Shown in pieces: positions 1 through 64,000 of a stretch of DNA of 64,000 bases. The translations under genes were made by a program, and so were the position numbers. The notes under the pieces were generated by a model. The model did not search any database. It was not told the origin of the DNA and was given only the letters and a program-made list of their open reading frames with translations. Each line of letters starts with the position of its first letter. The stretch's first letter is position 1. This DNA comes from Thermincola ferriacetica. Its GTDB lineage: Bacteria > Bacillota > Thermincolia > Thermincolales > UBA2595. The DNA lies in contig JAENZJ010000015.1 in NCBI GenBank assembly GCA_016841325.1, forward strand, positions 13,655 to 77,654. Reading direction: 5' to 3'.

Positions 1-263
1 GTATACCCCAGGCCAAAGGCTGTGGTCACAGCTGCCAGCCAGCCAACTATCTCAGTAGTTCCGGCGTATGGAGCCGATATTTCCCGGGCCACGGCATTGC
101 CTACAACAGTAAGTACCATTAGCATCAGGCTGCAGCCGGCTATACAGGCCAGCCCTGTATTCAGGTACCTGCTGAGGCTGTCAAGCCGGGACACGGCCTC
201 ACTGCTCCTTGCGCTGTTCCTTTCACTGATAATTTCCTCTTCCAAAACCCCCACTGTATTCAC
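1..263 (-). CDS. dctQ: TRAP transporter small permease (DctQ family), 5' part, runs off window start
   Basis: Manual translation from GTG at 263: MNTVGVLEEEIISERNSARSSEAVSRLDSLSRYLNTGLACIAGCSLMLMVLTVVGNAVAREISAPYAGTTEIVGWLAAVTTAFGLGY. Hydrophobic helices with a P..G..E..L motif; lies directly downstream of dctP. Confidence 0.8.
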   Translation of the reverse strand, partial: MNTVGVLEEEIISERNSARSSEAVSRLDSLSRYLNTGLACIAGCSLMLMVLTVVGNAVAREISAPYAGTTEIVGWLAAVTTAFGLGY

Positions 264-282
264 CCCCAAAATTCCTTATGCC

Positions 283-1344
283 TTACTCCTCTGCCTCCGC
301 TGTTGAATTACTGTACTTATCGATCAGCTCATAAATCCTCTTTTGATATTCCCTGGCCGGATATCCCTTGCCTTCAATTTCCGTGACATAGTCATCCTGA
401 ATCGGTTTGAGTAACTGGTCCCATCTTGCTTTTTCCTCAGGTGTCAGGGTTGTCATCTGGAGCCCGTATTCCTGTTTGCTCCATTCAAGGGCATCCTGGA
501 CATGATTATCCATGTACTCTCCGGTCCATACCGCCATTTCACCGCTGAGTTCATCAATTACCTTTTGTACATCAGGAGGCAGGGATTCCCACACATCCTT
601 GTTCATTACTGCAACAAAAGTGGTGATTGTCAATGGATATTCAGTGGTATACCTGGCATTTTCAGCAAGCTTCAGGTCTTTGAGGACTTCCCTGGAACTG
701 ACCAGTCCTTTGACAATTCCTGTCTGCAGTGCTTCGGGTACTTCAGACATGGACATCCCCACAGGAGCGGCCCCCAGTTCTTCCAAAACAGGGGTCAGTG
801 CGCCTGAAATCCTCAACTGGCGTCCCTTCAGGTCTTCCAGTCTGGCCACCGGTTCGGTGACCATCAGGTGGGCCGGTTCGGTGGCAAATGCGGTGATAAT
901 CTTATAATCCTTAAAGGCTTCGGGTGGGTACTCCTTCACCAGGTCAAAGACCACCTGGCTGGCAACCCTGGAATTGGGGAACCCTGAAGGCAAATCTGCA
1001 ACTGCCATCAGCGGAAACCGTCCCGGTTCATATGTAGTGCAGGACAGGCCAATCTCGGCAACCCCGTCCCTGACACCGTCATACATGTTTTTGTCTGTCA
1101 GCAGTGTGCCCCCATGGAATAAATCCACCTTGACCTTACCATTGGTCCTTTTTTCAAGTTCTTCCTTCCATTTTTCCATCTGCTTCGCAGGGAAGGTGGT
1201 CGCCGGAGCAAAAAATGCATATCTCAGGGTAATTTGCTGCCCGTCACCGGCAGCCCCCTTTTCTCCTGAACCACAGCCGGAAAAAATGATACCGGCAGCA
1301 AGGAAAGTTACCAAAATTACAGTTAACACAATTCTCTTTTTCAA
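283..1344 (-). CDS. dctP: TRAP transporter substrate-binding lipoprotein (DctP family)
   Basis: Lipoprotein signal (IIFSGC); motifs GVRDGVAEIG, LEDLKGRQLRISG (carboxylate-binding Arg region), EALQTGIVKG; RBS AAGGAGG upstream of TTG. Confidence 0.92.
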   Translation of the reverse strand: MKKRIVLTVILVTFLAAGIIFSGCGSGEKGAAGDGQQITLRYAFFAPATTFPAKQMEKWKEELEKRTNGKVKVDLFHGGTLLTDKNMYDGVRDGVAEIGLSCTTYEPGRFPLMAVADLPSGFPNSRVASQVVFDLVKEYPPEAFKDYKIITAFATEPAHLMVTEPVARLEDLKGRQLRISGALTPVLEELGAAPVGMSMSEVPEALQTGIVKGLVSSREVLKDLKLAENARYTTEYPLTITTFVAVMNKDVWESLPPDVQKVIDELSGEMAVWTGEYMDNHVQDALEWSKQEYGLQMTTLTPEEKARWDQLLKPIQDDYVTEIEGKGYPAREYQKRIYELIDKYSNSTAEAEE

Positions 1345-1415
1345 CTTTCTACCTCCTTAGTGCTTTGGTTAAAATTAAATTTTACCCGTGTTTTCCGGGA
1401 AAATGTTTTCCGGGA

Positions 1416-1447
1416 AAAACAAAAACCAGCACTCAAATGAGTGCTGG
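1416..1447 (-). terminator. Intrinsic terminator in the dctP 5' leader (attenuator terminator)
   Basis: mRNA CCAGCACUCA-UU-UGAGUGCUGG (perfect 10-bp stem, 1426-1447) followed by UUUUUGUUUUU. Confidence 0.8.
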
Positions 1448-1467
1448 CATAATCCTTTTAAATACAG

Positions 1468-1523
1468 CTAACTCATCTCAGCTATTCCTGACTCATCTCA
1501 ACACTTATATCTCAACTCAACTG
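1468..1523 (-). promoter_or_regulatory. Putative MtrB (trp RNA-binding attenuation protein) binding site, 11 NAG repeats
   Basis: mRNA CAG-uu-GAG-uu-GAG-auau-AAG-uguu-GAG-au-GAG-u-CAG-gaa-UAG-cu-GAG-au-GAG-u-UAG (6 GAG, 2 UAG, 2 CAG, 1 AAG). Confidence 0.7.
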
Positions 1524-1554
1524 ACCCGGGTTTCCTGTCTCCCGGTTAATTAAA

Positions 1555-1584
1555 AGTTTACCATGGTACAAAAGCCCCTGTCAA
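1555..1584 (-). promoter_or_regulatory. SigmaA-type promoter of the TRAP transporter operon
   Basis: TTGACA (1584-1579), 18 nt spacer, TAAACT (1560-1555), with TG extension. Confidence 0.7.
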
Positions 1585-1591
1585 CAACTAT

Positions 1592-2569
1592 TTAACTGAT
1601 TTTTTTCTTCTCAGCAATGGCATTGCTCCACTTCCCGCACTTGTCATTCCAGCGGGCCAGGATGTTTTTGCGGTCCCTGATCTCTATTACTTCACACAGG
1701 TTAGGACAGTCTTTACATTCAAAACTGGCAGCCTCAAACATTTCTTCAGCCACTTCAAATCCTCTAAATGACGTGGTTCCGGTTTTCCTGACCGCATCTC
1801 TGGCCAGGATGGCTGCACCGACAGCTCCCATGACATCATAGTGTTCCGGGATGATAACCTCAACTCCCAGCGCTTTTTCAAATGCCTGTTTAATCCCGAT
1901 ATTGGCCGCCACACCACCCTGGAAAATAACCGGCTCCAGAATCTCCTTACCTTTGCCCACATTGTTGAGATAATTCCGCACCAGGGCATCACAAAGACCT
2001 GCCAGGATATCAGGCAGATTATGCCCCATCTGTTGTTTGTGGATCATATCAGATTCAGCAAAAACAGAACACCTTCCGGCAATCCGTACCGGGTTGCCGG
2101 CCTTTAAAGCAATATCTCCAAATTCCTCTATCGGGATATTGAGCCTTGCGGCCTGCTGGTCCAAAAATGAACCGGTCCCTGCCGCACAAACGGTATTCAT
2201 GGCAAAATCAGCCACTACACCGTTCCTCAGGATGATTATCTTGGAATCCTGGCCGCCGATTTCCAGTACCGTCTGGACCCCCGGGACCAGGCTGGAGGCT
2301 GCAATAGCGTGGGATGTAATCTCATTTTTCACCGAGTCGGCCCCGACAATAATACCAGCCAGGTGCCTGCCGCTGCCGGTTGTCCCTACCCCTTCGATTT
2401 TCATGCCCTCAGGAATCCTCTCCCTGATATACTCCAGTCCCTTCTGGACAGCATTTATCGGCTGTCCCTGGGTCCGGATATACAAAGAATCACATACCCT
2501 TTCATCCTCATCAAGAAGCACAATATTGGTACTGACAGAACCAACATCTATACCTAAATATCCGCACAT
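1592..2569 (-). CDS. 2-hydroxyacyl-CoA dehydratase activase (BadF/BadG/BcrA/BcrD ATPase, [4Fe-4S])
   Basis: GIDVGSVST, GTTGSGR, EIGGQDSK, MNTVCAAGTGSFL, GRCSVFAES, FQGGVAAN; C-terminal CxxCxxxC motif. Confidence 0.9.
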   Translation of the reverse strand: MCGYLGIDVGSVSTNIVLLDEDERVCDSLYIRTQGQPINAVQKGLEYIRERIPEGMKIEGVGTTGSGRHLAGIIVGADSVKNEITSHAIAASSLVPGVQTVLEIGGQDSKIIILRNGVVADFAMNTVCAAGTGSFLDQQAARLNIPIEEFGDIALKAGNPVRIAGRCSVFAESDMIHKQQMGHNLPDILAGLCDALVRNYLNNVGKGKEILEPVIFQGGVAANIGIKQAFEKALGVEVIIPEHYDVMGAVGAAILARDAVRKTGTTSFRGFEVAEEMFEAASFECKDCPNLCEVIEIRDRKNILARWNDKCGKWSNAIAEKKKIS

Positions 2570-3699
2570 ACCTGTTCTCCTTTCTTTTCAGAAGATTGTA
2601 ACACTGTGTTTTTTACTGTGTTTTTTTCCTTTTTCCTTGCCAGGAGGTCAACAAATGCTTCCAGCCTGGTCAGCACCCCGGCATCACCGGAATGTTCATC
2701 AACAATCAGGCAGAAGGTCGGAATACCCAGGTCCCGGCTCACTGTCGGAATAATGCTCTCAGCAACAATCTCCGGCATACAGGTGAATGGCTGTACCTGG
2801 ATAACCCCGTCATAGTTCCGGTTGGCAAAAAGGACTGTACTCCCAATAGTCTCCTGGCCATGTCCGCCAACAAAGTGGTTTACATAAGGAGGTGCATGTT
2901 TCCGGGCTTCTTTGCTGCCCTTGATCTTCAGCAGGCCCATGAACAGATGGTCATTGATCCATTCACTAAGGTAAATGGAACGCTCCACTTCCACCCCGAG
3001 CCGTCCCAGCTGTTTCTCCACCTCCAGGTTAACAAAAGGCTCCAGCATCACATAGATTTCTCCCACTATGCCGATTCTGACAACCTCGCGCCCATTATCC
3101 ACCGGAATGGCGTCAAGTTCCTGCCGGGCTTTGGAGATGGCATCTTTCAGTTCATTCCTGTCGTGGGCATCATCAATCCACTTCAGGGCCTTTTTATAAA
3201 CCACATCTGCCCTTCCCGGTTCATACTCCCTCGGCCTGATCCGGTGCAGGACATCCTCCACCTCATCCACTGCCCTGGCCTTGTGCCATCCAAACCGGAT
3301 GGCCCTGACAACATCTATCCAGGAGCTGCTTCCGGTTACCTCCCTTATTTTAATCAGGAGTTCCGAAATATGTTTCTGGGGCGGCTCCAGGACCACCATC
3401 TTCATTTTCAGACCCATGTCTTCCAGGATTTCTCTCTGCACCTGAGCATAGTACCCAAACCTGCAGGGACCGACCCCTCCGGCCATCAGGATGGTGTCAG
3501 CTCCCATTTCATATGCTTCAATGAAATTGCCCATATTAATTTTCAGGGGCAGGCAGGCAAATTCGGGTGAATGCTGGGTCCCCAGTGTCAGTGTTTTTTT
3601 GCTGGGCATCGGTGGGACAACGACTTCAACCCCCAGGGATGTCAAAACAGCTTTCAGGCAAATATACATATTACCCATATGGGGAAAGGTTACTTTCAT
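2554..3699 (-). CDS. CoA-substrate enzyme activase-related protein (DUF2229/HAD-fold subunit)
   Basis: SPEFACLPLK, GPCRFGYY, QPFTCMPE, DEHSGDAGVLTRLEAFVD; overlaps both neighbours. Confidence 0.75.
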   Translation of the reverse strand: MKVTFPHMGNMYICLKAVLTSLGVEVVVPPMPSKKTLTLGTQHSPEFACLPLKINMGNFIEAYEMGADTILMAGGVGPCRFGYYAQVQREILEDMGLKMKMVVLEPPQKHISELLIKIREVTGSSSWIDVVRAIRFGWHKARAVDEVEDVLHRIRPREYEPGRADVVYKKALKWIDDAHDRNELKDAISKARQELDAIPVDNGREVVRIGIVGEIYVMLEPFVNLEVEKQLGRLGVEVERSIYLSEWINDHLFMGLLKIKGSKEARKHAPPYVNHFVGGHGQETIGSTVLFANRNYDGVIQVQPFTCMPEIVAESIIPTVSRDLGIPTFCLIVDEHSGDAGVLTRLEAFVDLLARKKEKNTVKNTVLQSSEKKGEQVCADI

Positions 3700-4682
3700 T
3701 GGGCAGCCCTCCTCAACCTGATCATATCCACATATGCCTCCAGTCTGGTGATTATTCCCGCTTCACCTGTATGTTCATCAATGGTCAGGTTCAGGAACGG
3801 AATATTCCTCCTGCGGCGCAGGTGCCTTTCAATAATTTCTCCTGTAAAGGAATCCGGCCCGCAGCCAAAGGAAGCGACATGAATAATACCGTCAATGCTG
3901 TCTGATCTCATGTAATGAAATGCTGAACCGATCATTCGTTTGCCAAGGGTCCAAAACATCTTCTTGGGCAGTTCTGCAGACTTTTCTTCTATTATTGTTC
4001 CGGTAAGGTTATCGGGAGTAACAACCCTTACTCCCATATCCCTGAGTTTTTGAATCAGGTTCATGCTTATATATGAGTCATAGATATTATACCCGTGTCC
4101 GACCAGTGCGATTGTCATATCACCCTGCCGGGCCGGGGAATGGTTTTGGTTGAGCAGTCCCCGGCCCATCTGCTCGATAGCTTCATGTGGCAGGTACCCC
4201 AGGTGGTTCAGCCGGTGAAATCTCTCCTGTTCCTCAATTCCCCTGTTATATGCCTTCCTGATGGTCCTGGGGTTGGATGTGAATACCCGGCCCACTTCAG
4301 CAAATGCCTTAAAAAGATTTTTTTCACTGCGCGACACATTGACAGTTACATCCAGAATCGGCGGCAGGTCCGGAACATTATACCTGATCATATCGGGGAG
4401 GCCCAGGAACTTGGGACATATATATTCCTTCCGTTCCACACTTACCATCCGGGGGATAAATAGGTAATCAACCCTGTCCTTTAAGTCAAGTACGTGTCCG
4501 AAAAACAGTTTTACCGGCAGGCAGGCATCATCCACCGACTGCCTGACACCTTTGTCGAGTATGGCCTTGGTTGTATTTGATGATAAGATAACATCAGCTC
4601 CCAGAGCCCTGAAAAAACCGTTCCACATGGGGAAGTAATAATAAAACAGCAGCGCCCTGGGAATTCCAACTTTGACAGTCAT
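3696..4682 (-). CDS. CoA-substrate enzyme activase-related protein (DUF2229/HAD-fold subunit)
   Basis: VGIPRALLFY, ACLPVK, YICPKFLGLPD, SFGCGPD, DEHTGEAGIITRLEAY. Start placed at ATG 4682 behind an AAGGAGG RBS. Confidence 0.75.
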   Translation of the reverse strand: MTVKVGIPRALLFYYYFPMWNGFFRALGADVILSSNTTKAILDKGVRQSVDDACLPVKLFFGHVLDLKDRVDYLFIPRMVSVERKEYICPKFLGLPDMIRYNVPDLPPILDVTVNVSRSEKNLFKAFAEVGRVFTSNPRTIRKAYNRGIEEQERFHRLNHLGYLPHEAIEQMGRGLLNQNHSPARQGDMTIALVGHGYNIYDSYISMNLIQKLRDMGVRVVTPDNLTGTIIEEKSAELPKKMFWTLGKRMIGSAFHYMRSDSIDGIIHVASFGCGPDSFTGEIIERHLRRRRNIPFLNLTIDEHTGEAGIITRLEAYVDMIRLRRAAQ

Positions 4683-4809
4683 CCTTGCTTCAAACCTCCT
4701 TACTGCAATTGTTCCATCCGATGACATTTTAAGGACATGATTATAATGTCATAATTTAGTAAAAAACCCCAGCTCCTATTATTGACTGAGGTTTCTTTCT
4801 TTATACATC

Positions 4810-6342
4810 TTACTCACTGGCGTGGCTGCGTTTCCGTTTCTTTTTCAGCGGCTTGCGGGCGGCATTGAAGCTGGGCTGCCGGCTGGGGTCACGGGGTTTC
4901 AGGATACTGGGCCTGATATTATGCATGGGTACCGGGGATCTCAGGAAAACCGAAACCAATGCTTTACCGTTAAATGGTATCAGCGGCCACAGGTAAGGTA
5001 TCCCAAAGGGCCGGGTGAGCGCCAGCAGGAGGATAATCCCTGCTATACCGGCCAGCAGCCCGGGAAGCCCCAGCAGACCCACCATTATCAACAGGCCAAA
5101 CCTGAACAGCCTGTTGGCCAGGCCAAGTTCGTAACTGGGTGTGGCAAAGGTTCCTACAGCAGCTATAGCCATATATAATATGGTTTCCGGATTAAACAGT
5201 CCCACATTTATAGCCACATCCCCCAGCATAAAGGCAGCAATCAAACCCAGCGCGGTCGCCAGCGGCGAAGGGGTGTGGATAGCTGACATCCTCAGCATAT
5301 CAAGTCCCACTTCAGCTATCAGGAACTGCCAGATCAGCGGTATCTTGGCTATCTTCGAGGGACCGATAAACTTCAGTGACTCAGGCAGCAGCTGGGGATT
5401 ATTGGCAAACAGGTACCATAAAGGCAGCAGCAGTACCGAGCTTATCACTGCAATAAATCTCACCCACCTCAGGTATGCACCTACAGTCGCATTCTGCCTG
5501 TATTCCTCAGCATGCTGCAGGTGGTGGAAATATGTCGCCGGGGTAATAATCACACTTGGCGATGTATCCACAATTACGAGGACATGCCCCTCCAACAGGT
5601 GGACAGCGGCAACATCGGGCCTTTCGGTGTACCTCACCTGTGGCAGTGGATTCCAGTTTCCGGTTGTGATATATTCCTCAACTGACTTTTCGGCCATTGG
5701 CAGGCCGTCAATTTTTATGTCCTTAATCCTCGTTTTAATGGTCTCCACCAGTTCAGGATTGGCCACATCTTCGATATAGGCCACACAGATATCCGTCTTG
5801 GAACGTGCCCCTGCTGTCAGCAACTCAGTCCTCAGCCTGGGATCCCGTAACCTTCTCCTGAGGAGTGCGGTATTAAACAGAATTGTTTCAGTAAATCCGT
5901 CCCTTGACCCCCGGACAACCCGTTCAATGTCAGGTTCCTCCGGCCCCCTGGCAGGGTACTTCCTGGCCTCTATCAGAATTATTTCCGGCATCCCGTCAAC
6001 TATTAGGGCGATGAACCCGGCCAGTACCTTGGAAATCACGTCCTCCAGCTTATCAGTGGGCAGTGCCTTTACATAGGTGACATACCTTGAAACCAGCTTC
6101 TGCAGGGTATCAGGTACAATCTCATCTCTTTCCAGGCAGGCAAAATTCTGCATAATCTCAGCAATGGGAAGGTCATTAATCAGGCCGTCAACAAATATAA
6201 TGGCAGCCTTTTTACCGCCTATCCTGAACTCTCTCAGGGCAATATCATAACTCTTGCCGATACCCAGTCCTTTTTTGAGTATTTCGAGGTTTTCCTCATA
6301 TTTTTTGCTGACATCATGTATAGGAGCCATTGTTTCGGTCAT
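4810..6342 (-). CDS. spoVAF: Stage V sporulation protein AF / GerA-family spore germination protein
   Basis: VVRGSRDGFTE, PQVRYTERPD, VDTSP motifs plus C-terminal TM block; follows spoVAEa. Confidence 0.85.
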   Translation of the reverse strand: MTETMAPIHDVSKKYEENLEILKKGLGIGKSYDIALREFRIGGKKAAIIFVDGLINDLPIAEIMQNFACLERDEIVPDTLQKLVSRYVTYVKALPTDKLEDVISKVLAGFIALIVDGMPEIILIEARKYPARGPEEPDIERVVRGSRDGFTETILFNTALLRRRLRDPRLRTELLTAGARSKTDICVAYIEDVANPELVETIKTRIKDIKIDGLPMAEKSVEEYITTGNWNPLPQVRYTERPDVAAVHLLEGHVLVIVDTSPSVIITPATYFHHLQHAEEYRQNATVGAYLRWVRFIAVISSVLLLPLWYLFANNPQLLPESLKFIGPSKIAKIPLIWQFLIAEVGLDMLRMSAIHTPSPLATALGLIAAFMLGDVAINVGLFNPETILYMAIAAVGTFATPSYELGLANRLFRFGLLIMVGLLGLPGLLAGIAGIILLLALTRPFGIPYLWPLIPFNGKALVSVFLRSPVPMHNIRPSILKPRDPSRQPSFNAARKPLKKKRKRSHASE

Positions 6343-6908
6343 TTTTCCCTCTCACTCCTGTTAAGTATTTCTAACAGCGCCTTGGTTGTAATGGGGGCAC
6401 CCTTGTGATAATCATCGGCAAAATCCATTTTTCCGGTATCTCCGGTACCGATAATCACCGGCACATCCAGCTGGTTAAGGACATCGACAGTATCACCCTC
6501 CAGATATTTATGCCCGAATTCCTCAGGCAGGCCCAGCTTATTGACAGGACCATCCACAACATTACCGTCATAAGCAACCGATTCATCTACCTTAACCCCT
6601 TCGGTGGATGCTGTATTGGAAGCAACGGCAACAGCGCCGATAACGTTGATATCCGGATGTTCTGCCACATACTTCAATATCCTTTCACCACAGCCGGGGC
6701 CGCTTTTACCCTTGTCATCAACCATGATTACTACCGGGTCTGTCGGGGTCTGTTTAATCAGTTTAACAACCTCCGGCCCTGAGATAGGGGTCGGGTTGCC
6801 CGTAGTCAGTGAGATAAACCGGGCCCCGATATTTCTGGCCGCCACCTGAACTGTCCTCCCGGCCACCAGGTCTCCGTCTGTGACCACGATAACTCTTTTC
6901 CTATTCAA
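6339..6908 (-). CDS. spoVAEa: Stage V sporulation protein AE (SpoVAEa type)
   Basis: VIVVTDGD, GNPT, DPVVIMVDD, GAVAVASNT, GDTVDVL, KGAPIT match recalled B. subtilis SpoVAEa motifs. Confidence 0.88.
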   Translation of the reverse strand: MNRKRVIVVTDGDLVAGRTVQVAARNIGARFISLTTGNPTPISGPEVVKLIKQTPTDPVVIMVDDKGKSGPGCGERILKYVAEHPDINVIGAVAVASNTASTEGVKVDESVAYDGNVVDGPVNKLGLPEEFGHKYLEGDTVDVLNQLDVPVIIGTGDTGKMDFADDYHKGAPITTKALLEILNRSEREK

Positions 6909-6927
6909 AAAAATATCACCCCAAAGA

Positions 6928-6956
6928 TATTATCTGTCTCCGGCTGAAAATTATGC
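6928..6956 (-). promoter_or_regulatory. Possible sigmaG/sigmaF-type forespore promoter for spoVAEa-spoVAF
   Basis: GCATA (6956-6952), 17 nt spacer, GATAATA (6934-6928). Confidence 0.45.
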
Positions 6957-7113
6957 CCGTGAGGTGAAAAGAGACATTTTGATTATGATAAATATCACAC
7001 TTTGAAAAAAGCTCTTTAACATATTTTGCAGGTTGCCGGATGTTATCATTGGTAATAGAATTTAAATTGTGATTAAAAGAACTAATATTGAATCAGGAGG
7101 TGCACCTGTCACA

Positions 7114-8121
7114 ATGAATTTTTTATCAAAACGAAACATAGGATTAAGAAATTATGTCCAGGGATTTTTCGTCTTGCTTTCGCTGTATATAGGCTGGCAG
7201 TTTATTGGCTTTTACCGGTTCCTGGAATCATCAGGTCTTTCCGGAAACCCTGTCCGTCCACCGGGGGTTGAGGCCTTTATCCCCCTGAGCGCCCTGGTCG
7301 GGCTGCGTTCCTGGCTGGGAACCGGAGTATATGATTACGTCCATCCTGCGGGGGTTACCTTGCTGATTGCTGCCATACTCATTTCATTTCTGTTCCGCAA
7401 GTCTTTCTGCAGCTGGATCTGCCCGTTCGGATTTCTGGAAGAAATACTGGGCCGCATCGGGGTCAAACTGTTTGGCAAAAAAATAAGGATGCCCCGCTGG
7501 GTGGACATCCCCCTTAGAAGTCTCAAATATATTCTGCTGGCATTTTTTGTGGGCAGCCTGTTCCTGATGATGTCGCCCGAAGCAGCCACGTCTTTTATGG
7601 AGTCACCTTACAATAAGGTTTCTGACCTTAAAATGCTGGAATTTTTCCTTAATATCTCCATGACAGGTGTCCTTGTTTTCGCATTCCTGATCGTGATGTC
7701 AGTTATAATCGAAAACTTCTGGTGCCGTTATCTCTGTCCTTATGGCGCCCTGATGGGCATCCTGGGCTGGCTGAGCCCATCACGGATTTCCCGTAATGAA
7801 AACCTCTGTACCGGATGTGGTGCATGTGACCGGGCGTGTCCCGGAAAACTGGCTGTCAGCAGGGCCAAAAGTGTTATCAGCCCGGAGTGCAACAGCTGCC
7901 TGAGCTGTGTAGAAAAATGCCCCTCTGAAGGTGCCCTGGGATACCGCATCCCCGGAATCCCCCGTTCCCATAAACCGTTTTGGAACAAATACGGCCTTCA
8001 TGTAGCCATGCTGGGAGTATATTTTCTGATTATAGCTGCCGCCAGGGTAACCGGAAACTGGGTAACAACAGTAACTAATGAAGAATTCCAAATGCTGTAC
8101 AGTATGATGGATATGTTTTAG
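7114..8121 (+). CDS. Membrane 4Fe-4S polyferredoxin-like protein (NapH/YccM-like)
   Basis: TM helices; FCSWICPFG, FWCRYLCPYG, CTGCGACDRACP, CNSCLSCVEKCP. Start at ATG 7114 after AGGAGG; ORF is open from 7069. Confidence 0.85.
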   Translation: MNFLSKRNIGLRNYVQGFFVLLSLYIGWQFIGFYRFLESSGLSGNPVRPPGVEAFIPLSALVGLRSWLGTGVYDYVHPAGVTLLIAAILISFLFRKSFCSWICPFGFLEEILGRIGVKLFGKKIRMPRWVDIPLRSLKYILLAFFVGSLFLMMSPEAATSFMESPYNKVSDLKMLEFFLNISMTGVLVFAFLIVMSVIIENFWCRYLCPYGALMGILGWLSPSRISRNENLCTGCGACDRACPGKLAVSRAKSVISPECNSCLSCVEKCPSEGALGYRIPGIPRSHKPFWNKYGLHVAMLGVYFLIIAAARVTGNWVTTVTNEEFQMLYSMMDMF

Positions 8122-8498
8122 TTTACAGTAATCCTTTTGACCTTGTGATTTATTCTTCGCCACAGTAATATCCCTGCAAACACCAGGCCAAAAAGGATAA
8201 TATGCTTAAATATTAAAACCGGGACTATCCCCTTTTGTGCAGCCGGAAGCAATTCATAGCTGTTAAAGGCCAGGGCCCGGGGAATGCCGCCGGCCAGTAT
8301 CCAGACCAGCGAAAATAGGGCCAGGCGGGAAAAATACCGGTAGATCCTTAAAAAGAACTCTTTTTGTTCAGGTGGGCTGCCGGCATCAACCTGGCGTCCG
8401 ATATATGTCATCAGCAGGGTCAGTGAGATAACCATTGCAGTGGCCACATCATGCAGGTAATTGTTGAGGATGATCAGGTAACCAAGCACCATTTGCAA
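8118..8498 (-). CDS. Hypothetical membrane protein (about 3 TM)
   Basis: Hydrophobic 126-aa ORF with NNYLHD motif; its stop overlaps the stop of the convergent 4Fe-4S gene. Confidence 0.7.
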   Translation of the reverse strand: MQMVLGYLIILNNYLHDVATAMVISLTLLMTYIGRQVDAGSPPEQKEFFLRIYRYFSRLALFSLVWILAGGIPRALAFNSYELLPAAQKGIVPVLIFKHIILFGLVFAGILLWRRINHKVKRITVN

Positions 8499-8555
8499 CT
8501 CCTTTCACTGTTGTAATATATTTCTATATTACACAGCCGGAGTCGAATTCCTTCT

Positions 8556-8915
8556 CTACTCCCCCCTGGGAGTAAAAACTGCCGCCACCAGGTACCCGAA
8601 AATAATGGCTGCTGCAATACCTGTTGCTGCAGCCTCAACTCCCCCGGCAAATGCCCCCAGGAGGCCGTTTTCCCGGACACCCCTGACAGCGCCCTGGGCC
8701 AGGAGGTGTCCAAACCCCGGAAGGGGTACTGTAGCTCCGGCGCCGGCAAAATCCACCAGCGGCTGGTACAGGCCAAGCGCGCTGAGGGCGACTCCTCCGG
8801 TGACAAAGCCCACCAGGATGTGTGCCGGAGTGACCCGGTAACTGGTCAGGTCCATCAGCAGCTGGCCAATTACACAAATCCCACCGCCTACAATAAATGC
8901 CTTGAGATAATCCAT
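8556..8915 (-). CDS. spoVAEb: Stage V sporulation protein AE (SpoVAC/SpoVAEb family)
   Basis: AFIVGGGICVIGQLL, AGAGATVPLPGFG; follows spoVAD. Confidence 0.92.
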   Translation of the reverse strand: MDYLKAFIVGGGICVIGQLLMDLTSYRVTPAHILVGFVTGGVALSALGLYQPLVDFAGAGATVPLPGFGHLLAQGAVRGVRENGLLGAFAGGVEAAATGIAAAIIFGYLVAAVFTPRGE

Positions 8916-8933
8916 TTTTTTCAGCCCTCCAGG

Positions 8934-9971
8934 TTAATCTGCTTCGATAACTACCGCATGTCCGATTCCGGGAATTGATTCACCCTGAAGGTTGCTGACA
9001 GGGCTCAACAGCGCTCCTGTCCCTATCCCCAGGACCCTTTTGAATTTTCCGGCCATTATTTCCTTTACCAGGTATCCGTTGAGGACCACAGCCGAACAGC
9101 CGCATCCGCTGCCGCCTGCATGGGTATCCTGGGCCGGATCATATATCAGGATGCCGCAGTCTGTATAATTCTCCGAAATATCATAACCCGCCTGTTTGAC
9201 CAGCTGTTCCGCCAGCGCTCGGCCCACCGCTGCCAGGTCCCCGGTAATTATCAGGTCATAATCTGACGGCTTCCGCCCGGTATCCCTGAAATGCCGGATG
9301 ATTGTATCTGCAGCAGCAGGTGCCATGGCGCTTCCCATGTCATTGGGATCCTTGATACCCAGGTCAATTACCTTTCCAATAGTCACATGGGTTATCACCG
9401 GCCCGGTGCCCTGGTGACCGATAACTGCCGCCCCGGCCCCGGTCACAGTCCATTGTGAGGTCAGGGGCCTCTGGACACCCATTTCCGTTGGGTACCTGTA
9501 CTGGCGCTCAGCCGTATCATAGTGGCTGGATGCTGCTGCCAGCACATGGTCGGCAAACCCCCCCTCCACCAGCATGGCAGCCAGGGCAATTCCTTCAAAC
9601 ATGGTGGAACACGCCCCATACAGACCGATAAAAGGAATTCCCAGGTCCCGTGCCGTGAAATTTGCCGAAATCAACTGGTTTAACAGGTCACCGGCCATCA
9701 TAAAGTCTATGTCTGCAGCCGTCAGGCCGGCCTTTTTTATTGCCAGCTGGCAGGCCCCGGCGAGCATTTTTCGTTCTGCCTTTTCCCAGGTCTCCTCACC
9801 ATATAAGGTGTCGGAAAGGACGACGTCAAAAGTCCTCCCCAGCGGTCCCTGGCCTTCCTTGGGACCGGCAACAGATGCATTACCCCTGAAGACAGGCGGG
9901 TTGTGGAATGTTATTGTCTGTTGGCCGGTTTTTTTATGTGGTGCCACCTGATTTCCTGCCCCTTTACTCAA
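8934..9971 (-). CDS. spoVAD: Stage V sporulation protein AD
   Basis: GPKEGQGPL, AGDLLNQ, GLYGACST, ERQYRYPTE, AGGSGCGC, ESIPGIGHAV. Confidence 0.95.
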   Translation of the reverse strand: MSKGAGNQVAPHKKTGQQTITFHNPPVFRGNASVAGPKEGQGPLGRTFDVVLSDTLYGEETWEKAERKMLAGACQLAIKKAGLTAADIDFMMAGDLLNQLISANFTARDLGIPFIGLYGACSTMFEGIALAAMLVEGGFADHVLAAASSHYDTAERQYRYPTEMGVQRPLTSQWTVTGAGAAVIGHQGTGPVITHVTIGKVIDLGIKDPNDMGSAMAPAAADTIIRHFRDTGRKPSDYDLIITGDLAAVGRALAEQLVKQAGYDISENYTDCGILIYDPAQDTHAGGSGCGCSAVVLNGYLVKEIMAGKFKRVLGIGTGALLSPVSNLQGESIPGIGHAVVIEAD

Positions 9972-10416
9972 ACAGATAGGTCATCAATCCTACTATCCAG
10001 GCACTGACAAAACCATAGGCCAGGACCGGCCCGGCAATTGTGAACATCCTCTGTCCCACTCCGAATACCATCCCTTCCCGACGGTATTCCAGAGCCGGGG
10101 CCACAATAGAATTGGCAAACCCGGTAATCGGTACAATCGTCCCTGCACCGGCATACTTGGCAATGGAATCATATACTCCCAGCCCGGTCAGTATTGCAGC
10201 CACAAAAATCAGGGTAGCAGCCGCTGCCGCACTGGCGTCGTCCTTTGCCAATCCTACAGAAATGTAGAAATTCCATAACGCCTGTCCCAGGGTACAGATA
10301 GCCCCGCCAAAGAAAAACGCTCCGGTTACGTTCCTGACCAGGGGTGGTTTTGGCTTTATCCTGGCCACCATCTGGCTGTATATTTTTTTCTGCATTTCAT
10401 GCTCAGAAGCCTTCAT
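9964..10416 (-). CDS. spoVAC: Stage V sporulation protein AC
   Basis: AFFFGGAIC, AGAGTIVPITGFANS, ALEYRREG, FTIAGPV. Confidence 0.95.
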   Translation of the reverse strand: MKASEHEMQKKIYSQMVARIKPKPPLVRNVTGAFFFGGAICTLGQALWNFYISVGLAKDDASAAAAATLIFVAAILTGLGVYDSIAKYAGAGTIVPITGFANSIVAPALEYRREGMVFGVGQRMFTIAGPVLAYGFVSAWIVGLMTYLFE

Positions 10417-10454
10417 TTCCCTTCACTCCCCCGTGAATTATTACCACACAATTA

Positions 10455-10483
10455 TAATCTGCCATCCCGCTTTATTTTTATAC
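10455..10483 (-). promoter_or_regulatory. Possible sigmaG/sigmaF promoter of spoVA operon
   Basis: GTATA (10483-10479), 17 nt spacer, CAGATTA (10461-10455); spoVA is sigmaG-dependent in B. subtilis. Confidence 0.5.
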
Positions 10484-10741
10484 CTGATAAACCATTAAGA
10501 GGCAGGCATATAGGTAATATTGTATGCCTCTTTCCATTCGTTTTTCAGGTCGTCCGTCCAGGACAGTCGAACGGGCTCTTTGCGCTTTAGCGCTTAGAGC
10601 CCGTTTTACCCTTTGGGTAGACCCGCAAAGCGGGAGCTGATGCCGGCGGAGATATTGCCCGCCGGAGGAATACATCTACCACTTTCCATTTTACATTTTA
10701 ATATTTTTTAAAAATATGGACCTTTGAAATCCTGGAAAGAG

Positions 10742-10936
10742 CTACTCTGTATAGGCTATTTTCACATTAGCCTTAAAATCCACCAGGTCACCGTCAACAA
10801 CATCTGCCGTTAGATTATAAACCTCTACACCGGTGATGTTGTCAAATCTCCTGGAGGCATCCTTGACGGCATTCTGGACGGCACTTTTCCAACTGCTCTC
10901 GGATTCTCCTATTACTTCAACCACTTTTACGTACAT
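10742..10936 (-). CDS. Dodecin family protein
   Basis: 64 aa; KVVEVIGES..SW..AVQNAV..AS and KANVKIAY match the dodecin pattern; strong AGGAGG RBS. Confidence 0.85.
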   Translation of the reverse strand: MYVKVVEVIGESESSWKSAVQNAVKDASRRFDNITGVEVYNLTADVVDGDLVDFKANVKIAYTE

Positions 10937-11003
10937 GTGCTAACCATCCTCCTTAAAATTTTATTGCATAACCTATCAAAATTTTTTCCCTAAACAACAA
11001 AAT

Positions 11004-11801
11004 CTATGCATCACCAGACTCCTGTTCATTTAACATAGCCCTGATGTTTTTCAGGGCCTGTCTCTCAATTCTGGAAACCTGGACCTGGGAAATGTTCATC
11101 ATATCTGCTACCTGTGACTGGGTCTTGTCCTCGAAAAAGCGCAGCAGCAGAACGGATTTTTCCCTTTCAGGAAGCCTCTGGATGACATCCTTTAAGGCGA
11201 TTTTATCAAACCACCCGCTGCTTTCTTCCGTCTCACCCGCTATGGCATCCATGACATAGATCGGGTCACCGTCATCCTGATATACAGTCTCAAATATGGA
11301 GGTGGGTGTCTGGGCAGCTTCCAGGGCAGTTAGTATTTCTTCCCCTTCAAGCCCGGTATATTCCGACACCTCCTGTATCGATGGTTCCCTGCCAAGGGTT
11401 GCGGTAAGTTCTTCCCTCGCCTTGTGTACTTTATGCACGGTCTCCTTTAATGAGCGGCTGACCTTTACCGGATTGTCGTCCCTGAGAAACCTCCTGATTT
11501 CACCGATAATCAAAGGCACCGCATATGTGGAAAACTTGACATTATAACTTAAATCAAACTTATCAATAGCCTTTATCAGGCCTATGGTCCCAATCTGAAA
11601 CAGGTCCTCCAGTTCATGTCCCCTGTTGGCAAAACGCTGGACCAGACTGAAAACCAGTTTCAGGTTACAGTTCACCAAAATTTCCCTGGCCTCTTCATCC
11701 CCGTCCTTGACCCTTCTTAACAGGCCTTTAATTTCTTCATCCGAAAGAAGCGGGAACCGGGGAAGATTCATTTCCGATAACCGGGTATTCAAATTTCCCA
11801 C
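11004..11801 (-). CDS. sigF: RNA polymerase sporulation sigma factor SigF
   Basis: DLFQIGTIGLIKAIDKFD, FSTYAVP, RRFLRDD, SQVQVSR; third gene of the spoIIA operon. Confidence 0.96.
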   Translation of the reverse strand: MGNLNTRLSEMNLPRFPLLSDEEIKGLLRRVKDGDEEAREILVNCNLKLVFSLVQRFANRGHELEDLFQIGTIGLIKAIDKFDLSYNVKFSTYAVPLIIGEIRRFLRDDNPVKVSRSLKETVHKVHKAREELTATLGREPSIQEVSEYTGLEGEEILTALEAAQTPTSIFETVYQDDGDPIYVMDAIAGETEESSGWFDKIALKDVIQRLPEREKSVLLLRFFEDKTQSQVADMMNISQVQVSRIERQALKNIRAMLNEQESGDA

Positions 11802-11806
11802 CCCGC

Positions 11807-12271
11807 TTAGTTCTCTTCAGATATTAATTCAGATGATGCTGCCACTCTCCTGGGCGGCTTCTTAGTCATAATGACCCTGGTTCCCTTGTCAACAGCAGAC
11901 TCCACTTTAAGGGTTTCCATAAATGATTGCATAAAGGTGAAACCAAGTCCCATTCTTTCGGGGTCAGTGGAAAAAGCAGTTTCCATTGCCTTGGGTACAT
12001 CGGGAATACCTTTGCCCTCATCTTCAATTACTAATTCCAACACCGCGTCTTCATAAATGGTACACAGCAGAGTGACAATCCTGTTGGGGTCATTATCATA
12101 TCCATGGATAATGCTGTTTGATACGGCTTCAGATACAACAATCTTTATTTCCTCCAGGTCTTCAAGGGTAAATTCCATCTGTGCCGCAAAGGCTCCGGCG
12201 GCTGACCTTGCCAGAGGCACGTTCTCCGGCACAGACATAAAAGATAATTTAACTTGGTTCCTGATCTTCAT
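11807..12271 (-). CDS. spoIIAB: Anti-sigma F factor
   Basis: VSEAVSNSIIHGY, DEGKGI, ERMGLGFTFM, GTRVIM (GHKL fold). Confidence 0.96.
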   Translation of the reverse strand: MKIRNQVKLSFMSVPENVPLARSAAGAFAAQMEFTLEDLEEIKIVVSEAVSNSIIHGYDNDPNRIVTLLCTIYEDAVLELVIEDEGKGIPDVPKAMETAFSTDPERMGLGFTFMQSFMETLKVESAVDKGTRVIMTKKPPRRVAASSELISEEN

Positions 12272-12283
12272 TTTTCAGACCCC

Positions 12284-12619
12284 CTACATTGCCTCCAGGG
12301 CATCATTTTCTGTTTCAAATTCACTTGTAATGCGCAGAATCCCTGACAGTTCCAGAATCCTCCTGACCTGTGGCGGAGCTCCCACCAGGACCACCTTACC
12401 TCCGCCCATGGTGATATTCTTATACCTCCCCAGGATGGCACCCAGGCCAGAACTGTCTATAAAGTTGACTCCCTTCAGGTTCAGGACCAGATTTTTGGTA
12501 CAGTTTCTTTCCATCAGTGTATCAATTTTCCTCCTGAACTCATCTGCGACCAGCATATCCAGTTCTCCGGCCACCCTTATAATCAGTGTTTTCCGGTCAA
12601 CCGCAGATTCAATCTTCAT
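12284..12619 (-). CDS. spoIIAA: Anti-anti-sigma F factor
   Basis: GELD, FIDSSGLGAILGRYK (STAS domain). Start placed at ATG 12619. Confidence 0.96.
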   Translation of the reverse strand: MKIESAVDRKTLIIRVAGELDMLVADEFRRKIDTLMERNCTKNLVLNLKGVNFIDSSGLGAILGRYKNITMGGGKVVLVGAPPQVRRILELSGILRITSEFETENDALEAM

Positions 12620-12652
12620 ATATGCTCCCACCCTCCTGTTACATGCTAACGG

Positions 12653-12680
12653 ATTCTACAGGCTGGATACTTTTTCCTTC
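12653..12680 (-). promoter_or_regulatory. SigmaH promoter of spoIIA operon
   Basis: GAAGGAAAA, 12 nt spacer, GTAGAAT matches RnAGGAwWW-N11/12-RnnGAAT; an imperfect 0A box (TGTCGAC) lies near 12710-12716. Confidence 0.7.
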
Positions 12681-12741
12681 TAATCTGCTGCAAAACAATT
12701 GTAACCTTATGTCGACAAATAGCAGAATCTTTACTGCAGAT

Positions 12742-12781
12742 AAACAAGGTATCCCCCTGGCGAGAGGGGGATACCTTGTTT
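12742..12781 (-). terminator. Intrinsic terminator after dacF
   Basis: AACAAGGTATCCCCCT ... AGGGGGATACCTTGTT long perfect inverted repeat. Confidence 0.8.
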
Positions 12782-12813
12782 ATTCGTATATTGTGATTAA
12801 ACTGTTACTGCTG

Positions 12814-13962
12814 TTACTGGCTGTATGAATAGACGTTATTCAGGAGTTTAAACATTTGCCTGAACACAGTGCCCCGGGGTATTTCCCTGGCTGCGGCAAG
12901 GTCAACCTTGAGCACTTCCTTACCGTCTTCATATACGACAACCTTACCCAGTACCTGACCCCTGGCAACCGGAGCTATAACTGTCGGGTCAACAAAAACT
13001 TTATGGGTTACCGCCTCTTTTTGTCCCTTCAGAACTACGGCACTTACCTGATTTTTTGTGGCCACTTCCACCCAGTCTACTGTACCTTTGCCGACCCTGA
13101 CTTTACCCATAACCCGTCCCTGAGGTGCAATGGGGACTGCTTCATACTGGGCAAAACCGTAGTTATAAAGTTTCATGGACTCCCTGAAGTGGCTCCTGGG
13201 CTCAGGTGTAGCCATGACCACAGCAATCAGCCTGAGATTGTCCCTTTCGGCAACAGATGCCAGGCAGTACTTGGCCTCAGAAGTCCAGCCTGTTTTGCCC
13301 CCGAGGGTCCCCCGGTACCACCAGAGAAGTTTATTAGTATTATCTAGTATAAACTCTCCACCCCTGAGTTCATATCTCTTGATTGAAGTTAATTCAAGAA
13401 ACAGGGGGTGTTTTATGGCTTCCCTCATCATAACGGACAAGTCCCTGGCTGAAGTGTAGTGGCCTTCAGCCGGGAGACCGTAAGCATTGACAAAGTTGGT
13501 ATGTTTGCACCCCAACTCCGCCGCCTTTTGGTTCATCATTTTAACAAATGCCTCATGGGAACCGGCAATATGTTCGGCAACGGCAACACAACAGTCATTG
13601 GCAGACCCTACCGCAATTGCAATCAGCATTGTCTTCAGGGACATTTCCTCACCAGGCTCCAGATATATCTGTGAACCACCCATCTGGGATGCATTTTCGC
13701 TGGTCTGGACAATGTCAGCGAGCTTGGCCCTGCCATTTTCAATAGCGTCAAATGCTGTCAGGAGGGTCATCACCTTAGTCACACTTGCCGGCGGCAGTTC
13801 CTTGTCAGGTTCTTTTTCAAACAGAACTTTTCCGGTTGCAGCATCAACAAGTATAGCTGACTCGGCTGTGGTCTCCAGTTCCGGCTGAGCACTGGCCTGT
13901 GCAGCCTGGAATATCAGCATCAGAAATACGGTAACCAGACAAAACATTTTTTTCAGTTTCAT
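12814..13962 (-). CDS. dacF: D-alanyl-D-alanine carboxypeptidase DacF
   Basis: PPASVTKVMT (SxxK), GSAN (SxN), GKTG; signal peptide; upstream of spoIIA. Confidence 0.92.
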   Translation of the reverse strand: MKLKKMFCLVTVFLMLIFQAAQASAQPELETTAESAILVDAATGKVLFEKEPDKELPPASVTKVMTLLTAFDAIENGRAKLADIVQTSENASQMGGSQIYLEPGEEMSLKTMLIAIAVGSANDCCVAVAEHIAGSHEAFVKMMNQKAAELGCKHTNFVNAYGLPAEGHYTSARDLSVMMREAIKHPLFLELTSIKRYELRGGEFILDNTNKLLWWYRGTLGGKTGWTSEAKYCLASVAERDNLRLIAVVMATPEPRSHFRESMKLYNYGFAQYEAVPIAPQGRVMGKVRVGKGTVDWVEVATKNQVSAVVLKGQKEAVTHKVFVDPTVIAPVARGQVLGKVVVYEDGKEVLKVDLAAAREIPRGTVFRQMFKLLNNVYSYSQ

Positions 13963-14086
13963 TTTTCTGCCCCCTCTTGAAATTCTCTGCTAGATTTTCT
14001 GATTTAAATATTTCTGAGATTTTAATTTAAGTATTTCAATTTCTTGAAGGGGTTATTCGCGAAAACGGTTTTTCATCCTTTCCGTT

Positions 14087-15412
14087 TTAGTACATTTTTA
14101 CTCCCTCCGGGGTTACCTGACCCCATATAAGTTTCCCCGGTTCAGGTGGTTCCTGGCTTATCTCAATTGCCCTAAGGACCAACTCTTTCACCTGATCTGC
14201 TTTTTCAGCATTATTTGCACAGATGACAGCCAGAGGCTCACCTCCGTTAACTTTGTCACCCCGTTTTTTCATCAGCTCAATCCCTACAGAATGGTCAATC
14301 TGTGAGTCTTTGGTTTCCCTGCCTGCCCCCAGTGTCATGGCAGCAATTCCGATCTGTTCTGCCCGGATACCTGAGATATACCCATCCCTATGGGAATAAA
14401 CAGTAATTTTTTCTCCTGCCTGGGGAAGCAGGGACAGGTTGTCAATAAATGAGGGGTCTCCGCCCTGGTTTTCCACCAGTTCCCTGAACTTTTCCAGGCC
14501 CCGGCCGTTATCAATAAATGCTTCCAACTGTTCCCTGGCTTCCTCTGCTGAGGCTGCCTTACCTGCCAGGTATACCATATGGCTTCCCAGAACCAGGCAG
14601 AGTTCCCTTAGGTCCGGGGGCCCGTCTCCCCTGAGGCACTCAACAGCCTCCCGCACCTCCAGGGCATTTCCAACCGTATTCCCCAGCGGCTGCTCCATAT
14701 CGGTAATCAGGGCGACAGTCTGCCTGCCCACGCGGGTACCTATTTCCACCATTGCCTTTGCCAGGTCTGCAGCACTTTCCAGGGTTTTCATAAAGGCACC
14801 GTCTCCTGTTTTGACATCCAGGACTATGGCATCTGCCCCGGCGGCTATTTTTTTGCTCATCACACTGCTGGCAATCAGAGGGATACTGTCAACTGTTGCC
14901 GTGACATCCCTCAGAGCATACAGCTTCTTGTCCGCCGGCGCCAGGTTCCCGGTCTGGCCTCCGATGCTGATTCCGATTCGGTTGACATTTTCAATGAACA
15001 CATCCCTGTCAAGGGAAGTGTTAAAACCCGGAATGGATTCCAGTTTGTCTATCGTACCCCCGGTATGCCCAAGGCCTCTCCCTGACATCTTGGCAACCGG
15101 GACACCGGCTGCAGCCACCAGCGGGCCAAGTACAAGGGTAGTCTTGTCACCCACACCGCCCGTACTGTGCTTATCCACCTTTATACCGGCTATTCCCGAA
15201 AGGTCCACCTGTTCACCTGATGACACTATAGCCATGGTCAGGTCAGAGGTCTCCCTTGCCGTCATGCCCTGGAAAAAAACGGCCATTACAAAGGCCGCAA
15301 TCTGGTAGTCGGGAACACTCCCTGACATATACCCCCTGATCAGATGGTTTATTTCTTCAGTGGACAGCTCCATGCCGTTTCTTTTTTTTAAGATAGTGTC
15401 ATAAACCCTCAC
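14087..15412 (-). CDS. pdp: Pyrimidine-nucleoside phosphorylase
   Basis: [45 protein letters not shown]. Confidence 0.96.
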
Positions 15413-16233
15413 AGGGGGCTCACCTCTTCCAGGATTCCCTTAACCAGGGTAATGAACTGGTCCCTCACCCTGTTGGCTGTCTCCATAACTTCTGCATGGT
15501 TAAGTTTTTGCTGCAGGACACCTGCCGCCATATTGGTAACACATGATATACCCGTGACCCTGATTCCTGCATGATTTGCCACTATTACCTCCGGAACTGT
15601 TGACATGCCGACGGCATCAGCGCCTATAGTCCGCAGGTACCTGATCTCAGCAGGTGTCTCATAAGAAGGCCCTGTCATTGCCGCATATACACCCTTGCGG
15701 CAGGCCAGCCCTTTCTTTTGGGCCACCTCCTCGGCGATAGCTATTAATTCCCTGTCATAAGCCTCAGACATGTCCGGAAACCTGGGTCCGATGTCATCAT
15801 AATTCTTCCCGATTAACGGATTTGTCCCCATCAGGTTGATATGGTCTGTTATCAGCATCAGGTCACCCGGCTGGAATTCCCGGTTGATCCCGCCTGATGC
15901 ATTGGTAACCAGGAGGACCTTTACCCCCAGCCTTTGCATCACCCTGACCGGAAAGACCACCTGTTCCATGGAATACCCTTCGTAAAAATGAAACCGCCCC
16001 TGCATCAGGACCAGATTTTTGCCGGAAAGCTCACCGAAAATGAGCTGTCCTTCATGGCCCTCAACTGTAGAGACAGGAAAATGAGGCAGCTCTGAATAAG
16101 GCAGTTTTTGCTGGTTTTTTACCTCGGCAGCCAGGACGCCAAGTCCGCTCCCCAGAACAACCCCAACCTGGGGGCGTACCGAAATTTTCCGCCTGATAAA
16201 ATCGACTGTTTCCTGAATCCTCACTGAACACAT
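15409..16233 (-). CDS. punA: Purine-nucleoside phosphorylase
   Basis: [41 protein letters not shown]. Confidence 0.95.
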
Positions 16234-16247
16234 ATATTTACCCCTCC

Positions 16248-17423
16248 TTACAACACTTCGGTTAAAAAGCTTGTCCCGTTCCCGGTCTGTAGTCCGAAAT
16301 TGTCGGCAATACTAGCCGCAATATCGGCAAAACTCTGCCTTATACCCAGGTTTATCCCCTTCCTGACTGCAGGACCGTATACCAGCAGAGGAACATATTC
16401 CCTGGAATGGTCGGTACTTTCTGTAGTCGGGTCACAACCATGGTCAGCCGTGATTATCAGGAGGTTCTCTTCACTGATAAGTTCCATAATCTCCGGCAGT
16501 CGGCTGTCCAGTTCTTCCAGAGCCCGGGCATACCCCTCAGGATCGTTTCTGTGCCCATATGATGAGTCAAAATCCACCAGATTGGTAAAAATAAGTCCTT
16601 CCCGGGCCTGTTTCAGAAAGGCAACGGTCCTGTCAACACCGTCCATATTATCAGTTGTATGTACGGCTTCGGTAATGCCTCTGCCGGCAAAAATATCCTT
16701 AATCTTTCCAACTGCCTGTACAGATTTACCGCTTTCTTTAAGCATATCCAGAATGGTTGTCCCAATAGGTTCCAGAGAAAAGTCATGCCTGTTGGATGTC
16801 CTTTTAAACTCCCCCGGCCGCCCGACAAAAGGCCGCGCAATAACCCTTCCCACAGCATATTCCCCGGTTAGGACGGCTCTGGCAGTCCGGCACATTTCAT
16901 AAAGCTCGTCCAGAGGGATGACCTCCTCATGTGCCGCAATCTGGAATACACTATCAGCCGAGGTATATACTATCGGCTTCCCTGTATTTATGTGTTGTTC
17001 TCCCAGACGGGCAATTATCTCTGTCCCTGAGGCAACCTCATTACCCAGGACTTTTCGGCCTGTCCGGGCCTCAAACTCACTGATAACAGATTCCGGAAAC
17101 CCCTGCGGGAATACGGGAAATGGCTTTTCTAGGACCAGACCGGCTATTTCCCAGTGTCCTGTTGTGGTATCCTTGCCGGCAGAAACCTCAGCCATCCTTC
17201 CAAAGGCAGCAAGGGGCGCTTCTACCGGAGGCACCCCGGTAATATCCGCAATGTTACCCAGGCCCATTTTCTGCAGGTTCGGCAGTTTAAGACCTCCGAC
17301 CGCCCTCGCTGTATTGGCCAGGGTATTGCTCCCCATGTCCCCGTATTTGGCGGCATCAGGCAGCTCACCGATACCCAGGCTGTCAATCACTATGACTGTT
17401 ATGTTTCTTATGCTATTCATCAT
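16248..17423 (-). CDS. deoB: Phosphopentomutase
   Basis: [52 protein letters not shown]. Confidence 0.96.
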
Positions 17424-17446
17424 TAACCTCTCCTGTATTTACTTAT

Positions 17447-18334
17447 TTATGCTCTGGGATGGCTCTTGGCATATACCTCCCTTAACCGTCCCTTGGTCAG
17501 GTGTGTATAAATCTGTGTTGTGGTAATATCGGCATGGCCCAGCATTTCCTGTACCGAACGCAGGTCGGCTCCGTTTTCCAGCAGGTGGGTGGCAAAGGAA
17601 TGCCTCAGGGTATGTGGGGTAATATCCTTGGCAATTCCGGCCCTGGTGGCATATTTTTTGATAATCTTCCAAAAACCCTGTCTGGTAAGCCTTCGTCCGT
17701 GCTGGTTGACAAACAGGGCTTTTTCAGACCTGTTTTTTATTAGTTTTGGTCTTCCTTTTTGCAAATATTCGTGAACACATTTACGGGCCAGGCTGCCCAC
17801 AGGAACTATCCGCTCCTTGGAGCCCTTGCCAAAACACCTTATGTATCCCATATCCAGGTTGATATGATTTATGTCAAGGGAAATAAGTTCACTCACCCGT
17901 ATCCCTGTGGCGTACAACAATTCCAGCATAGCCTTGTCACGAAGTCCTGCAGGTTCATTCCCCCTGGGCTGGCTCAGCAGGTTTTCAACTTCATTAACTG
18001 TGAGGATGCGCGGCAGTTTCTTTTCCAGTTTGGGTGACTCCAGATTTGCCGTAGGGTCCTTCTCAATGTACTTTTCCCTGAGCAGAAAATGGTAGAATGA
18101 TTTCAGGGCCGCCAGGTGCCTGGATACTGTTGCTGTGGCCCGTCCCCTCTTTTGCAGGAAAAGCAGGTAAGACATGATTACATTCCTGGTGGCCTTCTGC
18201 ACATTTTCGACCTTTTCATTCTCCAGAAATACCATAAACTGCTTTAAGTCCCGGTTATATGAATCAAGGGTGTTATCTGCCAGACCCCGCTCCACGGCAA
18301 GGTAATTGATAAATTCTTTAACCAGGCTTTTCAT
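17447..18334 (-). CDS. xerD: Site-specific tyrosine recombinase XerD (RipX)
   Basis: LYATGIRVSEL, GKGSKERIVP, TPHTLRHSFATHLLENGADLRSVQEMLGHA, TTQIYT; canonical position upstream of deoB-punA. Confidence 0.96.
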   Translation of the reverse strand: MKSLVKEFINYLAVERGLADNTLDSYNRDLKQFMVFLENEKVENVQKATRNVIMSYLLFLQKRGRATATVSRHLAALKSFYHFLLREKYIEKDPTANLESPKLEKKLPRILTVNEVENLLSQPRGNEPAGLRDKAMLELLYATGIRVSELISLDINHINLDMGYIRCFGKGSKERIVPVGSLARKCVHEYLQKGRPKLIKNRSEKALFVNQHGRRLTRQGFWKIIKKYATRAGIAKDITPHTLRHSFATHLLENGADLRSVQEMLGHADITTTQIYTHLTKGRLREVYAKSHPRA

Positions 18335-18439
18335 ATCCTTTACCTCTCTTTACACGTTTTCCGATTACTCCCCTATCTGCAAAAATAAGAGTAGCCCAGA
18401 CTACTCTTATTTCCACAATAAACCACTGAATTCCTTTTT

Positions 18440-18721
18440 TCATTGGTCTTTGTGGTAAAAATCTCTAACTTTAACAACAAACTGGTCTAGGACACTCGGG
18501 CTATTTTCTTGGGACTCCCTGGCCTGATTTTCAACCCGCATCGGGTTCCCGCTTGGCTTATCTTCCCTGAGCCACCCTTCCCTGATCAGCTCATTGTCGT
18601 GGTACATGTTATATAAGTGTCCTATTACCAGTGCCAGGACAAACAGTGTTACCAAAATCCGGAAGCCCACGGTAAGCCTTTTTTTGGTCCGGGGCCTTAA
18701 AACAACCAGCACCTGTACCAC
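18440..18721 (-). CDS. Small single-TM hypothetical protein (occupies the yqzK/DUF4227 position)
   Basis: 93 aa with one hydrophobic helix; syntenic position upstream of xerD; followed by hairpin AATAAGAGTAG...CTACTCTTATT. Confidence 0.6.
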   Translation of the reverse strand: MVQVLVVLRPRTKKRLTVGFRILVTLFVLALVIGHLYNMYHDNELIREGWLREDKPSGNPMRVENQARESQENSPSVLDQFVVKVRDFYHKDQ

Positions 18722-18806
18722 CTCTTTTTATCTGTTTAATTGGGGAGCAGCCTGCTATCATAATTTTATGACAAGAAGCAGGAAAATAGAACATTTTATG
18801 CCACTG

Positions 18807-21530
18807 TCAGTGCAGCACATTTGTCCCCTTAACCTTCTCCGCCCCCTGTGGAATTTTCCCTCCAACCGGGGCCTCCGGACGTTCACCGCCGAACGGCACC
18901 TGGACCTGCTGTTCCCTGAGGGGGGCAGCTGCTTCCTGACCATCATAGGCCTGGAGGTAAATTTCCTGAAGTTCTTTTATCAGCGGCATTCTTGGATTTG
19001 AGATTGTTGACTGGTCCTCAAAAGCCTTTTCAGCCAGAAGGGGCACTTTTTCTGTAAATTCCTTCTGGTCCACCCCGCATTCAGCAATACTCATGGGCAT
19101 TTGCAGTTCTGCCATCAGGCTGCGTACCGCACCTGTCAGGCTATTTACCCCCTGATCCGGGGTGCCTGCCGGCAACCCCAGGTAGGCAGCTATCTGCCGG
19201 TATTTCTCTGGTGCAATAAAGTGTTCATACTTGGGCCATGATGTAAACTTGCTCGGTTTCTGTGAATTATACCTGATCACATGCGGCAGCAGGATAGCAT
19301 TGGCCCGGCCGTGAGGAATATTAAACTCCCCGCCCAGTTTATGGGCCAGGCTATGGTTGATTCCCAGGAAGGCATTGGTAAAAGCCATTCCAGCGATGCA
19401 TGAGGCATTATGCATTTTCTCCCTGGCCTCCATGTCCTTACCGTTACGGTATACTTTCGGCAGGTAACCAAATACCAGTTCAATTGCCTTCAAAGCCAGG
19501 GCATCAGTATAATCTGAGGCCATTACCGAAACATATGCCTCAATGGCATGTGTCAGTACATCCATACCGGTATCGGCAGTTACCTGTGCCGGGACACTCA
19601 TGACAAAATCCACATCAATAATGGCAACATCCGGTGTCAGTTCGTAGTCCGCCAGGGGGTACTTGATATCTTCCCCCTTGTCCGTAATAACCGCAAAGGC
19701 TGTCACCTCAGAACCTGTTCCGCTGGTGGTGGGAATAGCAACAAATCTGGCCATCCTGCCCATTTTGGGGTACTTATAGGTGCGTTTCCTGATATCCAGG
19801 AACTTCAGCTTAAGAAACTCAAACTCCACCTCCGGGTGTTCATAAAACAGCCACATTGCCTTTGCCGCATCGATAGCAGAACCCCCGCCCAGGGCAATAA
19901 TGGTATCAGGCTGAAACTGTTTCATAAACCGGTAGCCCTTCCTTACAGTATCCAGGGAAGGGTCAGGCTCGACATCATAAAAAACATCTGTATAAACATG
20001 TTCATTTCTTTTTTGCAGGTGATACATGACCTTATCAAGGTAACCCAGTTCAACCATGGCCGGATCACATACAACAACTGCCCTCCTGACATTGGGCATC
20101 TTGGCCAGGTACTGGATACTTCCCGATTCAAAATAAATTCTCTCAGGGACGCGAAACCACTGCATCTTGACCCGTCTTCTGGCCACCCTTTTGACATTGA
20201 TGAGGTTGGCGGCACTGACATTTGAGGTTGTCGAATTATGTCCCATTGAACCACAGCCCAGGGTCAGAGAGGGCATATTAGTATTATACATTTCTCCGAT
20301 GGCCCCATGGGTGGCAGGCGCGTTTACTATAATGCGCCCAACCCGGACATGCTCGGAAAAATTCCTGATTATATCCTCATTCCTGCTGTGGATAACGGCA
20401 GAATGACCCATTCCGCCGAATTCAACCATTTCTTCTGCCCTGCTGATTCCCTCCCGGTAGTCATCTACATAATAACAGGCCAGTACCGGGCTTAGTTTTT
20501 CCCTGGAAAGAGGGTATTCAGGACCGACACCCTCCAGCTGGGCCACCAGTATCTTGGTGTCGGGCGGGACCCGAAAACCGGCCATTTCCGCGATTATCAC
20601 CGCCGGGCGGCCGACTATGTCAGGATTCAGGGAACACTTGTCTTCACAGGTAGCCATTTTTTCCAATGCCCTGATTTCATCATTGTTCAGAAAATAACAC
20701 CCGTACTCCTGCATCAGGGTGACCACATCAGTGGCAATTTCCCGGTCAATTATCACTGCCTGTTCGGAGGCGCAGATCATACCATTGTCGAAGGTCTTAC
20801 TCATTATCAGGTCAGTTACTGCCCTGTTAATATCTGCACTCTTTTCAATATAACAGGGGACATTACCGGGCCCTACCCCCAGGGCAGGTTTTCCCATACT
20901 GTATGCCGCCCTGACCATTGACGACCCCCCGGTAGCCAGGATTGTGGCCACACCGGGATGGGCCATCAGGTATGTGGTTGCTTCCAGTGACGGCTTTTCT
21001 ATCCAGGAGATACAGTTCTTAGGCGCCCCGGCAGCCACAGCGGCCTTATACATTGTTTCAGCAGCGGCTGCACTGCACTTCTGGGCCCCGGGGTGAAAGG
21101 CAAATATGATCGGGTTGCGTGTCTTTATTGAAATAAGAATCTTAAACATTGTTGTTGAAGTGGGATTAGTTACCGGAGTAATCCCGGCGATTACTCCGAC
21201 CGGTTCAGCCACCTCAAGGTAGTCTTCCTCTTCATTTTCATGGATAATCCCCACAGTACGGTGGTATTTGATACTGTGATAGACTGATTCGGTGGCAAAC
21301 ATGTTTTTGGTTATTTTGTCCTCATATATACCCCGCCCGGTTTCCTCTACAGCCATCTTAGCCAGTTCCATGTGCCTGTCCAGGCCTTCCAGGGCCATTG
21401 CCCGGACAATTTCGTCCACCTGTCCCTGGTCCAGCCTGAGGAATTCCCCGGCAGCGCCGGATGCCTTCTGCACCAGTGAATCAATGTGTTGTTTAACCTC
21501 TTCAGGCAAGTCATTTTGATAATTATTCAT
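18807..21530 (-). CDS. adhE: Bifunctional acetaldehyde-CoA/alcohol dehydrogenase
   Basis: TPVTNPTST, GVGPGNVP, SKTFDNGMICASEQ, LTLGCGS, GGGSAID, TTSGTGSEVT, HSLAHKLG. Confidence 0.96.
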   Translation of the reverse strand: MNNYQNDLPEEVKQHIDSLVQKASGAAGEFLRLDQGQVDEIVRAMALEGLDRHMELAKMAVEETGRGIYEDKITKNMFATESVYHSIKYHRTVGIIHENEEEDYLEVAEPVGVIAGITPVTNPTSTTMFKILISIKTRNPIIFAFHPGAQKCSAAAAETMYKAAVAAGAPKNCISWIEKPSLEATTYLMAHPGVATILATGGSSMVRAAYSMGKPALGVGPGNVPCYIEKSADINRAVTDLIMSKTFDNGMICASEQAVIIDREIATDVVTLMQEYGCYFLNNDEIRALEKMATCEDKCSLNPDIVGRPAVIIAEMAGFRVPPDTKILVAQLEGVGPEYPLSREKLSPVLACYYVDDYREGISRAEEMVEFGGMGHSAVIHSRNEDIIRNFSEHVRVGRIIVNAPATHGAIGEMYNTNMPSLTLGCGSMGHNSTTSNVSAANLINVKRVARRRVKMQWFRVPERIYFESGSIQYLAKMPNVRRAVVVCDPAMVELGYLDKVMYHLQKRNEHVYTDVFYDVEPDPSLDTVRKGYRFMKQFQPDTIIALGGGSAIDAAKAMWLFYEHPEVEFEFLKLKFLDIRKRTYKYPKMGRMARFVAIPTTSGTGSEVTAFAVITDKGEDIKYPLADYELTPDVAIIDVDFVMSVPAQVTADTGMDVLTHAIEAYVSVMASDYTDALALKAIELVFGYLPKVYRNGKDMEAREKMHNASCIAGMAFTNAFLGINHSLAHKLGGEFNIPHGRANAILLPHVIRYNSQKPSKFTSWPKYEHFIAPEKYRQIAAYLGLPAGTPDQGVNSLTGAVRSLMAELQMPMSIAECGVDQKEFTEKVPLLAEKAFEDQSTISNPRMPLIKELQEIYLQAYDGQEAAAPLREQQVQVPFGGERPEAPVGGKIPQGAEKVKGTNVLH

Positions 21531-21727
21531 AATAAATAAACCTCCGGTTGCAAAATGTTATAGAACATTCTCTAACCAAAGGTTTTCCTGCTCAACTTCT
21601 TAATATTCAACGGTCAGGTATACTTTCGTTCATATTTGCATACTAATTACCTTAATGGACAGGACACAGACAATGTCCGGTCTTCATTAATAAAATTTAT
21701 CCAATATTATTCAGGAGGTAATATTCA

Positions 21728-22252
21728 ATGATGCACCCATACAGATGCCAGGTTTGTGGAGAAACTTACCTGGGAGACACCCCTCCCGACAGGTGCCCAT
21801 TCTGCGGCGCAGCCGGTTCAGAGTTAAAAAAAGCCTCATTGTGGTATGAACGCGGCACGGTTAAAATGAGTGAACAGAGTCACCAAAACTGTCAAAAGGC
21901 CCTGGACCTGGAACTCAATAATGCAGCCTTCTACAGCTGCGCTGCCGGTAAAGCATCAAACCGCATTTCCAGGGTTATTTTTAAGCGTTTGGGTAAACAG
22001 GAAGTCGAACATGCTGAACTATTATGTAATGCCATGGGAATTCAGCTGCCTTCCCTCCCTGCAGGCAGCTGTAAAGATTCTGATGGTGACAATTTTGTGG
22101 AAGCACACCAGCATGAAGATATGGCCATCGAATTTTATCTGAAGGCAGCCACTGATGCCGAACACGGCGGTGAACCAGAGGTTGCCTATATATTCCGTAA
22201 CCTGGCGGAAATAGAAACAGAGCATCTGATGCTGACAAACCTGTATAAGTAA
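21728..22252 (+). CDS. Rubredoxin-like plus ferritin-like (rubrerythrin-family) protein
   Basis: N-terminal CQVCG...CPFCG; ExxH motifs EVEHA and ETEHL; AGGAGG RBS. Confidence 0.85.
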   Translation: MMHPYRCQVCGETYLGDTPPDRCPFCGAAGSELKKASLWYERGTVKMSEQSHQNCQKALDLELNNAAFYSCAAGKASNRISRVIFKRLGKQEVEHAELLCNAMGIQLPSLPAGSCKDSDGDNFVEAHQHEDMAIEFYLKAATDAEHGGEPEVAYIFRNLAEIETEHLMLTNLYK

Positions 22253-22277
22253 AAGACCGTTACCCCGGTCTTTTTTT
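22252..22277. terminator. Bidirectional terminator between the ferritin-like gene and spoIIM
   Basis: AAAAGACCG-TTACCC-CGGTCTTTT between convergent genes. Confidence 0.7.
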
Positions 22278-22285
22278 AACCCTGT

Positions 22286-22921
22286 CTACCTGATATAAGT
22301 GGCAACAGATTTTATGAAAACAGGGGTGACATATGTTTCCAGCAGCCCTGCTGCACCGGTGATTACACACAGGACCAGCATTAATGCCGTATAGGCCCCC
22401 AGGTAGCTCCTGATTCCGGTTGTTGTCCGGGGCTGAAAACGTCTCCTGAGCAGAAGCGCCGAAAAAGACAATGCAGCTACCCCACCGACTATAACGGCCG
22501 GAATGACCAGAAGATTATGTGGCAGAACTGATATCAGAGCAAAGACAAATCCTTTCAATGCCTTTTCCCGGACCAGAAAACCAATAGTAAATCCGATGAC
22601 AAAACCTTTGGCGAAGACGGCAACAAGTACCAGTGGGATTCCGATAACTGTTAGGCCCAGGATGTACATAGCAATAATAATATACAGGCTGTTGAAAATG
22701 TTTTGCCTGAAAAACAACTGTTCACTGACTGAAGAGGTGGTCACATGTTCCAGGAAGCTGTTAAAATAGGCCGACAGGTGGTCAGCCTGATCTGTGCTGA
22801 TCTGACCGACAACAGCAGCCCCAAAAAATATCCCGGCAAAAAGAAAAACGGTAATGAAAAGAAACAAATACCATTTTCCGGTTATATAGTCGACTAATAC
22901 TTGTCTGACCCAGAAACGCAT
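22286..22921 (-). CDS. spoIIM: Stage II sporulation protein M
   Basis: GLTVIGIPL, KGFVIGFTIG, SVLPHNLL, ETYVTP; possible sigmaE-like promoter at 22951-22978. Confidence 0.93.
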   Translation of the reverse strand: MRFWVRQVLVDYITGKWYLFLFITVFLFAGIFFGAAVVGQISTDQADHLSAYFNSFLEHVTTSSVSEQLFFRQNIFNSLYIIIAMYILGLTVIGIPLVLVAVFAKGFVIGFTIGFLVREKALKGFVFALISVLPHNLLVIPAVIVGGVAALSFSALLLRRRFQPRTTTGIRSYLGAYTALMLVLCVITGAAGLLETYVTPVFIKSVATYIR

Positions 22922-22983
22922 CGGGCAGCCCCCTTTGTCCTTTATAACAAAATTTATGTCCCGGATGCGTTTTTATGCCTATG

Positions 22984-23667
22984 TTATTTTTTTCTCAGGG
23001 CAGTAAATCCTTCCTCAATAATCAGTCTCATGATATATTCGGCTGCCAGGATATCTTCCAGGGAATTGGCGCTGGCAGCGACAACAGAAATACCTGTCCC
23101 TGTCTGTGCGGCAGCCGCAACAGCTCTTTTGGCAGCCGCCCGGGCAGGTTCAGTCCCCCTTTTATGCATTGTCCTGGCAACGGTCCCAGTAATAACCTCA
23201 GGGGCTCCCGCGGTAATGGCAGCATCATAGGCTACCCCGCCGGTGTCGGTAACCGCGATAACTACCCTGCCCGAGAAGTCGCCCAGTTTCGCTGTTTCCG
23301 CACCGATATTGGGATAAACAGCATCTATTCTTGCTCCGGCTGCCACAACACCCTGAATCGTCCTGCCTGCCCGGGCGCGACGTTCCTCATCAGTCCCCAC
23401 CCTTGGTTCACTGATAATGACTACTCCGGTATCGTTATCTTTGGCAACCTTTCCTGCCATCTCACCGATAGTCTCCGGTGACAGCCTTACAGGGGCCCTT
23501 GAGGAATCCGGGCTGGCCCCGAAAACCCTGAGTGCGCCTGCATCCAGCGCTGCCTCCAGAGTCGTTGACATATCAATAACATCAACAACCACAACCACGT
23601 TTTTGGCTTCCGCTGCCTGAACCGCCCCGGAAGCATTGACTGTCAGAAAAACTCCACTATTAGACAC
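22984..23667 (-). CDS. Conserved hypothetical protein (ComB/phosphosulfolactate phosphatase-like fold)
   Basis: VVVVDVIDMSTT resembles the ComB VVIDV motif; good-length ORF in operon context. Confidence 0.6.
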   Translation of the reverse strand: MSNSGVFLTVNASGAVQAAEAKNVVVVVDVIDMSTTLEAALDAGALRVFGASPDSSRAPVRLSPETIGEMAGKVAKDNDTGVVIISEPRVGTDEERRARAGRTIQGVVAAGARIDAVYPNIGAETAKLGDFSGRVVIAVTDTGGVAYDAAITAGAPEVITGTVARTMHKRGTEPARAAAKRAVAAAAQTGTGISVVAASANSLEDILAAEYIMRLIIEEGFTALRKK

Positions 23668-23744
23668 CTGGTATCACCACTTCCGTTTAACGACTGCATT
23701 TTTTAAACCACTGTATTTTTATTAACCTCTACGTTTTTTTAACC

Positions 23745-24968
23745 TCACTTTGCTTTTTTTACCCTCCCGTAATGTCCTCCGCCGCCTGCCGATACCGTAA
23801 GTTTGCCCTGTCGGGCGAGAATTATTATCTCAGCCGTCTTGGGGCCGGCAATTTTCATCAGGTCTGCTTCAGTGGACCGGTGCAGTATGTCCATCTCAGT
23901 ACCTGCCTGCAGCAGCTTATTCAGGGTCTTTTTACCGATTCCCGGAAGATTCTCCAGGGGAATCTGGTGATAATACGGCGGCCTGTGCTCCGGAGGCTCA
24001 GGAACGGTATTATCCCTTATTTCATAAATCCGGTCCAGCACCCCTTTGACCACCCGGCGTCCGTCCACGGCTGCCCCGCAAACCGTACAATACATTACCG
24101 GAGGCTCATCTGCGGCTGTCAGGCCACAATCTTCACAGTATGTCCTGTGGTATTTCCCCAGTTTGGGATCAAACCCGTAATTGGCTGTAACAAAGCGGCC
24201 GCTTTCCCTCCTTAGCGCCATTCCCAGCTCGCAGAAGTCAGGCTGCTGCATCCTGATAATATTATATTCCCGGCCTATTTTGGGCAGGGAATGGGCATCC
24301 GAATTGCTGACAAAACTCTTTCCGGCCAGTTCCGAAATCATGTCAGCATAGTTGGAATCAGAACTAAGGCCCAGTTCCACGGCAGGTATTTTGGCCCAGG
24401 TTTCCGGTGCCATGATTTCCAGGGCGCTCTTCACACAGCTGCCATACATCCCTTTATGCGGGGTAAAGGCATGTGCAGGTACTGCTATGCCTCCTATTTC
24501 ATCAACTGTATCTACCACTTCCTGAATAGACATATGGCACTTTTGTGAGCTTAATCCTATATTCCTGGTGCGGCCCGGTTTTGCCAGCTCTCCGGTAAAA
24601 CGCTGCACTGCGTCCAGGCTTGGAAAATAACAGAGGCAGTGGGCGCTCCTGTACTTGACCGTATCCCTGTCCCGGATACATTCAGTTGTCTCCACCTCAC
24701 TCCCCGGAATCAGGGTCACCCTGTCCCGATAGCGCAGCCCGCCGTTTCTCATTTCCACCAGATCACCGGAGTCAAGAAGTGTCATTAGATCTTCCCTGAC
24801 ATCCGGTGAAGAAGTATCGACTATGCCTACTATATCTATACCTTTGCGGGTCATACATTCATCAAGAATATTGGCTACGGTCAGGTTCATTGATGCCGTA
24901 ATTTTAACGGGAGCACCGCTTCCGGCCCTCCCTATATGGACATGCAGGTCCGCAAAATAATTCTCCAT
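23745..24968 (-). CDS. PHP-domain endonuclease Q family protein (YqxK / TIGR00375-like)
   Basis: ADLHVH, PAHAFTP, ELGLSSD, SNSDAHS, LGKYHRT, CxxC...CxxC, KGVLDR, HhH motif LPGIGKK, GGGGHYG. Confidence 0.88.
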   Translation of the reverse strand: MENYFADLHVHIGRAGSGAPVKITASMNLTVANILDECMTRKGIDIVGIVDTSSPDVREDLMTLLDSGDLVEMRNGGLRYRDRVTLIPGSEVETTECIRDRDTVKYRSAHCLCYFPSLDAVQRFTGELAKPGRTRNIGLSSQKCHMSIQEVVDTVDEIGGIAVPAHAFTPHKGMYGSCVKSALEIMAPETWAKIPAVELGLSSDSNYADMISELAGKSFVSNSDAHSLPKIGREYNIIRMQQPDFCELGMALRRESGRFVTANYGFDPKLGKYHRTYCEDCGLTAADEPPVMYCTVCGAAVDGRRVVKGVLDRIYEIRDNTVPEPPEHRPPYYHQIPLENLPGIGKKTLNKLLQAGTEMDILHRSTEADLMKIAGPKTAEIIILARQGKLTVSAGGGGHYGRVKKAK

Positions 24969-25144
24969 ATTTCCTCCTAATTTGTTCCCGGAAATGACCG
25001 AAGATGTTATCTGGTCATTTCCGAAACCATAATACTAGTAAATCTGTTGCTAATAATTTGTCTGTAAGGTGAATAAACTAAATATACCTTTGGTGAAAAC
25101 ACGCTTGGCAGAATTTAGTTTGCCAGATAAAGGAGGCATATTAT

Positions 25145-25276
25145 ATGTTAACGGAATTTGTCTACAGTGACCGCATATTTATATTCGCTACGGTCGCCGA
25201 ACTCAGGGATCGCCTGCAGGAACACGCAGCAAATTACACCACTGTCAAAGCCATGCTGGATGACCTGGCCCCTTAA
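25145..25276 (+). CDS. Small 43-aa protein, MciZ (Z-ring inhibitor)-like
   Basis: AAGGAGG RBS then MLTEFVYSDRIFIFATVAELRDRLQEHAANYTTVKAMLDDLAP; not in the ORF track; near yqxK as mciZ is in B. subtilis. Confidence 0.6.
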   Translation: MLTEFVYSDRIFIFATVAELRDRLQEHAANYTTVKAMLDDLAP

Positions 25277-26364
25277 AAAACCACATACCTGGTAGCCAGG
25301 ACTCCCGCCGCCCCTGCAGCGAGGAAAAACTCCCTGTCCTGACTCATAGTCCTGCCCATGGTTGTCACCACAATATCCTTTTCAATCAGGAATCGCAGCG
25401 CCGGGCTTCCGTCTTCAGTAATAACCTCATGGTCAAAGGAAATACCTGCTTTTAATATCTGCTTGTTCACATAGTCTTCTTTAATCGGGTCCATGACCGG
25501 TATCGGGACAACACTGGGGGTTATCGCAATCTTACTCAGCACGGTAATCGTATGATGGCTCAGCCCGGTATGCCGTTCCCTGGGGTCAACAAAACTTATC
25601 CTGGGAACAGCAATGGCCCTGCCTTCCAGGATATTGACGGCATTGATTATTTCCCCCTGCTCAATACCGGTAAAACCATATTGGGTACCTGTGCCCACAA
25701 TTCCCGGGCCCATGGTGACAATAATTACATCTGCCCGGGCAGCCTGCTTTGCCGCAATCAGGCCGGTATAAATGTTTACTGCTTCGAAGTCGCCGCCAAA
25801 GGCATGTCCGACAGTTACCGTGGCATCAATCAGTCCTTTGTCCTTCAGTTCAGCCACTGTCCTGCTCATTGGCAGCGGCAGGGCAGCCCCGTCAGTCATT
25901 ACATAGGCCACCCGGAGCCTGCCCCGGCTTGCGGCTTTAATCCCGGCAGCCGCCGGTGCCAGCATGCTGTGAAGTGTCCCCACGATCACAGGGGTTTTTT
26001 TCAGGGAGGTAAAGTCTTCGACCTTTGCCCTTGATGGATTAAGCTCTTCCTCCACACTGAAACACTTAACCTGCATCGGGGTATACCGCAGCTTCATAAT
26101 ATGCCCGATTTCTTCCGGATCTTTTTGTTTTACACTGAAATTTGCCATCACAAAATGATGGCCGCCGCTGCCCAGCTTTTTGTGCACAGCAGTCGTATTC
26201 AGTGAAATGGTGTCCCCAATCTGAACCGGTCCCGTCATAAAATCATAGTTTATCGCCTTTGCGTTTTCTTCCTGTTCTTCCCCTTCAATGGTAACTCTTA
26301 TTTCGGTAACTCCCCGCTTGCGTTCGACAATTTCGGTTACCTTCCCCTGGCGGATTCTGATCAA
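25273..26364 (-). CDS. DUF3866 family protein
   Basis: LNTTAV..LGSGG, GHIMKLRYTP.Q, GTLHSML, MTDGAALP, GHAFGGD, GPGIVGTG, PRISF.D.RERH. Start placed at TTG 26364. Confidence 0.8.
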   Translation of the reverse strand: MIRIRQGKVTEIVERKRGVTEIRVTIEGEEQEENAKAINYDFMTGPVQIGDTISLNTTAVHKKLGSGGHHFVMANFSVKQKDPEEIGHIMKLRYTPMQVKCFSVEEELNPSRAKVEDFTSLKKTPVIVGTLHSMLAPAAAGIKAASRGRLRVAYVMTDGAALPLPMSRTVAELKDKGLIDATVTVGHAFGGDFEAVNIYTGLIAAKQAARADVIIVTMGPGIVGTGTQYGFTGIEQGEIINAVNILEGRAIAVPRISFVDPRERHTGLSHHTITVLSKIAITPSVVPIPVMDPIKEDYVNKQILKAGISFDHEVITEDGSPALRFLIEKDIVVTTMGRTMSQDREFFLAAGAAGVLATRYVVF

Positions 26365-26368
26365 TTTA

Positions 26369-27520
26369 TCACCCGCTTTCAGAATTTCTTTTTTTAGCTG
26401 CACTTTTAATAATCTCCAGCAGGTATTGTGCGTTCAGTACCAGATTGTCAATTGTAATATATTCTTCAGTTGAATGCACCTTAGACATCCCTATCCCCAG
26501 GTTAACTGTGGGAATCCCGTACCCGTTAAGAATATTGGCATCACTGCCGCCCCCTGTGCCTGCCAGCACCGGTTTCCGGCCTATGGCTAATGCCGCCTCC
26601 ATAGCGATAACAACAGCGGTGTCTGTTTCATCAAGTTTGAGCCTGGGGTACAGAAAATCCTTTTCCACTTTAACCTGAGCGCCAAATTCCCGCGCTGTTT
26701 TCTTTAGTATTTCGACTATCCGGTCAGTCTGTTTTTCCAGTTTTTCCGTATCTATGCTCCTGGTCTCACCTTCGATGTTGACCAGGTCAGGAATAATGTT
26801 GGTGGCCTTACCTCCGGAAATAACACCAATATTTGCGGTAGTTTCCTCATCAATCCTTCCCAGCTGCATCTGTGAGATAGCTTTGGATGCTATATAAATG
26901 GCATTAATACCGTCTTCCGGGCTAATCCCGGCATGGGCTGCCTTGCCTATGATACTTGACTTAATCCGGTACTGAGCAGGTGCCCTGGTAATTATCGTTC
27001 CGGCTGCTCCGTCACAGTCAAGGACATAGGCAAACCGGGACTTCAGTCTCTTGTAGTCCAGGTTTTTGGCCCCTCTCAGGCCACCTTCCTCAGCAACAGT
27101 AAAGACAACTTCAATATCACCGTGAGGCAGATCCTGCTCTTTTAATACCTGGATTGCTTCCAGGATAGCTGCTATACCTGCTTTATCATCAGAGCCAAGT
27201 ACAGTGGTCCCGTCTGAATAAACTGCCCCGTCTTTAACGATGGGGTTTACACCCCGTCCCGGCTCAACGGTATCCATATGGGCGCACAACAGAATGGCCG
27301 GTGCCCCCGGCACTGTATGCTTCAGGGTTGCTATCAGGTTCCCGGCGGGATTTCCCCACTCAGTACCGATAACATCTCCTGCCCCGTCTTCATACACTTC
27401 AAGCCCCAAAGCGGACAATTTTCCCTTAAGATAATCAGCTATCTCCCTTTCGTGCATAGTAGGTGAGTCTATTTTCACCAGCCTGATAAATTCATCCAAA
27501 ATCCTGTCTTTGTTTACCAT
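26369..27520 (-). CDS. M20/M25/M40 peptidase T-like metallopeptidase (YqjE-like)
   Basis: AHMDTV, LGSDDKAG, TVAEEGGL, GKAAHAG, GGGSDAN, HSTEE. Start at ATG 27520. Confidence 0.92.
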   Translation of the reverse strand: MVNKDRILDEFIRLVKIDSPTMHEREIADYLKGKLSALGLEVYEDGAGDVIGTEWGNPAGNLIATLKHTVPGAPAILLCAHMDTVEPGRGVNPIVKDGAVYSDGTTVLGSDDKAGIAAILEAIQVLKEQDLPHGDIEVVFTVAEEGGLRGAKNLDYKRLKSRFAYVLDCDGAAGTIITRAPAQYRIKSSIIGKAAHAGISPEDGINAIYIASKAISQMQLGRIDEETTANIGVISGGKATNIIPDLVNIEGETRSIDTEKLEKQTDRIVEILKKTAREFGAQVKVEKDFLYPRLKLDETDTAVVIAMEAALAIGRKPVLAGTGGGSDANILNGYGIPTVNLGIGMSKVHSTEEYITIDNLVLNAQYLLEIIKSAAKKRNSESG

Positions 27521-27655
27521 AATATCCCCCAAACATGTAATTTTTACCACTATATCTTTTCCCACTGACCCATTTTTATGTACTGCTACAAAATTCGCCG
27601 GCAGCCCTGCGTTTCCCTGCATTCCTCCAGGGCTTTACACTGCCGGAGCTAACTT

Positions 27656-27868
27656 CTAAAGCCAGGGCATCTTATCGGTATGGTCCCCCCTAAGCACTGG
27701 GGTAATTATCGACTGCAGCGGTTCAGGGACCTCCTTCAGCTTCATATCGTCAATTTTCAATATTCTGACAGTATCAACTTTTACTTTTACTGCCAGTTCC
27801 CTGGCTGTCAGGCCCTGGTTCTTGCGAAGTTCCTTTACGGTTTTCTTTTTAAATGAATTGAAAAACAC
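27656..27868 (-). CDS. Small XRE-like helix-turn-helix protein
   Basis: KTVKELRKNQGLTARELA; likely GTG start at 27868. Confidence 0.7.
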   Translation of the reverse strand: MFFNSFKKKTVKELRKNQGLTARELAVKVKVDTVRILKIDDMKLKEVPEPLQSIITPVLRGDHTDKMPWL

Positions 27869-28007
27869 TTCAGCCTGCCCCCTCTTATATTCCAGTATAC
27901 AACATTTTCTTATTTTCAAAAACACCGTACAAAAACATATTAATCATTCATAAAAAAACTGCCTGCCAAAATATGCAGACAGTTTTGCTCATTATAATCT
28001 TAATTTG

Positions 28008-28559
28008 TTAAACTTTTGCCAGTCTGGCAAACTCTGCCCCCAGTTCCAGGGCCTGCCTGTTTAACGGAATCAGGTTATGCCGCCTCTCTGGCAGCACTTT
28101 TTTCAGAGACTCGACTATGGAATCAATTGTCACCACTTTAGTGCTTTCGATATATGCCCCAAGAATAATTATATTAGCTACTCTGGTGTTATTTAACTTT
28201 TCATTGGCCAGCTCATTTGACGGTATCTCCAGTACCCGCAAGTCATTGCGGGAAATGTCGGCTGAGACCAGGGAACTGTTTATCAGTAAAAGCCCCCCGG
28301 GTTTTAAGGTCGGCAGGAACCTTGTCAGGGAAGGCTGGTTCATTATAATAACAGAGGTTGGTTCTGTGACTACCGGAGAGCTGATTTCCCGGTCGGAAAT
28401 AGTAACTGCACAATTAGCGGTACCACCGCGCATTTCCGGTCCGTATGATGGTATCCAGGCAACATTTTTGTTTTCTATCATGCCCGCATAAGTGATCAGC
28501 TGGCCCATCGACATGACACCCTGACCTCCAAAACCGGCGATTATGAGTTCTTCAAGCAT
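28008..28559 (-). CDS. 2-oxoacid:ferredoxin oxidoreductase gamma subunit
   Basis: IIAGFGGQG, PSYGPEMRGG; TAATG coupling to the beta subunit. Confidence 0.93.
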   Translation of the reverse strand: MLEELIIAGFGGQGVMSMGQLITYAGMIENKNVAWIPSYGPEMRGGTANCAVTISDREISSPVVTEPTSVIIMNQPSLTRFLPTLKPGGLLLINSSLVSADISRNDLRVLEIPSNELANEKLNNTRVANIIILGAYIESTKVVTIDSIVESLKKVLPERRHNLIPLNRQALELGAEFARLAKV

Positions 28560-29314
28560 TACCGGCTCACCTCCCCGGGTGTTTTGAATTCCCCAATGGG
28601 GAAATACGGAAGTATATTCTCCTCCAGCCACTTAATGGATTCAACAGGTGACAGACCCCAGTTGGTCGGACAGGTCGAGAGAATCTCGACAATGGCAAAA
28701 CCTTCTCCCTTTATTTGTACCTCAAAGGCCTTTTTTATCACTTTTTTAGCCTTAATAACATTGGCCGGGTTATGCACCGAAACCCTTGCCGAGTATGCCG
28801 TTCCGTCCAGCACAGCCAGCATTTCGGTAAGTTTTACCGGGTAACCGGCCATATTACTGTCCCTGCCTCCAGGAGTAGTTGTTGTCTTTTGTCCCACTAT
28901 TGTGGTCGGGGCCATCTGTCCGCCTGTCATTCCATAGATGCTGTTATTTACAAAGAGACAGCTGATCTTCTCACCCCTGGCAGCAGCATGCACTATTTCA
29001 GTGGTCCCGATTGCGGCAATATCACCGTCACCCTGCAGGGAAAAGACAACCTTATCGGGGTGTACTCTTTTGACCCCGGTAGCTACGGCCGGCGCCCTTC
29101 CGTGTGATGCCTGGTGAAAATCAACATCCCAGTAGTCATAGCAGAAAACAGCACACCCAACAGGGCCCACGGCAATTGTATTTTCCCTGATATCCAGTTC
29201 ATCAATTACTTCGGCTACCAGCCGCTGGATAATGCCATGTGTACACCCCGGGCAAAAATGCATTATTTTGTCAGTCATTGAAGCGGGTTTGGTAAACACC
29301 TTAGCAGCAGACAC
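28559..29314 (-). CDS. 2-oxoacid:ferredoxin oxidoreductase beta (TPP-binding) subunit
   Basis: FCPGCTHG, HGRAPAVATG, QGDGD, NNSIYGMTGGQ, STCPTNW. Confidence 0.93.
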   Translation of the reverse strand: MSAAKVFTKPASMTDKIMHFCPGCTHGIIQRLVAEVIDELDIRENTIAVGPVGCAVFCYDYWDVDFHQASHGRAPAVATGVKRVHPDKVVFSLQGDGDIAAIGTTEIVHAAARGEKISCLFVNNSIYGMTGGQMAPTTIVGQKTTTTPGGRDSNMAGYPVKLTEMLAVLDGTAYSARVSVHNPANVIKAKKVIKKAFEVQIKGEGFAIVEILSTCPTNWGLSPVESIKWLEENILPYFPIGEFKTPGEVSR

Positions 29315-30375
29315 TACCGGACACCCCCTTCAACTATTTTCTTCACTTCAGCATAAATCTCCGCTTTGGTCGGTACTATGCCGCCCGTCCTGCCGAGGAA
29401 ATGGACCGGTTTCCTGCCATTGACGGAAAGACGCACATCTTCCACCATCTGGCCGTTACTCATTTCTACTGTAAGGAAGGCATCGGCGTGTTCTGCCGCC
29501 TTGTAATACGGTTCATCCGGAAAAGGCCACAGGGTAACCGGTCTGATAAGTCCGGCCCTGATACCTTCATCCCTGGCCTGGTCGACAACAGCCTTACATA
29601 TCCTGGCAGTGGTCCCATATGCGGCCAGCACTATTTCAGTATCATCGGCAAAATATGATTCGTGTCTCTTTTCCACAGCTGCAATACGGTCATATTTTTC
29701 CTTGAGTTTGCGGCAGTGTTCTTCAAGTTCCTCAGGAACAATATACAGTGATGTTATCAGGTTTCTGGCCCTGCCCTTAGCACCTGTGGCCGCCCAGGGT
29801 TTTTCCGGACCTTTCCTGATCTCCTTTACCTTAAATTCTACCGGTTCCATCATCTGGCCCAGAATACCGTCACCCAATATCATAACCGGGTTGCGGTAGC
29901 GGTCTGCCAGTTCAAAGGCTTCAATGGTCAGGTCAACAAGTTCCTGGACTGATGCCGGGCCAAAGACAATCAGCCGGTAATCTCCATGGCCGCCTCCCTT
30001 GGTGGCCTGGAAATAGTCAGACTGGGCAGGGCCGATGTTTCCCAGGCCGGGTCCGCCCCTGACCATATTCACTATTACACATGGCAGTTCAGCTCCTGAA
30101 ATATAGGAAATGCCCTCCTGTTTCAGGCTTATCCCCGGCCCCGAAGATGAGGTCATAACCCTGGCACCCGAGCCGGCAGCGCCAAATACCATATTTATGG
30201 CTGATATTTCACTTTCGGCCTGCAAAAAAGTACCGCCAACCTCAGGCAGTCTTTTGGCCAGGTATTCGGGAATCTCATTCTGTGGGGTAATCGGATATCC
30301 GAAAAAGTATCTGCACCCGCCCAGGACAGCCGCTTCAGCAACTGCTTCATTTCCTTTCATGAGTACTTTGCTCAA
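29314..30375 (-). CDS. vorB: 2-oxoisovalerate (branched-chain 2-oxoacid):ferredoxin oxidoreductase alpha subunit
   Basis: FGYPITPQ, QAESE, TSSSGPG, RGGPGLG, TKGGGHG. Start at TTG 30375. Confidence 0.9.
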   Translation of the reverse strand: MSKVLMKGNEAVAEAAVLGGCRYFFGYPITPQNEIPEYLAKRLPEVGGTFLQAESEISAINMVFGAAGSGARVMTSSSGPGISLKQEGISYISGAELPCVIVNMVRGGPGLGNIGPAQSDYFQATKGGGHGDYRLIVFGPASVQELVDLTIEAFELADRYRNPVMILGDGILGQMMEPVEFKVKEIRKGPEKPWAATGAKGRARNLITSLYIVPEELEEHCRKLKEKYDRIAAVEKRHESYFADDTEIVLAAYGTTARICKAVVDQARDEGIRAGLIRPVTLWPFPDEPYYKAAEHADAFLTVEMSNGQMVEDVRLSVNGRKPVHFLGRTGGIVPTKAEIYAEVKKIVEGGVR

Positions 30376-30376
30376 T

Positions 30377-30595
30377 CTAACTCTCCTCCTTTTCCACTTC
30401 AATGGCGACATCTGGACACATCAACGCACACAAGGCACATCCTTTGCATTTTTCCATGTCACTTACCACTGCCGGGTGAAACCCGGAATTGTTCAGCTTT
30501 TTGGATAATTCTATCAACCCCTGTGGACATGCGGTAACACACAGCCCACAGCCCTTGCACCGGTCTTCGCAGATAATTGCCCTTCCCTTTGCCAT
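30377..30595 (-). CDS. 2[4Fe-4S] ferredoxin-type delta subunit
   Basis: CKGCGLCVTACP and CKGCALCALMCP; start at ATG 30595 after GGGAGG. Confidence 0.92.
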   Translation of the reverse strand: MAKGRAIICEDRCKGCGLCVTACPQGLIELSKKLNNSGFHPAVVSDMEKCKGCALCALMCPDVAIEVEKEES

Positions 30596-30816
30596 ATGCA
30601 ATCCTCCCTTCGGATGTCTTCTCATACTATTAAAAACAAAAACAAACCCCGGATATGTTAACAGAGGGGTTTGTTTAATTAATCTGTTTACACCACAACT
30701 TAATCTTCTCTGGTCCTTATTTCTGTTCACGAAGCTCCCCCCAGGCTGCGGAACACAAAATAAGGACAGACATTTTTTGACCACTTTTATTATTATAAAT
30801 CATAAAGACCCGTTTG

Positions 30817-31887
30817 TTAATAAGTTTTCGCTGATTCATCACCTGAAAGTACCCTGATGCCGCCACAGGCAAGGGCGTGCATTTCATCTTCACCGGGATA
30901 TACCCTGACCGGGGCAATAAACCCGACCCGTTCCTCTATCCACTTGACAAGCAGGCGGCTGTGAGCAATACCTCCTGTTATTAGTATGGCATCAACATTA
31001 CCCCTGAGTACTGCCGCACAGGCTCCGATTTCTTTACAGACCTGATACGCCATGGCCTCATATACCAGCCTGGCAATTTCATCCCCGTTTTCTATCCGTT
31101 TCTCCACTTCTGCAGCATCATTAGTACCCAGGTAAGCAGCCAATCCCGCATTACCAACCAGTTTTTTCCTGATATTCTCTTTGGAAAGACCGCTGTCGAA
31201 ACAGATATCCACCAGTTTCCCGGCAGGCACACCGCCGCTGCGTTCGGGGGAAAAGGGTCCGTCACCCGGAATGGCATTATTAACATCAATGACACAACCC
31301 CTCAGGTGAGCGCCAACCGATATCCCTCCACCAAGATGGGCCACAATAAAATTTACTTCTGTATAGTCTTCAGCCATTTCTTCAGCCGCCCTTCTGGCCA
31401 CAGCTTTCTGGTTCAGGGCATGAAAAAGGCTTTCCCGGGGATTTTCCGGCATGCCGGAGATCCTGGCTATTGGTTCCATTTCATCAACACAGACCGGGTC
31501 CACGATAAATGCCGGAACAGAAAGTTCTTCCGCAATTGCATTGGCTATCAGTCCCCCCAGGTTGGAAGCATGTGAGCCACGCCGTTCTTCCCTAAGGTCG
31601 CGCAGCATTTTTTTATTGACCAGGTAAGTTCCCCCAGGTACCGGCTTCAGGAGCCCGCCCCTGCCCACAACTGCATCAGTTTTACCGGCATCTGTCCCTG
31701 ATTTTCTGAAACTGTCCTTTACAATTTCCAGCCTGTATTCAAACTGGTCGATTATTTTGGCATATCGTTCCAGATCCTTTGTGCTGTGCCTGACAGTTTC
31801 CGAATAAACAGGTTTAATGTCCTTAAATACAGCAATTTTTGTGGATGTGGAACCAGGATTTATAATCAGCTGCAAATAATCTTTCAC
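30817..31887 (-). CDS. buk: Butyrate (branched-chain acyl) kinase
   Basis: INPGSTSTK, GRGG, HASNLG, HALNQKAV, HLGGGISVG, LITGG, YPGEDEM. Confidence 0.95.
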   Translation of the reverse strand: MKDYLQLIINPGSTSTKIAVFKDIKPVYSETVRHSTKDLERYAKIIDQFEYRLEIVKDSFRKSGTDAGKTDAVVGRGGLLKPVPGGTYLVNKKMLRDLREERRGSHASNLGGLIANAIAEELSVPAFIVDPVCVDEMEPIARISGMPENPRESLFHALNQKAVARRAAEEMAEDYTEVNFIVAHLGGGISVGAHLRGCVIDVNNAIPGDGPFSPERSGGVPAGKLVDICFDSGLSKENIRKKLVGNAGLAAYLGTNDAAEVEKRIENGDEIARLVYEAMAYQVCKEIGACAAVLRGNVDAILITGGIAHSRLLVKWIEERVGFIAPVRVYPGEDEMHALACGGIRVLSGDESAKTY

Positions 31888-32034
31888 TACAGATACACAA
31901 CCCTTCTGATTAGTATTATTGGTCTCACTGATAGATTAGTCTCCTGATAAAAAAACCGTTTTATACAATTTGCCAAAAAATTAAGTTGTGTTCACACACA
32001 ACTTAATTTCAACAAAATCTTTTCCATTCCTCTG

Positions 32035-32988
32035 TCAAACCGCTTTCAGTCCGTCATTGGCTTTTGGTTTGTTGCTTTTGCCGGATTCACCTTTACTGGT
32101 CATCAATACGCCCAAAGCCACAGAAACCAGTTTGGCTTCATGGGAGTCAGCTCTTGAGGTCAGGATAACCGGAGCCTGTGCCCCCATTACCAGTCCCGTT
32201 ATCTTTGCCCCTCCCAGGAAAACCAGGGCTTTATATAAAACGTTGGCCGCATCTATATTGGCCAGCACAAGAATATCGGCCTGACCAGCCACCGGACTGG
32301 TCACTCCTTTGGCACGGGCAGATTCCCTGGACAGGGCTAAGTCCAGGGCTAAGGGTCCGTCAATGATACAATCCCCGATCTGCCCCCTCTCTGCCATTTT
32401 AGAGAGGAGAGCAGCATCGACAGTGCTCGGCATGTCCGGGTTGACCAGTTCCACACCGGCAATGACAGCAACCTTTGGTTGCTCTATCTTCAGGGCTTTG
32501 GCCACATGGACGGCATGCTTTACCATATCCACCTTCTGTTCAAAAGTTGGCATGATATTCATCCCGGCATCAGTCATCAGCATTAACCTGTCATAACCCG
32601 GTGACTCAAACACTGCCACATGTGTAAGTACACTTCCGGTACGCAGCCCTATATTCTTATCCAGGACCGCTTTCAGGATCACAGGTGACTGCACAGCGCC
32701 TTTCATCAGCATATCGGCTTTTCCGGCATGAACCATAAGTACAGCTCTTTTCACTGCTTCTTCATTATCAGGTTCGTGGACCAGCTCAAATTTATTTATG
32801 TCAACTTTTCTTTCAAGGGCAATCCTGGCCATCTCCACAGTATCCCCTACCAGAACGGCATCAGCTATACCGCTGTTCTGGCACTCCCTGGCAGCCTCCA
32901 AAACTTCTCCGTCCTGAGCCACTGCAATGGCAACCTTTTTTGGGGGGCACTTTTTAGCTGCTTCAAGTATTTCCGCAAAGGTTCGCAT
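32035..32988 (-). CDS. ptb: Phosphate butyryltransferase
   Basis: LMKG, MTDAGMN, DGPLALDLA, LTSRADS. Confidence 0.93.
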   Translation of the reverse strand: MRTFAEILEAAKKCPPKKVAIAVAQDGEVLEAARECQNSGIADAVLVGDTVEMARIALERKVDINKFELVHEPDNEEAVKRAVLMVHAGKADMLMKGAVQSPVILKAVLDKNIGLRTGSVLTHVAVFESPGYDRLMLMTDAGMNIMPTFEQKVDMVKHAVHVAKALKIEQPKVAVIAGVELVNPDMPSTVDAALLSKMAERGQIGDCIIDGPLALDLALSRESARAKGVTSPVAGQADILVLANIDAANVLYKALVFLGGAKITGLVMGAQAPVILTSRADSHEAKLVSVALGVLMTSKGESGKSNKPKANDGLKAV

Positions 32989-33063
32989 GATCTTGCACCT
33001 CTCTTTTACTGCAGTATTAAATCAAATATCCCACACACAACTGCTTTTTCAGTTATATCTAAA

Positions 33064-33080
33064 TGCAATAATCATGCCAA
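33064..33080 (-). promoter_or_regulatory. Sigma54 (-24/-12) promoter of ptb-buk-vor operon
   Basis: TTGGCATGATTATTGCA fits TGGCA-N6-TTGC. Confidence 0.85.
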
Positions 33081-33162
33081 CTTTTCTTTTTGCTTGAAAC
33101 CCTTATGATACGCTTATAAAACAGTATTTTACCCCAATTATTGTACTACATCTGTAGTATGT

Positions 33163-33211
33163 GTGCAATTATTCACATGCATCTCGGCTCCCTTGCATGC
33201 ATTTTTTTGCA
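33163..33211. promoter_or_regulatory. Probable upstream activator sites for the BkdR-like EBP
   Basis: TGCAATTATTCACA and TGCATTTTTTTGCA, about 85-130 bp upstream of the sigma54 promoter. Confidence 0.5.
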
Positions 33212-33313
33212 ACTTTTTTACTATATATTTAAGAACTTTGGGTTAATTGTATTTGTAGTCATCGTGAAGGAATATGTCTGTCCCTCCCCGCCTGATTCAA
33301 AAATTGTAATCAA

Positions 33314-35071
33314 TCAACCGATCCCATGTTTCTCCAATTTATAGTAAAGACTTCTGATGGCAATGCCAAGCTCCCTGGCAGCCATCGTTTTATTGCCTCC
33401 GGTTTTCTGCAGCGCCCTTTCCAGGACCCTTTTTTCAGCAGCATTCAGGATTTCCCCAAGTGTTCCTTCAAGTTCAGGGAAACCCAGCTCCTTTTCAATG
33501 CCGTGGTCCTCAGTCTTCCAGTGCGGGCGCTCACCTTTTCCCAGAACAGGCACGTGATGGGGCATTATTGTATCTTCATTGTAATTCATATTTATTATGG
33601 TCCTGCCAACCACATTTTCCAGCTCCCTGACATTGCCCGGCCAGTCGTAGGCAGTAAGCATATCAATGACGCGGGGGTCTATTTTGGCAACCTTGCGTCC
33701 ATATTCCTGCCCCAGTTTTTTTCTGAAATGAGCTGTTAAAAGGGGAATGTCTTCCTTACGGCCCCGGAGTGGAGGTACAAAAACAGGGACAACATTAAGC
33801 CTGTAGTATAAGTCCTCCCTGAACGTACCTTCACTTATTCTCTGCTCCAGGTTTGCATTTGTAGCTGTGATCAGCCTTACATCTATCTGGACCGGTTTGC
33901 TGCCTCCGACCCTGACTATTTCCCGTTCCTGCAGAACTCTAAGCAGCTTTGCCTGGACTGCCAGATTGATTTCTCCGATCTCGTCAAGAAAAATGGTTCC
34001 TCCGCCGGCTTCTTCAAAGTAACCTTTTCTGCCGCCTTTAACTGCGCCGGTAAAGGCGCCCTCCTCATATCCGAAGAGTTCACTTTCAAGCAGAGATTCT
34101 GCAATGGCAGCACAATTGACCCTGACAAAGGGCCCCCGTGACCTGGCGCTGGCATTATGAATGGCATGGGCAAACAATTCTTTACCGGTACCGCTTTCTC
34201 CCCTTAGGAGAACTGTTACAGGTGTATCGGCGGCATGCCTGGCCTGAGATATTGCAGATTTAACCAGCTCACTCTCACCGATAATGTCATCAAAGGTATA
34301 TTTGGCAGTCATCCGCCTGATCAGGCTTTTGGCATGTTCAAGCTCTTCGGTGAGCTTCCTGATCTCGGAGATGTCGTGGATAATCCCTACACTGCCCTTT
34401 AATTTCCCGTCGATAATAACCGGGGCAACATTTACCACAACGGCTTTTTTGTTTTTGCCTACCTTCATTGAAACCCCGCGGACAGGTTTCCTGGTCTCCA
34501 GTACCTTCATATGCATGCTTTCACCTTCAGCGATATCGACAGTACTGGGCTGGTTAATGACATCCTCCTCATTAAGGCCGGTTATTCTGGTATATGCCGG
34601 ATTTATAAGGATTTGACGCCCCTGTTCATTGACAACCGAAATAGCGTCATCAGTAGAATAGAGTATGGCTTCCAAAAGGCTCCTGACTTCTTTCAACTCA
34701 TCAATCTGCCTGACAAGATCTTTCATTTCGGTAATATCCCGGAAAACTGCAACTGCACCGGTTACTTTTCCCGAATGCTCCTTTATGGGGACCCGGTTGG
34801 TAATAATAGTGGCTTCCCCTATTTTTTGCTGCCTGTTAAGTTCCGGCTCACCGGTCTTGAGGACATGTGGAAGCCTGGTGTTTGGGATAACCTCTTTAAC
34901 AGGCCTGCCTTTAACAGCCTTTGCAGCCAGGCCTGTAATCCGTTCAGCTGCCGGATTAAAAACCGTGATCCGTGCCGCATTGTCCACAGCAATAACAGCA
35001 TCATTAGTTGTTTTCAGGATCACATCCAGTGCTGCTTCACTGTTATTTAGTTCCATCATCCTTCCCCCCAA
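33314..35071 (-). CDS. bkdR: Sigma54-dependent activator with 2 PAS domains (BkdR-like)
   Basis: [38 protein letters not shown]-terminal HTH; directly upstream of ptb. Confidence 0.85.
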
Positions 35072-35195
35072 TGAAGGCCATTGGCCAAACAGCCGGTTTA
35101 CACCCGGCCTGATAACACTACTATTAATTGTATTCTTTTTAAACTTGCAATTTCCTGCATAGTATCACCTGGTTCCATGTCTATTTTTGCATATT

Positions 35196-36050
35196 TTAGC
35201 GCCGTCCCATCATATCTATGTAAGTCAGGACTTTGTTTTTCTCAATGATCTTAGTTAGTGAATACTTTTCAGTGAGCAAATGGAAGCCCAGTAATAACAC
35301 AAGCAGTCCGGAGCGGAACGGGATACTCAGCAGTGCCACTGCCGTGAGTCCGAGGGCTATACCCAGCACATTGGAACCGGTATCACCCATCATAGCCCTG
35401 GCTTTCAGGTCAGCGGGCAGGTACGCCAGCAGGCTTCCCGCAACCACAGTCAGGTAAAGTAAATATTCTTCGGCAGGTTCCGGATTAAAGAGGTATCCTG
35501 TGGCAGTTACAAGTATCGCTGCCAACAAAAAACCCTTGGCAGCCCTGCCCGGCCTGAGGTCCAGAAGGTTTACCGCATTAGTTGATAAGGCAATAACAGC
35601 AGAATTCAGCAAAAGCAGCACCCACTTGTCAAAGCCTGCCCCGGATACTGTCTGCAGTCCGGCCAGGATAGCAATCAATCCACCGGCCAATGCCTTTAGA
35701 GCTCCGGTGGTTAATTCTTTTTCCAACAGCAGTTTTTTAAAGTGCCCCTTCAGCCCTGTAGCATGCCTGGTTCCAAAAATATCATCAATAAGTCCGAACA
35801 GACACATCCCGCCTGTGGCAAAAAGGAATACATAAACACCCTGGCTGACCCAGCCCATGGCGGCAGCCCCCGTCAGGGTTATTACAGCTGCAAAAAAGAA
35901 AACCATTCCGGCTCCAAGGGGAATCTCTTCTTTGCGGTAATTTGGTCTTACAAAACCTGCTTCTGTCAGCATCGCCATAACCTGTGGAAGTATTTGCCTG
36001 GTTATGGCAAAAGAAACAGCCATCAGGACTGCAATATAAATCATAGTCAT
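35196..36050 (-). CDS. Glycosyltransferase family 4 (MraY/WecA-like) membrane protein
   Basis: GLIDD, NAVNLLDLRPGRA, MMGDTGSNVLG. Start at ATG 36050. Confidence 0.85.
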   Translation of the reverse strand: MTMIYIAVLMAVSFAITRQILPQVMAMLTEAGFVRPNYRKEEIPLGAGMVFFFAAVITLTGAAAMGWVSQGVYVFLFATGGMCLFGLIDDIFGTRHATGLKGHFKKLLLEKELTTGALKALAGGLIAILAGLQTVSGAGFDKWVLLLLNSAVIALSTNAVNLLDLRPGRAAKGFLLAAILVTATGYLFNPEPAEEYLLYLTVVAGSLLAYLPADLKARAMMGDTGSNVLGIALGLTAVALLSIPFRSGLLVLLLGFHLLTEKYSLTKIIEKNKVLTYIDMMGRR

Positions 36051-36057
36051 AAATCTG

Positions 36058-36744
36058 TCACCTCTTAACCGCGCACCGGGCCAACACCCTGAACACATGC
36101 ACAAACTGCTTGCCGCGGTGTAAAAAACCGCGCAGGTCCCTGCCAGTTTCAGCATGGGTCATATTTACCTCAACCTCCATGATTGAAAAACCTTTTCTGG
36201 AGGCCTGAATTGTCATTCCGACCTCAACCCCAAAACCGGATTCAAATCCACCCAGAGCAGCAATCACTTCCTTCTTCATTACCCGCTGCCCCGATAATGG
36301 AGCCATTACCTCCAAGCCTGTATAAAACCTGATTCCCCCGCGTGCCAGCCCTTTGACCAGTCCAAAACCGCCCTTTTTTCGCGCCCGGGGAAACCTAGCA
36401 ACCGTCATGTCTGCCCTGCCTTCCAAAACAGGTACAATCAGTTTTCTCACCTCAACAGCGGTAGCTCCAAGGTCTGCGTCAACCAAAGCGATTATGTCAC
36501 TATTTACATGTTCCATTCCCTTATTTAGAGCCCCGCCCTTACCAACATTTTTAGGCATTGAAATAACCACAGCCCCCGCCTCAACCGCAAGTTGGGCGGT
36601 ATTATCGGCGGAGGCATCATCAACTACAATTATTTCATTTACTTCCGGAATACTGCTTACTGCTGAAACCGTTTCGAAGATATACTTTTCTTCATTGTAG
36701 GCCGGAATCAGAACCGAAACTTTGCTTTGGGCCACTTGTTTCAC
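36058..36744 (-). CDS. Glycosyltransferase family 2
   Basis: VLIPAYNEE, VVDDASAD, GKGGAL, VDAD, PLSGQR. Confidence 0.92.
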   Translation of the reverse strand: MKQVAQSKVSVLIPAYNEEKYIFETVSAVSSIPEVNEIIVVDDASADNTAQLAVEAGAVVISMPKNVGKGGALNKGMEHVNSDIIALVDADLGATAVEVRKLIVPVLEGRADMTVARFPRARKKGGFGLVKGLARGGIRFYTGLEVMAPLSGQRVMKKEVIAALGGFESGFGVEVGMTIQASRKGFSIMEVEVNMTHAETGRDLRGFLHRGKQFVHVFRVLARCAVKR

Positions 36745-36746
36745 TC

Positions 36747-37631
36747 CTATTGCAATTCGGGCATAAGCTGCCTTGCAGTGGTCTTAATACCATAGTTACC
36801 GGGTTTGCCATAGACTGACATCACCAGCGACAATTGTCCCGGAATCATGTCAATATTATCAATGGTTGTGACTTTCAGCCTTTGATATTCCTTCATATAA
36901 GAGTATGCCACATCACTGGTTTCTACTCCGTAAACAGGAACATTCCGTTCCAGGAAATAGTTCATCATTGGTAAATCAAAGTTGGCACAACGGTCTCCAA
37001 ATTCCTCCTGGCTGCCTCCGACAAAAACCACTCCATCTATGGGAACTCCATATTCCCCGGAATTTTGTATTAATCCCAACTGTTCAAAATATTGCAGGTT
37101 TTCCAGGTTCTGAGCACTTATAACCCCTTCAGCTATTTCCCTGGCCAATTCCCTGGAAACAGCCGCCTCAGTATCATCTTTAAGCATCAATTTTGTTTTG
37201 ATGCTTGTCCTGATATCTTTCTGACTGAGATCAAAACCTTCAAGAACAGAAGTAACAGAAACAACATTAGCTCCTGCCATGCGAAGTGTTTCAATCCAAT
37301 CTTCATGAAAACCATAACTATTTGTTTCTATTACGGCTATCTGCTTATCAGTAAGTTTCCCGGTAAAAAGTACCGGGAGAATCTGTTTTTCAAACTGCTT
37401 ACTTATATTTAATGCTGATTTATAAGCCTCAATTTCTTCCTGAGCTACCTTGTGGTCCTGTCTCATCTGTTCAAAGTCCCGGTTCAGGTTATTAACAATT
37501 TGTTTTTGCTGCTGTATTATAGCTTCATTGACATTATCACCCAAAAAAGATGATCCCACCAGAATGCCAATACCCAGGGCCAAAAATACTGCAACAAGTG
37601 AGGCAACATGGTACTTGAAGTCAATAATCAT
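36747..37631 (-). CDS. steB: SteB/MctB ('copper transporter', DUF3186) family protein
   Basis: MIIDFKYHVASLVAVFLALGIGILVG, coiled coil, TTIDNID; follows steA. Confidence 0.82.
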   Translation of the reverse strand: MIIDFKYHVASLVAVFLALGIGILVGSSFLGDNVNEAIIQQQKQIVNNLNRDFEQMRQDHKVAQEEIEAYKSALNISKQFEKQILPVLFTGKLTDKQIAVIETNSYGFHEDWIETLRMAGANVVSVTSVLEGFDLSQKDIRTSIKTKLMLKDDTEAAVSRELAREIAEGVISAQNLENLQYFEQLGLIQNSGEYGVPIDGVVFVGGSQEEFGDRCANFDLPMMNYFLERNVPVYGVETSDVAYSYMKEYQRLKVTTIDNIDMIPGQLSLVMSVYGKPGNYGIKTTARQLMPELQ

Positions 37632-37666
37632 TTAAATGCCTCCCTATCGGACTAAAAAGTGTTCTG

Positions 37667-38791
37667 TCAGACTCCAAAGACTATTTTAAGCTTCAGCCAC
37701 ACCACCCTGAGGAACTGTCTGGTAACCGGAAACTGATAAGCCACAATAGCAAATGTAACCGATGCTGCTGCTACCAGTTCCGCCAGGTATCTGAATTTGA
37801 CCTTGCTCTTGTAGAGCCTGTTTACCCCTTTGGCATCCACCAATATGGACCCAACCTTCAGGCGGACCAGAAAAGTGCTGGCCATACCCTTCCTGCCCTT
37901 TTCCAGAAAGTCGATCATATTTGAATGGGTCCCCAATGCTACGATTAAATCAGTCCCCTTGTGGTAAGCCAGTAACATAGCTATATCTTCACTGGTACCC
38001 GGAGCAGGGAAGGTGACAGCATCCAGGCCCAGTTCGGTAATCCTGGCCAAACCGGGCGCTCTCCCATCAGAATATGCGTGTACGATTATTTCGGCACCAC
38101 ACCTGAGGGTTTCATCACTAATACTGTCCATGTCCCCGATAATGATATCCGGTTTGTAGCCAAACTCACGCAGGGCATCAGCCCCTCCGTCAACACCTAT
38201 GAGTACCGGCCTTACTTCATGAATATATGACCTGAGAGCGGCAAGGTCATCTTTGTAATTCTGGCCCCTGACAACAATTAAAGTATGCCTGCCTTTAAAT
38301 AATGTTTTTGTTTCCGGGACTTTTATGTCGCCAAGCAAAAACTCCTGTTCCTGTTTTGCGTATTCAATAGTATTCTGGACAAATTTTTCCAAAACCATAC
38401 CAATATTTTTCTTGGTATATTCCATTTCTTTTTCAACTTTGTCAACAGTCAGTACCTCACCAAAGGTTTGCCAGACACCTGGAAGTGATAACCTGTTATC
38501 GGAAATCTCAACAGTATCTCCTTCCTGAACCTTATCCATTACTTCCAGGCCCACGTTATCCAACAGGTAAATGCCTGCCTTCACCAGCGCCAGCGGACCC
38601 AGATTGGGATACTTCTCACTTATAGAGGTGGAGGCATTAACAACTGCTTTTACCTTGGCATCAATCAGCGCCTGGGCACTGACTTCATCAAGGTCCTGAT
38701 GGTTAATAATCGCAATTTCACCTGGTTGCAGCCTTTTGACAAGGTGTTTTGTCTTCCGGTCAATCCGTGCGGTTCCTCGGATAACACCCAT
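37667..38791 (-). CDS. steA: Putative cytokinetic ring protein SteA (thiamine pyrophosphokinase-like domain)
   Basis: DRKTKHLVKRL, HQDLD, YPNLGP, VVRG, LIGVDGGADAL, IIGDMDS, GTSEDIAMLLA, ASTFLVRL. Confidence 0.88.
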   Translation of the reverse strand: MGVIRGTARIDRKTKHLVKRLQPGEIAIINHQDLDEVSAQALIDAKVKAVVNASTSISEKYPNLGPLALVKAGIYLLDNVGLEVMDKVQEGDTVEISDNRLSLPGVWQTFGEVLTVDKVEKEMEYTKKNIGMVLEKFVQNTIEYAKQEQEFLLGDIKVPETKTLFKGRHTLIVVRGQNYKDDLAALRSYIHEVRPVLIGVDGGADALREFGYKPDIIIGDMDSISDETLRCGAEIIVHAYSDGRAPGLARITELGLDAVTFPAPGTSEDIAMLLAYHKGTDLIVALGTHSNMIDFLEKGRKGMASTFLVRLKVGSILVDAKGVNRLYKSKVKFRYLAELVAAASVTFAIVAYQFPVTRQFLRVVWLKLKIVFGV

Positions 38792-38904
38792 GGTATTTCA
38801 CCTTTTTCTGAGAAAAAATATAACTCCACACCAACATTAGGATATTTCTAATTTACAATTGTACAATATTTAATTTATATAAGCAAGCAAACAATCCACA
38901 ATAA

Positions 38905-38930
38905 GAAAACCTGACAAAGGTCAGGTTTTC
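38905..38930 (-). terminator. Terminator after spo0A
   Basis: GAAAACCTGAC-AAAG-GTCAGGTTTTC. Confidence 0.75.
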
Positions 38931-38933
38931 CTA

Positions 38934-39704
38934 TCAGCTGACTTTTGTGCTTATGCGAAGCTTGTCAGCAACCATTGCAATAAATTCCGAATTTGTGGGC
39001 TTACCCCGTTCGAGGTTTATAGTATAGCCAAAGAACTTGTTCATCATCTCGGTGTTGCCCCGATCCCAGGCAAGCTCTATGGCATGTCTGATGGCCCGTT
39101 CAACCCTGCTGGGGGTTGTGGAATACTTCTGGGCTATCAGCGGATACAGTTCCTTGGTCACTCCACCTAGAAGGTTCACCTCATCGACAACCATTTTGAT
39201 GGCATCCCGCAGGTACTGGTAACCTTTAATATGTGCCGGAACCCCCATTTCATGAATAATATTGGTAACAGCTACGTCAAGATTACGGGTTTTTACCGGC
39301 GGTGTGTACTGGGGAATACTTTCTCCTTCAACCAGCTGCCTGATCCTTGTAGCCAGTACCGCGAAATCAAATGGCTTCAGGATGTAATAATCTGCTCCCA
39401 GTTCTATTGCCCTTTGGGTGACACTCTGCTGACCGAATGCCGTTAGCATAATTACCTTCGGCCTGGGCTGAGTTCCGGAGGTTACCAGTTTTTCAAGAAC
39501 ACCGATACCATCCAGGTGGGGCATGATAATATCAAGTACAACCACGTCCGGTTTCTCACGTTCGATAATTTCCATAGCTTCCACGCCGTTATTGGCAATT
39601 CCCACAAGTACAAAATCGTCCTCCTGGGAAATGAATTCTTTTAATAATTCGCAGAATTCTCTGTTATCGTCCGCTATTAGGATCTTAATACTCCTTATAC
39701 TCAT
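38934..39704 (-). CDS. spo0A: Sporulation master regulator Spo0A
   Basis: Receiver domain [46 protein letters not shown]. Confidence 0.98.
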
Positions 39705-39751
39705 GAAAGTCCCTCCTGAAAAATTTTTCTAAATGATTCGTTATCAAAGAT

Positions 39752-39778
39752 TTTCGACGGATACCAGAGAAATCCTGC
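39752..39778 (-). promoter_or_regulatory. SigmaH promoter of spo0A (perfect 0A box TGTCGAA upstream at 39851-39857)
   Basis: GCAGGATTT, 11 nt spacer, GTCGAAA. Confidence 0.65.
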
Positions 39779-39882
39779 CCAAACATTAACAAATTTGGGA
39801 ATTATTTTAAAACAAATCAAGACAAAAAGCCCCTTATAACGCGTAGTAGTTGTCGAAATCGCATGTCATTTTATGTTAACAA

Positions 39883-41373
39883 TTAAGTATTTATTTGGGT
39901 TCTTTTATGGGGATATTTCATTTTTTGTGAAGTATTTTGTCGGTCATTATCTAATTTCGGAACTATTTTAAAAATTACAGACTTGTTGTTGTTATGTAAT
40001 AATCTCATACTTGCAAAAGAAATCAGGGGGTTTTTGTTTCCCCCTGGTCCTGATTGTCGACCGATTTTGGTCCCTGTTTCTTTTAGCATCCACTCTATCA
40101 GGCAACCATAACCCCGGGCAGGGTCGTTAATGAAAACATGTGTAACCGCTCCGATTATTTTCCCATCCTGAATCAGTGGACTACCGCTCATTCCCTGAAT
40201 AATACCACCAGTTCTCTTTAGGAGCCTCCTGTCTGTAACTTCAACAATTAACCCCTTGCTGTCAGGAACACTTTGAGGTAATACCCGCTTTATTTCCACT
40301 TTAAATTTCTCTATTTTTTCACCATCCAGTACTGTAAGCATTTCAGCAGGGCCTGTTTTCACCTGATTCGCTAAGGCAATTGGCAGGGCCTTTTGATAAA
40401 GCGGGTTTTTTAGTTCTTCCTTCAGAGACCCATAAATACCATACTTGGTATTTTTTTCAATCGTCCCTGAGAAATCGTCTTCATTTATAAACATTCCGAT
40501 TTTTTCTCCGGGAACCCCGCTCTTTCCAGCCTGGATACCCTGAATAGATGCTTTCACTAACCTTCCGTTGCTGACATCAATTGGCTGGTTGGTATCAGCG
40601 TCTGTAATCACGTGTCCCAATGCACCATATTTTCCTGTAACAGGGTCGTAAAATGACAGGGTACCTACTCCTGCGGCGCTGTCCCTGATGTACAGGCCGA
40701 TTCGGTACCTGTCTGTCTCCCGGCATAGTACAGGTTTTAGATTTGCTGAGAATTTTTTATTACCGCGCTTCACCAATAATTTCAGAGTTTTGTTTTGTTT
40801 CCCCGCACGGTCAATTATTTTGGCTACCTGTTCATCACTGGTCACTGCCTGACCGTTAATTTTTATGATAACATCCCCTACTTCAACTCCTGCCTCCCTG
40901 GCAGGGTTATATTTCTTTCCGGTTTTGTCTTCCACTATGGACTGGCCAACAACTATTACACCTTCGGAATGAAGCAGCACTCCAACAGAATGTCCTCCCG
41001 GAACCAGTTTCGTCTGCGGCACTACTTCCACCTTAACGTTTTTGACGGGGAAAATGCCAAATAGCCTGATCTGAATATTGGCTTTCCCCGGTGCGGTTGC
41101 CACCGGCCATCCGTCAATAAAGCTGAATACTTTGCCACTTATATCTGTACCGTTCAACAGGAGTACCCTTTGTTCATTTGGTTCTACATAAAGACTGAAC
41201 TGCCTGAGTAGATTTTGCGGAAACTCCAGGTTAAACCTAATATGATCTCCTACGGTTACCCGCTGTTGAGTAGGGAGTGAAAAAAAACTTCTTGCGTGTG
41301 GGTTAAAGGTGGCTGCAATTATCAGTGCTGCAATAAGCAATCCAAGTATTTTACGATAACCATCATAAGACAA
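39883..41373 (-). CDS. spoIVB: SpoIVB serine peptidase (PDZ)
   Basis: PGGHSVGV, PDZ domain, IRDSAAGVGTL, GALGHVI, GGIIQGMSGSPLIQ, AVTHVF. Confidence 0.95.
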   Translation of the reverse strand: MSYDGYRKILGLLIAALIIAATFNPHARSFFSLPTQQRVTVGDHIRFNLEFPQNLLRQFSLYVEPNEQRVLLLNGTDISGKVFSFIDGWPVATAPGKANIQIRLFGIFPVKNVKVEVVPQTKLVPGGHSVGVLLHSEGVIVVGQSIVEDKTGKKYNPAREAGVEVGDVIIKINGQAVTSDEQVAKIIDRAGKQNKTLKLLVKRGNKKFSANLKPVLCRETDRYRIGLYIRDSAAGVGTLSFYDPVTGKYGALGHVITDADTNQPIDVSNGRLVKASIQGIQAGKSGVPGEKIGMFINEDDFSGTIEKNTKYGIYGSLKEELKNPLYQKALPIALANQVKTGPAEMLTVLDGEKIEKFKVEIKRVLPQSVPDSKGLIVEVTDRRLLKRTGGIIQGMSGSPLIQDGKIIGAVTHVFINDPARGYGCLIEWMLKETGTKIGRQSGPGGNKNPLISFASMRLLHNNNKSVIFKIVPKLDNDRQNTSQKMKYPHKRTQINT

Positions 41374-41671
41374 CTATATCACCATCACTCTCCTGATTAT
41401 TTTTTCACCTCCGTATTCTGCCGGCAGAAATTTTCTATACAGCGCTGTAATACATCATGATGTTGTTATGGGTTCTGATTTTAAATTAACCTGTTTAACA
41501 GTCTTTTATAACATGAAATATAACGGAAAATTTCCATTAAGTCAGTATGCTCATAAAATATTGCAACAATTCGTTTTTTTAACGAATTTTAATCTATTTT
41601 GCCACAATAGCAAAAAAAATAAACTGCATATTTGCAGTTATAATAGACATATTAAAAATAGTAGTAAATTT

Positions 41672-43378
41672 TTAAAACAAAGTATTTTGTTTCAGTATTT
41701 CTTCGGCATGCGTCCTGGACACGGTGGTGATTTTTCCGCCCGACAGCATTCTGGCAAGTTCCTCAATCCGACCGTTATAGTCAAGTTCATTGACACGTGT
41801 AAAAGTGCGTTTTTTGTCAGTGGTTTTCCTGATCATAAAATGGTGGTCTGCAATTCCGGCAATCTGGGGTGAATGAGTTACACAGATAACCTGTTTGTCC
41901 CGTCCCACGGCTGACAGCTTGGAAGCTACCGCATGCAGGGCATTGCCTCCAATGCCGGCATCAATTTCATCAAAAATCAGGGTCGAAACCGGACCCGTTT
42001 TGGCCAGGATGGAACGGAATGCCAGCATGATCCGGGAAACCTCCCCGCCTGAAACTATTTTGGCCAGCGGTTTCAGGGGTTCACCCTTGTTGGGGGAAAT
42101 AAGGAATTCAACCATGTCCTGACCATTAAATGAAGGCTCCCTGGGATCAATTTTGACATCAAAGCTCACATATGGCATACTAAGGTCTTTGAGTTCTGTA
42201 GTTATACATTTCTTTAAGTCTGCAGCTGCTTTTTTTCTGGCAGAAGTCAGCCTGTCTGCGTAACTTTTATATTTCCCAGCGGTTTTCTCTATCTGCACCT
42301 TTAGATTCCTTATCTCTTCATCATAATTATCAATTACTGCCAGAGAAGAAGCCACCTGCTTTCTGTAGTCCAGGATTTCATCAATAGAATCTCCGTACTT
42401 CTTTTTGAGGTTTTTTATGCGATTCAGTCTGTTTTCAATTTCTTCCAGTCGTGCCGGATCCGGTTCAAGTTTGGCTGAATAGGACCTGACATCCCTTGCT
42501 GCCTCTTCCACCTGATAAACTGCCGATTCCAACATTTCACAGACACTATTAAGGGAACTGTCCACCATACACAGGTCTTTTAATGATTTTAAGGCCTCAT
42601 AAAGAAGCTCTGTCACCGGCCTAACTGAGCCGCCTTCATAAAGCAGGGAATATGCCTGAGATGACAGTGACATAAGCCGTTCCGCACTTGCCAGGATATT
42701 TCGCTCCTCCTCCAGCCTCTTGTCCTCATCAACAGCCAGGCTGCAGTTGTCTATTTCTTCAATTTGATATCTGTACATATCTGCCATACGCGCCTGTTCC
42801 TTTTCGTTGTCCTCCATCTGGGTAAGCTTTTTCCGCAGGGCCAGGAGTTGTTCATAGCAGGCAGCCAGTTTTTCCTTAGTATCACTAAAATCAGCCAGAG
42901 ACAAGTTGCCTTCCCCGTATTCGTCCAGAATTTCAATGTGTTTCTGCTGGTCCAGCAATGACTGTTGCTGATGCTGCCCGTAAATATCGACAAGATTTCC
43001 GGCTATTTCCCGGTATAGTGAAAGATTAACTGTCCGGCCGTTAATTCTGCAGAGATTCTTTCCCGTTTTCACCAATTCACGTGTCAGGATAAGATCCTCG
43101 CTTTCTTCCGGTAATAAACCATACTCCTCCAGTATTCTCATGATTCCCTGGTTATCTTCAATGTCAAACACGGCTTCCACGATGGCTTTATTTTCCCCGC
43201 TCCTGACAAATTCGCTCAGGGCCTGGCTTCCGGTAACAGTACCCATGGCATCGATAATTATTGATTTACCTGCTCCCGTTTCCCCGGTGAGGACATTAAA
43301 ACCGCGGTAAAAATCCAATTCAAGTTGGTCTATAAGGGCAAAATTCTGAATAAAAAGCTTTCCCAGCAATTGGTTCAC
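41672..43378 (-). CDS. recN: DNA repair protein RecN
   Basis: LTGETGAGKSII, SGGEVSR, LIFDEIDAG, VTHSPQ. Confidence 0.96.
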   Translation of the reverse strand: MNQLLGKLFIQNFALIDQLELDFYRGFNVLTGETGAGKSIIIDAMGTVTGSQALSEFVRSGENKAIVEAVFDIEDNQGIMRILEEYGLLPEESEDLILTRELVKTGKNLCRINGRTVNLSLYREIAGNLVDIYGQHQQQSLLDQQKHIEILDEYGEGNLSLADFSDTKEKLAACYEQLLALRKKLTQMEDNEKEQARMADMYRYQIEEIDNCSLAVDEDKRLEEERNILASAERLMSLSSQAYSLLYEGGSVRPVTELLYEALKSLKDLCMVDSSLNSVCEMLESAVYQVEEAARDVRSYSAKLEPDPARLEEIENRLNRIKNLKKKYGDSIDEILDYRKQVASSLAVIDNYDEEIRNLKVQIEKTAGKYKSYADRLTSARKKAAADLKKCITTELKDLSMPYVSFDVKIDPREPSFNGQDMVEFLISPNKGEPLKPLAKIVSGGEVSRIMLAFRSILAKTGPVSTLIFDEIDAGIGGNALHAVASKLSAVGRDKQVICVTHSPQIAGIADHHFMIRKTTDKKRTFTRVNELDYNGRIEELARMLSGGKITTVSRTHAEEILKQNTLF

Positions 43379-43391
43379 CTCACATTATGTA

Positions 43392-43850
43392 CTATTTCAG
43401 ATAGGAAGTAAACCTGTCCAAAATATGACTTACTGCTGACTTCGGTTTTACCACAACCATTAACGTATCATCACCGGCAACGGTCCCAATGACCTCATCC
43501 CAGCCTTCATTATCAACAGCCAGGGCTACAGTCTGTGCCGCACCGGGTGTAGTTTTAACCACAATTATATTTTCACTGAAATCAATGCGGGTTACCGAAT
43601 CCCTGAAAACCCGCTGAATGCTGCGTGGAGTTCCGCCAAGCATCCCTTCACCCGGCAATGCGTACCGGTAACGGTTATCACCCGATGCTGCCTTTACCAG
43701 CCTTAGTTCCTTAATATCCCGGGAAACAGTGGCCTGAGTCACTTGGTATCCCTGTCGTTTAAGTTCGGCTGCAAGTTCCTCCTGGGTTTCGATAACATTC
43801 TTTTGGATAATCTCAAGTATTTTTCGGTGTCGCTGTGTTTTCATGTCCAT
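43392..43850 (-). CDS. argR: Arginine repressor
   Basis: TQEEL, VTQATVSRDIKEL, GTVAGDDT. Confidence 0.96.
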   Translation of the reverse strand: MDMKTQRHRKILEIIQKNVIETQEELAAELKRQGYQVTQATVSRDIKELRLVKAASGDNRYRYALPGEGMLGGTPRSIQRVFRDSVTRIDFSENIIVVKTTPGAAQTVALAVDNEGWDEVIGTVAGDDTLMVVVKPKSAVSHILDRFTSYLK

Positions 43851-43879
43851 TCCTCCCGTGAACCCTGTAAAGCCTCCCG

Positions 43880-44428
43880 TTAACCCCTTAAAGCCTTTTC
43901 GACAACTATCAGGAACGGGGCATTATTCCGGTTTATATAATCAATCTTACCGACACAAAAATCCTTTTTATCCAACCGGGACAGGCAGGCCTCCAGCCTG
44001 AATTGTTCTTCCGGTCCGCCCGGATGCCCCGTATAAACAACGATACAGATAAGCCCCCCGGGTTTCAGGAGTTTAAGTGCGCCGGTAACTGCCCTGACTG
44101 TGGTCTCCGGAGTTGTGACAATACTATGGTTGCCTCCCGGAAGATAGCCCAGGTTAAAGACCACAGCGTCCACAGGCTCGGGAACAAATTTAACCATATC
44201 TTCGTGTCCCTGTAAAAAAAGTGTCACTGAGTCAGAAAAACCTTTTTCAGCCACGGCCTCAGCAGTTCTACTGATTGCCTCGGGCTGGATATCAAAACCA
44301 TAAACACGGCCATCCCTGCCTACCAGGCCGGCCAGGAAAAGGGTATCATTTCCATTGCCTAACGTGGCATCAACAGCTACCTTTCCCGGTTTTAGCACTG
44401 CTCTTAAGTAATCATGAGCTATATTCAC
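43880..44428 (-). CDS. Class I SAM-dependent methyltransferase (YtqB-like)
   Basis: VDATLGNGNDT, GFDIQ, FNLGYLPGG, YTGHPGG. Confidence 0.88.
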   Translation of the reverse strand: MNIAHDYLRAVLKPGKVAVDATLGNGNDTLFLAGLVGRDGRVYGFDIQPEAISRTAEAVAEKGFSDSVTLFLQGHEDMVKFVPEPVDAVVFNLGYLPGGNHSIVTTPETTVRAVTGALKLLKPGGLICIVVYTGHPGGPEEQFRLEACLSRLDKKDFCVGKIDYINRNNAPFLIVVEKALRG

Positions 44429-44444
44429 TGTATTTTTAAACAGG

Positions 44445-45311
44445 TTAAATGTCAGTGTTACCGCCCTCTTTCAGCTTGGTCCGTAAAATTTCGTAAAAAC
44501 CCCGCTGGTTTAATTTCATAAATTTTGCATTAAAAGGCGCCCTCTGAATTATTACATCATCGTATGGTTCCAGCCGAAACCCGCTCTGTCCGTCCATTGT
44601 TAGCATAACGTCTGCCTGGGTAGCCTGGAGTTCAACCCTGACAATACTGTTATTGTCAATTACCATTGGCCTGGAATACAGGGTATGGGGGCAAATTGGA
44701 GTCACTATCATAACCTCAAGGTCAGGGGCCACCAGCGGTCCTCCCGCAGACAGGGAATATGCGGTTGAACCGGTCGGTGTGGATACAATAAGCCCATCGG
44801 CAGGAAAAACATCAACAAATTCATTGTTAACAAAAGTCTTCAGCCGGATTATCCTGGCAAACGCCCCTTTTGTTATTACGGCATCATTGAGTCCGAAAAA
44901 CTCACATATCTCCTTACCCTGCCGTATTACAACAGCCTTAATCATCATCCTTTCCTCGATGCGGTAATTACCTGAAATCAGTTTCTCCAGAGCAGGATCA
45001 AGGTCAGGAAGTTCTATTTCAGTAAGAAAACCCAGTTGGCCAAGGTTGACACCAAAAAGCGGTATTCCCCGGACGGAAATATTCCTGGCCGTGTTCAGCA
45101 GGGTACCGTCCCCGCCCAGGACTATAATACAATCCGCCTTTGTGGCAAGGTCATCTTCAGGGCAAACCGAATAACCGTTACCGGTTTCGAATGCTCCGGC
45201 TCCGGAAACAAAAACCTTTTTACCGTGCTGCTTCAGCCATTTGATGATATTTTGGGTAATTGTTCCTGCTTCAGGTTTTTCAAAGTTTAAAATAATTCCG
45301 ATACTGTCCAT
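44445..45311 (-). CDS. nadK: NAD kinase
   Basis: LGGDGTLL, LGFL, NDAV, DGLIVSTPTGSTAYSLSAGGP. Confidence 0.96.
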   Translation of the reverse strand: MDSIGIILNFEKPEAGTITQNIIKWLKQHGKKVFVSGAGAFETGNGYSVCPEDDLATKADCIIVLGGDGTLLNTARNISVRGIPLFGVNLGQLGFLTEIELPDLDPALEKLISGNYRIEERMMIKAVVIRQGKEICEFFGLNDAVITKGAFARIIRLKTFVNNEFVDVFPADGLIVSTPTGSTAYSLSAGGPLVAPDLEVMIVTPICPHTLYSRPMVIDNNSIVRVELQATQADVMLTMDGQSGFRLEPYDDVIIQRAPFNAKFMKLNQRGFYEILRTKLKEGGNTDI

Positions 45312-45492
45312 TGACCTCCCCCTCAGTTTTCCCCTTCGGAATTAATTATTCTACATAATGAATTGAACTCCTGTCATAAAAATTTTATTGTTAGTCCAAG
45401 GATTATAGAATTTTCTGTCGAATATAATTATTCATACTGCGGTATGATAACTGGCGAATGGGCCGAATAATACACAGACAAGGAGATGTCCT

Positions 45493-46008
45493 ATGAAAAA
45501 ACTGTTTATTTTACTGCTAAGTGTTTTGATTATTGTCGTTGCAGGTTGCTCAAAATCAGAAACCAAAAGTCCTCCTCCTGAACCCAATACACAGGAAAAG
45601 GCTGATACAGCACACCTTACTGCCGAAGACAAGGAGTTTAAAATGTCAGTCAGTAAAGAAATTCGTTCTCTGTCTGCCATGAATATTTATAACAAAGAAG
45701 GTCATGAACTGGTAAGTGTCCTAGTCGCCCTTGAAAATGTCTCTAAAGATAATGTACCCATTTCACCGGAATTTGTCACCCTGAAAACTGCAGATGGAAC
45801 TGAGTACAAGTATTCAGCGGAACTTACCCGGCAAATAACCAATAAATCGGCCTTTAAAGAGGTAGTGCTCCCACCGGATTACCGTGGAGGCGGACTGCTT
45901 CTGTTTGAACTGAAAAAAGATTCGCCGCCTGATACGCTAACCTATAAAGATGACTCAAATCATGAGATGACAGTACAGTTTCCATCTCAAGTAAAAACAA
46001 GTATTTAA
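45493..46008 (+). CDS. Lipoprotein (DUF4352-like Ig fold)
   Basis: Lipobox VVAGC; V.V.LEN.S, F.LKT.DG.EY, G.LLFE pattern. Confidence 0.7.
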   Translation: MKKLFILLLSVLIIVVAGCSKSETKSPPPEPNTQEKADTAHLTAEDKEFKMSVSKEIRSLSAMNIYNKEGHELVSVLVALENVSKDNVPISPEFVTLKTADGTEYKYSAELTRQITNKSAFKEVVLPPDYRGGGLLLFELKKDSPPDTLTYKDDSNHEMTVQFPSQVKTSI

Positions 46009-46019
46009 AAAAACGGGTT

Positions 46020-46060
46020 TAAAAAAACGGGACTGCCTAGTAAAGCAGTCCCGTTTTTTA
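46020..46060. terminator. Bidirectional terminator between the lipoprotein and cytochrome genes
   Basis: AAAAAAACGGGACTGC-CTAGTAAA-GCAGTCCCGTTTTTT. Confidence 0.8.
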
Positions 46061-46996
46061 GTTCAAAAGATTTTCCAGTTCACGGTACTTTTGCTGGGTA
46101 TAGTCAAGAATTTTGGTAGAGTAATCAAAGTTGTGAATCCCCTTACTTCCGTCTGCAACAACAAACGAGAGATTAGTGTAGACCACATTATAAACCTCCT
46201 GGGCCGGACCCACCTGAAGACCCTGAGTTCTGCGGTAATCCAACTTTTTCTTTGCTTCAGCCAGTTTTTTCTCCAGGTCTTCACTATCCCGCTCAATCTG
46301 CTGCTGCATTTTGGCCACCTCTTTAGCAAATTCCTCTTCTGACTGGTCGGCATGACACATTACACAGATGCTTTCGGTATGTTCTTCCAGGGCTTCCTCC
46401 GGTGTTTTGCCCTTAAAGGTATGGGCTTCATTAGGCATATGGCACTCGATACATGTGAGTCCTGACTTGTATTTTGAATCCGGCGTTACCGGTACGCCAA
46501 TGGCTCCATAACCCAGGAACATCTCCTTCTGGGGATGGTGGACCTCTTCACCTGCCACAATCTCTTTTGTGGCATTATGACAGGCAGTACATGTTTCCAG
46601 GGGGTCATACCTGAGTTTAAATTCACTCTGGGTTAAAACATGACAAACAGCGCAGGTTATAGAAAGCTTAACACTGGCAACATCAGGTTTCTGGCCGGGA
46701 GGAGCCAGGAAATACTCTGCTGAGTGGCACTGATAACACTCGGGTGCCTCATGGTCACTCTCCAGAAGGTCGGGAAGTGATTCGGTATGGCTGCTGGTGG
46801 CATACTGTTCTTTAATAGGTATATAGATATCTACCATACTCTTTTGTTTATTGTTTTGGAACTCCCTGACCTGTGCTTCGGTCACCTTAGCCCTTTCCGG
46901 AGCTTTATCATCAGGGTTTGTCTCCCTCTGCATACAACCGCCCAAGACGATTGTGATTACTGCAATAAACATTAATAATACTTTCCTGGCGTTCAC
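46058..46996 (-). CDS. Pentaheme cytochrome c lipoprotein (NrfA/c552-like C-terminal region)
   Basis: Lipobox VLGGC; five CxxCH (CYQCH, CAVCH, CTACH, CIECH, CVMCH); HHPQKEM; N...V.ADGSKGIHN. Likely GTG start at 46996; ORF open from 47017. Confidence 0.88.
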   Translation of the reverse strand: MNARKVLLMFIAVITIVLGGCMQRETNPDDKAPERAKVTEAQVREFQNNKQKSMVDIYIPIKEQYATSSHTESLPDLLESDHEAPECYQCHSAEYFLAPPGQKPDVASVKLSITCAVCHVLTQSEFKLRYDPLETCTACHNATKEIVAGEEVHHPQKEMFLGYGAIGVPVTPDSKYKSGLTCIECHMPNEAHTFKGKTPEEALEEHTESICVMCHADQSEEEFAKEVAKMQQQIERDSEDLEKKLAEAKKKLDYRRTQGLQVGPAQEVYNVVYTNLSFVVADGSKGIHNFDYSTKILDYTQQKYRELENLLN

Positions 46997-47013
46997 ACTG
47001 TTCCCCCCGTTCT

Positions 47014-48759
47014 TCAAGAATCAAAGGTTTCTTCACTGTTAACCTTAAATCTGGAAACCGCTTCCTGCAGTTGATGCACCATGCCGGCCAGGCTGTTAGC
47101 GGCATCAAAGAGTTCAATAACCGCCTTGGACTGGGCAATAACCAGTTCAGACATTTCCTGAGATGTCTTCACTGTTTTCTTTGATATCCTGCTGTTTTCA
47201 GTAACTTCCTGAACAATGTACTGGCTGCTGACAGTTATCTGCTGGGTATTGTTGACCACTTCCCTGGTCTGTTCAGATGCGGTATGGACCGCCTCAATTA
47301 TCTCTGTAAGTATTTCTCCGGCATCATTGATGACAACTGTACCGGCTGCAACTACCTCCCGGCCTTCATCCATTGATAAAACAGCATCCTGGGAGCGTTT
47401 CTGTATCTGGGCTATTATCTGGCGGATCTTGTCCACTAACTGTGCAGAGCCTGAGGCCAGCTTGCGCACTTCCTCAGCAACAACCGCAAAGCCTTTACCC
47501 TGTTCACCGGCCCTGGCAGCCTCTATAGCAGCATTTAAAGCCAGCAAGTTTGTCTGCTTGGCGAATCCAGAGATCATATCAATGATATCGGAAATTTGAT
47601 TGACATCACTTACAAGTGTTTTCACATCCATGGACAGGTGGTCAACCTTCTGCTCAATAAGGTTCATCTGTTCAATAGCCGCCCTTACCGACCCTCCGCC
47701 TTTCTGTGCCATTTCAGCCGCTGACGTTGTGGTCCGGTTGATCATCTGGATACTCAGGTTAATGTTATTTATGGCTTCCATAGCTGTTTCTGCAGATGCC
47801 TGGAGTTCTGCAATACCATTAGCCTGTTGTTTGGCTCCTTCTGACACATCATTGATAGACCGGTCAATTTTACTGTAAGCTGCCGCACTCTGCTGAGTAT
47901 GTGATGCAAAGGCCTCACTTGCAGCAGCAATCTCCCTGCTCCAGTCTACAATTCGTTCGATTATTGCCCTGAGGTTGTCTACCATAATATTAAAAGATTT
48001 TGCCAGTTCACTGAATTCTCCGATGGAATTGTCCCTTATTTTCTGAGTCAGGTCTCCTTCCGCAATGTTTCTGGAGACACGGACCAGATTCGTCAGGGGT
48101 GTGGTAATATTCTTTGAAGTAATGAAGGTCAGGGTAAAACATCCGATAATGGCAACTACTGCAATTGAATACATAATGCTGCGCGAAGTCAGCAGGATGG
48201 CCCGGCTCTTCTCCTGAGCCTCGGTGGCCTGTTTCTGAGTCCCTTCAACAAGTTGATTGGCTGTATCGATCATCTTGTCGCCTGCCAGCCGGTAATTGCC
48301 CCAGAGGGTATCAACCAGATTGTCACGCCCGGCCTCCTCATATTTGAAAATATGGTTAGCCACCAGATTAAAGTTATCGTGTTCTCTTTTTACTCTGTAA
48401 AGGCTTTCCAGGGTCTGTTCATCCTGCCCCGCATCACCTATAAGCTCTTCAAACTCAGTTATTTTGGCTTTAAACTGCCTGTCCAGTTCCCGGTATTTCT
48501 GCTTAATGTTCTTGTTGCCGACAGTAAAATCCCTTGTCAGCATCTGCTGTTCCTGTACAATAGATTTGATGCTTCCGGCAATATTAACCTGAGGTAAAAA
48601 CTTATATGTACTGTCATCTATGGCCTGCTGAATCCGGGCCATATTAGTATCAGCCACGATCATCACCAGTGTGAGCATAATAACTACACCCAGGTATCCC
48701 ATCAGAATCTTTAGTGTGACATCACTAATCTTGAACTTCGAATAATGCACCCGGCCCAC
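47014..48759 (-). CDS. Methyl-accepting chemotaxis protein (2 TM, four-helix sensor, HAMP)
   Basis: QTNLLALNAAIEAARAGEQGKGFAVVAEEVRKLA; HAMP region ITTPLTNL...GDLT...EFSELAKSFN. Confidence 0.95.
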   Translation of the reverse strand: MGRVHYSKFKISDVTLKILMGYLGVVIMLTLVMIVADTNMARIQQAIDDSTYKFLPQVNIAGSIKSIVQEQQMLTRDFTVGNKNIKQKYRELDRQFKAKITEFEELIGDAGQDEQTLESLYRVKREHDNFNLVANHIFKYEEAGRDNLVDTLWGNYRLAGDKMIDTANQLVEGTQKQATEAQEKSRAILLTSRSIMYSIAVVAIIGCFTLTFITSKNITTPLTNLVRVSRNIAEGDLTQKIRDNSIGEFSELAKSFNIMVDNLRAIIERIVDWSREIAAASEAFASHTQQSAAAYSKIDRSINDVSEGAKQQANGIAELQASAETAMEAINNINLSIQMINRTTTSAAEMAQKGGGSVRAAIEQMNLIEQKVDHLSMDVKTLVSDVNQISDIIDMISGFAKQTNLLALNAAIEAARAGEQGKGFAVVAEEVRKLASGSAQLVDKIRQIIAQIQKRSQDAVLSMDEGREVVAAGTVVINDAGEILTEIIEAVHTASEQTREVVNNTQQITVSSQYIVQEVTENSRISKKTVKTSQEMSELVIAQSKAVIELFDAANSLAGMVHQLQEAVSRFKVNSEETFDS

Positions 48760-48938
48760 CCCCTGTGTCTATACCGGCCAAAAGTTTATTTAACAAAAAA
48801 ACCTTTCCCCTGTATTCTGTTCTGGAAAGGTCGGACTATTGAGGAACATTAAATATTATTCGCCAATATTTTTCAATTTCCTGTTATGTTTTGAAACAAT
48901 TCATAGAAATATGTAATAAAAGAGGCAATTTATAAGAT

Positions 48939-49754
48939 TTACAGACCGGTATAAGCTTCGTCTATCACCCGGGCTGCCAAATCACTCAATTCTGCTGTAC
49001 CCCTTGGGACCTGTACATCATCCTTTAGCAGGTATGCCAGGTATTCAATATTCCCCTCAGGCCCCTTTACAGGCGAATAAGTCAGGCCTTCAATACTGAA
49101 ACCAATGGCTGTTGCCTTTTCCATCACTTTCACTATCACTCCCTGGTGCACCACAGGGTCTCTGACAACCCCTTTCCTGCCAACCTTATCGCGCCCTGCC
49201 TCAAACTGGGGCTTTATCAGGACTACTGCCTCACCGCCGGCAGGCAGCATTTCAGCTATTTTGGGAAGTACCAGCTCAAGTGAAATAAAGGCTACATCTG
49301 TTGTAACAATGTCCGGGGTTTCATCCAGAAGAGCTGTGTCGAAGTACCTGATATTATTGCGTTCAAAATTAACAACTCTGGGGTCCTGCCTGAGTTTCCA
49401 GTCCAACTGCCCATAGCCGACATCAATGGCATACACTTTGACTGCACCGTGTTTCAGGGCACAGTCTGTGAAACCACCGGTTGAGGCCCCGATATCAACT
49501 ACAGTTTTTCCTTTGAAGTTGACCCCAAAACAATTAATGGCCTTTTCCAGTTTCAGCCCTCCCCTGCTCACATAGGGATTGGCCGGGCCGGCAACTTCAA
49601 TAACAGCGCTGACAGGAATTTCTGTCCCTGCTTTATCTACCCGTTTCCCGTCAACAGTTATTAATCCTGCCATAATTGATGATTTGGCCTTTTCCCTTGA
49701 AGGGAAAAGGCCTCTTTCTGTCAGTAAAATATCCAGTCTCTTTTTGCCGGACAT
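48939..49754 (-). CDS. tlyA: TlyA family RNA methyltransferase
   Basis: S4 domain; YVSRGGLKLE, DIGASTGGFTD, DVGYGQL, LIKPQFE, GNIEYL. Confidence 0.96.
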   Translation of the reverse strand: MSGKKRLDILLTERGLFPSREKAKSSIMAGLITVDGKRVDKAGTEIPVSAVIEVAGPANPYVSRGGLKLEKAINCFGVNFKGKTVVDIGASTGGFTDCALKHGAVKVYAIDVGYGQLDWKLRQDPRVVNFERNNIRYFDTALLDETPDIVTTDVAFISLELVLPKIAEMLPAGGEAVVLIKPQFEAGRDKVGRKGVVRDPVVHQGVIVKVMEKATAIGFSIEGLTYSPVKGPEGNIEYLAYLLKDDVQVPRGTAELSDLAARVIDEAYTGL

Positions 49755-49776
49755 GGTAACACCTCGGTTTTATGTT

Positions 49777-51708
49777 CTATAATTGTGGCATGAGTTTTAT
49801 TTTAGCCTTCCTGCGCAGGTTTTTCCTGCCCCCTGGCAGCATAATTTGTGCCTCTTCTATGATATTGGATGCCGTTAAACCGCACTGTTCCCGTAAAATG
49901 TCCTGAGCTCCGTGGCTGATGAATCTGTCAGGGACTCCGATCCTTTTAACCGGAACCATAATACCGTTTGTCTCCAGCAATTCCAGGACAGCGCTGCCAA
50001 ATCCCCCCTGTAACACGTTTTCCTCAACGGTCAGGAGCCTGCCGGTATTGCTGATGCTTTTAAGCAGACATTCCTCATCAAGGGGCTTCACAAATCGGGC
50101 ATTGATAACTTCTGCACTTATTCCCAGTTCAGCCAGTAAATCTGCAGCCTGCATCGCCTCATGGACCATGGGGCCTACTGCCGCAATGGTGATGTCATTT
50201 CCTTTACGTACCAGTTCAGCCCTGCCAAAGGGAATTGTCCCAATATCCGTTAAATCATCAATCTTAACGCCAAACCCGTTACCCCGGGGATACCTTACCA
50301 CAACAGGTCCCTGATACTGTTCTATGGAAGCCAGCAGCATCTGTCGTAGTTCTGCCTCATCTTTGGGAGCCATAACCGTCAGCCCGGGTATATGTCTCAG
50401 GTAGGAAATGTCAAATACACCCTGGTGGGTTTCCCCGTCTTCTCCCACAAGGCCGGCCCGGTCTATGGCAAAGACCACATGCAAACCCTGCAGGGCAACA
50501 TCATGCAGGACCTGGTCATAAGCCCTCTGCAGGAAAGTTGAGTATATAGCCACGACAGGTATGTAACCCGATACGGCAAGACCGGCAGCAAGAGTTACGG
50601 CATGCTGCTCTGCGATACCGACATCATAAAATCGCTCCGAAAAGCGTTCCCTAAATTCTGTCAGGCCCGTACCCGTCGGCATAGCTGCGGTAATCGCAAG
50701 TACTTTTTCGTTGGCAGCCGCAATCTGGCAAAGGGTTTCACCAAATACTTCGGTATAGGTTATCTTTTGTTTTTTTTCAGTATTACCCGTTTTCACATCA
50801 AATGGGCCTATTCCGTGAAATTTATCGGGATTTTCCTCGGCAGGTTTATACCCCTTACCTTTTCGGGTAATAACGTGTACCAGGACAGGTCCGTGGCTCT
50901 TACGGGCACGTTCCAGTACTGTCCTGATAAGGGAAATATCGTGTCCGTTGATAGGTCCCAGGTACGTAAAGCCAAGTTCTTCAAACAGCATCCCCGGAAC
51001 AACCAGGTATTTGAAGCTGTCTTTGATTCTCTCAATAGCCTTCACAACAGTGGGGCCTATTGAGGGAATCTTTTTGAGGAGGAGTTCCATTTCTTCTTTA
51101 TGTTTATAATATTTTGGATCTGTCCTCATCCGGCTAAGGTATCCTGCCAGAGCACCTACGTTTTCGGAAATTGACATCTCGTTATCATTAAGGATTACTA
51201 TTAGGTTACTTCCAACATGTCCGGCATGGTTCATAGCCTCAAAAGCCATCCCGCCGGTCATGGCCCCATCTCCGATTACAGCAATTACATGATTTTTTTC
51301 ACCTTTAAGGTCTCTGGCAATAGCCATTCCCAGGGCAGCTGAGATAGAGGTACTGCTGTGCCCTGTGTCAAATGGGTCACAATGTGATTCCGCCCTTTTG
51401 GGGAAACCGCTGATCCCGCTATACTGCCTCAAAGTGGCAAACCCTTCACGCCTGCCTGTAAGTATTTTGTGGATGTAAGACTGGTGGCCGACATCCCAGA
51501 TAATTTTATCATTGGGACAATCAAAAATACTGTGCAGGGCAATAGTTAATTCAACGACCCCAAGGTTAGGCGCGATATGCCCCCCGGTCTCAGCAACTGT
51601 TTCAATGAGCAGCCCCCTGATCTCTTCTGCCAGCTTGTACAACTGTTCTAAAGAAAAATTCTTCAGGTCAGCAGGGGATTTTATCTTATTCAGTATAGGG
51701 GTATCCAT
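49777..51708 (-). CDS. dxs: 1-deoxy-D-xylulose-5-phosphate synthase
   Basis: [54 protein letters not shown]. Confidence 0.97.
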
Positions 51709-51713
51709 CAGTT

Positions 51714-52301
51714 TCACCTTCTTCTGTCTTTACGCCGGTTTAATGCAAACAGGTTCCTTCCTGTCAATGTTTCAAACCAGGCAAGGATACGTCCGACTGT
51801 ACCCACAATATGCTGTGATTCCTGTATCGCTTTGTTTTTGGCAAGAGCTTTGCCTCCAACTGTAAGTGAAGCCACTATTCCGGTCATCACCATTGTCAGG
51901 ATGGATTCATCCCAGGACGGCCTCCGGTTAGCCAACTGAAATACGATAGCCACACCAAAAACACCACTGACCGTACCACAGATATCCCCCACAACATCAT
52001 TACAAATTGTGGCAACCTTAGCTGCATTACGTATCAGCAGGATGGACTGCCCCGCGCCTTTCAGTTTCTTGGATGCCTTGGCATGAAACCATTTTTCATC
52101 GGCAACCGCTACTGCAAGACCAATCATATCAAATATTATTCCAATAAAGATGATAATTAACAGGGATAGAAAAGAGAGTATAATTATCTGGAGCTTTGGT
52201 AACACTATTTCAGAAAAAAAGCTAAAAAAAACAGCCACTAAAAACGCCGAGGTTCCTGTAAGTACTGCAAATTTGACGGAACCAGGCTTATTATTACCCA
52301 A
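51714..52301 (-). CDS. oapA: OLE-associated protein A (DUF21/CNNM-like membrane protein)
   Basis: 195 aa with 3-4 [34 protein letters not shown]; between the long ncRNA and dxs, the canonical oapA position. Confidence 0.85.
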
Positions 52302-52352
52302 ATAGTTTCACCTCATACCAATATTGGCATCATGCGAATTTTTATGTAAATG

Positions 52353-52956
52353 GTAGGTGGCAGCATGACAAGTAAATGTTGTGGCTTAAGGTCCAGCTGG
52401 TTTTCCCATTCATCTCCGTCGCGTTACCGCTCCGGCGGTTTCCCTTTATGATGAATCCGTAGCGTCGCCGCTTACGGGGCTAGATTACCACTTAGACCAC
52501 ACTTTAATCCCTGTCATGCCTTAGTAAACCTAAACAGCCTAGGAGTTTTCCTCAACAGGACTGGGAACACTTCTAGCCTCTTTTGCAGTGATGGTTTCAT
52601 ACAGCGGTCCTGTCGAAAGCGGGCCCGCATTCAACAGCTCCGATAACCCATAATCCACCAGCACCACTCAAGGCAGGCTACACTGCTTTAGACACCTTAC
52701 CGCAGTAAAGCATCATATACACAGGTTTCTCCCGGGAAGTTTCCGTTATTTACAGACCGGTATGCTTCCCGGGCCTCCACGGAGGCTGGGTCAACGCCTA
52801 CATGCCTTTGTAGATCGCCCTTCCCCCTTACTCCCAGAACCGACCCCCAACTGGGCGTCAGCAGCCGGAACCAGGAACTTCATCGATATGCCCTTTGACG
52901 GATTTTTAGGCCCGCCTTCAAAGTGGCAGTCCTGACTAGGATACTGCGCCACCTAC
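52353..52956 (-). ncRNA. ole: OLE RNA (ornate, large, extremophilic)
   Basis: About 604 nt with no credible ORF, closed by a 9-bp terminal stem (5' GUAGGUGGC 52956-52948 / 3' GCCACCUAC 52361-52353); many internal stems; canonical ispA-ole-oapA-dxs-tlyA-nadK-argR-recN synteny. Confidence 0.9.
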
Positions 52957-52978
52957 ATTGTGTTTTCATTAAAATAGA

Positions 52979-53007
52979 ATTATATCATGAAAAAAGTCAT
53001 TATTCAA
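52979..53007 (-). promoter_or_regulatory. SigmaA promoter directly upstream of OLE RNA
   Basis: TTGAAT (53007-53002), 17 nt spacer, TATAAT (52984-52979). Confidence 0.75.
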
Positions 53008-53013
53008 TACTTT

Positions 53014-53457
53014 TTATATTATTAAGGCAACACTTAGACCCAAAGCCGCTCCTGCAATAACCTCAACAGGAGTATGACCGAGTATTTCTCTTAACTTAAC
53101 CGGAGTGATAGCGCTCCCGCTGTATAAATCGTGCAGCAGTTCATTGAGGATCTGCGCCTGGACACCAACAGCCTGCCGTACACCGGCAGCATCATACATC
53201 ACCACCAGAGCCATAACAGCTGCCAGAGCAAAAACACCGGAGTCAAAACCATTCTGTTTGCCCACACCAACCGAGACTGAAGTAACAAAAGCCGCATGAC
53301 TGCTGGGCATACCACCGCTTTTTACCAGGCGGGTCAGATTAATTTCGCCGTCAGTGATAATTCCCAGGACAAATTTTATCACCTGGGCCAGCAGCCATGA
53401 AAGCATTGCCGCTAAAAATGCCGCATTGTTTGCTATTTCGTGTATAGCTGCACCCAC
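53014..53457 (-). CDS. Divergent PAP2 family protein (YuiD-like)
   Basis: AQVIK, SGGMPSSH, VVMYDAAGVR, GHTPVEV. Confidence 0.9.
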   Translation of the reverse strand: MGAAIHEIANNAAFLAAMLSWLLAQVIKFVLGIITDGEINLTRLVKSGGMPSSHAAFVTSVSVGVGKQNGFDSGVFALAAVMALVVMYDAAGVRQAVGVQAQILNELLHDLYSGSAITPVKLREILGHTPVEVIAGAALGLSVALII

Positions 53458-53479
53458 TGGTTCCCTCCGTTATCTGCAG

Positions 53480-54379
53480 TCAGTTTTCCCTTTCCAGGAG
53501 GTAGTCTGCAATGTACCTCAGCAAATCTGCTTCAGAGCCAAAAATATCCAACGCCTCCCGGGCCCTGCCCACTGCATTGCCGGCCAGCCGTTTGGACTCC
53601 TCAAGCCCATATACTGATGGGTAAGTCGCTTTCATGAGCCTTTCATCACTTCCGACTGATTTTCCCAGCTTACCTGAATCCCCTTCAACATCCAGGACAT
53701 CGTCGGTAATCTGAAACGCCAGTCCCAGGTTTTCGGCATACCGGGTCAGGGCACCCAACTGATCAGCGCTGCCCCCACCCAGAAGGGCTCCGGCACGGAC
53801 ACAGGCCCTAAACAGGGCTCCGGTTTTATGTGAATGAATGTAATCCAAAACCTGTTTATTGATTACCTGATTTTCGGAGTTAATATCGACTACCTGTCCA
53901 CCTATCATCCCAAAAGGCCCTGCCGCCAGGGATAATTCCTTAATTACCTGGATAACCGTTTCCGGAGAGATGTTCCCCGAATCTGCACACTCCGTGATTA
54001 AGCAAAAGGCATGGGTCAGCAACCCGTCACCGGCCAATATGGCCATGGCTTCGCCAAAAACCCTGTGATTGGTAGGCAGCCCCCGCCTGAAATCATCGTT
54101 ATCCATGGCAGGCAGGTCATCATGAATCAGTGAATAAGTATGGACCATTTCAAAGGCGGAAGCGGCCGGCAGCAGCATGGCGGGATCTCCCCCCACAGCT
54201 TCTGCCGATGCCAGCAGCAGAACCGGCCTGATCCTCTTCCCTCCGGCAAATATACTGTATCTCATTGCCTGGTTAAGTGTTTCCGGTACTGCTGTGCTTT
54301 TAGACAGGTAATGGTCCAGGGACTGGTCAATTAACCTGACTTTATCATTTATTTCCCTCCTGAGGGTATCTTTATTCAT
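53480..54379 (-). CDS. ispA: Farnesyl-diphosphate synthase (geranyltranstransferase)
   Basis: GGKRIRP, HTYSLIHDDLPAMDNDDFRRG, GQVVD, FQITDDVLD. Confidence 0.96.
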   Translation of the reverse strand: MNKDTLRREINDKVRLIDQSLDHYLSKSTAVPETLNQAMRYSIFAGGKRIRPVLLLASAEAVGGDPAMLLPAASAFEMVHTYSLIHDDLPAMDNDDFRRGLPTNHRVFGEAMAILAGDGLLTHAFCLITECADSGNISPETVIQVIKELSLAAGPFGMIGGQVVDINSENQVINKQVLDYIHSHKTGALFRACVRAGALLGGGSADQLGALTRYAENLGLAFQITDDVLDVEGDSGKLGKSVGSDERLMKATYPSVYGLEESKRLAGNAVGRAREALDIFGSEADLLRYIADYLLEREN

Positions 54380-54629
54380 CCTTTTCCTCCATAATACCTG
54401 CTGGCTTCAGGACCATGTCCCCGTTCTCCCGGCAGAGCAGCATTTCAATTCTCTTTTCTGCCTGTTCCAGTTTTTTACTGCATATCCTTGACAGGGAAAT
54501 TCCTTTTTCAAACCTGGCCAATGCCTCTTCCAGGTCCAGGTTGCCTTCCTCCATAAGCCTGACTATGTTTTCAAGCTCATTCAGGGCTTCTTCAAAGGTA
54601 GGTTCAGTATTTGACTTATCTATGGCCAT
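54372..54629 (-). CDS. xseB: Exodeoxyribonuclease VII small subunit
   Basis: TFEEALNELENIV, LEEAL..FEKG, L..AE. Confidence 0.95.
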   Translation of the reverse strand: MAIDKSNTEPTFEEALNELENIVRLMEEGNLDLEEALARFEKGISLSRICSKKLEQAEKRIEMLLCRENGDMVLKPAGIMEEKDE

Positions 54630-55830
54630 AAGCACCCTCCTTAATGTTATTTACAATACAGTCGGCCGAACCATCGGCCACAATTACCTCAAGGGTATCT
54701 CCCGCCCTCATTTCTTTGATACTCTTAATAACTTTTCCCTTATTGTCCCGGCAAATACTGTATCCCCTTTTCATAGTAGCCAGCGGACTCATGTCATCAA
54801 GCCGGGAAACCTGAAGGGCCAGACATGACTTCTTTTCAGTTAGTTTCAGTTTAGCCGCCTGAGCCATTCTCCTGGTCAGGTGGTCCAGGTCCTGCATCAG
54901 CCGGTACAGCCTGTCCTGGGGCCTCTTCATAGCCGGACTTCCGGTCAGGGAATTCACCCTCTCGCTGTATTTGTGGATAATGCCCTTCATGCCAAGAACC
55001 ATCCTCTGCTCCAGGGTGTCTATATTTTTTTGAATATCCCTGAAATCAGGAACTACAATCTCTGCAGCTGCAGAGGGGGTAGGTGCCCTCATATCGGCAA
55101 CAAAATCAGCAATAGTAAAATCTGTCTCATGTCCCACCGCAGATACCACCGGTATATTGCTGGCAAATATACTCCGGGCTACCACTTCGGTATTGAAGGC
55201 CCACAGCTCCTCTATAGACCCGCCTCCCCGGCCTACTATAAGGACATCAAGGTTTTTCATCTCGTTTGCCAGGCGAATACCCTCACATATCTGCCCAGGG
55301 GCCTCATCTCCCTGCACCGCAACCGGAATGATAATAATATGGGCCTGGGGATATCTGCGGTGAATAACAGTCACAATATCCCTCACAGCAGCTCCGGTCT
55401 GTGAAGTGATCACACCTATCCGCTGTGGGAATCTGGGCAGGGGGCGTTTCCGGCCAGGTTCAAACAACCCTTCCTTTTCCAGTTTCTCTTTTAACTGCAG
55501 GTAAGCTACATGCAGTGTCCCGACACCCTGCTGGTGCATTTCTTCAACATAGAGCTGATAAATACCGTCTCTCTCATATACCGAAACATAACCCTTAGCT
55601 ATTACTGCCATACCTTCTTTGGGTTCAAAAAACAGGCTGTTATTCCTGCTCCTGAACATTACCGCCCTGATGGCTCCGGTCTTGTCCTTCAGGGTAAAAT
55701 ACATATGCCCTGATGAGTGGTGTTTAAAATTTGAAATTTCCCCCCTGACCCAGAGATTGCCAAGTAACAAGTCTGAATCAAGTTTTTCCTTAATATAACC
55801 GTTCAGATTGCTTACGGAAATGATTTTCAC
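54616..55830 (-). CDS. xseA: Exodeoxyribonuclease VII large subunit
   Basis: GEISN, SGHMYFTLKD, GRGGGSIEELWAFN, SAVGHETD, RAPTPSAAAE. Confidence 0.97.
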   Translation of the reverse strand: MKIISVSNLNGYIKEKLDSDLLLGNLWVRGEISNFKHHSSGHMYFTLKDKTGAIRAVMFRSRNNSLFFEPKEGMAVIAKGYVSVYERDGIYQLYVEEMHQQGVGTLHVAYLQLKEKLEKEGLFEPGRKRPLPRFPQRIGVITSQTGAAVRDIVTVIHRRYPQAHIIIIPVAVQGDEAPGQICEGIRLANEMKNLDVLIVGRGGGSIEELWAFNTEVVARSIFASNIPVVSAVGHETDFTIADFVADMRAPTPSAAAEIVVPDFRDIQKNIDTLEQRMVLGMKGIIHKYSERVNSLTGSPAMKRPQDRLYRLMQDLDHLTRRMAQAAKLKLTEKKSCLALQVSRLDDMSPLATMKRGYSICRDNKGKVIKSIKEMRAGDTLEVIVADGSADCIVNNIKEGAYGHR

Positions 55831-55974
55831 GGTAATTCAGCGCCTTTCTGTATGATACCACTAATTATACCATAACAAAACCAGGGGATTCCAGTACCTC
55901 AAAATCTCCCTGCACAAGAATCGTTAAAGGGCAAAACAAAGGTGTGGTTTCCCACACCAGTGATAATTTGCTGT

Positions 55975-56730
55975 TTACAGCATCTTGCGGTATTCTTTTT
56001 GTATGGTTTCCCTGAGCAGTTCTGCAACCTGTGCTGCTCCGGTCATTTGGCTATACGGAATAGTCAGCTTCACATATCGTTCATCGAGGTCAAGGTCGTC
56101 CAGAAATCCCCCCAGGATCCCCCTGTTTTTCTTGTCAATCTGCATCATCACAACAAGCTCGTGTTCACCTGCAGACGGATAAAGCTCAATTTCATCCAGC
56201 TCTCTGGCCATAAAGGAAGTGGGCTTATATTCAAACTCCTGATAACGGCCGTTGTAATCTCCTGACCGGTGCTTCTCTCTAAATCCAAGGGCATCAACAG
56301 CATCAAAGAGCATCTTCAGGTATTTATTGGGAAGAATCCTGATATCATCATGGTCTGTAGGATCAATGGCCTTTTCGATATCCAGCCCGGTTTGCAAATA
56401 ATACCTTGTCCTTCCTTTCGATACCGGCAGGTTGTTTGAAATTTTGAAAATTACGGGAATCTCTTCTTCCTGACCCGGCTTCAGCAGCATTTTGTCTGCT
56501 GCCGTAACCGTAGCAATATTCTTCCTGACATGCTTTGTTTCGTCACCACTACCGTAAGCTGAGGTTAGGACCAGGTTGATATATATCTTATCAATCTCCT
56601 GCTCCACATTACCACCTCTGAGTTTGACCACACCTTCAAGAACACCTCCCAGTTCGACCTGCGGCCTCGCTACCTCAAGGTCCACCGCAGCCGAACCAAT
56701 GCCAATACTTGCAAGGATTTTTTTAAACAC
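55975..56730 (-). CDS. spo0M: Sporulation-control protein Spo0M family
   Basis: MFKKILASIGIGSAAVD, GGNVEQEI, TGLDIEKAIDPTDHD, QEFEY.P, LDEIEL. Confidence 0.88.
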   Translation of the reverse strand: MFKKILASIGIGSAAVDLEVARPQVELGGVLEGVVKLRGGNVEQEIDKIYINLVLTSAYGSGDETKHVRKNIATVTAADKMLLKPGQEEEIPVIFKISNNLPVSKGRTRYYLQTGLDIEKAIDPTDHDDIRILPNKYLKMLFDAVDALGFREKHRSGDYNGRYQEFEYKPTSFMARELDEIELYPSAGEHELVVMMQIDKKNRGILGGFLDDLDLDERYVKLTIPYSQMTGAAQVAELLRETIQKEYRKML

Positions 56731-56817
56731 TTCGGCACCTCCGTATCATCTTTAATTTGGTTATCCTTTTACGGCTGATTACACCTATATTCTATTATAT
56801 CTTTTATATAGGATAAT

Positions 56818-59800
56818 TTAAATACTCACCTGAAAAGCTGTCATCTTTTGCAGCAGTTTTTCTGTCTCAGCAGCAGGTGCAGGCTTACTAAAGAGGTACC
56901 CCTGCATTTCGTAACATTCCTGCTGTTCAAAAAAGGCCAACTGCTCTTCATTTTCAACCCCTTCAATAATCACATTGAGCTTAAGGTTCTGGGCCATAAC
57001 TATGATTGTGGCTACAATAGCGGCATCCTCAAGATCTGTAAGCACATCATGCACAAACGACCGGTCAATCTTAAGAGTGGTCAGGGGAAATTTTCGCAGG
57101 TAACCAAGTGATGAATAGCCTGTCCCGAAATCATCCATAGCAATTCTGATTCCCATATCCCTTAGTCTTTTCATCATAATCAGGCTGAATTCCACATCCT
57201 GCATTGCAGTACTTTCTGTTATTTCAAGTTCCAGCCACCTGGGTTCCAGACCGGTTTCCCGAAGTATAGATACTATCATATCCACCAGGTTTTTCTGTCT
57301 GAACTGGTATGCCGACAGGTTTACTGCCATCCTGACCGGTGGATAGCCGGCATCCTGCCAGGCCTTATTCTGGGCGCAGGCAGTTTTCAGGACCCATTCA
57401 CCTATCGGTATGACCAGTCCCGTATCTTCGGCGACATTGATGAATTCTATGGGCAGGATAACTCCCTTTTCCGGGTGGTTCCACCTTATAAGAGCCTCAA
57501 ACCCGACAATCAGGCCCTTTGCGATATTGACCTGCGGCTGGTAGTATATCTGGAGTTCACCGTTTTCCATAGCCTTTCGCAAAGCCACCTCAATTTCCAT
57601 GCGCCTGATATTCTTAATATTCATGGAAGGTGTGTAAAACTGGTAGTTATCCCCCTGTTCCTTGGCCCGGTACATTGCCGTATCCGCATTCTTGGTGAGG
57701 GTTTCGGCATCTTCCCCGTCATTTGGGTAAAGTACTATTCCTACACTTACTGTAATCTGAAACTCATAACCATTAATATGCCACGGTTTTTTCAGTTCAC
57801 CTATAATTTTTTGGGCAACCTTGGCCGCATCTTCCTCCCTGTTTATATCTGGCAGCAAAATGGTAAACTCATCACCACCGATACGGGCAACAGTATCATT
57901 TGACCTGACACAGGCCTGCAACTGCCTGCCTACCTTTTTCAAGAGCTGGTCTCCCATTGCATGCCCCATCATATCATTGACCATTTTAAACCGATCCAGG
58001 TCAATAAACATCATGGCGAGCATTTGTTTGTTTCTCTTAGCATTTGCCAAAGCAACAGTCAGACGGTCGAAAAACAGTATCCTGTTGGGGAGGTCTGTAA
58101 GGGGATCGTGATATGCCAGGTGGTTGATGGTCTCTTCTGCCTTTTTCCGGTCCGTCACGTCCCGAATAATCCCAAGGAGCACTTTTTCATTACCCAGTTC
58201 CGTTGCCTGCAGGCTCACCTCAACAGGCATGGTTCTGCCATTCCTGAGTTGGTGTATTGTTTCATAAAGCAGGCCTTTTCTCTCAACCTGGTCAATCTGT
58301 ACCGCAAACAGCGATTTTGTCTGCGGCGCCCGCAGGTCCGAAACATTCATTGCCAGCAGCTGCTCTCTGGAGTAACCATAGGTATTAACCGCTGCAGTGT
58401 TGGCTTCCAGTATTTTGCCATCGGGGCGGAAAAATAGAATAATATCACTGGCATGTTCAAACAACAGCTGATATCTATTCAATACCTCTTCCGCCCGGAT
58501 CCGTTCTGTAATATCTTCACCAAAACAGCTTAGGCCGATAATCTCCTCATTCACGTCCCTTAATAGGGTTGAATTCCATGAAACTGTCCTTAACTCTCCT
58601 GACTTGGTCTGGATTACAGCAACCTTGTGCAGGGCATCGGGGCCGGCATTCCCGGCAAACAAACTCAAAAACCCTTCCCGCAACTTGTTCCTGGTAGTTT
58701 CCGGAATAAAGGTTTCAAACCAACAGGTCCCAAGAATTTCTTCACGCCGCCACCCGGTAAGTTCAAGCAAAAAATCATTACAAAATGTTATATTTCCCTT
58801 CCTGTCCAGTGTTACTGTCAACAGTCTCACATTTTCAAGAATCTCCCGGAAGCGCCGTTCCGATTTTCTCAACTCCTCTTCAGCCTGCCTTCGCCTCGTA
58901 ATGTCCCGGGCTATCCCTTCAAATCCCACCAGGCAACCTCTTTCGTCATAAAAAGGCACCGTATGGTGTTCAGTCCAGACGATATTCCCGTCTTTTCTGA
59001 AAGTACGCATGATTGCAGTTTTCCCCTGTTCGTCCGTGAGAACCGGGAGTTTTTTTAAAATATCCAGGTCATCAGCATGGGTTATTTTTTGCAGCAGTTC
59101 CGGGTCTGCATAATGTTCTTCCGGAGTGTAACCCGTAATATCTGCAGCAGCCGGATTGACATATTCATAACCGCGGTTGGGTACCAACCGGTAACGATAA
59201 ATTATGTCCTGGGCATTTTCAGCCAGTCTGCGGAATCTTGCTTCACCGGAAGATAATACTGCCCTCATCTTTTCAAGATATACCAGCAGAATACCCATAG
59301 CAACAAAAAACTCCAGAATCGCTGCAATAAGGTATCCCCAGGGCGCAAACCCGGGTATCATGCCGATAAAGGGGTAGTTTAGCTTATGCAATCCCCAGGC
59401 AGCAAATCCCCATCCGGCAAACATCTTGCCCAGGCCCTCAAGGTCCCTGGACCGGAGAATTATTAAACCTGTCCATGTATACACAAACCCCAGCAATAAA
59501 AATGTCGGTAAATTCAGGATATGCCACGGAATATCCATGGTTAATCCGGCAGCTATCCATAACCCGTCACCCATAAAAACGTAAAGGAGCCACCTGGGTT
59601 GCTGTTTCCCCAGAAATGAATAGGTTCCCCACATCAGCAGCAAACCACTTGCCAGGTTGGCAACCTGCTGCCCGGCAATAAACAACGACTCACCTGTTCC
59701 GGAATTCACTAACAGTTCGAAAAAAAAGCGCAATAAGTAAAAGGTCCAGCTGATTGCCCAGATTTTCATGAAACGCTCATGATACCGGACAAAAAGATAC

Positions 59801-59877
59801 CAGTAAACCATTGCCAATATTACTGTACCCAGCAGTGTTGCAATGACCGAGGGAATTATCCAGTCCATATTTCCCAC
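56818..59877 (-). CDS. Membrane-anchored PAS-PAS-PAS-GGDEF-EAL c-di-GMP enzyme
   Basis: About 200-aa multi-TM N-terminus, three PAS/PAC repeats, intact GGDEF, EAL (GFEALIRW) and DDFGTGYSSL. Confidence 0.93.
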   Translation of the reverse strand: MGNMDWIIPSVIATLLGTVILAMVYWYLFVRYHERFMKIWAISWTFYLLRFFFELLVNSGTGESLFIAGQQVANLASGLLLMWGTYSFLGKQQPRWLLYVFMGDGLWIAAGLTMDIPWHILNLPTFLLLGFVYTWTGLIILRSRDLEGLGKMFAGWGFAAWGLHKLNYPFIGMIPGFAPWGYLIAAILEFFVAMGILLVYLEKMRAVLSSGEARFRRLAENAQDIIYRYRLVPNRGYEYVNPAAADITGYTPEEHYADPELLQKITHADDLDILKKLPVLTDEQGKTAIMRTFRKDGNIVWTEHHTVPFYDERGCLVGFEGIARDITRRRQAEEELRKSERRFREILENVRLLTVTLDRKGNITFCNDFLLELTGWRREEILGTCWFETFIPETTRNKLREGFLSLFAGNAGPDALHKVAVIQTKSGELRTVSWNSTLLRDVNEEIIGLSCFGEDITERIRAEEVLNRYQLLFEHASDIILFFRPDGKILEANTAAVNTYGYSREQLLAMNVSDLRAPQTKSLFAVQIDQVERKGLLYETIHQLRNGRTMPVEVSLQATELGNEKVLLGIIRDVTDRKKAEETINHLAYHDPLTDLPNRILFFDRLTVALANAKRNKQMLAMMFIDLDRFKMVNDMMGHAMGDQLLKKVGRQLQACVRSNDTVARIGGDEFTILLPDINREEDAAKVAQKIIGELKKPWHINGYEFQITVSVGIVLYPNDGEDAETLTKNADTAMYRAKEQGDNYQFYTPSMNIKNIRRMEIEVALRKAMENGELQIYYQPQVNIAKGLIVGFEALIRWNHPEKGVILPIEFINVAEDTGLVIPIGEWVLKTACAQNKAWQDAGYPPVRMAVNLSAYQFRQKNLVDMIVSILRETGLEPRWLELEITESTAMQDVEFSLIMMKRLRDMGIRIAMDDFGTGYSSLGYLRKFPLTTLKIDRSFVHDVLTDLEDAAIVATIIVMAQNLKLNVIIEGVENEEQLAFFEQQECYEMQGYLFSKPAPAAETEKLLQKMTAFQVSI

Positions 59878-60097
59878 CCTTACGGGCTCAGCCCTATTTG
59901 TCGATAATTGTCTGAAAAAGGGTAATATATGGTATAATACTACAATAATCAGAATAATTCCTGCAAAGGCTATTTTTATTTTTTACAGATTAAAAAATAG
60001 CTTAACCAAAAAGAGGGGCATCCCACTTATGGGACACCCCCTTTTTTAGCAAAAGCATTCACATTACTATTTTTTCTGTGATTTTGCCGGTAATGTC

Positions 60098-60409
60098 TTA
60101 ACAGCTTCCTGAGCAACTGCTGCAGCCACCCGCATCTTTTTCAGATACAACAAATCCTTTACCCATGTAATTGTCAACCCAGTCTATAACGAGGTTTTTG
60201 TACATGTCATCGTAATCCTTGCTGATTACGACCTTAAAACCATCATATTCAATGACTTCATCATTGTCTTTAGCTGACTTTTCCAAAGCCAGACCGAAAC
60301 TGGGGCCTCCTCAACCCATACCTGCAAACGCAATTCTAACCATTTCAGAATTGTTGGCATCCAGCACTTTTTTCATTTCTTCCTGTGCTGCATCTGTCAT
60401 AGTAATCAC
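60098..60409 (-). CDS. HesB/IscA-like protein with in-frame UGA (probable selenoprotein)
   Basis: MITMTDAAQEEMKKVLDANNSEMVRIAFAGMG-U-GGPSFGLALEKSAKDND...GGCSSCSGSC; UGA at 60313-60311 (codon 33); RBS AAAGGAG. Confidence 0.8.
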
Positions 60410-60500
60410 TACAAATCGCTCCTTTTTATATAGAAATTCACATGTAATACCCTATGTGGGTATTATATAAAATTATCGTTAGAAAGGCAACCCCTGACTA

Positions 60501-61991
60501 TTATTCATCATTCCACTCAAAATATACCCACTCATCATCATCATAGAAATAAAGGATCCTGTAGCTGACCCACCACCCTGATCCATAAGGTGATGCCGTG
60601 ATGCTTTCTTCCGGGAAACTTTCGGGATAGCTCTCAAAGATCCCCCTGAATAAAACCTCACCCAGGACATGTTTGTCGGGGTACACCTGTTCAGTGTAAT
60701 TTACAATATCTGTGAGCCACTCCTTGAAATCGTCTTCAGCCCCCTCTTCAAGTCCCATCAGGAGTTTTAGGTAATTTGCGTCATCCATGGTAAGCTGCAT
60801 CAGTACTGTGGTTGAATCGTCGGATTCAACTGCCCAGGCCCCATCAAAAGCTACGGTGTTGGAACCTACTGCTGCTGCTCCCATGTCCCGGAGCAACATG
60901 TCGGCAAATTCAGTATATGCTACAGCCGGCTCTGAAGTGTCACTTATGGGCATTTCCTGATAATCCCCGTCCCTGATGATGTCTTTTACTTCATCAATTG
61001 GTATCGCCAGGTTAAGGTTCTGCCCTCCGGCATACATGGCAGTAGTAATTCCGATAACCTCTCCCCTCATATTAAATAGGGCCCCCCCGCTGCTTCCAAC
61101 TGATATGGGAGCAGTTGTCTGGATATAATTGAAGCCGTCAACAGACCGGTTTAATGAACTGATAATTCCATCACTCACCGTATTTGTCAAGCCAACAGGG
61201 CTGCCTATGGCCACCACCTGCTCACCCAGTTTAAGGCCGGCCGATTCTCCCAAAACAACCGGTCTTAATACCTTCCGGGAAATTTTCATCAGGGCTACAT
61301 CCCGGTCGGGGTCGTACTCAACAACACCCAGCACTTCCAGACTCCGGCCATCCTCCAGCCATATCATGGCAGAGTATGCCCCATCAATTACATGGTAATT
61401 GGTTATTACCATGTCATCACTTACTGCGAAACCACTGCCGGTGGCCAATTCGTTTCCCGTATAATCAAACGTGGTTATCATGACCACACTTTTACTCTCT
61501 TCGGCTACCTCCTGGACAGTTTTGGCTCCGGTTACTTCTCCGTTACTGCCCGTTCCGGAAGAGGAATTTATGTAGATGGTCCTTGTCAGAGGTTCCCATT
61601 CCACTGCTGCCCCCACAGCCTCAGATACAAACCTCAGGGGAACAAAAGTTCTGTCATTGACAATTTTCGGCGGCACTTCCAGTAATATCTGCCGGCCATC
61701 AACATATGCTGTCCGGCTGCCGATTACCAGGATGATAACCGTATCACCCCTGTTGGCTGTAACCGCCTTTGTGTCCGGGTCCCACAGGATCTCTGCTCCC
61801 AGGTCCTCAAATATGCCTCTCATTGGAACAAGAGTGCGTCCCTCTTCAATAAACGGCTCCTGGTCGTAAACCCTCACCCTGCCGTCAAGAACAATAACAG
61901 GTGCATCCAAGGCATATGCTGCAGACGGAACAAATGCCGTTACAGTTAGTATTGCCATAATAATCAAAGCTGTCAGGTATCTTTTCTTCAC
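60501..61991 (-). CDS. Secreted trypsin-like (S1C/HtrA-like) serine protease with copper-amine-oxidase N-terminal (stalk) domain
   Basis: Signal peptide; GRTLVPMRGIFE and RTFVPLRFVSEAVG; catalytic triad TNYHV, DVAL, GSSGGAL. Confidence 0.88.
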   Translation of the reverse strand: MKKRYLTALIIMAILTVTAFVPSAAYALDAPVIVLDGRVRVYDQEPFIEEGRTLVPMRGIFEDLGAEILWDPDTKAVTANRGDTVIILVIGSRTAYVDGRQILLEVPPKIVNDRTFVPLRFVSEAVGAAVEWEPLTRTIYINSSSGTGSNGEVTGAKTVQEVAEESKSVVMITTFDYTGNELATGSGFAVSDDMVITNYHVIDGAYSAMIWLEDGRSLEVLGVVEYDPDRDVALMKISRKVLRPVVLGESAGLKLGEQVVAIGSPVGLTNTVSDGIISSLNRSVDGFNYIQTTAPISVGSSGGALFNMRGEVIGITTAMYAGGQNLNLAIPIDEVKDIIRDGDYQEMPISDTSEPAVAYTEFADMLLRDMGAAAVGSNTVAFDGAWAVESDDSTTVLMQLTMDDANYLKLLMGLEEGAEDDFKEWLTDIVNYTEQVYPDKHVLGEVLFRGIFESYPESFPEESITASPYGSGWWVSYRILYFYDDDEWVYFEWNDE

Positions 61992-62145
61992 TCTCTTTAA
62001 TCCCCCCGGCCAGACAGACAGTCTGCTGCCTGAATTTTAGTCAGTATTTACTAATTAGCCAATCACCGTAAAATTTCCTGCCAAACTCTGTTGTTTCTCC
62101 ACAATCCCGCATAATTATGTTACAATTACAACAGACTTTTCACCT

Positions 62146-62895
62146 TTGGGAAAGGAAGATAACATGAAAAAAGTAATTGAAGAACTGGTCAATGAAAAGG
62201 TGTCTGCCAGCAAAAAAAGCATATTCCGCCAACCCCTGACAGGTTATGGTGATGCGGCTGACCCTTTGTTTAAACAGCTAAAATCAGTAATCGGCCCGGA
62301 ACACCTGCTTCCATCCGAGATACTTCAGGGAGCAAGGTCCGTAGCTGCATTCTTTATTCCCTTTACAAAGGATCTTATCGTGGGCAACCGGCAGGGAGAG
62401 TATGCCTCCAGAGAATGGGCGGAAGCCTATGACTATACAAATAAACTTATTGACTCTATTTGTCGGGACTTAAGTCAGGCCCTGTCATCCCGGGGAGTTC
62501 GGATGGCCTGGCTGCTCCCTACTTATGATTTTAACCGGGAAAAACTTGTTGCCCAGTGGTCCCACAGGCATGCGGCTTACATCTGCGGTCTGGGCAGTTT
62601 CGGACACAACAATATGCTTATCACTGAAAAGGGCTGTGCCGGACGATTTGGCACTATAATACTCGATACTTACCTTGAATCAAGCTCCAGGCCTGAATTG
62701 CTGCATTCTTGCCACAGGGACACCGGTTGCCGTTATTGTATCGAGATATGCCCGGTTCAGGCCCTTGGGGAAACAGAATTTGACAGGCACAAATGTTACC
62801 ACAGACTGCTGGAAAACGACCGTCTGTATCCCGACCTGGACCTTACCGATGCCTGTGGTAAATGCGTTACCGGCCCCTGTGCTTTTTGCGGTTAA
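62146..62895 (+). CDS. Epoxyqueuosine reductase-like (QueG/reductive dehalogenase-fold) 4Fe-4S protein
   Basis: SHRHAAYICGLG, GHNNMLIT, CxxCxxxCP and CGKC motifs. Confidence 0.7.
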   Translation: MGKEDNMKKVIEELVNEKVSASKKSIFRQPLTGYGDAADPLFKQLKSVIGPEHLLPSEILQGARSVAAFFIPFTKDLIVGNRQGEYASREWAEAYDYTNKLIDSICRDLSQALSSRGVRMAWLLPTYDFNREKLVAQWSHRHAAYICGLGSFGHNNMLITEKGCAGRFGTIILDTYLESSSRPELLHSCHRDTGCRYCIEICPVQALGETEFDRHKCYHRLLENDRLYPDLDLTDACGKCVTGPCAFCG

Positions 62896-62901
62896 TCCTG
62901 A

Positions 62902-63831
62902 CTATTTTTCAACACCCTGCCCTACAGGTCCGGGCAGGCCATCCTGCCCGGCCGGACTGTCCTGTCTGGTATATTTTGTAAAGATATATAACCCAAGAAT
63001 AATTACAGCTCCGGAAACCAGCTGCTGCAGTGTTGGGTTTTCCCTCAGGAAAACCGCGGCCCATAAAATGGCACCCAACGGTTCCCCCAGTACGGCAACA
63101 GCCACCACTGATGCCTGGACATACTTAAGAGTCCAGTTAAAAACCGTATGCCCAAGTACCGTACAGACAAAAGCCAGGCCAAAAAACAGCGCCCATTCCC
63201 GCATCGGGTATGGATAGAACGGCGTGTCAGCCACTGCCGCAGTTAGTCCCAGAATAATACTGCTGCTCCCGTAAGCAAGGAAGGTATAGACCGGAAGGTC
63301 TACCCTTGACCTGATCCTTCTCCCGATTACAAGGTAGCCGGATACCGCAACAGCACCGGCAAGGGCCAGAATGTCCCCTAACAGGGCTTTTCCGCCTATT
63401 TCAAAATCTCCCACTCCGATCATGATACCTCCCAGTAAAGCTATCGCCCCTCCCAGGAGTGCTTTAAATCCGATTTTTTCCCTGAAAAAGATATAAGAAC
63501 CCACTACCACCCATATAGGCTGTGTTGTCACCAGTACCACCGAACTGGCAACACTGGTGTATTCCAGTGAAATAAACCATACAACAAAATGGACAGCAAG
63601 AAATGTACCGCTCAGACACGCCAGCAGACCATCCTTTAAGGTGATTTCCCGCAGTCCGGCAATCTTTTCTTTCCAGGCTATGGGAAGAAGAATCAGAAAA
63701 GTGATAAACAGCCTGTAAAAGGCGATGATAAAGGAATTTGCATCTGAAAGCTTAACAAATAGCGAGGAAAAAGAGACTGCGATAACTCCAAAAAAAACTG
63801 CCACATAAGGATTCACTTTTGCCTGTTCCAA
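62902..63831 (-). CDS. DMT/EamA family transporter
   Basis: About ten hydrophobic helices in two repeats; SLEYTSVASS, GHTVFNW, GEPLGA. Confidence 0.92.
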   Translation of the reverse strand: MEQAKVNPYVAVFFGVIAVSFSSLFVKLSDANSFIIAFYRLFITFLILLPIAWKEKIAGLREITLKDGLLACLSGTFLAVHFVVWFISLEYTSVASSVVLVTTQPIWVVVGSYIFFREKIGFKALLGGAIALLGGIMIGVGDFEIGGKALLGDILALAGAVAVSGYLVIGRRIRSRVDLPVYTFLAYGSSSIILGLTAAVADTPFYPYPMREWALFFGLAFVCTVLGHTVFNWTLKYVQASVVAVAVLGEPLGAILWAAVFLRENPTLQQLVSGAVIILGLYIFTKYTRQDSPAGQDGLPGPVGQGVEK

Positions 63832-64000
63832 TGCTGTACTCTCCTTTAATGTCCTGATTTACCCGTAAAATACTTAAGCAAAAATAATTCGCCCTGGGTA
63901 TTGTAATCTCCTCTTTTTAAAATTCTTAATCCACCATTGGTTTTATAATTAAATTTAATTAAAGGGAGGAGATTTTGGATAATTGTTGAATAAAAACTAA

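What the first reader, a model, noticed from the sequence alone, without database searches (positions are those of the whole stretch)
1416..1584. Complete MtrB (trp RNA-binding attenuation protein)-type attenuator in front of a tripartite TRAP transporter
Seen in sequence, in mRNA order: a sigmaA promoter (TTGACA-N18-TAAACT); a 5' stem-loop (CCGGG/CCCGG, 1545-1526); exactly 11 NAG triplets with 1-4 nt spacers (1523-1468); an antiterminator pairing AUGAGU-(UA)-GCUG (1476-1465) with CAGC-ACUCAU (1446-1437), which uses the last repeats and the 5' arm of the terminator; and a mutually exclusive 10-bp terminator with a U tract. Established knowledge: this is the architecture of the B. subtilis trp leader, where 11-mer MtrB binds 11 (G/U)AG repeats when Trp is present, melts the antiterminator and causes termination. 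Inference: this DctPQ(M) transporter is a member of a tryptophan regulon. I do not know of a described MtrB-regulated tripartite TRAP transporter, but have not verified this.
Basis: partly seen in the sequence, partly recalled or inferred. Interest (0 to 1): 0.85.

Follow-up and report, generated by a model that had tools for sequence, protein, structure and literature searches.

The report
Tryptophan-type attenuator before indole-acid transporter
A conserved RNA leader built like the Bacillus tryptophan (MtrB) attenuator precedes a transporter whose nearest solved relative binds indole-3-acetate, suggesting these anaerobes take up indole acids when tryptophan is scarce, although the mtrB gene itself could not be checked.

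Summary
On the minus strand, 1584 to 1412, lie a promoter, a 5' hairpin, 11 NAG triplets, an antiterminator and a 10-bp terminator, in front of a DctP-family binding-protein gene.

The array alone is only modestly unusual. An 11-triplet chain also appeared in random 64-kb simulations. Conservation is what makes it convincing:
- The same layout precedes the orthologous gene in about 10 other genomes of anaerobic Firmicutes.
- Terminator and antiterminator covary.
- Triplet and spacer statistics match trpE leaders that sit next to mtrB in other Firmicutes.

The tryptophan link is independently supported:
- The binding protein is about 44% identical to the Desulfovibrio protein Dde_0634, reported to bind indole-3-acetate.
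- In relatives the same leader, or a second copy, controls indolepyruvate:ferredoxin oxidoreductase (iorAB) and a phenylacetate-CoA-ligase-like gene.

Best reading: MtrB with tryptophan terminates transcription, so an indole-acid uptake and tryptophan-salvage module is expressed only when tryptophan is scarce.

Main gap: there is no mtrB in the window, and I could not test the rest of this genome or its relatives. No expression or binding data exist.

Verdict: a new member of a known kind of attenuator, with new target genes.

The parts
1555..1584 (-). Sigma-A-type promoter: TTGACA (1584-1579), 18-nt spacer, TGgTAAACT (extended -10; hexamer 1560-1555). The transcript should start near 1548.
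   Evidence: Consensus scan, 10 of 12 matches with TG. A TTGACA-type promoter sits at the same place in orthologous leaders.
1526..1545 (-). 5' stem-loop CCGGG(N10)CCCGG, directly upstream of the triplet array.
   Evidence: -8.5 kcal/mol, and present in the MFE of every construct folded. A hairpin at the same place is seen in L001, L003 and L006.
1468..1523 (-). Array of 11 NAG triplets (6 GAG, 2 UAG, 2 CAG, 1 AAG) with spacers of 1-4 nt. Proposed binding site of an MtrB-type ring protein.
   Evidence: Conserved as GAG/UAG arrays in orthologous leaders.
1437..1505 (-). Antiterminator region. Both partners lie inside the array.
   Evidence: Energy evaluation and base-pair probabilities. In the alignment 82% of cells are paired, against 27-59% for slid controls, and pair col11-col46 is U-A in 5 and C-G in 3 sequences.
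1412..1448 (-). Intrinsic terminator: 10-bp G+C-rich stem (1448-1425), 4-nt loop, then UUUUUGUUUUU.
   Evidence: In the alignment 96.7% of cells are paired and 4 pairs carry compensatory changes.
1389..1418 (-). Exact 15-nt tandem duplication (mRNA sense UUUUCCCGGAAAACA x2) between terminator and ribosome-binding site. Role unknown; absent from the closest relative.
283..1358 (-). Ribosome-binding site AAGGAGG (1358-1352), TTG start (1344-1342) and dctP. It encodes a 353-aa lipoprotein-type solute-binding protein of a tripartite ATP-independent periplasmic transporter.
   Evidence: Pfam DctP 156 bits. NCBIfam TRAP_S1. About 44% identical to PDB 4PGN/4PGP/4NAP and 4N6D.
1..254 (-). Start of dctQ (small membrane subunit), cut by the window end.
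   Evidence: Sequence reading. The homologous ORF in L001 is Pfam DctQ, followed by DctM.

Best explanation
This is a protein-dependent transcription attenuator of the Bacillus subtilis trp-leader type, controlling a dctPQM transporter operon.

Proposed mechanism:
1. Transcription starts near 1548.
2. When tryptophan is scarce, the nascent RNA folds an antiterminator. Part of the GAG/UAG array pairs with CAGCACUCAU, the 5' arm of the terminator, and RNA polymerase reads through into dctP.
3. When tryptophan is plentiful, a tryptophan-loaded MtrB ring (the trp RNA-binding attenuation protein) wraps the 11 triplets (1523-1468).
4. This keeps the array single-stranded and frees the 5' arm. The 10-bp terminator forms and transcription stops near 1425-1412.

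Proposed function: the transporter most likely imports an indole acid (indole-3-acetate or indolepyruvate) or tryptophan itself. In relatives the same control covers indolepyruvate:ferredoxin oxidoreductase (iorAB) and a phenylacetate-CoA-ligase-like enzyme. The unit therefore looks like a tryptophan-salvage module: uptake, CoA activation, reductive carboxylation to indolepyruvate, then transamination. It would be switched on by tryptophan shortage.

Shown here: all cis elements, their conservation and covariation, the homologies and the gene linkage.
Inferred: the identity of the binding protein, the ligand, and the direction of the pathway.
For: **Cis elements.** All are present in the window.

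**Folding logic.**
- In the pre-terminator transcript the terminator's 5' arm is paired with p about 0.9-1.0, always to bases inside the array.
- With the array held single-stranded the arm is free and the terminator is the MFE structure.

**Conservation.**
- Arrays with terminators are found upstream of dctP in L001-L007 and L030, L036, L041. One sits upstream of paaK-dctPQM in L008.
- In 1.1 Mb of fetched DNA, both strands, 15 sites scored 5 or more. Seven of the top nine are this leader and an eighth is the L008 leader of paaK-dctPQM.

**Covariation.**
- Terminator: 96.7% of cells paired, 4 pairs with double changes.
- Antiterminator: 82% paired against 27-59% for slid controls.
- Alignment column 46 covaries both with column 11 (antiterminator) and with column 64 (terminator).

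**Positive controls.**
- trpE leaders directly downstream of mtrB (L086-L089) carry arrays the scan chains into 10-13 GAG/UAG-type triplets, plus a terminator.
- Triplet usage is GAG 70%, UAG 13% here, against 73% and 20% in the controls.
- 2-nt spacers make up 66% here, against 76% in the controls.

**Tryptophan link.**
- DctP is closest to PDB 4N6D, 4PGN/4PGP and 4NAP, with E-values from 3e-86 to 2e-80 and about 44% identity.
- Dde_0634 binds indole-3-acetate (PMC9973260).
- 4NAP holds a D-amino acid, and the DctP family includes an indole-3-acetate binder (PMC10443332).

**Operon context in relatives.**
- L005 and L030: leader-dctPQM-iorA-iorB-paaK.
- L001 and L006: a second array-plus-terminator leader in front of iorAB-paaK.
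- IorA passes the NCBIfam equivalog cut-off, 829 against 650.9 bits.

**Other.**
- The anabolic use of this oxidoreductase with aryl acids is established in Methanococcus maripaludis (Porat et al., as cited in PMC4162585).
- mtrB does occur outside Bacillales: Clostridia MAGs, Halanaerobiales, Limnochordales.
- No Rfam family matches the leader.
Against: - mtrB was not found in the window. It could not be looked for in the rest of this genome or in any genome carrying the leader. Every mtrB contig I retrieved came from other assemblies.
- The window's array has only 8 strong (G/U)AG triplets, three weak ones (2 CAG, 1 AAG), and two 1-nt spacers.
- As a bare pattern it is only modestly improbable.
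- Orthologues in Bacillaceae, the family that dominated the MtrB homologue list, lack the array.
- No RNA-seq or isolate runs were available.
- The transported ligand rests on a homologue about 44% identical.
- The salvage direction of the oxidoreductase is inferred only from the sign of the regulation.
Confidence: 0.72

Rival explanations
1. The leader is a genuine GAG-repeat attenuator, but the protein that reads it is not an MtrB orthologue. It could be an unrelated or very divergent repeat-binding protein, possibly answering to another aromatic ligand such as indole-3-acetate or phenylacetate.
For: mtrB is undemonstrated in any genome with this leader. Bacillaceae orthologues of dctP have no array although MtrB is common in that family. 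The controlled genes (transporter, iorAB, paaK-like) could serve several aryl acids, not only indole compounds.
Against: Triplet identity, 5-nt periodicity, repeat number and spacer composition are indistinguishable from arrays that sit immediately downstream of mtrB in trpE leaders. No other protein family is known (my knowledge) to read 9-11 GAG/UAG triplets at 2-3-nt spacing. mtrB is widespread in non-Bacillales Firmicutes.
Confidence: 0.12
2. The leader is a constitutive or otherwise regulated attenuator or terminator, for example RNA-only folding kinetics or an unrecognised riboswitch. The NAG triplets would be a by-product of the antiterminator needing to be complementary to the CUCA-rich terminator arm.
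For: The last two repeats (GAGAUGAGU) are themselves the antiterminator strand, so some GAGs are explained by base pairing alone. An 11-triplet chain arises by chance at a low but non-zero rate.
Against: Only the last 2-3 repeats pair with the terminator. The 6-10 repeats further upstream are conserved as GAG/UAG while their spacers drift, with no conserved pairing partner. No Rfam family matches. The same arrays occur before different terminators: the iorA leaders, the L008 leader and the trpE leaders.
Confidence: 0.08
3. It is a ribosome-mediated (leader-peptide) or T-box tryptophan attenuator.
For: It has a terminator/antiterminator pair and sits upstream of a tryptophan-related operon.
Against: The only short ORFs in the leader are MSQE*, MS* and MPALI*, and none has a Trp codon (reading). 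There is no T-box or leader family hit; the best Rfam E-values are 1.5 or worse and far below the gathering scores.
Confidence: 0.02

Closest known systems
Bacillus subtilis trpEDCFBA leader, regulated by the trp RNA-binding attenuation protein (MtrB)
   Same: A 5' stem-loop, then about 11 (G/U)AG triplets at 2-3-nt spacing. The array overlaps the 5' strand of an antiterminator that excludes a downstream intrinsic terminator. The predicted logic is termination when tryptophan is high.
   Different: The downstream genes are a tripartite transporter, not biosynthesis genes (in relatives also iorAB and a paaK-like ligase). The host is an anaerobic Peptococcaceae or Thermincola-like Firmicute. Three of the 11 triplets are CAG or AAG. 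The regulator gene has not been shown in the genome.
B. subtilis MtrB-regulated transport genes trpP (yhaG) and ycbK (my knowledge; not checked with tools here)
   Same: Tryptophan-related transport placed under the same regulator, so that uptake is reduced when tryptophan is plentiful.
   Different: Those sites act mainly on translation initiation and the transporters belong to other families. Here control is by transcription termination, and the transporter is a DctPQM system with a periplasmic binding protein.
trpE leaders next to mtrB in non-Bacillales Firmicutes
   Same: The array statistics are the same: GAG about 70%, UAG 13-20%, 2-nt spacers 66-76%, chains of 10-13 triplets, followed by a terminator.
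   Different: They control trpE(G)DCFBA and lie beside mtrB. The spacer between array and terminator is longer.
Dde_0634 (PDB 4PGN, 4PGP, 4NAP) and Desal_3247 (4N6D), DctP-family binding proteins of Desulfovibrio species
   Same: Same subfamily, with E-values from 3e-86 to 2e-80 and about 44% identity over the whole mature protein. Dde_0634 binds indole-3-acetate (PMC9973260). From my memory of the depositions, it also binds indole pyruvate and D-tryptophan.
   Different: They are proteobacterial proteins with no GAG-array leader. The ligand of the window's protein is untested.
Aryl-acid route to aromatic amino acids through indolepyruvate oxidoreductase in Methanococcus maripaludis (Porat et al., cited in PMC4162585)
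   Same: The same enzyme family (IorAB) is used anabolically, turning imported aryl acids into aromatic amino acids.
   Different: It is archaeal, and no link to an MtrB attenuator is known to me. Here the anabolic direction is only inferred from the regulation.

Membership tests
MtrB (trp RNA-binding attenuation protein)-dependent transcription attenuator | Array of about 9-11 (G/U)AG triplets separated mostly by 2-3 nt | tested here: met
   There are 11 NAG triplets at 1523-1468, of which 8 are GAG or UAG, with spacers 2,2,4,4,2,1,3,2,2,1. Orthologous arrays are 70% GAG with 66% 2-nt spacers, like the mtrB-linked trpE controls.
MtrB (trp RNA-binding attenuation protein)-dependent transcription attenuator | The array overlaps one strand of an antiterminator that is mutually exclusive with an intrinsic terminator | tested here: met
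   Folding with and without the array blocked. Covariation in both helices, with column 46 shared between them.
MtrB (trp RNA-binding attenuation protein)-dependent transcription attenuator | Intrinsic terminator between the promoter and the regulated ORF | tested here: met
   A 10-bp stem plus U tract at 1448-1412, conserved in all orthologous leaders.
MtrB (trp RNA-binding attenuation protein)-dependent transcription attenuator | mtrB (Pfam PF02081) encoded in the same genome | not testable with these tools
   There is no mtrB in the 64-kb window (tblastn). The rest of the genome is not available. The 9 mtrB proteins looked up lie on contigs from other assemblies.
MtrB (trp RNA-binding attenuation protein)-dependent transcription attenuator | Tryptophan-dependent protein binding and termination | not testable with these tools
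   No RNA or isolate runs were found. This needs a gel shift, in vitro transcription or term-seq.
MtrB (trp RNA-binding attenuation protein)-dependent transcription attenuator | Regulated genes belong to tryptophan metabolism or transport | tested here: met
   By homology and linkage only. The binding protein is about 44% identical to the indole-3-acetate binder Dde_0634 (PMC9973260). iorAB and a paaK-like gene lie in the same operon or under a twin leader in relatives.
Tripartite ATP-independent periplasmic transporter (DctPQM) | DctP-family binding protein followed by DctQ and DctM membrane subunits | tested here: met
   Pfam DctP at 156 bits against a 23.4 cut-off. dctQ starts at 254 and is cut by the window end. 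DctQ and DctM are confirmed in the syntenic L001.
T-box or other curated RNA leader or riboswitch (Rfam) | Match to a covariance model at or near the gathering score | tested here: not met
   The best hits have E-values of 1.5 or worse and scores 11-19 bits, against gathering scores of 44-170.
HutP-type antiterminator site | Two sets of three UAG triplets with 4-nt spacers, where protein binding prevents the terminator (my knowledge of the family) | tested here: not met
   The triplets are mainly GAG with 2-nt spacing, and 9 or more form one run. The array overlaps the antiterminator strand, not the terminator.
Ribosome-mediated leader-peptide attenuator | Short leader ORF enriched in codons of the regulating amino acid | tested here: not met
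   The leader ORFs are MSQE*, MS* and MPALI*, with no Trp codon (reading).

The most novel reading that the evidence does not exclude
MtrB in anaerobic spore-forming Firmicutes (Thermincola, Phosphitispora-like, Desulfofundulus, Desulfovirgula, Pelotomaculum-like, Formimonas) may control a complete tryptophan-salvage regulon rather than only biosynthesis. The steps would be: a DctPQM transporter imports environmental indole-3-acetate or indolepyruvate; a PaaK-like ligase makes indoleacetyl-CoA; IorAB runs in the reductive-carboxylation direction to indolepyruvate; and transamination yields tryptophan. All of this would be de-repressed by tryptophan shortage through twin GAG-array attenuators. 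This would assign a physiological role and a regulator to a widespread dctPQM-iorAB-paaK cluster, and would be the first bacterial case of a regulated aryl-acid route to tryptophan.
Probability: 0.4. Interest if true: 0.7.

Novelty: new member of a known kind. Interest (0 to 1): 0.58.

Why it matters
The known targets of MtrB are Bacillus tryptophan biosynthesis genes and a few permeases. This finding would extend the regulon in three ways:
- to a different transporter class;
- to a ferredoxin-dependent 2-oxoacid oxidoreductase;
- to strictly anaerobic lineages.

It also gives a testable functional prediction for a conserved gene cluster: indole-acid uptake and conversion to tryptophan under tryptophan limitation.

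Finally, it supplies a set of natural leader variants with covariation, useful for studying how ring-shaped RNA-binding proteins read imperfect repeat arrays.

A full-text search for 'trp RNA-binding attenuation protein' together with 'indolepyruvate' returned no paper in the held library. This is weak evidence that the link is undescribed, because subscription journals and regulon databases were not searchable.

Tried and rejected
**Finding the source genome.**
- Exact look-up of two window proteins to find the source contig: nothing on record.
- A later cluster look-up showed the window's DctP is on an NCBI contig of 92,286 bp. It shares a 90% cluster with Phosphitispora fastidiosa.

**Searching for mtrB.**
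- Two homologue searches were run. The first listed only Bacillaceae-type sequences among 4559 hits.
- The second, seeded with a Clostridia MAG protein, reached only 102 proteins, none named Thermincola or Peptococcaceae.
- The representative search and a cluster look-up gave no organism names of use.
- Nine mtrB contig look-ups gave none from an assembly holding the dctP leader.

**Other dead ends.**
- A metagenome scan with GAGNNGAG x6 returned almost only satellite-like repeats. One trpE leader (L188) was useful.
- Sequencing runs: only metagenomes with fragments of the organism, and no RNA.
- Rfam on eight Bacillaceae/Paenibacillaceae/Brevibacillus orthologue loci, looking for a Trp T-box: nothing upstream of dctP.
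- Literature: the original paper on the Desulfovibrio binding proteins (Vetting et al. 2015) is not held. Several searches on the distribution of mtrB in Clostridia gave nothing relevant.

**Rejected on evidence.**
- T-box, riboswitch, leader-peptide and HutP-type readings (see membership tests).
- The second-longest NAG chain in the window (14565-14521) lies inside a pyrimidine-nucleoside phosphorylase gene and is treated as chance.

Full report
**1. What is there**

Read on the minus strand, the 240 nt between a BcrAD/BadFG-type activase gene (1592-2569) and a DctP-family gene (1344-283) contain the following elements.
- A promoter: TTGACA (1584-1579), N18, TGgTAAACT (-10 hexamer 1560-1555).
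- A hairpin CCGGG/CCCGG (1545-1526).
- Eleven NAG triplets (1523-1468): CAG GAG GAG AAG GAG GAG CAG UAG GAG GAG UAG, with spacers 2,2,4,4,2,1,3,2,2,1.
- A terminator GCCAGCACUC-AUUU-GAGUGCUGGU (1448-1425) followed by UUUUUGUUUUU.

In the transcript that exists before the 3' arm of the terminator is made, the 5' arm is almost always paired (p 0.9-1.0). Both partners lie inside the triplet array. If the array is held single-stranded, the arm is free and the terminator becomes the minimum-energy structure.

**2. Is it more than chance?**

As a bare pattern, only modestly. The chain of 11 is the longest in the window. The runner-up, 9 triplets at 14565-14521, lies inside a pyrimidine-nucleoside phosphorylase gene. 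Markov simulations of 64 kb reached 11. No Rfam family matches the leader. The strong evidence is comparative.

**3. Conservation**

A profile of DctP homologues retrieved 75 loci from one-genome-per-species collections. The closest is 90% identical (L001).

A cluster look-up puts the window's protein with Phosphitispora fastidiosa, and puts the Thermincola potens/ferriacetica protein in the 72% group. The organism is therefore an anaerobic spore-former near these genera. The window's spo0A, spoIVB, spoVA and sigF-type genes agree.

All orthologues of 69% identity or more, except L008 whose array precedes the upstream paaK, and a Pelotomaculum-like group at 58-59%, carry the same leader:
- a TTGACA promoter;
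- often a 5' hairpin;
- a run of GAG/UAG triplets, whose 3' block GAGnnGAGnnGAGnnGAGnnGAG is best kept;
- a terminator built on CCAGCACUCA/UGAGUGCUGG or a covarying version.

In 1.1 Mb of fetched DNA scanned on both strands, 15 sites scored 5 or more. Seven of the top nine are this leader and an eighth is the L008 leader of paaK-dctPQM.

On an alignment of ten leaders:
- the terminator is 96.7% paired, with four pairs showing compensatory changes;
- the antiterminator is 82% paired, against 27-59% for slid controls;
- pair 11-46 is U-A in five sequences and C-G in three;
- column 46 also covaries with column 64 in the terminator.

That last point is the signature of two mutually exclusive helices.

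**4. Are the arrays of the MtrB type?**

mtrB is not in the window. MtrB homologues are abundant in Bacillaceae. They also occur in Clostridia MAGs, Halanaerobiales and Limnochordales.

On contigs where mtrB lies directly upstream of trpE (L086-L089), the intervening leader carries an array the scan chains into 10-13 GAG/UAG-type triplets, plus a terminator. These serve as positive controls.

| Measure | dctP/iorA/paaK leaders | mtrB-linked trpE controls (plus the L188 trpE leader) |
|---|---|---|
| GAG | 70% | 73% |
| UAG | 13% | 20% |
| 2-nt spacers | 66% | 76% |
| Spacer bases | A/U-rich | A/U-rich |

By every cis criterion the leader works like an MtrB site.

**5. The tryptophan link**

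The binding protein's nearest solved relatives are 4N6D, 4PGN/4PGP and 4NAP. E-values run from 3e-86 to 2e-80 and identity is about 44%.
- Dde_0634, the protein in 4PGN, 4PGP and 4NAP, is cited as an indole-3-acetate binder (PMC9973260).
- 4NAP is listed as holding a D-amino acid, and the DctP family as including an indole-3-acetate binder (PMC10443332).
- From memory of the depositions, the ligands are indole pyruvate, 3-indole acetic acid and D-tryptophan. The original paper was not available.

Downstream context, which the window itself cuts off at dctQ, is informative in relatives.
- Desulfofundulus (L005) and the Pelotomaculum-like group (L030): one operon, leader-dctPQM-iorA-iorB-paaK-like.
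- L001 (the window's closest relative, 90%) and the Thermincola-like MAG L006: dctPQM is followed by two dehydrogenase genes. Then comes a second promoter, GAG array and terminator in front of iorAB-paaK.
- Desulfovirgula thermocuniculi (L008): the array precedes paaK-dctPQM.
- IorA passes the NCBIfam equivalog threshold for indolepyruvate:ferredoxin oxidoreductase.

**6. Mechanism and physiology**

Because the array overlaps the antiterminator strand, protein binding can only favour termination. The operon is therefore expressed when the ligand is scarce.

That sign fits uptake and salvage, not catabolism. The proposed route is import of an indole acid, activation to the CoA ester, reductive carboxylation by IorAB to indolepyruvate, then transamination to tryptophan. 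The same route from aryl acids is known in Methanococcus maripaludis (cited in PMC4162585). This part is inference.

**7. What remains open**

- I could not show mtrB in this genome or in any genome with the leader.
- There are no expression or binding data.
- Bacillaceae orthologues of dctP are linked to the two dehydrogenases rather than to iorAB. They lack both arrays and Rfam hits. The control is therefore lineage-specific.

**8. Verdict**

It is a new member (new target genes, new lineages) of a known kind of attenuator, with a moderately interesting physiological implication.

Noticed in passing
window 1389-1418: An exact 15-nt tandem duplication TGTTTTCCGGGAAAA x2 lies between the terminator U tract and the dctP ribosome-binding site. 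In mRNA sense it reads UUUUCCCGGAAAACA x2. Each unit is a near-palindrome, TTTTCC(C)GGAAAA. It is absent from the closest relative L001. It could be an operator for a DNA-binding protein or a recent slip duplication.
   Followed up: partly
L001 13340-13610; L006 13215-13515: A second promoter, GAG array and terminator leader sits in front of iorA-iorB-paaK, about 4 kb downstream of the dctP leader in Thermincola-like genomes. The corresponding region lies outside the window.
   Followed up: yes
L008 6497-6610: In Desulfovirgula thermocuniculi a GAG array plus terminator precedes a PaaK-like CoA ligase gene, which is followed directly by dctPQM. The gene order is shuffled but the control is the same.
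   Followed up: partly
L077-L085, L215 (mtrB contigs): In several Clostridia-type MAGs mtrB sits in a conserved dnaE-mtrB-(61-67-aa ORF)-pfkA-pyk arrangement. The small ORF has the form MW[IT]VVY...CFEVLVP...AQDLI..NELF, has no Pfam hit on record, and is conserved next to mtrB.
   Followed up: no
L086 3310-3353: A second GAG/UAG array of 9 triplets spans the trpE stop and trpD start in an mtrB-trpEDCFB contig. It resembles a translational-control site rather than an attenuator.
   Followed up: no
window 1592-4727: The three genes upstream on the same strand are an acyl-CoA dehydratase activase-type ATPase and two DUF2229/HGD-D-like proteins. They are syntenic with the dctP leader in L001 and L006 but not in Formimonas. 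Their function is unknown.
   Followed up: partly
window 14521-14565: The second-longest NAG chain in the window (9 triplets) lies inside a pyrimidine-nucleoside phosphorylase gene (14087-15412). It is treated as a coding coincidence.
   Followed up: yes
L009-L049 (Bacillaceae and relatives): Orthologues of this DctP at 54-64% identity are usually linked to an octopine-dehydrogenase-like gene and a 3-hydroxyacyl-CoA-dehydrogenase-like gene, not to iorAB. They have no GAG array. The same dehydrogenase pair also follows dctPQM in L001, L003 and L006, and its role is unexplained.
   Followed up: partly
L001 record title: The MAG labelled 'Thermincola ferriacetica BL5_bin.1' carries a DctP 90% identical to the window's. 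It clusters with Phosphitispora fastidiosa, whereas genuine T. ferriacetica and T. potens proteins are only 72% identical. The MAG's species label is probably wrong.
   Followed up: partly

What the first reader, a model, noticed from the sequence alone, without database searches (positions are those of the whole stretch)
46058..48759. Chemoreceptor co-encoded with a pentaheme cytochrome c lipoprotein, inserted between tlyA and nadK
Seen in sequence: an MCP (2 TM, extracellular four-helix sensor) is followed within about 18 nt by a lipoprotein with five CxxCH motifs. None is the CxxCK active-site type of NrfA. It carries HHPQKEM and DGSKGIHN motifs. A divergent lipoprotein gene completes a ~3.6-kb block between tlyA and nadK, genes that are normally adjacent in Firmicutes. 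Inference: the surface multiheme protein could be a redox-sensing partner or accessory ligand for the MCP, giving taxis toward extracellular electron acceptors such as metal oxides or electrodes in a Gram-positive. I know of no characterised system of this exact kind.
Basis: partly seen in the sequence, partly recalled or inferred. Interest (0 to 1): 0.72.

Follow-up and report, generated by a model that had tools for sequence, protein, structure and literature searches.

The report
Chemoreceptor paired with pentahaem cytochrome sensor
A chemotaxis receptor gene and the gene for a membrane-tethered five-haem cytochrome form a two-gene unit that stays together in every relative examined, which suggests the cytochrome is the receptor's sensing subunit and gives a testable handle on how anaerobes steer by redox or haem-binding signals.

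Summary
On the minus strand, a 581-aa MCP (2 TM, four-helix-bundle sensor, HAMP, MCPsignal; 47014-48759) is followed 17 nt later by a 312-aa lipoprotein with five CxxCH motifs (46058-46996). Hairpin terminators lie on both sides.

The cytochrome is not NrfA, despite public names for its orthologs. It is a pruned copy of the C-terminal five-haem module of Thermincola OcwA (E 1.8e-41). It keeps the His-His pair that in OcwA lies over the open, five-coordinate haem.

The pairing is exclusive in both directions. All 22 non-redundant loci with a family cytochrome have the MCP directly upstream (gap -20 to +28 nt), in at least seven different neighbourhoods, one of them a che cluster. The MCP sensor has only six homologous MCP clusters among 1.84 billion representative proteins. 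All six are followed by this cytochrome. More distant cytochrome relatives sit in respiratory clusters without an MCP.

Best reading: a two-protein haem-based chemoreceptor in which the cytochrome's redox or ligand state is passed to a cofactor-less MCP. The signal itself is untested. The DUF4352 lipoprotein is not part of the conserved unit. The proximal-ligand position of haem 1 varies among orthologs (His, Met or Lys).

The parts
48793..48832 (-). Hairpin (9-bp stem) plus U7 tract downstream of tlyA. Putative terminator that separates tlyA from the MCP-cytochrome unit.
   Evidence: -12.3 kcal/mol, z -2.15. A similar GGGAAAGG-T-run element is visible upstream of the MCP in L001, L002 and L004. 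Weaker evidence than for the downstream terminator.
47014..48759 (-). Methyl-accepting chemotaxis protein, 581 aa as the longest ORF. The probable start is GTG 48750, which has AGGGGG 10 nt upstream.
   Evidence: HAMP E 2.9e-13, MCPsignal E 1.1e-40.
48190..48645 (-). Extracytoplasmic sensor domain (about residues 39-190). A divergent four-helix bundle with no CxxCH and no Cys. Conserved motifs: YRxLDRxF, V..EHDNF..AN.IF and NY.
   Evidence: AF2 helices 7-80, 86-110, 114-142 and 146-233. Foldseek matches NarQ and 4HB ligand-binding domains. Conservation. Partner MCPs in distant clades hit Pfam 4HB_MCP_1, e.g. L032 at 31.5 bits against a cut-off of 27. Only 6 homologous MCP clusters in 1.84e9 representatives.
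47965..48120 (-). HAMP domain (residues 214-265).
47185..47730 (-). MCP signalling domain (residues 344-525).
46997..47013 (-). 17-nt intergenic spacer holding the cytochrome's ribosome-binding site (GGGGGG, 47003-47008). No room for a promoter or terminator.
   Evidence: The same arrangement, with a gap of -20 to +28 nt and a GGAGG/GGGGG site, is seen in 17 loci.
46058..46996 (-). Pentahaem c-type cytochrome lipoprotein, 312 aa. Homologous to haems 5-9 plus the C-terminal three-helix bundle of OcwA.
   Evidence: PDB 6i5b residues 259-498, E 1.8e-41. Foldseek to 6i5b E 1.6e-10. Pfam Cytochrom_C552 37.9 bits against a cut-off of 24.1.
46934..46996 (-). Signal peptide with lipobox (LGGC, Cys21), giving a membrane tether.
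   Evidence: Read from the sequence. G20 and C21 are nearly invariant. Orthologs in L018, L030 and L032 have no Cys there and instead carry an uncleaved-looking hydrophobic anchor.
46787..46834 (-). Family-specific N-terminal motif VDIYIPIKEQYATSSH (residues 55-70). It replaces the tetrahaem N-terminal module of OcwA. His70 aligns to a His in OcwA. Candidate docking element for the MCP (inferred).
   Evidence: D56, P60, Q64, S68 and H70 are invariant in A3. The motif is present in the most distant MCP-linked members and absent from the non-MCP relatives P0029 and P0030.
46724..46738 (-). Haem-1 motif CYQCH. Aligns to OcwA haem 5, the five-coordinate haem that corresponds to the NrfA catalytic haem. 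The fifth residue is His, Met or Lys among orthologs.
46640..46654 (-). Haem-2 motif CAVCH.
   Evidence: invariant.
46577..46591 (-). Haem-3 motif CTACH.
46520..46540 (-). HHPQKEM. The His-His pair aligns to OcwA HH380/381, which lies over the open distal face of the five-coordinate haem.
   Evidence: Alignment. OcwA structure description in PMC6703420 and PMC9250108. H154 is invariant in A1 and A3. It is replaced by Asn, with the first His kept, in P0052-P0054.
46439..46453 (-). Haem-4 motif CIECH, followed by the invariant Met187.
46352..46366 (-). Haem-5 motif CVMCH.
46130..46153 (-). DGSKGIHN in the C-terminal helical bundle. D282, G286, H288 and N289 are invariant, and His288 is a probable distal haem ligand. 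The motif is shared with OcwA (DGSNGVHN).
46022..46059 (.). Perfect 15-bp hairpin flanked by an A-run and a T-run. Bidirectional intrinsic terminator shared by the cytochrome gene and the convergent DUF4352 gene.
   Evidence: -25.9 kcal/mol, z -7.1; repeat I4.
45493..46008 (+). DUF4352 lipoprotein, 171 aa. A neighbour only in the tlyA/nadK context and not part of the conserved module.
   Evidence: PF11611, E 2.6e-8. Present in L001-L005, L023, L024, L027 and L029. Absent next to the pair in L009, L015, L018, L022, L025, L030, L032 and L033.

Best explanation
The two genes form one operon that encodes a two-protein, haem-based chemoreceptor.

Proposed mechanism:
- The MCP is an ordinary transducer: a dimeric, cofactor-less four-helix-bundle sensor, then HAMP, then a signalling domain that controls CheA.
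- The cytochrome is tethered by its N-terminal lipid (a TM anchor in some orthologs) to the outer face of the cytoplasmic membrane, beside the MCP sensor.
- It is a pruned OcwA/NrfA-type module. Four six-coordinate haems would form a short wire to one special haem (haem 1), which in OcwA has an open distal site under a His-His pair.
- A change in the oxidation state and/or distal ligation of the haems is proposed to change how the cytochrome docks on the MCP's four-helix bundle. This is analogous to how periplasmic binding proteins signal to Tar or LuxQ, and it would bias motility.
- Most likely signal: the redox poise of the extracytoplasmic electron-carrier pool, meaning soluble acceptors or shuttles such as quinones, or the cell's own extracellular electron-transfer chain. 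That would be energy or redox taxis.

Shown here:
- gene structure and domain content
- homology to OcwA haems 5-9
- exclusive co-occurrence of the two genes in both directions.

Inferred, not shown:
- co-transcription
- haem ligation pattern
- physical contact between the two proteins
- direction of signalling and identity of the signal.
For: 1. Operon structure. There are 17 nt between the genes, with a strong ribosome-binding site. The gap is -20 to +28 nt in 17 orthologous loci. A strong terminator follows the cytochrome gene and a hairpin with a U-tract follows tlyA.

2. Forward co-occurrence. Every family cytochrome whose upstream DNA is visible has the MCP directly upstream: the window plus L001-L009, L014, L015, L018 and L022-L033.

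3. Seven different neighbourhoods:
- dxs-tlyA / nadK
- trx / MCP2-cheR-cheA-cheW-cheB
- Lactamase_B-MTase-RR
- aroA-DUF362 / LemA
- hycI-FIST/GGDEF / ATP-grasp
- ligA / ECF sigma, whose cytochrome is identical to the Desulfosporosinus youngiae protein
- tRNA_bind / DUF456-MurT.

4. Reverse co-occurrence. phmmer of the sensor against 1.84e9 representatives gives 7 hits, of which 6 are MCPs. All 6 are followed by the cytochrome.

5. Specificity. More distant cytochrome relatives sit in respiratory-type clusters without an MCP. These are L010-L013 (OcwA-like, 9 or more haems), P0029 (VWA-cyt-Fer4-NrfD) and P0030. In a neighbour-joining tree the MCP-linked proteins form one clade.

6. The MCP sensor has no CxxCH and no Cys, so any haem chemistry must come from the partner.

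7. The cytochrome aligns to OcwA residues 259-498 and keeps the HH pair.

8. The proximal-ligand position of haem 1 alone varies (His, Met or Lys), while the other four motifs are invariant. This marks haem 1 as the special haem.

9. One carrier of the module, Phosphitispora sp. TUW77, respires the extracellular acceptor AQDS (PMC11912376).
Against: - There are no expression, interaction or behavioural data. No RNA runs were found for the window or for L001.
- Haem ligation is inferred from alignment only. The AF2 model of the cytochrome is poor (pLDDT 63.6).
- No residue-level co-variation or complex model could be computed.
- Tight gene linkage is also expected if the cytochrome merely makes or destroys the MCP's ligand.
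- The CxxCM orthologs may not bind haem 1 at all, or may bind it differently.
- In P0052-P0054 the second His of the HH pair is Asn, so the pocket is not strictly conserved.
- The carriers include organisms not known as metal reducers, for example the phosphite oxidiser P. fastidiosa. This weakens the specific 'metal oxide or electrode taxis' version.
Confidence: 0.6

Rival explanations
1. Same two-protein receptor, but the signal is a small molecule that binds the open distal site of haem 1, rather than redox poise. Candidates are NO, nitrite, hydroxylamine, sulfite, CO or O2. This would make it a chemoeffector sensor in the manner of haem-based gas sensors.
For: - OcwA haem 5 is five-coordinate and solvent-exposed, and OcwA reduces nitrite and hydroxylamine in vitro (PMC6703420).
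- At least one His of the distal HH pair is retained in all members.
- The proximal ligand varies between His, Lys and Met, and Lys is the NrfA catalytic type. That looks like tuning of a ligand-binding haem.
- Known extracytoplasmic haem-c sensor domains bind NO (PMC12889525, listed).
Against: - Four extra electron-transfer haems are unnecessary for a pure ligand sensor. Known haem-c MCP sensors carry one haem.
- No NrfA-type Arg/Tyr catalytic residues or partner genes were identified.
- No ligand-binding data exist.
Confidence: 0.25
2. The cytochrome is an enzyme or electron-transfer protein, such as a small nitrite, sulfite or quinone reductase as public annotation implies. The MCP independently senses that enzyme's substrate or product. 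The genes are linked for co-expression, not because the proteins touch.
For: - Orthologs are publicly named 'ammonia-forming cytochrome c nitrite reductase subunit c552'.
- Pfam Cytochrom_C552 is hit above its cut-off.
- Foldseek places the sensor nearest the NarQ nitrate/nitrite sensor, but at weak scores (E 3.6e-3, TM about 0.35).
Against: - NrfA equivalog HMMs score 20-23 bits against cut-offs of 595-692.
- No NrfH/NrfBCD or other quinol-oxidising partner lies next to the pair in any of the seven contexts.
- The sensor family exists only with this cytochrome. That is unexpected if it bound a common anion by itself.
- The NarQ match reflects the shared 4HB-TM-HAMP architecture, not a conserved nitrate-binding site.
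Confidence: 0.1
3. Feedback or assembly role. The MCP sensor monitors the presence or maturation state (apo versus holo) of the cytochrome, as apo-TorC does with TorS (from memory). Alternatively, the cytochrome only stabilises or localises the receptor.
For: The conserved pairing and the membrane co-localisation of both proteins are compatible with this.
Against: - An MCP output (behaviour on a seconds timescale) is an odd readout for cytochrome maturation.
- All five haem sites and the distal pocket are under strong purifying selection.
Confidence: 0.05

Closest known systems
OcwA, the nonahaem cell-wall terminal reductase of Thermincola potens (PDB 6I5B), and OmhA (6QVM)
   Same: - Clear sequence homology over OcwA residues 259-498, covering haems 5-9 and the C-terminal three-helix bundle (E 1.8e-41, 35% identity).
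- The HH pair over the five-coordinate haem, the CHM motif and the DGSxGxHN motif are all kept.
- Both occur in the same broad group of Gram-positive anaerobes.
   Different: - It lacks the whole N-terminal c554-like tetrahaem module, including the second open haem. A family-specific motif of about 30 residues stands in its place.
- It is tethered to the membrane by a lipid or TM anchor, not located at the cell-wall surface.
- It is encoded with an MCP, not in a respiratory cytochrome cluster.
- The proximal ligand of the special haem varies (His, Met or Lys).
NrfA, the pentahaem ammonia-forming nitrite reductase
   Same: - Five haems and the same module type. Pfam PF02335 is hit, and Foldseek gives NrfA as the next-best match after OcwA.
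- The special first haem is at the equivalent position.
- One ortholog (L006) even has CxxCK there.
   Different: - It is 312 aa and matches only profile positions 160-374 of 438.
- NCBIfam NrfA models fail by more than 570 bits.
- The window protein has CxxCH at haem 1.
- No NrfH or NrfBCD neighbour is present.
- The public 'NrfA' names for orthologs are probably wrong.
Chemoreceptors with their own haem-c sensor domain: Geobacter GSU0582 and GSU0935 (PAS-like), Desulfovibrio DcrA, and Cache_heme NO sensors
   Same: Extracytoplasmic c-type haem is used as the input to an MCP or HAMP transducer in anaerobes. Sources: PMC8396549, PMC3460858 and PMC12889525 (all listed). DcrA is from memory.
   Different: - Those carry a single haem covalently bound inside the receptor's own PAS or Cache domain.
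- Here the receptor's 4HB domain has no haem site, and five haems sit on a separately encoded protein.
Binding-protein-dependent receptors: Tar-MBP, LuxP-LuxQ, TorT-TorS and XylFII-LytS (PDB 5XSJ)
   Same: - The proposed logic is the same: a separate extracytoplasmic protein captures the signal and docks on a helical-bundle sensor.
- The LytS 4HB in complex with XylFII appears among the structural matches of the sensor model (rank 25).
- In Gram-positives such partners are lipoproteins, as here.
   Different: - The partner here is a multihaem cytochrome, not a solute-binding protein.
- The signal would be an electron or a haem ligand, not a bound nutrient.
- Docking is not demonstrated.
Energy taxis and 'congregation' of Shewanella around insoluble electron acceptors. 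Also TorC-TorS and CetA/CetB (the last two from memory)
   Same: - A model in which multihaem cytochromes feed information on extracellular acceptors into MCP/CheA signalling (PMC5789149 and PMC6336422).
- TorC is a pentahaem cytochrome that contacts a sensor's periplasmic domain.
- CetA/CetB is a two-protein energy-taxis receptor.
   Different: - In Shewanella no dedicated cytochrome-MCP pair is known, and sensing is thought to go through the general energy state.
- TorS is a kinase, and TorC belongs to the NapC/NirT family.
- CetB is a cytoplasmic PAS protein.

Membership tests
NrfA (ammonia-forming cytochrome c nitrite reductase) | Scores above the curated cut-off of the NrfA equivalog HMMs | tested here: not met
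   NF008339 scores 22.7 bits against a cut-off of 595. TIGR03152 scores 20.1 against 692.5.
NrfA (ammonia-forming cytochrome c nitrite reductase) | CxxCK motif (Lys proximal ligand) at the catalytic haem 1 | tested here: not met
   The window has CYQCH. Among orthologs the residue is His, Met or, in the one MAG L006, Lys.
NrfA (ammonia-forming cytochrome c nitrite reductase) | Adjacent quinol-oxidising partner (NrfH or NrfBCD) | tested here: not met
   None is present in the window or in any of the seven neighbourhoods.
NrfA (ammonia-forming cytochrome c nitrite reductase) | Catalytic triad Arg/Tyr/His and a Ca2+ site | tested here: inconclusive
   A distal His is present (H154). Arg, Tyr and the Ca ligands could not be mapped, because the model is poor and the NrfA alignments are weak.
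Pfam Cytochrom_C552 (PF02335) superfamily module | Score above the Pfam gathering threshold | tested here: met
   37.9 bits against 24.1, covering profile positions 160-374 of 438.
OcwA/OmhA cell-surface reductases | Sequence homology to the C-terminal pentahaem module with the HH distal pair and the three-helix bundle | tested here: met
   E 1.8e-41 to 6i5b residues 259-498, with HH aligned. AF2 helices at 220-257, 263-282 and 290-311. Foldseek E 1.6e-10.
OcwA/OmhA cell-surface reductases | Nine or more haems, including the N-terminal c554-like tetrahaem module with a second open haem | tested here: not met
   Only five CxxCH motifs are present. Residues 22-64 carry no haem motif.
OcwA/OmhA cell-surface reductases | Location at the outer face of the cell wall and reduction of Fe(III) or electrodes | not testable with these tools
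   The lipobox predicts membrane anchoring instead.
Methyl-accepting chemotaxis proteins with a 4HB sensor | HAMP plus MCPsignal domains and two TM segments flanking an extracytoplasmic domain | tested here: met
Methyl-accepting chemotaxis proteins with a 4HB sensor | Pfam 4HB_MCP_1 hit above the gathering score | tested here: inconclusive
   The window MCP has no hit at E<=0.01. Homologous sensors of partner MCPs do hit: L032 at 31.5 bits (above the cut-off of 27), L009 at 26.4 and L031 at 24.6. The AF2 fold is a four-helix bundle.
Haem-c containing chemoreceptor sensors (GSU0582/GSU0935, DcrA, Cache_heme) | CxxCH inside the receptor's own periplasmic PAS or Cache domain | tested here: not met
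   The sensor region (residues 39-190) has no Cys, and its fold is 4HB.
Binding-protein-dependent (indirect) chemoreceptors | A separately encoded extracytoplasmic partner protein genetically tied to the receptor | tested here: met
   Exclusive adjacency in both directions.
Binding-protein-dependent (indirect) chemoreceptors | Physical, signal-dependent docking of the partner on the sensor domain | not testable with these tools
   No multimer prediction or experiment was available.

The most novel reading that the evidence does not exclude
A dedicated cytochrome co-receptor. A pruned OcwA-type pentahaem module would plug a chemoreceptor directly into the cell's extracytoplasmic electron-transfer network. 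The bacterium could then steer by the redox potential of shuttles or acceptors outside the membrane, which amounts to electron sensing by protein-protein contact.

Natural switching of the special haem's proximal ligand between His, Lys and Met would tune the set-point or the ligand specificity. The CxxCM form, found in 20 of 30 clusters of the first search, would be a natural c-type haem-binding motif with Met as proximal ligand. I found no description of such a motif.
Probability: 0.3. Interest if true: 0.85.

Novelty: new variant of a known kind. Interest (0 to 1): 0.72.

Why it matters
How electroactive and other anaerobic bacteria sense extracellular electron acceptors or redox gradients is an old open question. 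Existing models, such as Shewanella congregation, invoke cytochromes and MCPs but have no dedicated molecular link between them.

This two-gene cassette is small and conserved. It has about 36 cytochrome clusters at 90% identity, and these include cultured strains: Phosphitispora fastidiosa, Phosphitispora sp. TUW77 and Desulfosporosinus youngiae. That makes it directly testable as such a link.

It would also:
- add a new kind of partner protein to indirect chemoreception
- give a natural minimal OcwA/NrfA-type module for biophysics
- correct a recurring misannotation as NrfA
- provide a natural series of His, Lys and Met proximal ligands at one haem.

Tried and rejected
- RNA evidence for co-transcription. 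No RNA run holds the window region or the TUW77 ortholog. The TUW77 paper has no supplements held as text.
- AF2 model of the cytochrome. It is too poor (pLDDT 63.6) to map haem ligands. I used the HMMER alignment to 6i5b instead.
- Word-indexed search with the sensor alone. It returned a single hit. The exhaustive phmmer search replaced it.
- Sigma-D type promoter. The window has GCCGGTAT 19 nt before the ORF start, but it is not conserved in relatives and its -35 spacing does not fit, so I rejected it. The generic promoter scan was not above the shuffles.
- Mobile-element signature of the insert. No flanking direct or inverted repeats of note, and no GC anomaly.
- Mirror-tree correlation. 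Cytochrome against sensor gives r = 0.96, but cytochrome against signalling domain gives r = 0.97. This shows co-inheritance only, not specific co-evolution.
- DUF4352 lipoprotein as a third component. Rejected, because it is present only in the tlyA/nadK context.
- NrfA identity. Rejected.
- Literature. No paper in the held library describes an MCP-multihaem operon in Thermincola or its relatives, or a natural CXXCM haem motif.
- tlyA-nadK adjacency in genomes that lack the insert.

Full report
**1. What is in the window**

The minus strand reads, in order:
- dxs (49777-51717)
- tlyA (48939-49754; TIGR00478, 259.6 bits)
- an MCP (47014-48759)
- a cytochrome (46058-46996)
- nadK (44445-45311), an rRNA-methylase-family gene, argR and recN.

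Between the cytochrome gene and nadK, a DUF4352 lipoprotein gene (45493-46008) lies on the plus strand. It is convergent with the cytochrome gene.

Further along the window are spoIVB, spo0A, ispA and a full-length OLE RNA. This is a conserved housekeeping stretch of a spore-forming member of the Bacillota.

The closest named relatives of the genes are Phosphitispora fastidiosa, Phosphitispora sp. TUW77 and a MAG labelled Thermincola ferriacetica, at 79-93% protein identity.

**2.

The MCP has HAMP and MCPsignal domains. Two hydrophobic segments flank a helical domain of about 150 residues.

AlphaFold2 on a seven-sequence alignment gives four long helices, with pLDDT about 90 in the sensor. 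Foldseek places the model with NarQ sensor-TM-HAMP fragments and 4HB chemoreceptor ligand-binding domains. Homologous sensors in distant partner MCPs hit Pfam 4HB_MCP_1.

The MCP stop codon is at 47014-47016. The cytochrome most plausibly starts at GTG 46996, six nt after GGGGGG, which leaves 17 nt between the genes.

The cytochrome has a lipobox (Cys21) and exactly five CxxCH motifs.

A perfect 15-bp hairpin with flanking A and T runs follows the cytochrome gene (-25.9 kcal/mol, z -7.1). A weaker hairpin with a U7 tract follows tlyA. The two genes therefore look like a self-contained bicistronic unit. Co-transcription is inferred, not shown, because no RNA data could be found.

**3. What the cytochrome is**

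Its best solved relative is OcwA, the nonahaem cell-wall reductase of Thermincola potens. The match is E 1.8e-41 over OcwA residues 259-498, and Foldseek agrees (E 1.6e-10). NrfA enzymes and octahaem nitrite reductases follow far behind.

OcwA has been described as a pentahaem NrfA-like module fused to a c554-like tetrahaem module. In OcwA, according to PMC6703420 and PMC9250108:
- haem 5, the first haem of the C-terminal module, is five-coordinate and has an open distal face under His380/His381
- haems 6-8 are bis-His
- haem 9 is His/Met.

The window protein corresponds to haems 5-9 plus the C-terminal three-helix bundle. Its HH of HHPQKEM aligns to the only HH in that part of OcwA.

The invariant non-motif histidines number exactly four: H70, H154, H192 and H288. 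Met187 is also invariant. This fits the OcwA pattern of three bis-His haems, one His/Met haem and one open haem with a non-bonding distal His. That assignment is an inference from alignment.

The protein is not NrfA. The NrfA equivalog models score 20-23 bits against cut-offs of 595-692. The protein is about 150 residues too short, and no NrfH or NrfBCD gene is nearby. Public databases nevertheless name orthologs 'ammonia-forming cytochrome c nitrite reductase subunit c552'.

**4. The pairing is the main result**

*Starting from the cytochrome.* Searches of protein clusters, species-representative genomes and metagenomes gave about 36 clusters of the 305-330-aa family.

In every locus where the upstream DNA is visible, an MCP with a homologous sensor lies directly upstream on the same strand. 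That covers the window and 24 loci, or 22 non-redundant loci. The gap was -20 to +28 nt, with a strong ribosome-binding site, in the 17 loci where I measured it.

The pair sits in at least seven unrelated neighbourhoods:

| Neighbourhood | Loci / source |
|---|---|
| tlyA / nadK | the window's clade |
| Upstream end of a cluster: second MCP-cheR-cheA-cheW-cheB | L009, L015, L022 |
| Next to Lactamase_B-MTase-RR | L018 |
| aroA-DUF362 / LemA | L025 |
| hycI-FIST/GGDEF / ATP-grasp | L030 |
| ligA / ECF sigma | L032; cytochrome identical to the Desulfosporosinus youngiae protein |
| tRNA_bind / DUF456-MurT | L033 |

*Starting from the MCP sensor.* An exhaustive phmmer search of 1.84 billion representative proteins found only seven hits at E<=1e-3:
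- One (P0035) is a repeat protein, which I regard as spurious.
- The other six are MCPs. Three of them represent loci already known.
- Each of the remaining three (P0034, P0036, P0037) has a family cytochrome gene starting at or just after its stop codon.

*The boundary of the family.* Cytochrome relatives outside the family have no MCP and sit with cytochrome b, NrfD, ferredoxin-type or other multihaem genes. These are the OcwA-like proteins with nine or more haems in L010-L013, plus P0029 and P0030.

A rough neighbour-joining tree places all MCP-linked proteins in one clade (no support values).

I did not compute a formal probability. Since MCP genes are a small fraction of any genome, independent retention of the same adjacency in seven contexts is not plausibly chance.

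**5. Anatomy relevant to mechanism**

- *MCP sensor.* It has no Cys and no haem motif. Its most conserved residues lie in the parts of the four helices that are membrane-distal in an up-down-up-down bundle: YRxLDRxF at the start of helix 2, EHDNF..AN.IF in helix 3 and NY in helix 4.
- *N-terminal motif.* The cytochrome family has a specific N-terminal motif, (V/M)DIYxPIxEQYxxSxH, in place of OcwA's tetrahaem module. The non-MCP relatives lack it.
- *Membrane tether.* Always present, but of two kinds: a lipobox Cys in most members, and a hydrophobic anchor without Cys in L018, L030 and L032.
- *Haem motifs.* Four of the five are invariant CxxCH. At haem 1 the fifth residue is:
  - His (CAY) in the window, its two closest relatives and all the deeper branches
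  - Met (ATG) in 20 of 30 clusters of the first search
  - Lys (AAG) in one MAG.

  His and Met codons differ at all three positions, while Lys is one step from Met. This singles out haem 1 as the functionally special haem, at the position of the NrfA catalytic haem.
- *The HH pair.* In three Desulfosporosinus-type clusters it reads HN. At least one His is always kept, but the pocket is not rigid.

**6. Most likely mechanism**

I propose a two-protein haem-based chemoreceptor. The tethered cytochrome would be the input subunit, and its redox and/or ligation state would alter its docking on the cofactor-less 4HB sensor. The MCP would then signal through HAMP to CheA. Its embedding in a che cluster in one clade supports a genuine Che output.

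I favour redox poise of extracytoplasmic carriers as the signal, for three reasons:
- Four additional electron-transfer haems are conserved.
- The parent family, OcwA, exchanges electrons with shuttles and solids.
- One carrier respires AQDS.

The membrane tether means that insoluble oxides or electrodes could be sensed only indirectly, through shuttles or the cell's own cytochrome chain.

The main rival is ligand sensing at the open haem (NO, nitrite, hydroxylamine, sulfite, CO or O2). The conserved distal His and the His/Lys/Met tuning fit this equally well.

Less likely readings are a co-expressed enzyme with an independently sensing MCP, or a maturation and feedback role.

**7. Comparison with what is known**

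*What it works like.*
- Binding-protein-dependent receptors: Tar-MBP, LuxPQ, TorT-TorS and XylFII-LytS. The LytS 4HB complex is among the structural matches of the sensor.
- Haem-c chemoreceptors: GSU0582, GSU0935, DcrA and Cache_heme.

*What it is a member of.*
- The MCP is a 4HB-type MCP.
- The cytochrome belongs to the Cytochrom_C552/OcwA superfamily. It is neither NrfA nor an OcwA ortholog.

I found no description of a separately encoded multihaem cytochrome tied to an MCP, nor of a natural CxxCM haem motif, in the held literature. That is absence from this library, not proof of novelty.

**8. Verdict**

The gene pairing is shown. The physical coupling and the signal are inferred. I rate it a new variant of known kinds (indirect chemoreception and haem-based sensing), with interest 0.72.

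Noticed in passing
window 46724-46738; loci L003-L007, L014, L023, L027, L028: The proximal-ligand residue of the first haem motif varies among orthologs in the same synteny. It is CxxCH (CAY) in the window, L001 and L002. It is CxxCM (ATG) in 20 of 30 protein clusters. It is CxxCK (AAG) in the single MAG L006. His and Met codons differ at all three positions, and Lys is one step from Met. No natural CXXCM haem motif was found in the paper library.
   Followed up: partly
window 52341-52968 (-) and 51714-52301 (-): A full-length OLE (ornate large extremophilic) RNA, RF01071, at 497 bits. It lies between ispA/DUF212 and a 195-aa membrane ORF without any Pfam hit. That ORF is probably oapA (from memory), and it sits just upstream of dxs.
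   Followed up: partly
orthologs P0010, P0011, P0038 (Phosphitispora fastidiosa WP_231684534.1), P0050, P0053 (Desulfosporosinus): Public records name these 305-325-aa proteins 'ammonia-forming cytochrome c nitrite reductase subunit c552'. The NrfA equivalog HMMs score only 20-23 bits on the window protein, against cut-offs of 595-692, so the name is probably a misannotation.
   Followed up: yes
window 48750-48759: The longest MCP ORF starts at GTG 48759, directly abutting the AGGGGG ribosome-binding site. The in-frame GTG at 48750 has normal spacing, and alignments to orthologs begin near it. The real protein is probably 578 aa.
   Followed up: partly
window 45493-46008 (+): A DUF4352 lipoprotein gene shares the bidirectional terminator with the cytochrome gene. 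It is conserved (43-80% identity) wherever the pair lies between tlyA and nadK, but it is absent from the other six contexts. Its role is unknown.
   Followed up: partly
L009 2675-9506; L015 6949-12796; L022 6966-8675: In one clade the MCP-cytochrome pair lies at the upstream end of a chemotaxis cluster. The cluster holds a second MCP with a standard 4HB_MCP_1 sensor, then cheR on the opposite strand, cheA, cheW and cheB. A thioredoxin gene lies upstream of the pair.
   Followed up: partly
P0052, P0053, P0054: In a Desulfosporosinus-type subclade the distal pair reads His-Asn (VHNSQSNMF) instead of His-His. The second His, which is invariant elsewhere and equivalent to OcwA H381, is replaced, while the first is kept.
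   Followed up: no
P0058: A 457-aa relative has extra N-terminal haem motifs and a C-terminal PGF-type hydrophobic tail. It looks like an archaeal-style surface-anchored OcwA-like cytochrome and lies outside the MCP-linked family.
   Followed up: no
L008 (contig DASRWH010000177.1): One MCP-cytochrome pair lies on a 2.6-kb contig of a MAG labelled Candidatus Deferrimicrobium. All other carriers are Bacillota. This could be a binning error or a horizontal transfer.
   Followed up: no

What the first reader, a model, noticed from the sequence alone, without database searches (positions are those of the whole stretch)
52353..52956. OLE RNA: ~604-nt structured noncoding RNA upstream of its partner gene oapA
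Seen in sequence: 0.6 kb with no credible ORF inside an otherwise tightly packed operon. Its two ends are complementary (GUAGGUGGC/GCCACCUAC, 9 bp). It has dense internal stems, e.g. CCCGGGAAG 52731-52739 / CTTCCCGGG 52765-52773, GCCTCC/GGAGGC 52773-52786, TGCTTTA/TAAAGCA 52684-52712. The next gene is a 195-aa membrane protein with a [14 protein letters not shown] motif. Established knowledge: OLE RNAs are about 600 nt, occur in anaerobic/extremophilic Firmicutes, lie in the ispA-ole-oapA-dxs-tlyA-nadK-argR-recN operon and form a membrane RNP with OapA, OapB and OapC. Their biochemical function is still unresolved. The class is known, but it is invisible to ORF annotation and is the largest unexplained element in the window.
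Basis: partly seen in the sequence, partly recalled or inferred. Interest (0 to 1): 0.9.

Follow-up and report, generated by a model that had tools for sequence, protein, structure and literature searches.

The report
Canonical OLE RNA gene with oapA
This 0.6-kb gap between genes encodes a textbook copy of OLE RNA, a large, intricately folded bacterial non-coding RNA that works at the membrane with the protein OapA (encoded next to it); the class is well known, so the find is correct but ordinary.

Summary
Window 52968-52341 (minus strand) matches the Rfam OLE model RF01071 over its full length: 497 bits against a threshold of 50, E 7e-143. It is the only Rfam hit in the window.

It differs from 66 other OLE RNAs at only 1 of 221 conserved columns. 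The other two are not part of the consensus fold.

The next gene (52301-51714) belongs to the OapA family:
- it has four long helices;
- it has an invariant DxxxD motif;
- its best structural matches are CorB (CNNM family), though these matches are weak;
- in 74 of 80 genomes its homologues lie directly downstream of an OLE.

The gene order is xseA-xseB-ispA-DUF212-ole-oapA-dxs-tlyA-(MCP-cytochrome)-nadK-methylase-argR-recN-spoIVB-spo0A.

In soil metatranscriptomes, OLE contigs that are 95-99% identical reach depths of hundreds to thousands. The flanking genes reach 0-25.

No oapB or oapC was found among 12 small ORFs of the window compared with solved structures. The rest of the genome is not available.

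The biochemical function is as unresolved here as it is for the whole class. Verdict: already known; low interest.

The parts
52979..53007 (-). Sigma-70-like promoter candidate directly upstream of OLE: TTGAAT, 17-nt spacer, TG-extended TATAAT
   Evidence: 10 of 12 matches, TG before the -10. The same -35, spacer and -10 are conserved in the closest relative L001 although the flanking intergenic DNA differs. It is a consensus match only; no transcription start site was mapped.
52341..52968 (-). OLE RNA gene (full Rfam RF01071 match, model positions 1-616 of 616)
   Evidence: 497.3 bits, E 6.8e-143; it deviates at 1 of 221 columns that are at least 90% conserved in 66 other OLE RNAs; 83.3% of structure cells are paired, against 67.4% when shuffled and 40-48% when slid.
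52948..52956 (-). P1, 5' strand (GUAGGUGGC)
   Evidence: helix 1 has 9 pairs, 8 of them with changes on both sides.
52353..52361 (-). P1, 3' strand (GCCACCUAC)
52936..52940 (-). P2, 5' strand CCUAG. It contains the CUAG palindrome, one of the two mapped OapA binding regions. It pairs with CUAGG at 52538-52542.
   Evidence: 100% paired, and the first pair switches between U-A and C-G. The OapA site assignment comes from PMC12265935 (citing Block et al. 2011).
52921..52934 (-). P3 (CAGGACUG) and P3.1 (CACUU), 5' strands. They pair with 52556-52563 and 52568-52572, giving 13 bp in total. This is the helix proposed to span the membrane.
   Evidence: Searches show covariation of P3. P3.1 was read from the sequence. 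The membrane-spanning proposal and the typical 12 bp are from PMC12265935.
52897..52916 (-). P4 hairpin with the A-rich loop CUAAAAAU (dimer bridge B1 in the cryo-EM structure)
   Evidence: AAAA is invariant in 67 sequences. The bridge assignment is from PMC12286853.
52878..52887 (-). J4a/5, AUCGAUGAAG. It holds the AUCGAU palindrome (the second OapA site) and the bulged strand of the kink turn bound by OapC.
   Evidence: matches the consensus. Roles are from PMC9723947, PMC12265935 and PMC12286853.
52775..52782 (-). J6/7, CCGUGGAG, a conserved segment that is the kink-turn partner in the cryo-EM model
   Evidence: nearly invariant; PMC12286853.
52731..52773 (-). P7 stem-loop.
52683..52725 (-). 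P8, with a lineage-specific 10-bp tip hairpin
   Evidence: MFE -15.7 kcal/mol, and the same fold in L001 through compensatory changes; the extension is seen only in the window and in L001.
52619..52628 (-). Tip of P9 with the palindromic loop GGGCCC (GGCC core). This is the symmetric kissing loop, dimer bridge B3.
   Evidence: GGCC core in most of the 67 sequences; PMC12286853.
52457..52477 (-). P13 hairpin: GCGA (GNRA) tetraloop plus a single bulged A. These are the OapB recognition features.
   Evidence: alignment. The requirements are from PMC7936274.
52416..52435 (-). P14.1 hairpin with a GUAA (GNRA) tetraloop and a tandem G-A/A-G internal loop. It is a weak second OapB site in H. halodurans.
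   Evidence: PMC7936274.
51714..52301 (-). oapA: a 195-aa membrane protein. It has a TTG start with a GAGGTGA Shine-Dalgarno sequence upstream, a DxxxD motif at residues 102-106, and a basic loop at residues 70-95.
53014..53457 (-). DUF212 (divergent PAP2 family) membrane protein gene between ispA and ole. It is context, not a proven component.
   Evidence: PF02681, 5e-46; the same position in 13 of 54 related loci.

Best explanation
The region is a functional, full-length OLE (ornate, large, extremophilic) RNA gene on the minus strand, followed by its partner gene oapA.

Shown here:
- The sequence fits the OLE covariance model end to end.
- It keeps essentially every conserved nucleotide.
- Its helices P1-P15 are supported by compensatory changes across 67 OLE RNAs.
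- oapA lies 40 nt downstream of the Rfam match (52 nt after P1), with no terminator-like site between them.
- In soil metatranscriptomes, near-identical OLE RNAs are assembled at far greater depth than the neighbouring mRNAs.

Inferred from the sequence: the RNA is made from its own sigma-70-type promoter (53007-52979) and/or by read-through from xseA-xseB-ispA-DUF212. It is then trimmed or stabilised to a roughly 600-nt species bounded by P1.

Inferred from published work on H. halodurans and Clostridium OLE:
- Two RNAs dimerise through the A-rich L4 loop, the L5/L6/L7 contacts and the palindromic L9.3 loop (GGGCCC here).
- OapA dimers bind the CUAG (P2) and AUCGAU (P4a) palindromes and anchor the RNA at, or possibly through, the membrane via P3/P3.1 (13 bp here).
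- OapB binds the GNRA loop and bulge of P13.
- OapC binds the kink turn at the base of P5.

My commitment on mechanism: OapA is a CNNM/CorB-like transmembrane module that lacks the CBS and CorC regulatory domains. The RNA most likely acts as the regulatory and scaffolding part of a membrane device that tunes divalent-cation (Mg2+) handling and stress responses (alcohol, cold, Mg2+, poor carbon sources). It would stand in for the missing protein domains. This last step is inference (about 0.4). The identity as an OLE/OapA locus is about 0.97; the confidence given for this explanation (0.9) refers to the identity and the RNP framework.
For: -: RF01071 at 497.3 bits, E 6.8e-143, model positions 1-616 of 616; the only Rfam hit in the window.
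- 15 OLE RNAs next to OapA homologues score 404-547 bits, so the window's score is typical.
- 1 deviation in 221 conserved columns; 94.4% identical to the OLE of the nearest relative.
- structure pairing 83.3% against 67.4% (shuffled) and 40-48% (slid). The covariation score is 0.485 against 0.195 and 0.10-0.16. 130 of 166 pairs change on both sides, and P1 covaries.
- P2 and P3 are 85% paired, against 28-45% when slid.
- the OapA family has 947 homologues and an invariant DxxxD; OLE lies directly upstream in 74 of 80 loci.
- the AlphaFold model has four long helices. The top three Foldseek hits are MtCorB (7m1t, 7m1u; probability 0.91-1.00, TM about 0.5).
- 18 of 28 family members touch Pfam CNNM.
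- the gene neighbourhood is the canonical one.
- a conserved promoter-like site, and no terminator-like site on the minus strand between ole and oapA.
- three RNA runs give an OLE contig depth of about 50-12,600 per bin (hundreds to thousands over most of the RNA), against 0-25 for oapA, dxs and DUF212. The DNA run of the same study is roughly flat at about 10. A 593-nt RNA contig (95% identical) spans 52360-52947, that is, P1 to P1.
- Published roles: PMC12265935, PMC11332333, PMC9723947, PMC7936274, PMC12286853.
Against: - Nothing contradicts the identification.
- Expression evidence is weak in kind. It comes from assembled contigs of related strains (mostly 90-99% identical), not from reads of this organism. 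Contig depth is a poor measure of abundance, and conserved stretches attract OLE RNAs of other species.
- No transcription start site or 3' end was mapped.
- The window's own OapA does not reach any Pfam or NCBIfam threshold.
- The CorB structural matches have weak E-values (0.12-1.3), and a sequence profile finds no CorB in the PDB.
- oapB and oapC were not found among 12 small ORFs of the window compared with solved structures. The rest of the genome cannot be searched.
- The proposed mechanism is unproven for any OLE RNA. A ribozyme role or a sensing role that spans the membrane is equally open.
Confidence: 0.9

Rival explanations
1. The 0.6-kb element is a cis-acting leader (a riboswitch-like or attenuator 5' UTR) that controls translation or transcription of oapA-dxs. 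It would not be a stable trans-acting RNA.
For: It lies directly upstream of oapA on the same strand, with no terminator-like site between them. OLE and oapA are therefore probably co-transcribed.
Against: - There is no expression platform: no terminator or anti-terminator, and no pairing that hides the oapA Shine-Dalgarno sequence was noticed in the sequence (not formally tested).
- P1 closes the RNA into a self-contained domain that ends 52 nt before the start codon.
- RNA contigs of OLE are 10- to 1000-fold deeper than those of oapA.
- The only Rfam match is OLE, whose members act as RNP components (PMC12265935).
Confidence: 0.03
2. OLE RNA is primarily a ribozyme. Its conserved core catalyses a still unknown reaction, and OapA only localises it.
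For: Its size, about 25% near-invariant nucleotides and ornate fold resemble those of known large ribozymes (the argument in PMC11332333 and PMC12265935). The window copy keeps 220 of 221 conserved columns.
Against: No catalytic activity has been reported for any OLE RNA (PMC12265935). The cryo-EM structure shows a dimeric scaffold with protein pockets (PMC12286853). Nothing in this window bears on catalysis.
Confidence: 0.15
3. The region encodes small proteins (the 57-aa plus-strand or the 53-aa minus-strand ORF), and the RNA structure is incidental.
For: Two ORFs of at least 50 codons lie inside the region.
Against: The same-strand ORF stays open in only 2 of 66 homologous sequences. Variation follows base-pairing rules, not codon positions. 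The position and length of the longest ORF vary widely between OLE genes.
Confidence: 0.01
4. The copy is a decaying relic that is no longer functional.
For: Some genomes keep oapA without a neighbouring OLE (L005, L017). The pair can therefore come apart.
Against: There is 1 deviation in 221 conserved columns. Every protein-binding and dimerisation motif that was checked is intact. The promoter-like site is conserved. Near-identical RNAs are abundant in metatranscriptomes.
Confidence: 0.01

Closest known systems
OLE RNA of Halalkalibacterium (Bacillus) halodurans with OapA/OapB/OapC (Rfam RF01071; Puerta-Fernandez 2006; PMC12265935)
   Same: - Same family by covariance model, and the same P1-P15 architecture.
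- Same conserved joining regions.
- The OapA palindromes CUAG and AUCGAU are present.
- P13 has a GNRA loop plus a bulge for OapB.
- The kink-turn strand for OapC is present.
- oapA lies immediately downstream, inside an ispA...dxs-tlyA...nadK-argR-recN cluster.
   Different: - The host is an uncultured relative of Thermincola/Phosphitispora (Peptococcaceae), not an alkaliphilic Bacillus.
- A DUF212 gene sits between ispA and ole.
- An MCP gene and a pentahaem cytochrome gene are inserted after tlyA.
- P8 carries an extra 10-bp hairpin.
- J5/6 has one U instead of two (also seen in L001, L059, L063 and L068).
- L9.3 is GGGCCC.
- No biochemical or genetic data exist for this copy.
Clostridium acetobutylicum / C. 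botulinum OLE RNA dimers solved by cryo-EM (PMC12286853; Wang et al. 2025, cited in PMC12265935)
   Same: The sequence elements that form the dimer bridges are all present: the L4 A-rich loop, the L5.1 GCCCA and L6.1 GGCAUG loops, and the palindromic L9.3. P3 plus P3.1 (13 bp) is long enough for the proposed membrane-spanning helix.
   Different: Dimerisation was not tested here. The lengths of P7 and P8 differ.
MpfA/CorB/CNNM Mg2+ transporters (Pfam PF01595; PDB 7M1T, 7M1U)
   Same: The transmembrane module of OapA is the closest structural match, and 18 of 28 OapA family members touch the CNNM Pfam model. Published work finds MpfA anticorrelated with OLE and partly interchangeable with it (PMC11332333, PMC12265935).
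   Different: - OapA has four, not three, transmembrane helices.
- It has a DxxxD motif that CNNM domains lack.
- It has no CBS pair and no CorC/HlyC domain.
- The window protein itself is below every Pfam threshold.
Other large ornate bacterial RNAs (GOLLD, ROOL, raiA motif)
   Same: They are large, highly structured non-coding RNAs of unknown biochemistry. GOLLD and ROOL also form homo-oligomers (PMC12286853).
   Different: There is no sequence or structure match (one search finds only OLE). Those RNAs have no dedicated membrane-protein partner, and the first two are phage-associated.

Membership tests
OLE RNA (Rfam RF01071) | Match to the family covariance model above the curated gathering score, over the full length | tested here: met
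   497.3 bits against 50, E 6.8e-143, model positions 1-616 of 616, not truncated. The score lies within the 404-547 bit range of 15 other OLE RNAs.
OLE RNA (Rfam RF01071) | About 600 nt, with roughly a quarter of positions near-invariant | tested here: met
   The Rfam match is 628 nt, and 604 nt from P1 to P1. 221 columns are at least 90% conserved in 66 other OLE RNAs, and the window matches 220 of them.
OLE RNA (Rfam RF01071) | Ornate secondary structure supported by covariation (P1-P15) | tested here: met
   166 pairs, 83.3% paired, 130 with changes on both sides, 0 of 500 shuffles as high, and slid controls at 40-48%. P2 and P3. Poorly paired helices (distal P7 and P9) lie in length-variable regions that MAFFT aligns badly.
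OLE RNA (Rfam RF01071) | Host is an anaerobic or extremophilic member of Bacillota | tested here: met
   The nearest OapA and OLE relatives are a Thermincola MAG (86% and 94%) and Phosphitispora sp. (82%), family Peptococcaceae. The window carries spo0A, spoIVB and spo0M. The organism itself is not named.
OLE RNA (Rfam RF01071) | oapA immediately downstream, inside the ispA/dxs/tlyA/nadK/argR/recN cluster | tested here: met
OLE RNA (Rfam RF01071) | Accumulates as an abundant, discrete RNA | tested here: inconclusive
   contigs of near-identical OLE RNAs in three soil metatranscriptomes reach depths of hundreds to thousands, against 0-25 for the flanks. One 593-nt contig spans P1 to P1. These are related strains and assembled contigs, without strand information.
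OLE RNA (Rfam RF01071) | Sequence elements for homodimerisation (L4 A-rich loop, L5.1/L6.1 loops, palindromic L9.3) | tested here: met
   All are present. Dimer formation itself cannot be tested with these tools.
OLE RNA (Rfam RF01071) | Membrane localisation through OapA; stress phenotypes on deletion | not testable with these tools
   This needs fractionation or imaging and genetics in the organism or a surrogate host.
OapA | About 200-aa protein with four transmembrane helices and a basic cytoplasmic cluster | tested here: met
   195 aa. The AlphaFold model has helices 6-36, 40-66, 93-125 and 130-160 (pLDDT 75). Residues 70-95 hold 7 Lys/Arg, and the C-terminus is RRKDRRR. Hydropathy at 1.6 or above flags only the first three helices.
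OapA | DxxxD motif (absent from CNNM domains) | tested here: met
   D102-V-V-G-D106. Both Asp residues are invariant in 28 diverse homologues. The motif definition is from PMC11332333.
OapA | Encoded directly downstream of ole | tested here: met
   oapA starts 40 nt after the Rfam match (52 nt after P1) on the same strand. The same arrangement is found in 74 of 80 homologous loci, and 3 of the other 6 lack upstream sequence.
OapA | CNNM/CorB-like fold without CBS or CorC domains | tested here: met
   The top three Foldseek hits are MtCorB 7m1t_B, 7m1t_A and 7m1u_B (probability 1.00, 0.99, 0.91; TM 0.50-0.53). The E-values are weak, at 0.12-1.3. No CBS or CorC domain is found. 18 of 28 relatives hit PF01595. 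A sequence profile finds no CorB in the PDB.
OapA | Binds OLE RNA cooperatively | not testable with these tools
   The RNA carries the two palindromes mapped as OapA sites: CUAG at 52936-52939 and AUCGAU at 52882-52887. Binding itself needs an assay.
Complete OLE RNP (OapB = YbzG, OapC = YbxF) | Genome encodes OapB and OapC | tested here: inconclusive
   The translations of 12 small ORFs of the window (50-150 aa, positions 22-30784) were joined and compared with PDB sequences. These should include OapB and YbxF/L7Ae, but their presence there was not checked. Only ferredoxins matched. Six other small ORFs were left out of that query, three of them unannotated. These genes lie elsewhere in H. 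halodurans, and only this window is available.
Riboswitch / cis-regulatory leader | An expression platform (terminator/anti-terminator or Shine-Dalgarno sequestration) coupled to the structured domain | tested here: not met
   no terminator-like site on the minus strand in 51500-53600. P1 closes the domain 52 nt upstream of the start codon.

The most novel reading that the evidence does not exclude
The arrangement ispA - DUF212 (a PAP2-like membrane phosphatase) - ole - oapA - dxs is seen here and in 13 of 54 related loci. It could mean that the OLE RNP is wired to polyprenyl-phosphate (isoprenoid lipid-carrier) metabolism in the membrane, for instance by sensing or gating lipid-carrier supply, and not only to Mg2+ handling. 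A second loose end: some genomes (L005, L017) keep oapA fused to ispA with no OLE within 4 kb. OapA may therefore have an RNA-independent activity.
Probability: 0.08. Interest if true: 0.6.

Novelty: already known. Interest (0 to 1): 0.25.

Why it matters
For annotation: an ORF-based pipeline would leave a 0.7-kb hole here and call the next gene 'hypothetical'. The hole should be labelled ole (OLE RNA) and the gene oapA.

For biology: the copy adds one more orthodox member from a Thermincola/Phosphitispora-like lineage. That group includes metal-reducing and phosphite-oxidising anaerobes (my own knowledge, not checked here). The metatranscriptome contigs suggest that such OLE RNAs are among the more abundant transcripts in some soils.

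It does not bring the open question, what OLE RNA does biochemically, any closer to an answer.

Tried and rejected
- Pfam and NCBIfam on the OapA candidate gave no hit, even at E up to 10, apart from noise such as Rhomboid and holin families.
- A single-sequence search and a profile search of the PDB gave nothing relevant. The CNNM link is visible only through the predicted fold and through relatives.
- I looked for OapB and OapC by joining 12 small ORFs of the window into one PDB query. Only a ferredoxin matched.
- I considered the two internal ORFs as genes and rejected them, because the frame is not conserved.
They conflict with the covarying P8 hairpin and with P6 and J6/7.
- The terminator-like hits on the plus strand inside OLE lie within stems P14.1 and P7. 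They are most likely those stems read on the opposite strand.
- No public run holds this exact sequence (best share of words 0.34). Expression could therefore be judged only from relatives.

Full report
OBSERVATION

On the minus strand, a DUF212 gene ends at 53014 and a 195-aa ORF starts at 52301. That leaves 712 nt without a long ORF. A scan of the whole window against Rfam 15 gives a single hit above threshold. It is RF01071 (OLE) at 52968-52341 on the minus strand, with 497.3 bits (gathering score 50), E 6.8e-143, model positions 1-616 of 616, not truncated.

I aligned the window's OLE with 66 OLE RNAs taken from genomes that encode a homologue of the downstream protein. I then counted pairs for the Rfam consensus structure plus P1.
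- 83.3% of cells form standard pairs, against 67.4% in shuffles and 40-48% when the partners are slid.
- The covariation score is 0.485, against 0.195 (shuffled) and 0.10-0.16 (slid).
- 130 of 166 pairs change on both sides.

Rfam's model leaves the first 53 nt unpaired. In that stretch I also found the helices that later papers call P2 and P3.
- P2 is YCUAG/CUAGR.
- P3 is CAGGACUG/CAGUCCUG.
- Together they are 85% paired, against 28-45% when slid.

The other two stems do not hold.
- UGCUUUA/UAAAGCA competes with a 10-bp hairpin at the tip of P8. That hairpin is the minimum-energy fold, and the closest relative preserves it through compensatory changes.
- GCCUCC/GGAGGC would have a 2-nt loop. 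It also uses the 3' strand of P6 and the conserved J6/7, which forms a kink turn with J4a/5 in the cryo-EM structure (PMC12286853).

Two ORFs of 57 and 53 aa lie inside the RNA. The same-strand one remains open in only 2 of 66 homologues.

HOW ORTHODOX THE COPY IS

Of 221 alignment columns that are at least 90% conserved in the other 66 OLE RNAs, the window differs at one. That column lies in the variable P8 region. Every functional element described in the literature is present.
- The CUAG and AUCGAU palindromes, mapped as OapA sites (PMC12265935).
- P3 plus P3.1, 13 bp in total, the helix proposed to cross the membrane (PMC12265935).
- The A-rich L4 loop.
- The L5.1 and L6.1 loops.
- A palindromic L9.3 (GGGCCC, with a GGCC core), which forms a dimer bridge (PMC12286853).
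- The kink-turn strand AUCGAUGAAG for OapC (PMC9723947).
- P13 with a GCGA tetraloop and a single bulged A for OapB (PMC7936274).
- P14.1 with a GUAA loop.

Small lineage-specific features are the extra P8 hairpin, shared only with the nearest relative, and one U instead of two in J5/6, also seen in four other loci.

THE PARTNER GENE

The 195-aa protein has no Pfam or NCBIfam match and no sequence match in the PDB. It has 947 homologues at E <= 1e-3, nearly all about 190-200 aa long. The closest named ones are Phosphitispora sp. (82%) and Thermincola ferriacetica (58%).

In an alignment of 28 diverse members, D102 and D106 are invariant. This is the DxxxD motif that distinguishes OapA from CNNM domains (PMC11332333).

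The AlphaFold model (pLDDT 75) has four long helices. Its three best PDB matches are the archaeal CNNM transporter MtCorB (7m1t, 7m1u; probability 0.91-1.00, TM 0.50-0.53), but the E-values are weak. This reproduces the published result for H. halodurans OapA (PMC11332333). Eighteen of the 28 relatives touch Pfam CNNM.

Of 80 genomic loci that encode a homologue, 74 have an OLE directly upstream on the same strand. Three of the other six simply lack upstream sequence. I did not have the H. halodurans OapA sequence. Bacillaceae homologues that follow an OLE (Halobacillus, Lentibacillus, Aeribacillus) are 39-44% identical over the full length.

CONTEXT

The minus-strand gene order is xseA, xseB, ispA (FPP synthase), DUF212, ole, oapA, dxs, tlyA, an MCP, a pentahaem cytochrome c, nadK, an rRNA methylase, argR, recN, spoIVB, spo0A.
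- DUF212 between ispA and ole recurs in 13 of 54 loci.
- The MCP insertion is shared only with the nearest relative.
- An rRNA methylase lies between nadK and argR.

A promoter-like site lies directly upstream of the RNA and is conserved in the nearest relative: TTGAAT, 17 nt, TG-TATAAT. There is no terminator-like site between ole and oapA.

EXPRESSION

No public run contains this exact sequence. Three soil metatranscriptomes contain OLE contigs that are 90-99% identical.
- Their assembler depth over 52242-53045 is about 50 to 12,600 per bin, hundreds to thousands over most of the RNA.
- oapA, dxs and DUF212 reach 0-25.
- The DNA run of the same study is roughly flat at about 10.
- One 593-nt RNA contig (95% identical, depth 283) covers 52360-52947, essentially P1 to P1.

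This fits a stable RNA of about 600 nt. It is indirect: the strains are related, not identical, the data are contigs, and there is no strand information.

MECHANISM

What is shown is identity and integrity. How the RNA works is carried over from other species.
- OLE dimerises (PMC12286853).
- It is tethered to the membrane by OapA, and it needs OapB and OapC (PMC12265935, PMC9723947, PMC7936274).
- It protects against alcohol, cold, excess Mg2+ and poor carbon sources (PMC10898510, PMC12265935).

OapA is a bare CNNM-like membrane module, and MpfA-type transporters anticorrelate with OLE (PMC11332333). The reading I favour is therefore that the RNA supplies the regulatory and scaffolding functions that CBS and CorC domains supply in all-protein relatives, and so tunes divalent-cation handling. 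This is inference, and a catalytic role is not excluded.

COMPARISON AND VERDICT

Every defining feature of OLE RNA and of OapA that sequence tools can test is met. Expression is supported only indirectly. Membrane localisation, protein binding and phenotypes cannot be tested here. oapB and oapC were not found among 12 small ORFs of the window compared with solved structures, and they lie elsewhere in the model organism.

The class has been known since 2006, has a curated Rfam model, and has thousands of catalogued members (2,822 in Bacillota; PMC11332333). The finding is correct but not novel, and this copy offers no new handle on the function.

Noticed in passing
L005:3087-4585 and L017:3008-4558: In a Desulfovirgula MAG and a Peptococcaceae MAG, the oapA homologue begins at the stop codon of ispA. 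No OLE is found within 4 kb on either side, by Rfam at gathering threshold or by nhmmer. OapA without a neighbouring OLE is unusual, given the tight pairing elsewhere (74 of 80 loci).
   Followed up: partly
L038:3237-3857: In an Anaerosolibacter MAG, the first ~100 nt of the Rfam 'full-length' OLE hit are actually the C-terminal coding sequence of the DUF212 gene. The RNA seems to lack the 5' strands of P1-P4 but keeps the 3' strand of P1. This may be a truncated OLE or an assembly artefact.
   Followed up: partly
window 45493-48759: Three genes are inserted between tlyA and nadK: a methyl-accepting chemotaxis protein (48759-47014), a pentahaem c-type cytochrome with five CxxCH motifs and a possible lipoprotein signal (LGGC near the N-terminus; 47017-46058), and a plus-strand DUF4352 gene (45493-46008). 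Only the nearest relative shares the MCP.
   Followed up: partly
window 53014-53457: A DUF212 (divergent PAP2 family) membrane protein gene sits between ispA and ole. The same placement is found in 13 of 54 related loci. It is not mentioned in the mSphere 2024 phylogenetic-profiling paper.
   Followed up: partly
alignment A3: L003, L022, L044, L048, L073; L077; L053: Five OLE RNAs lack the distal part of P9, including the GGCC kissing loop. L077 carries an insertion of about 100 nt in P8, and L053 a large insertion in P7. The dimer bridge B3 therefore cannot be universal.
   Followed up: no
window 52644-52911, in RNA runs X3, X4 and X7: OLE-like contigs reach an assembler depth of up to about 12,600 in soil metatranscriptomes. 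This suggests that OLE RNAs are among the abundant transcripts of that community.
   Followed up: partly
window 56818-59877 and 55975-56730: Upstream of xseA lie a 1019-aa PAS-GGDEF-EAL signalling protein and a Spo0M homologue. Downstream of recN lie spoIVB and spo0A. The host is therefore a spore-former with c-di-GMP signalling.
   Followed up: no
window 52426-52439 and 52733-52745 (plus strand): The two terminator-like hits on the plus strand lie within OLE stems P14.1 and P7. They are most likely those stems read on the opposite strand, not real terminators.
   Followed up: yes
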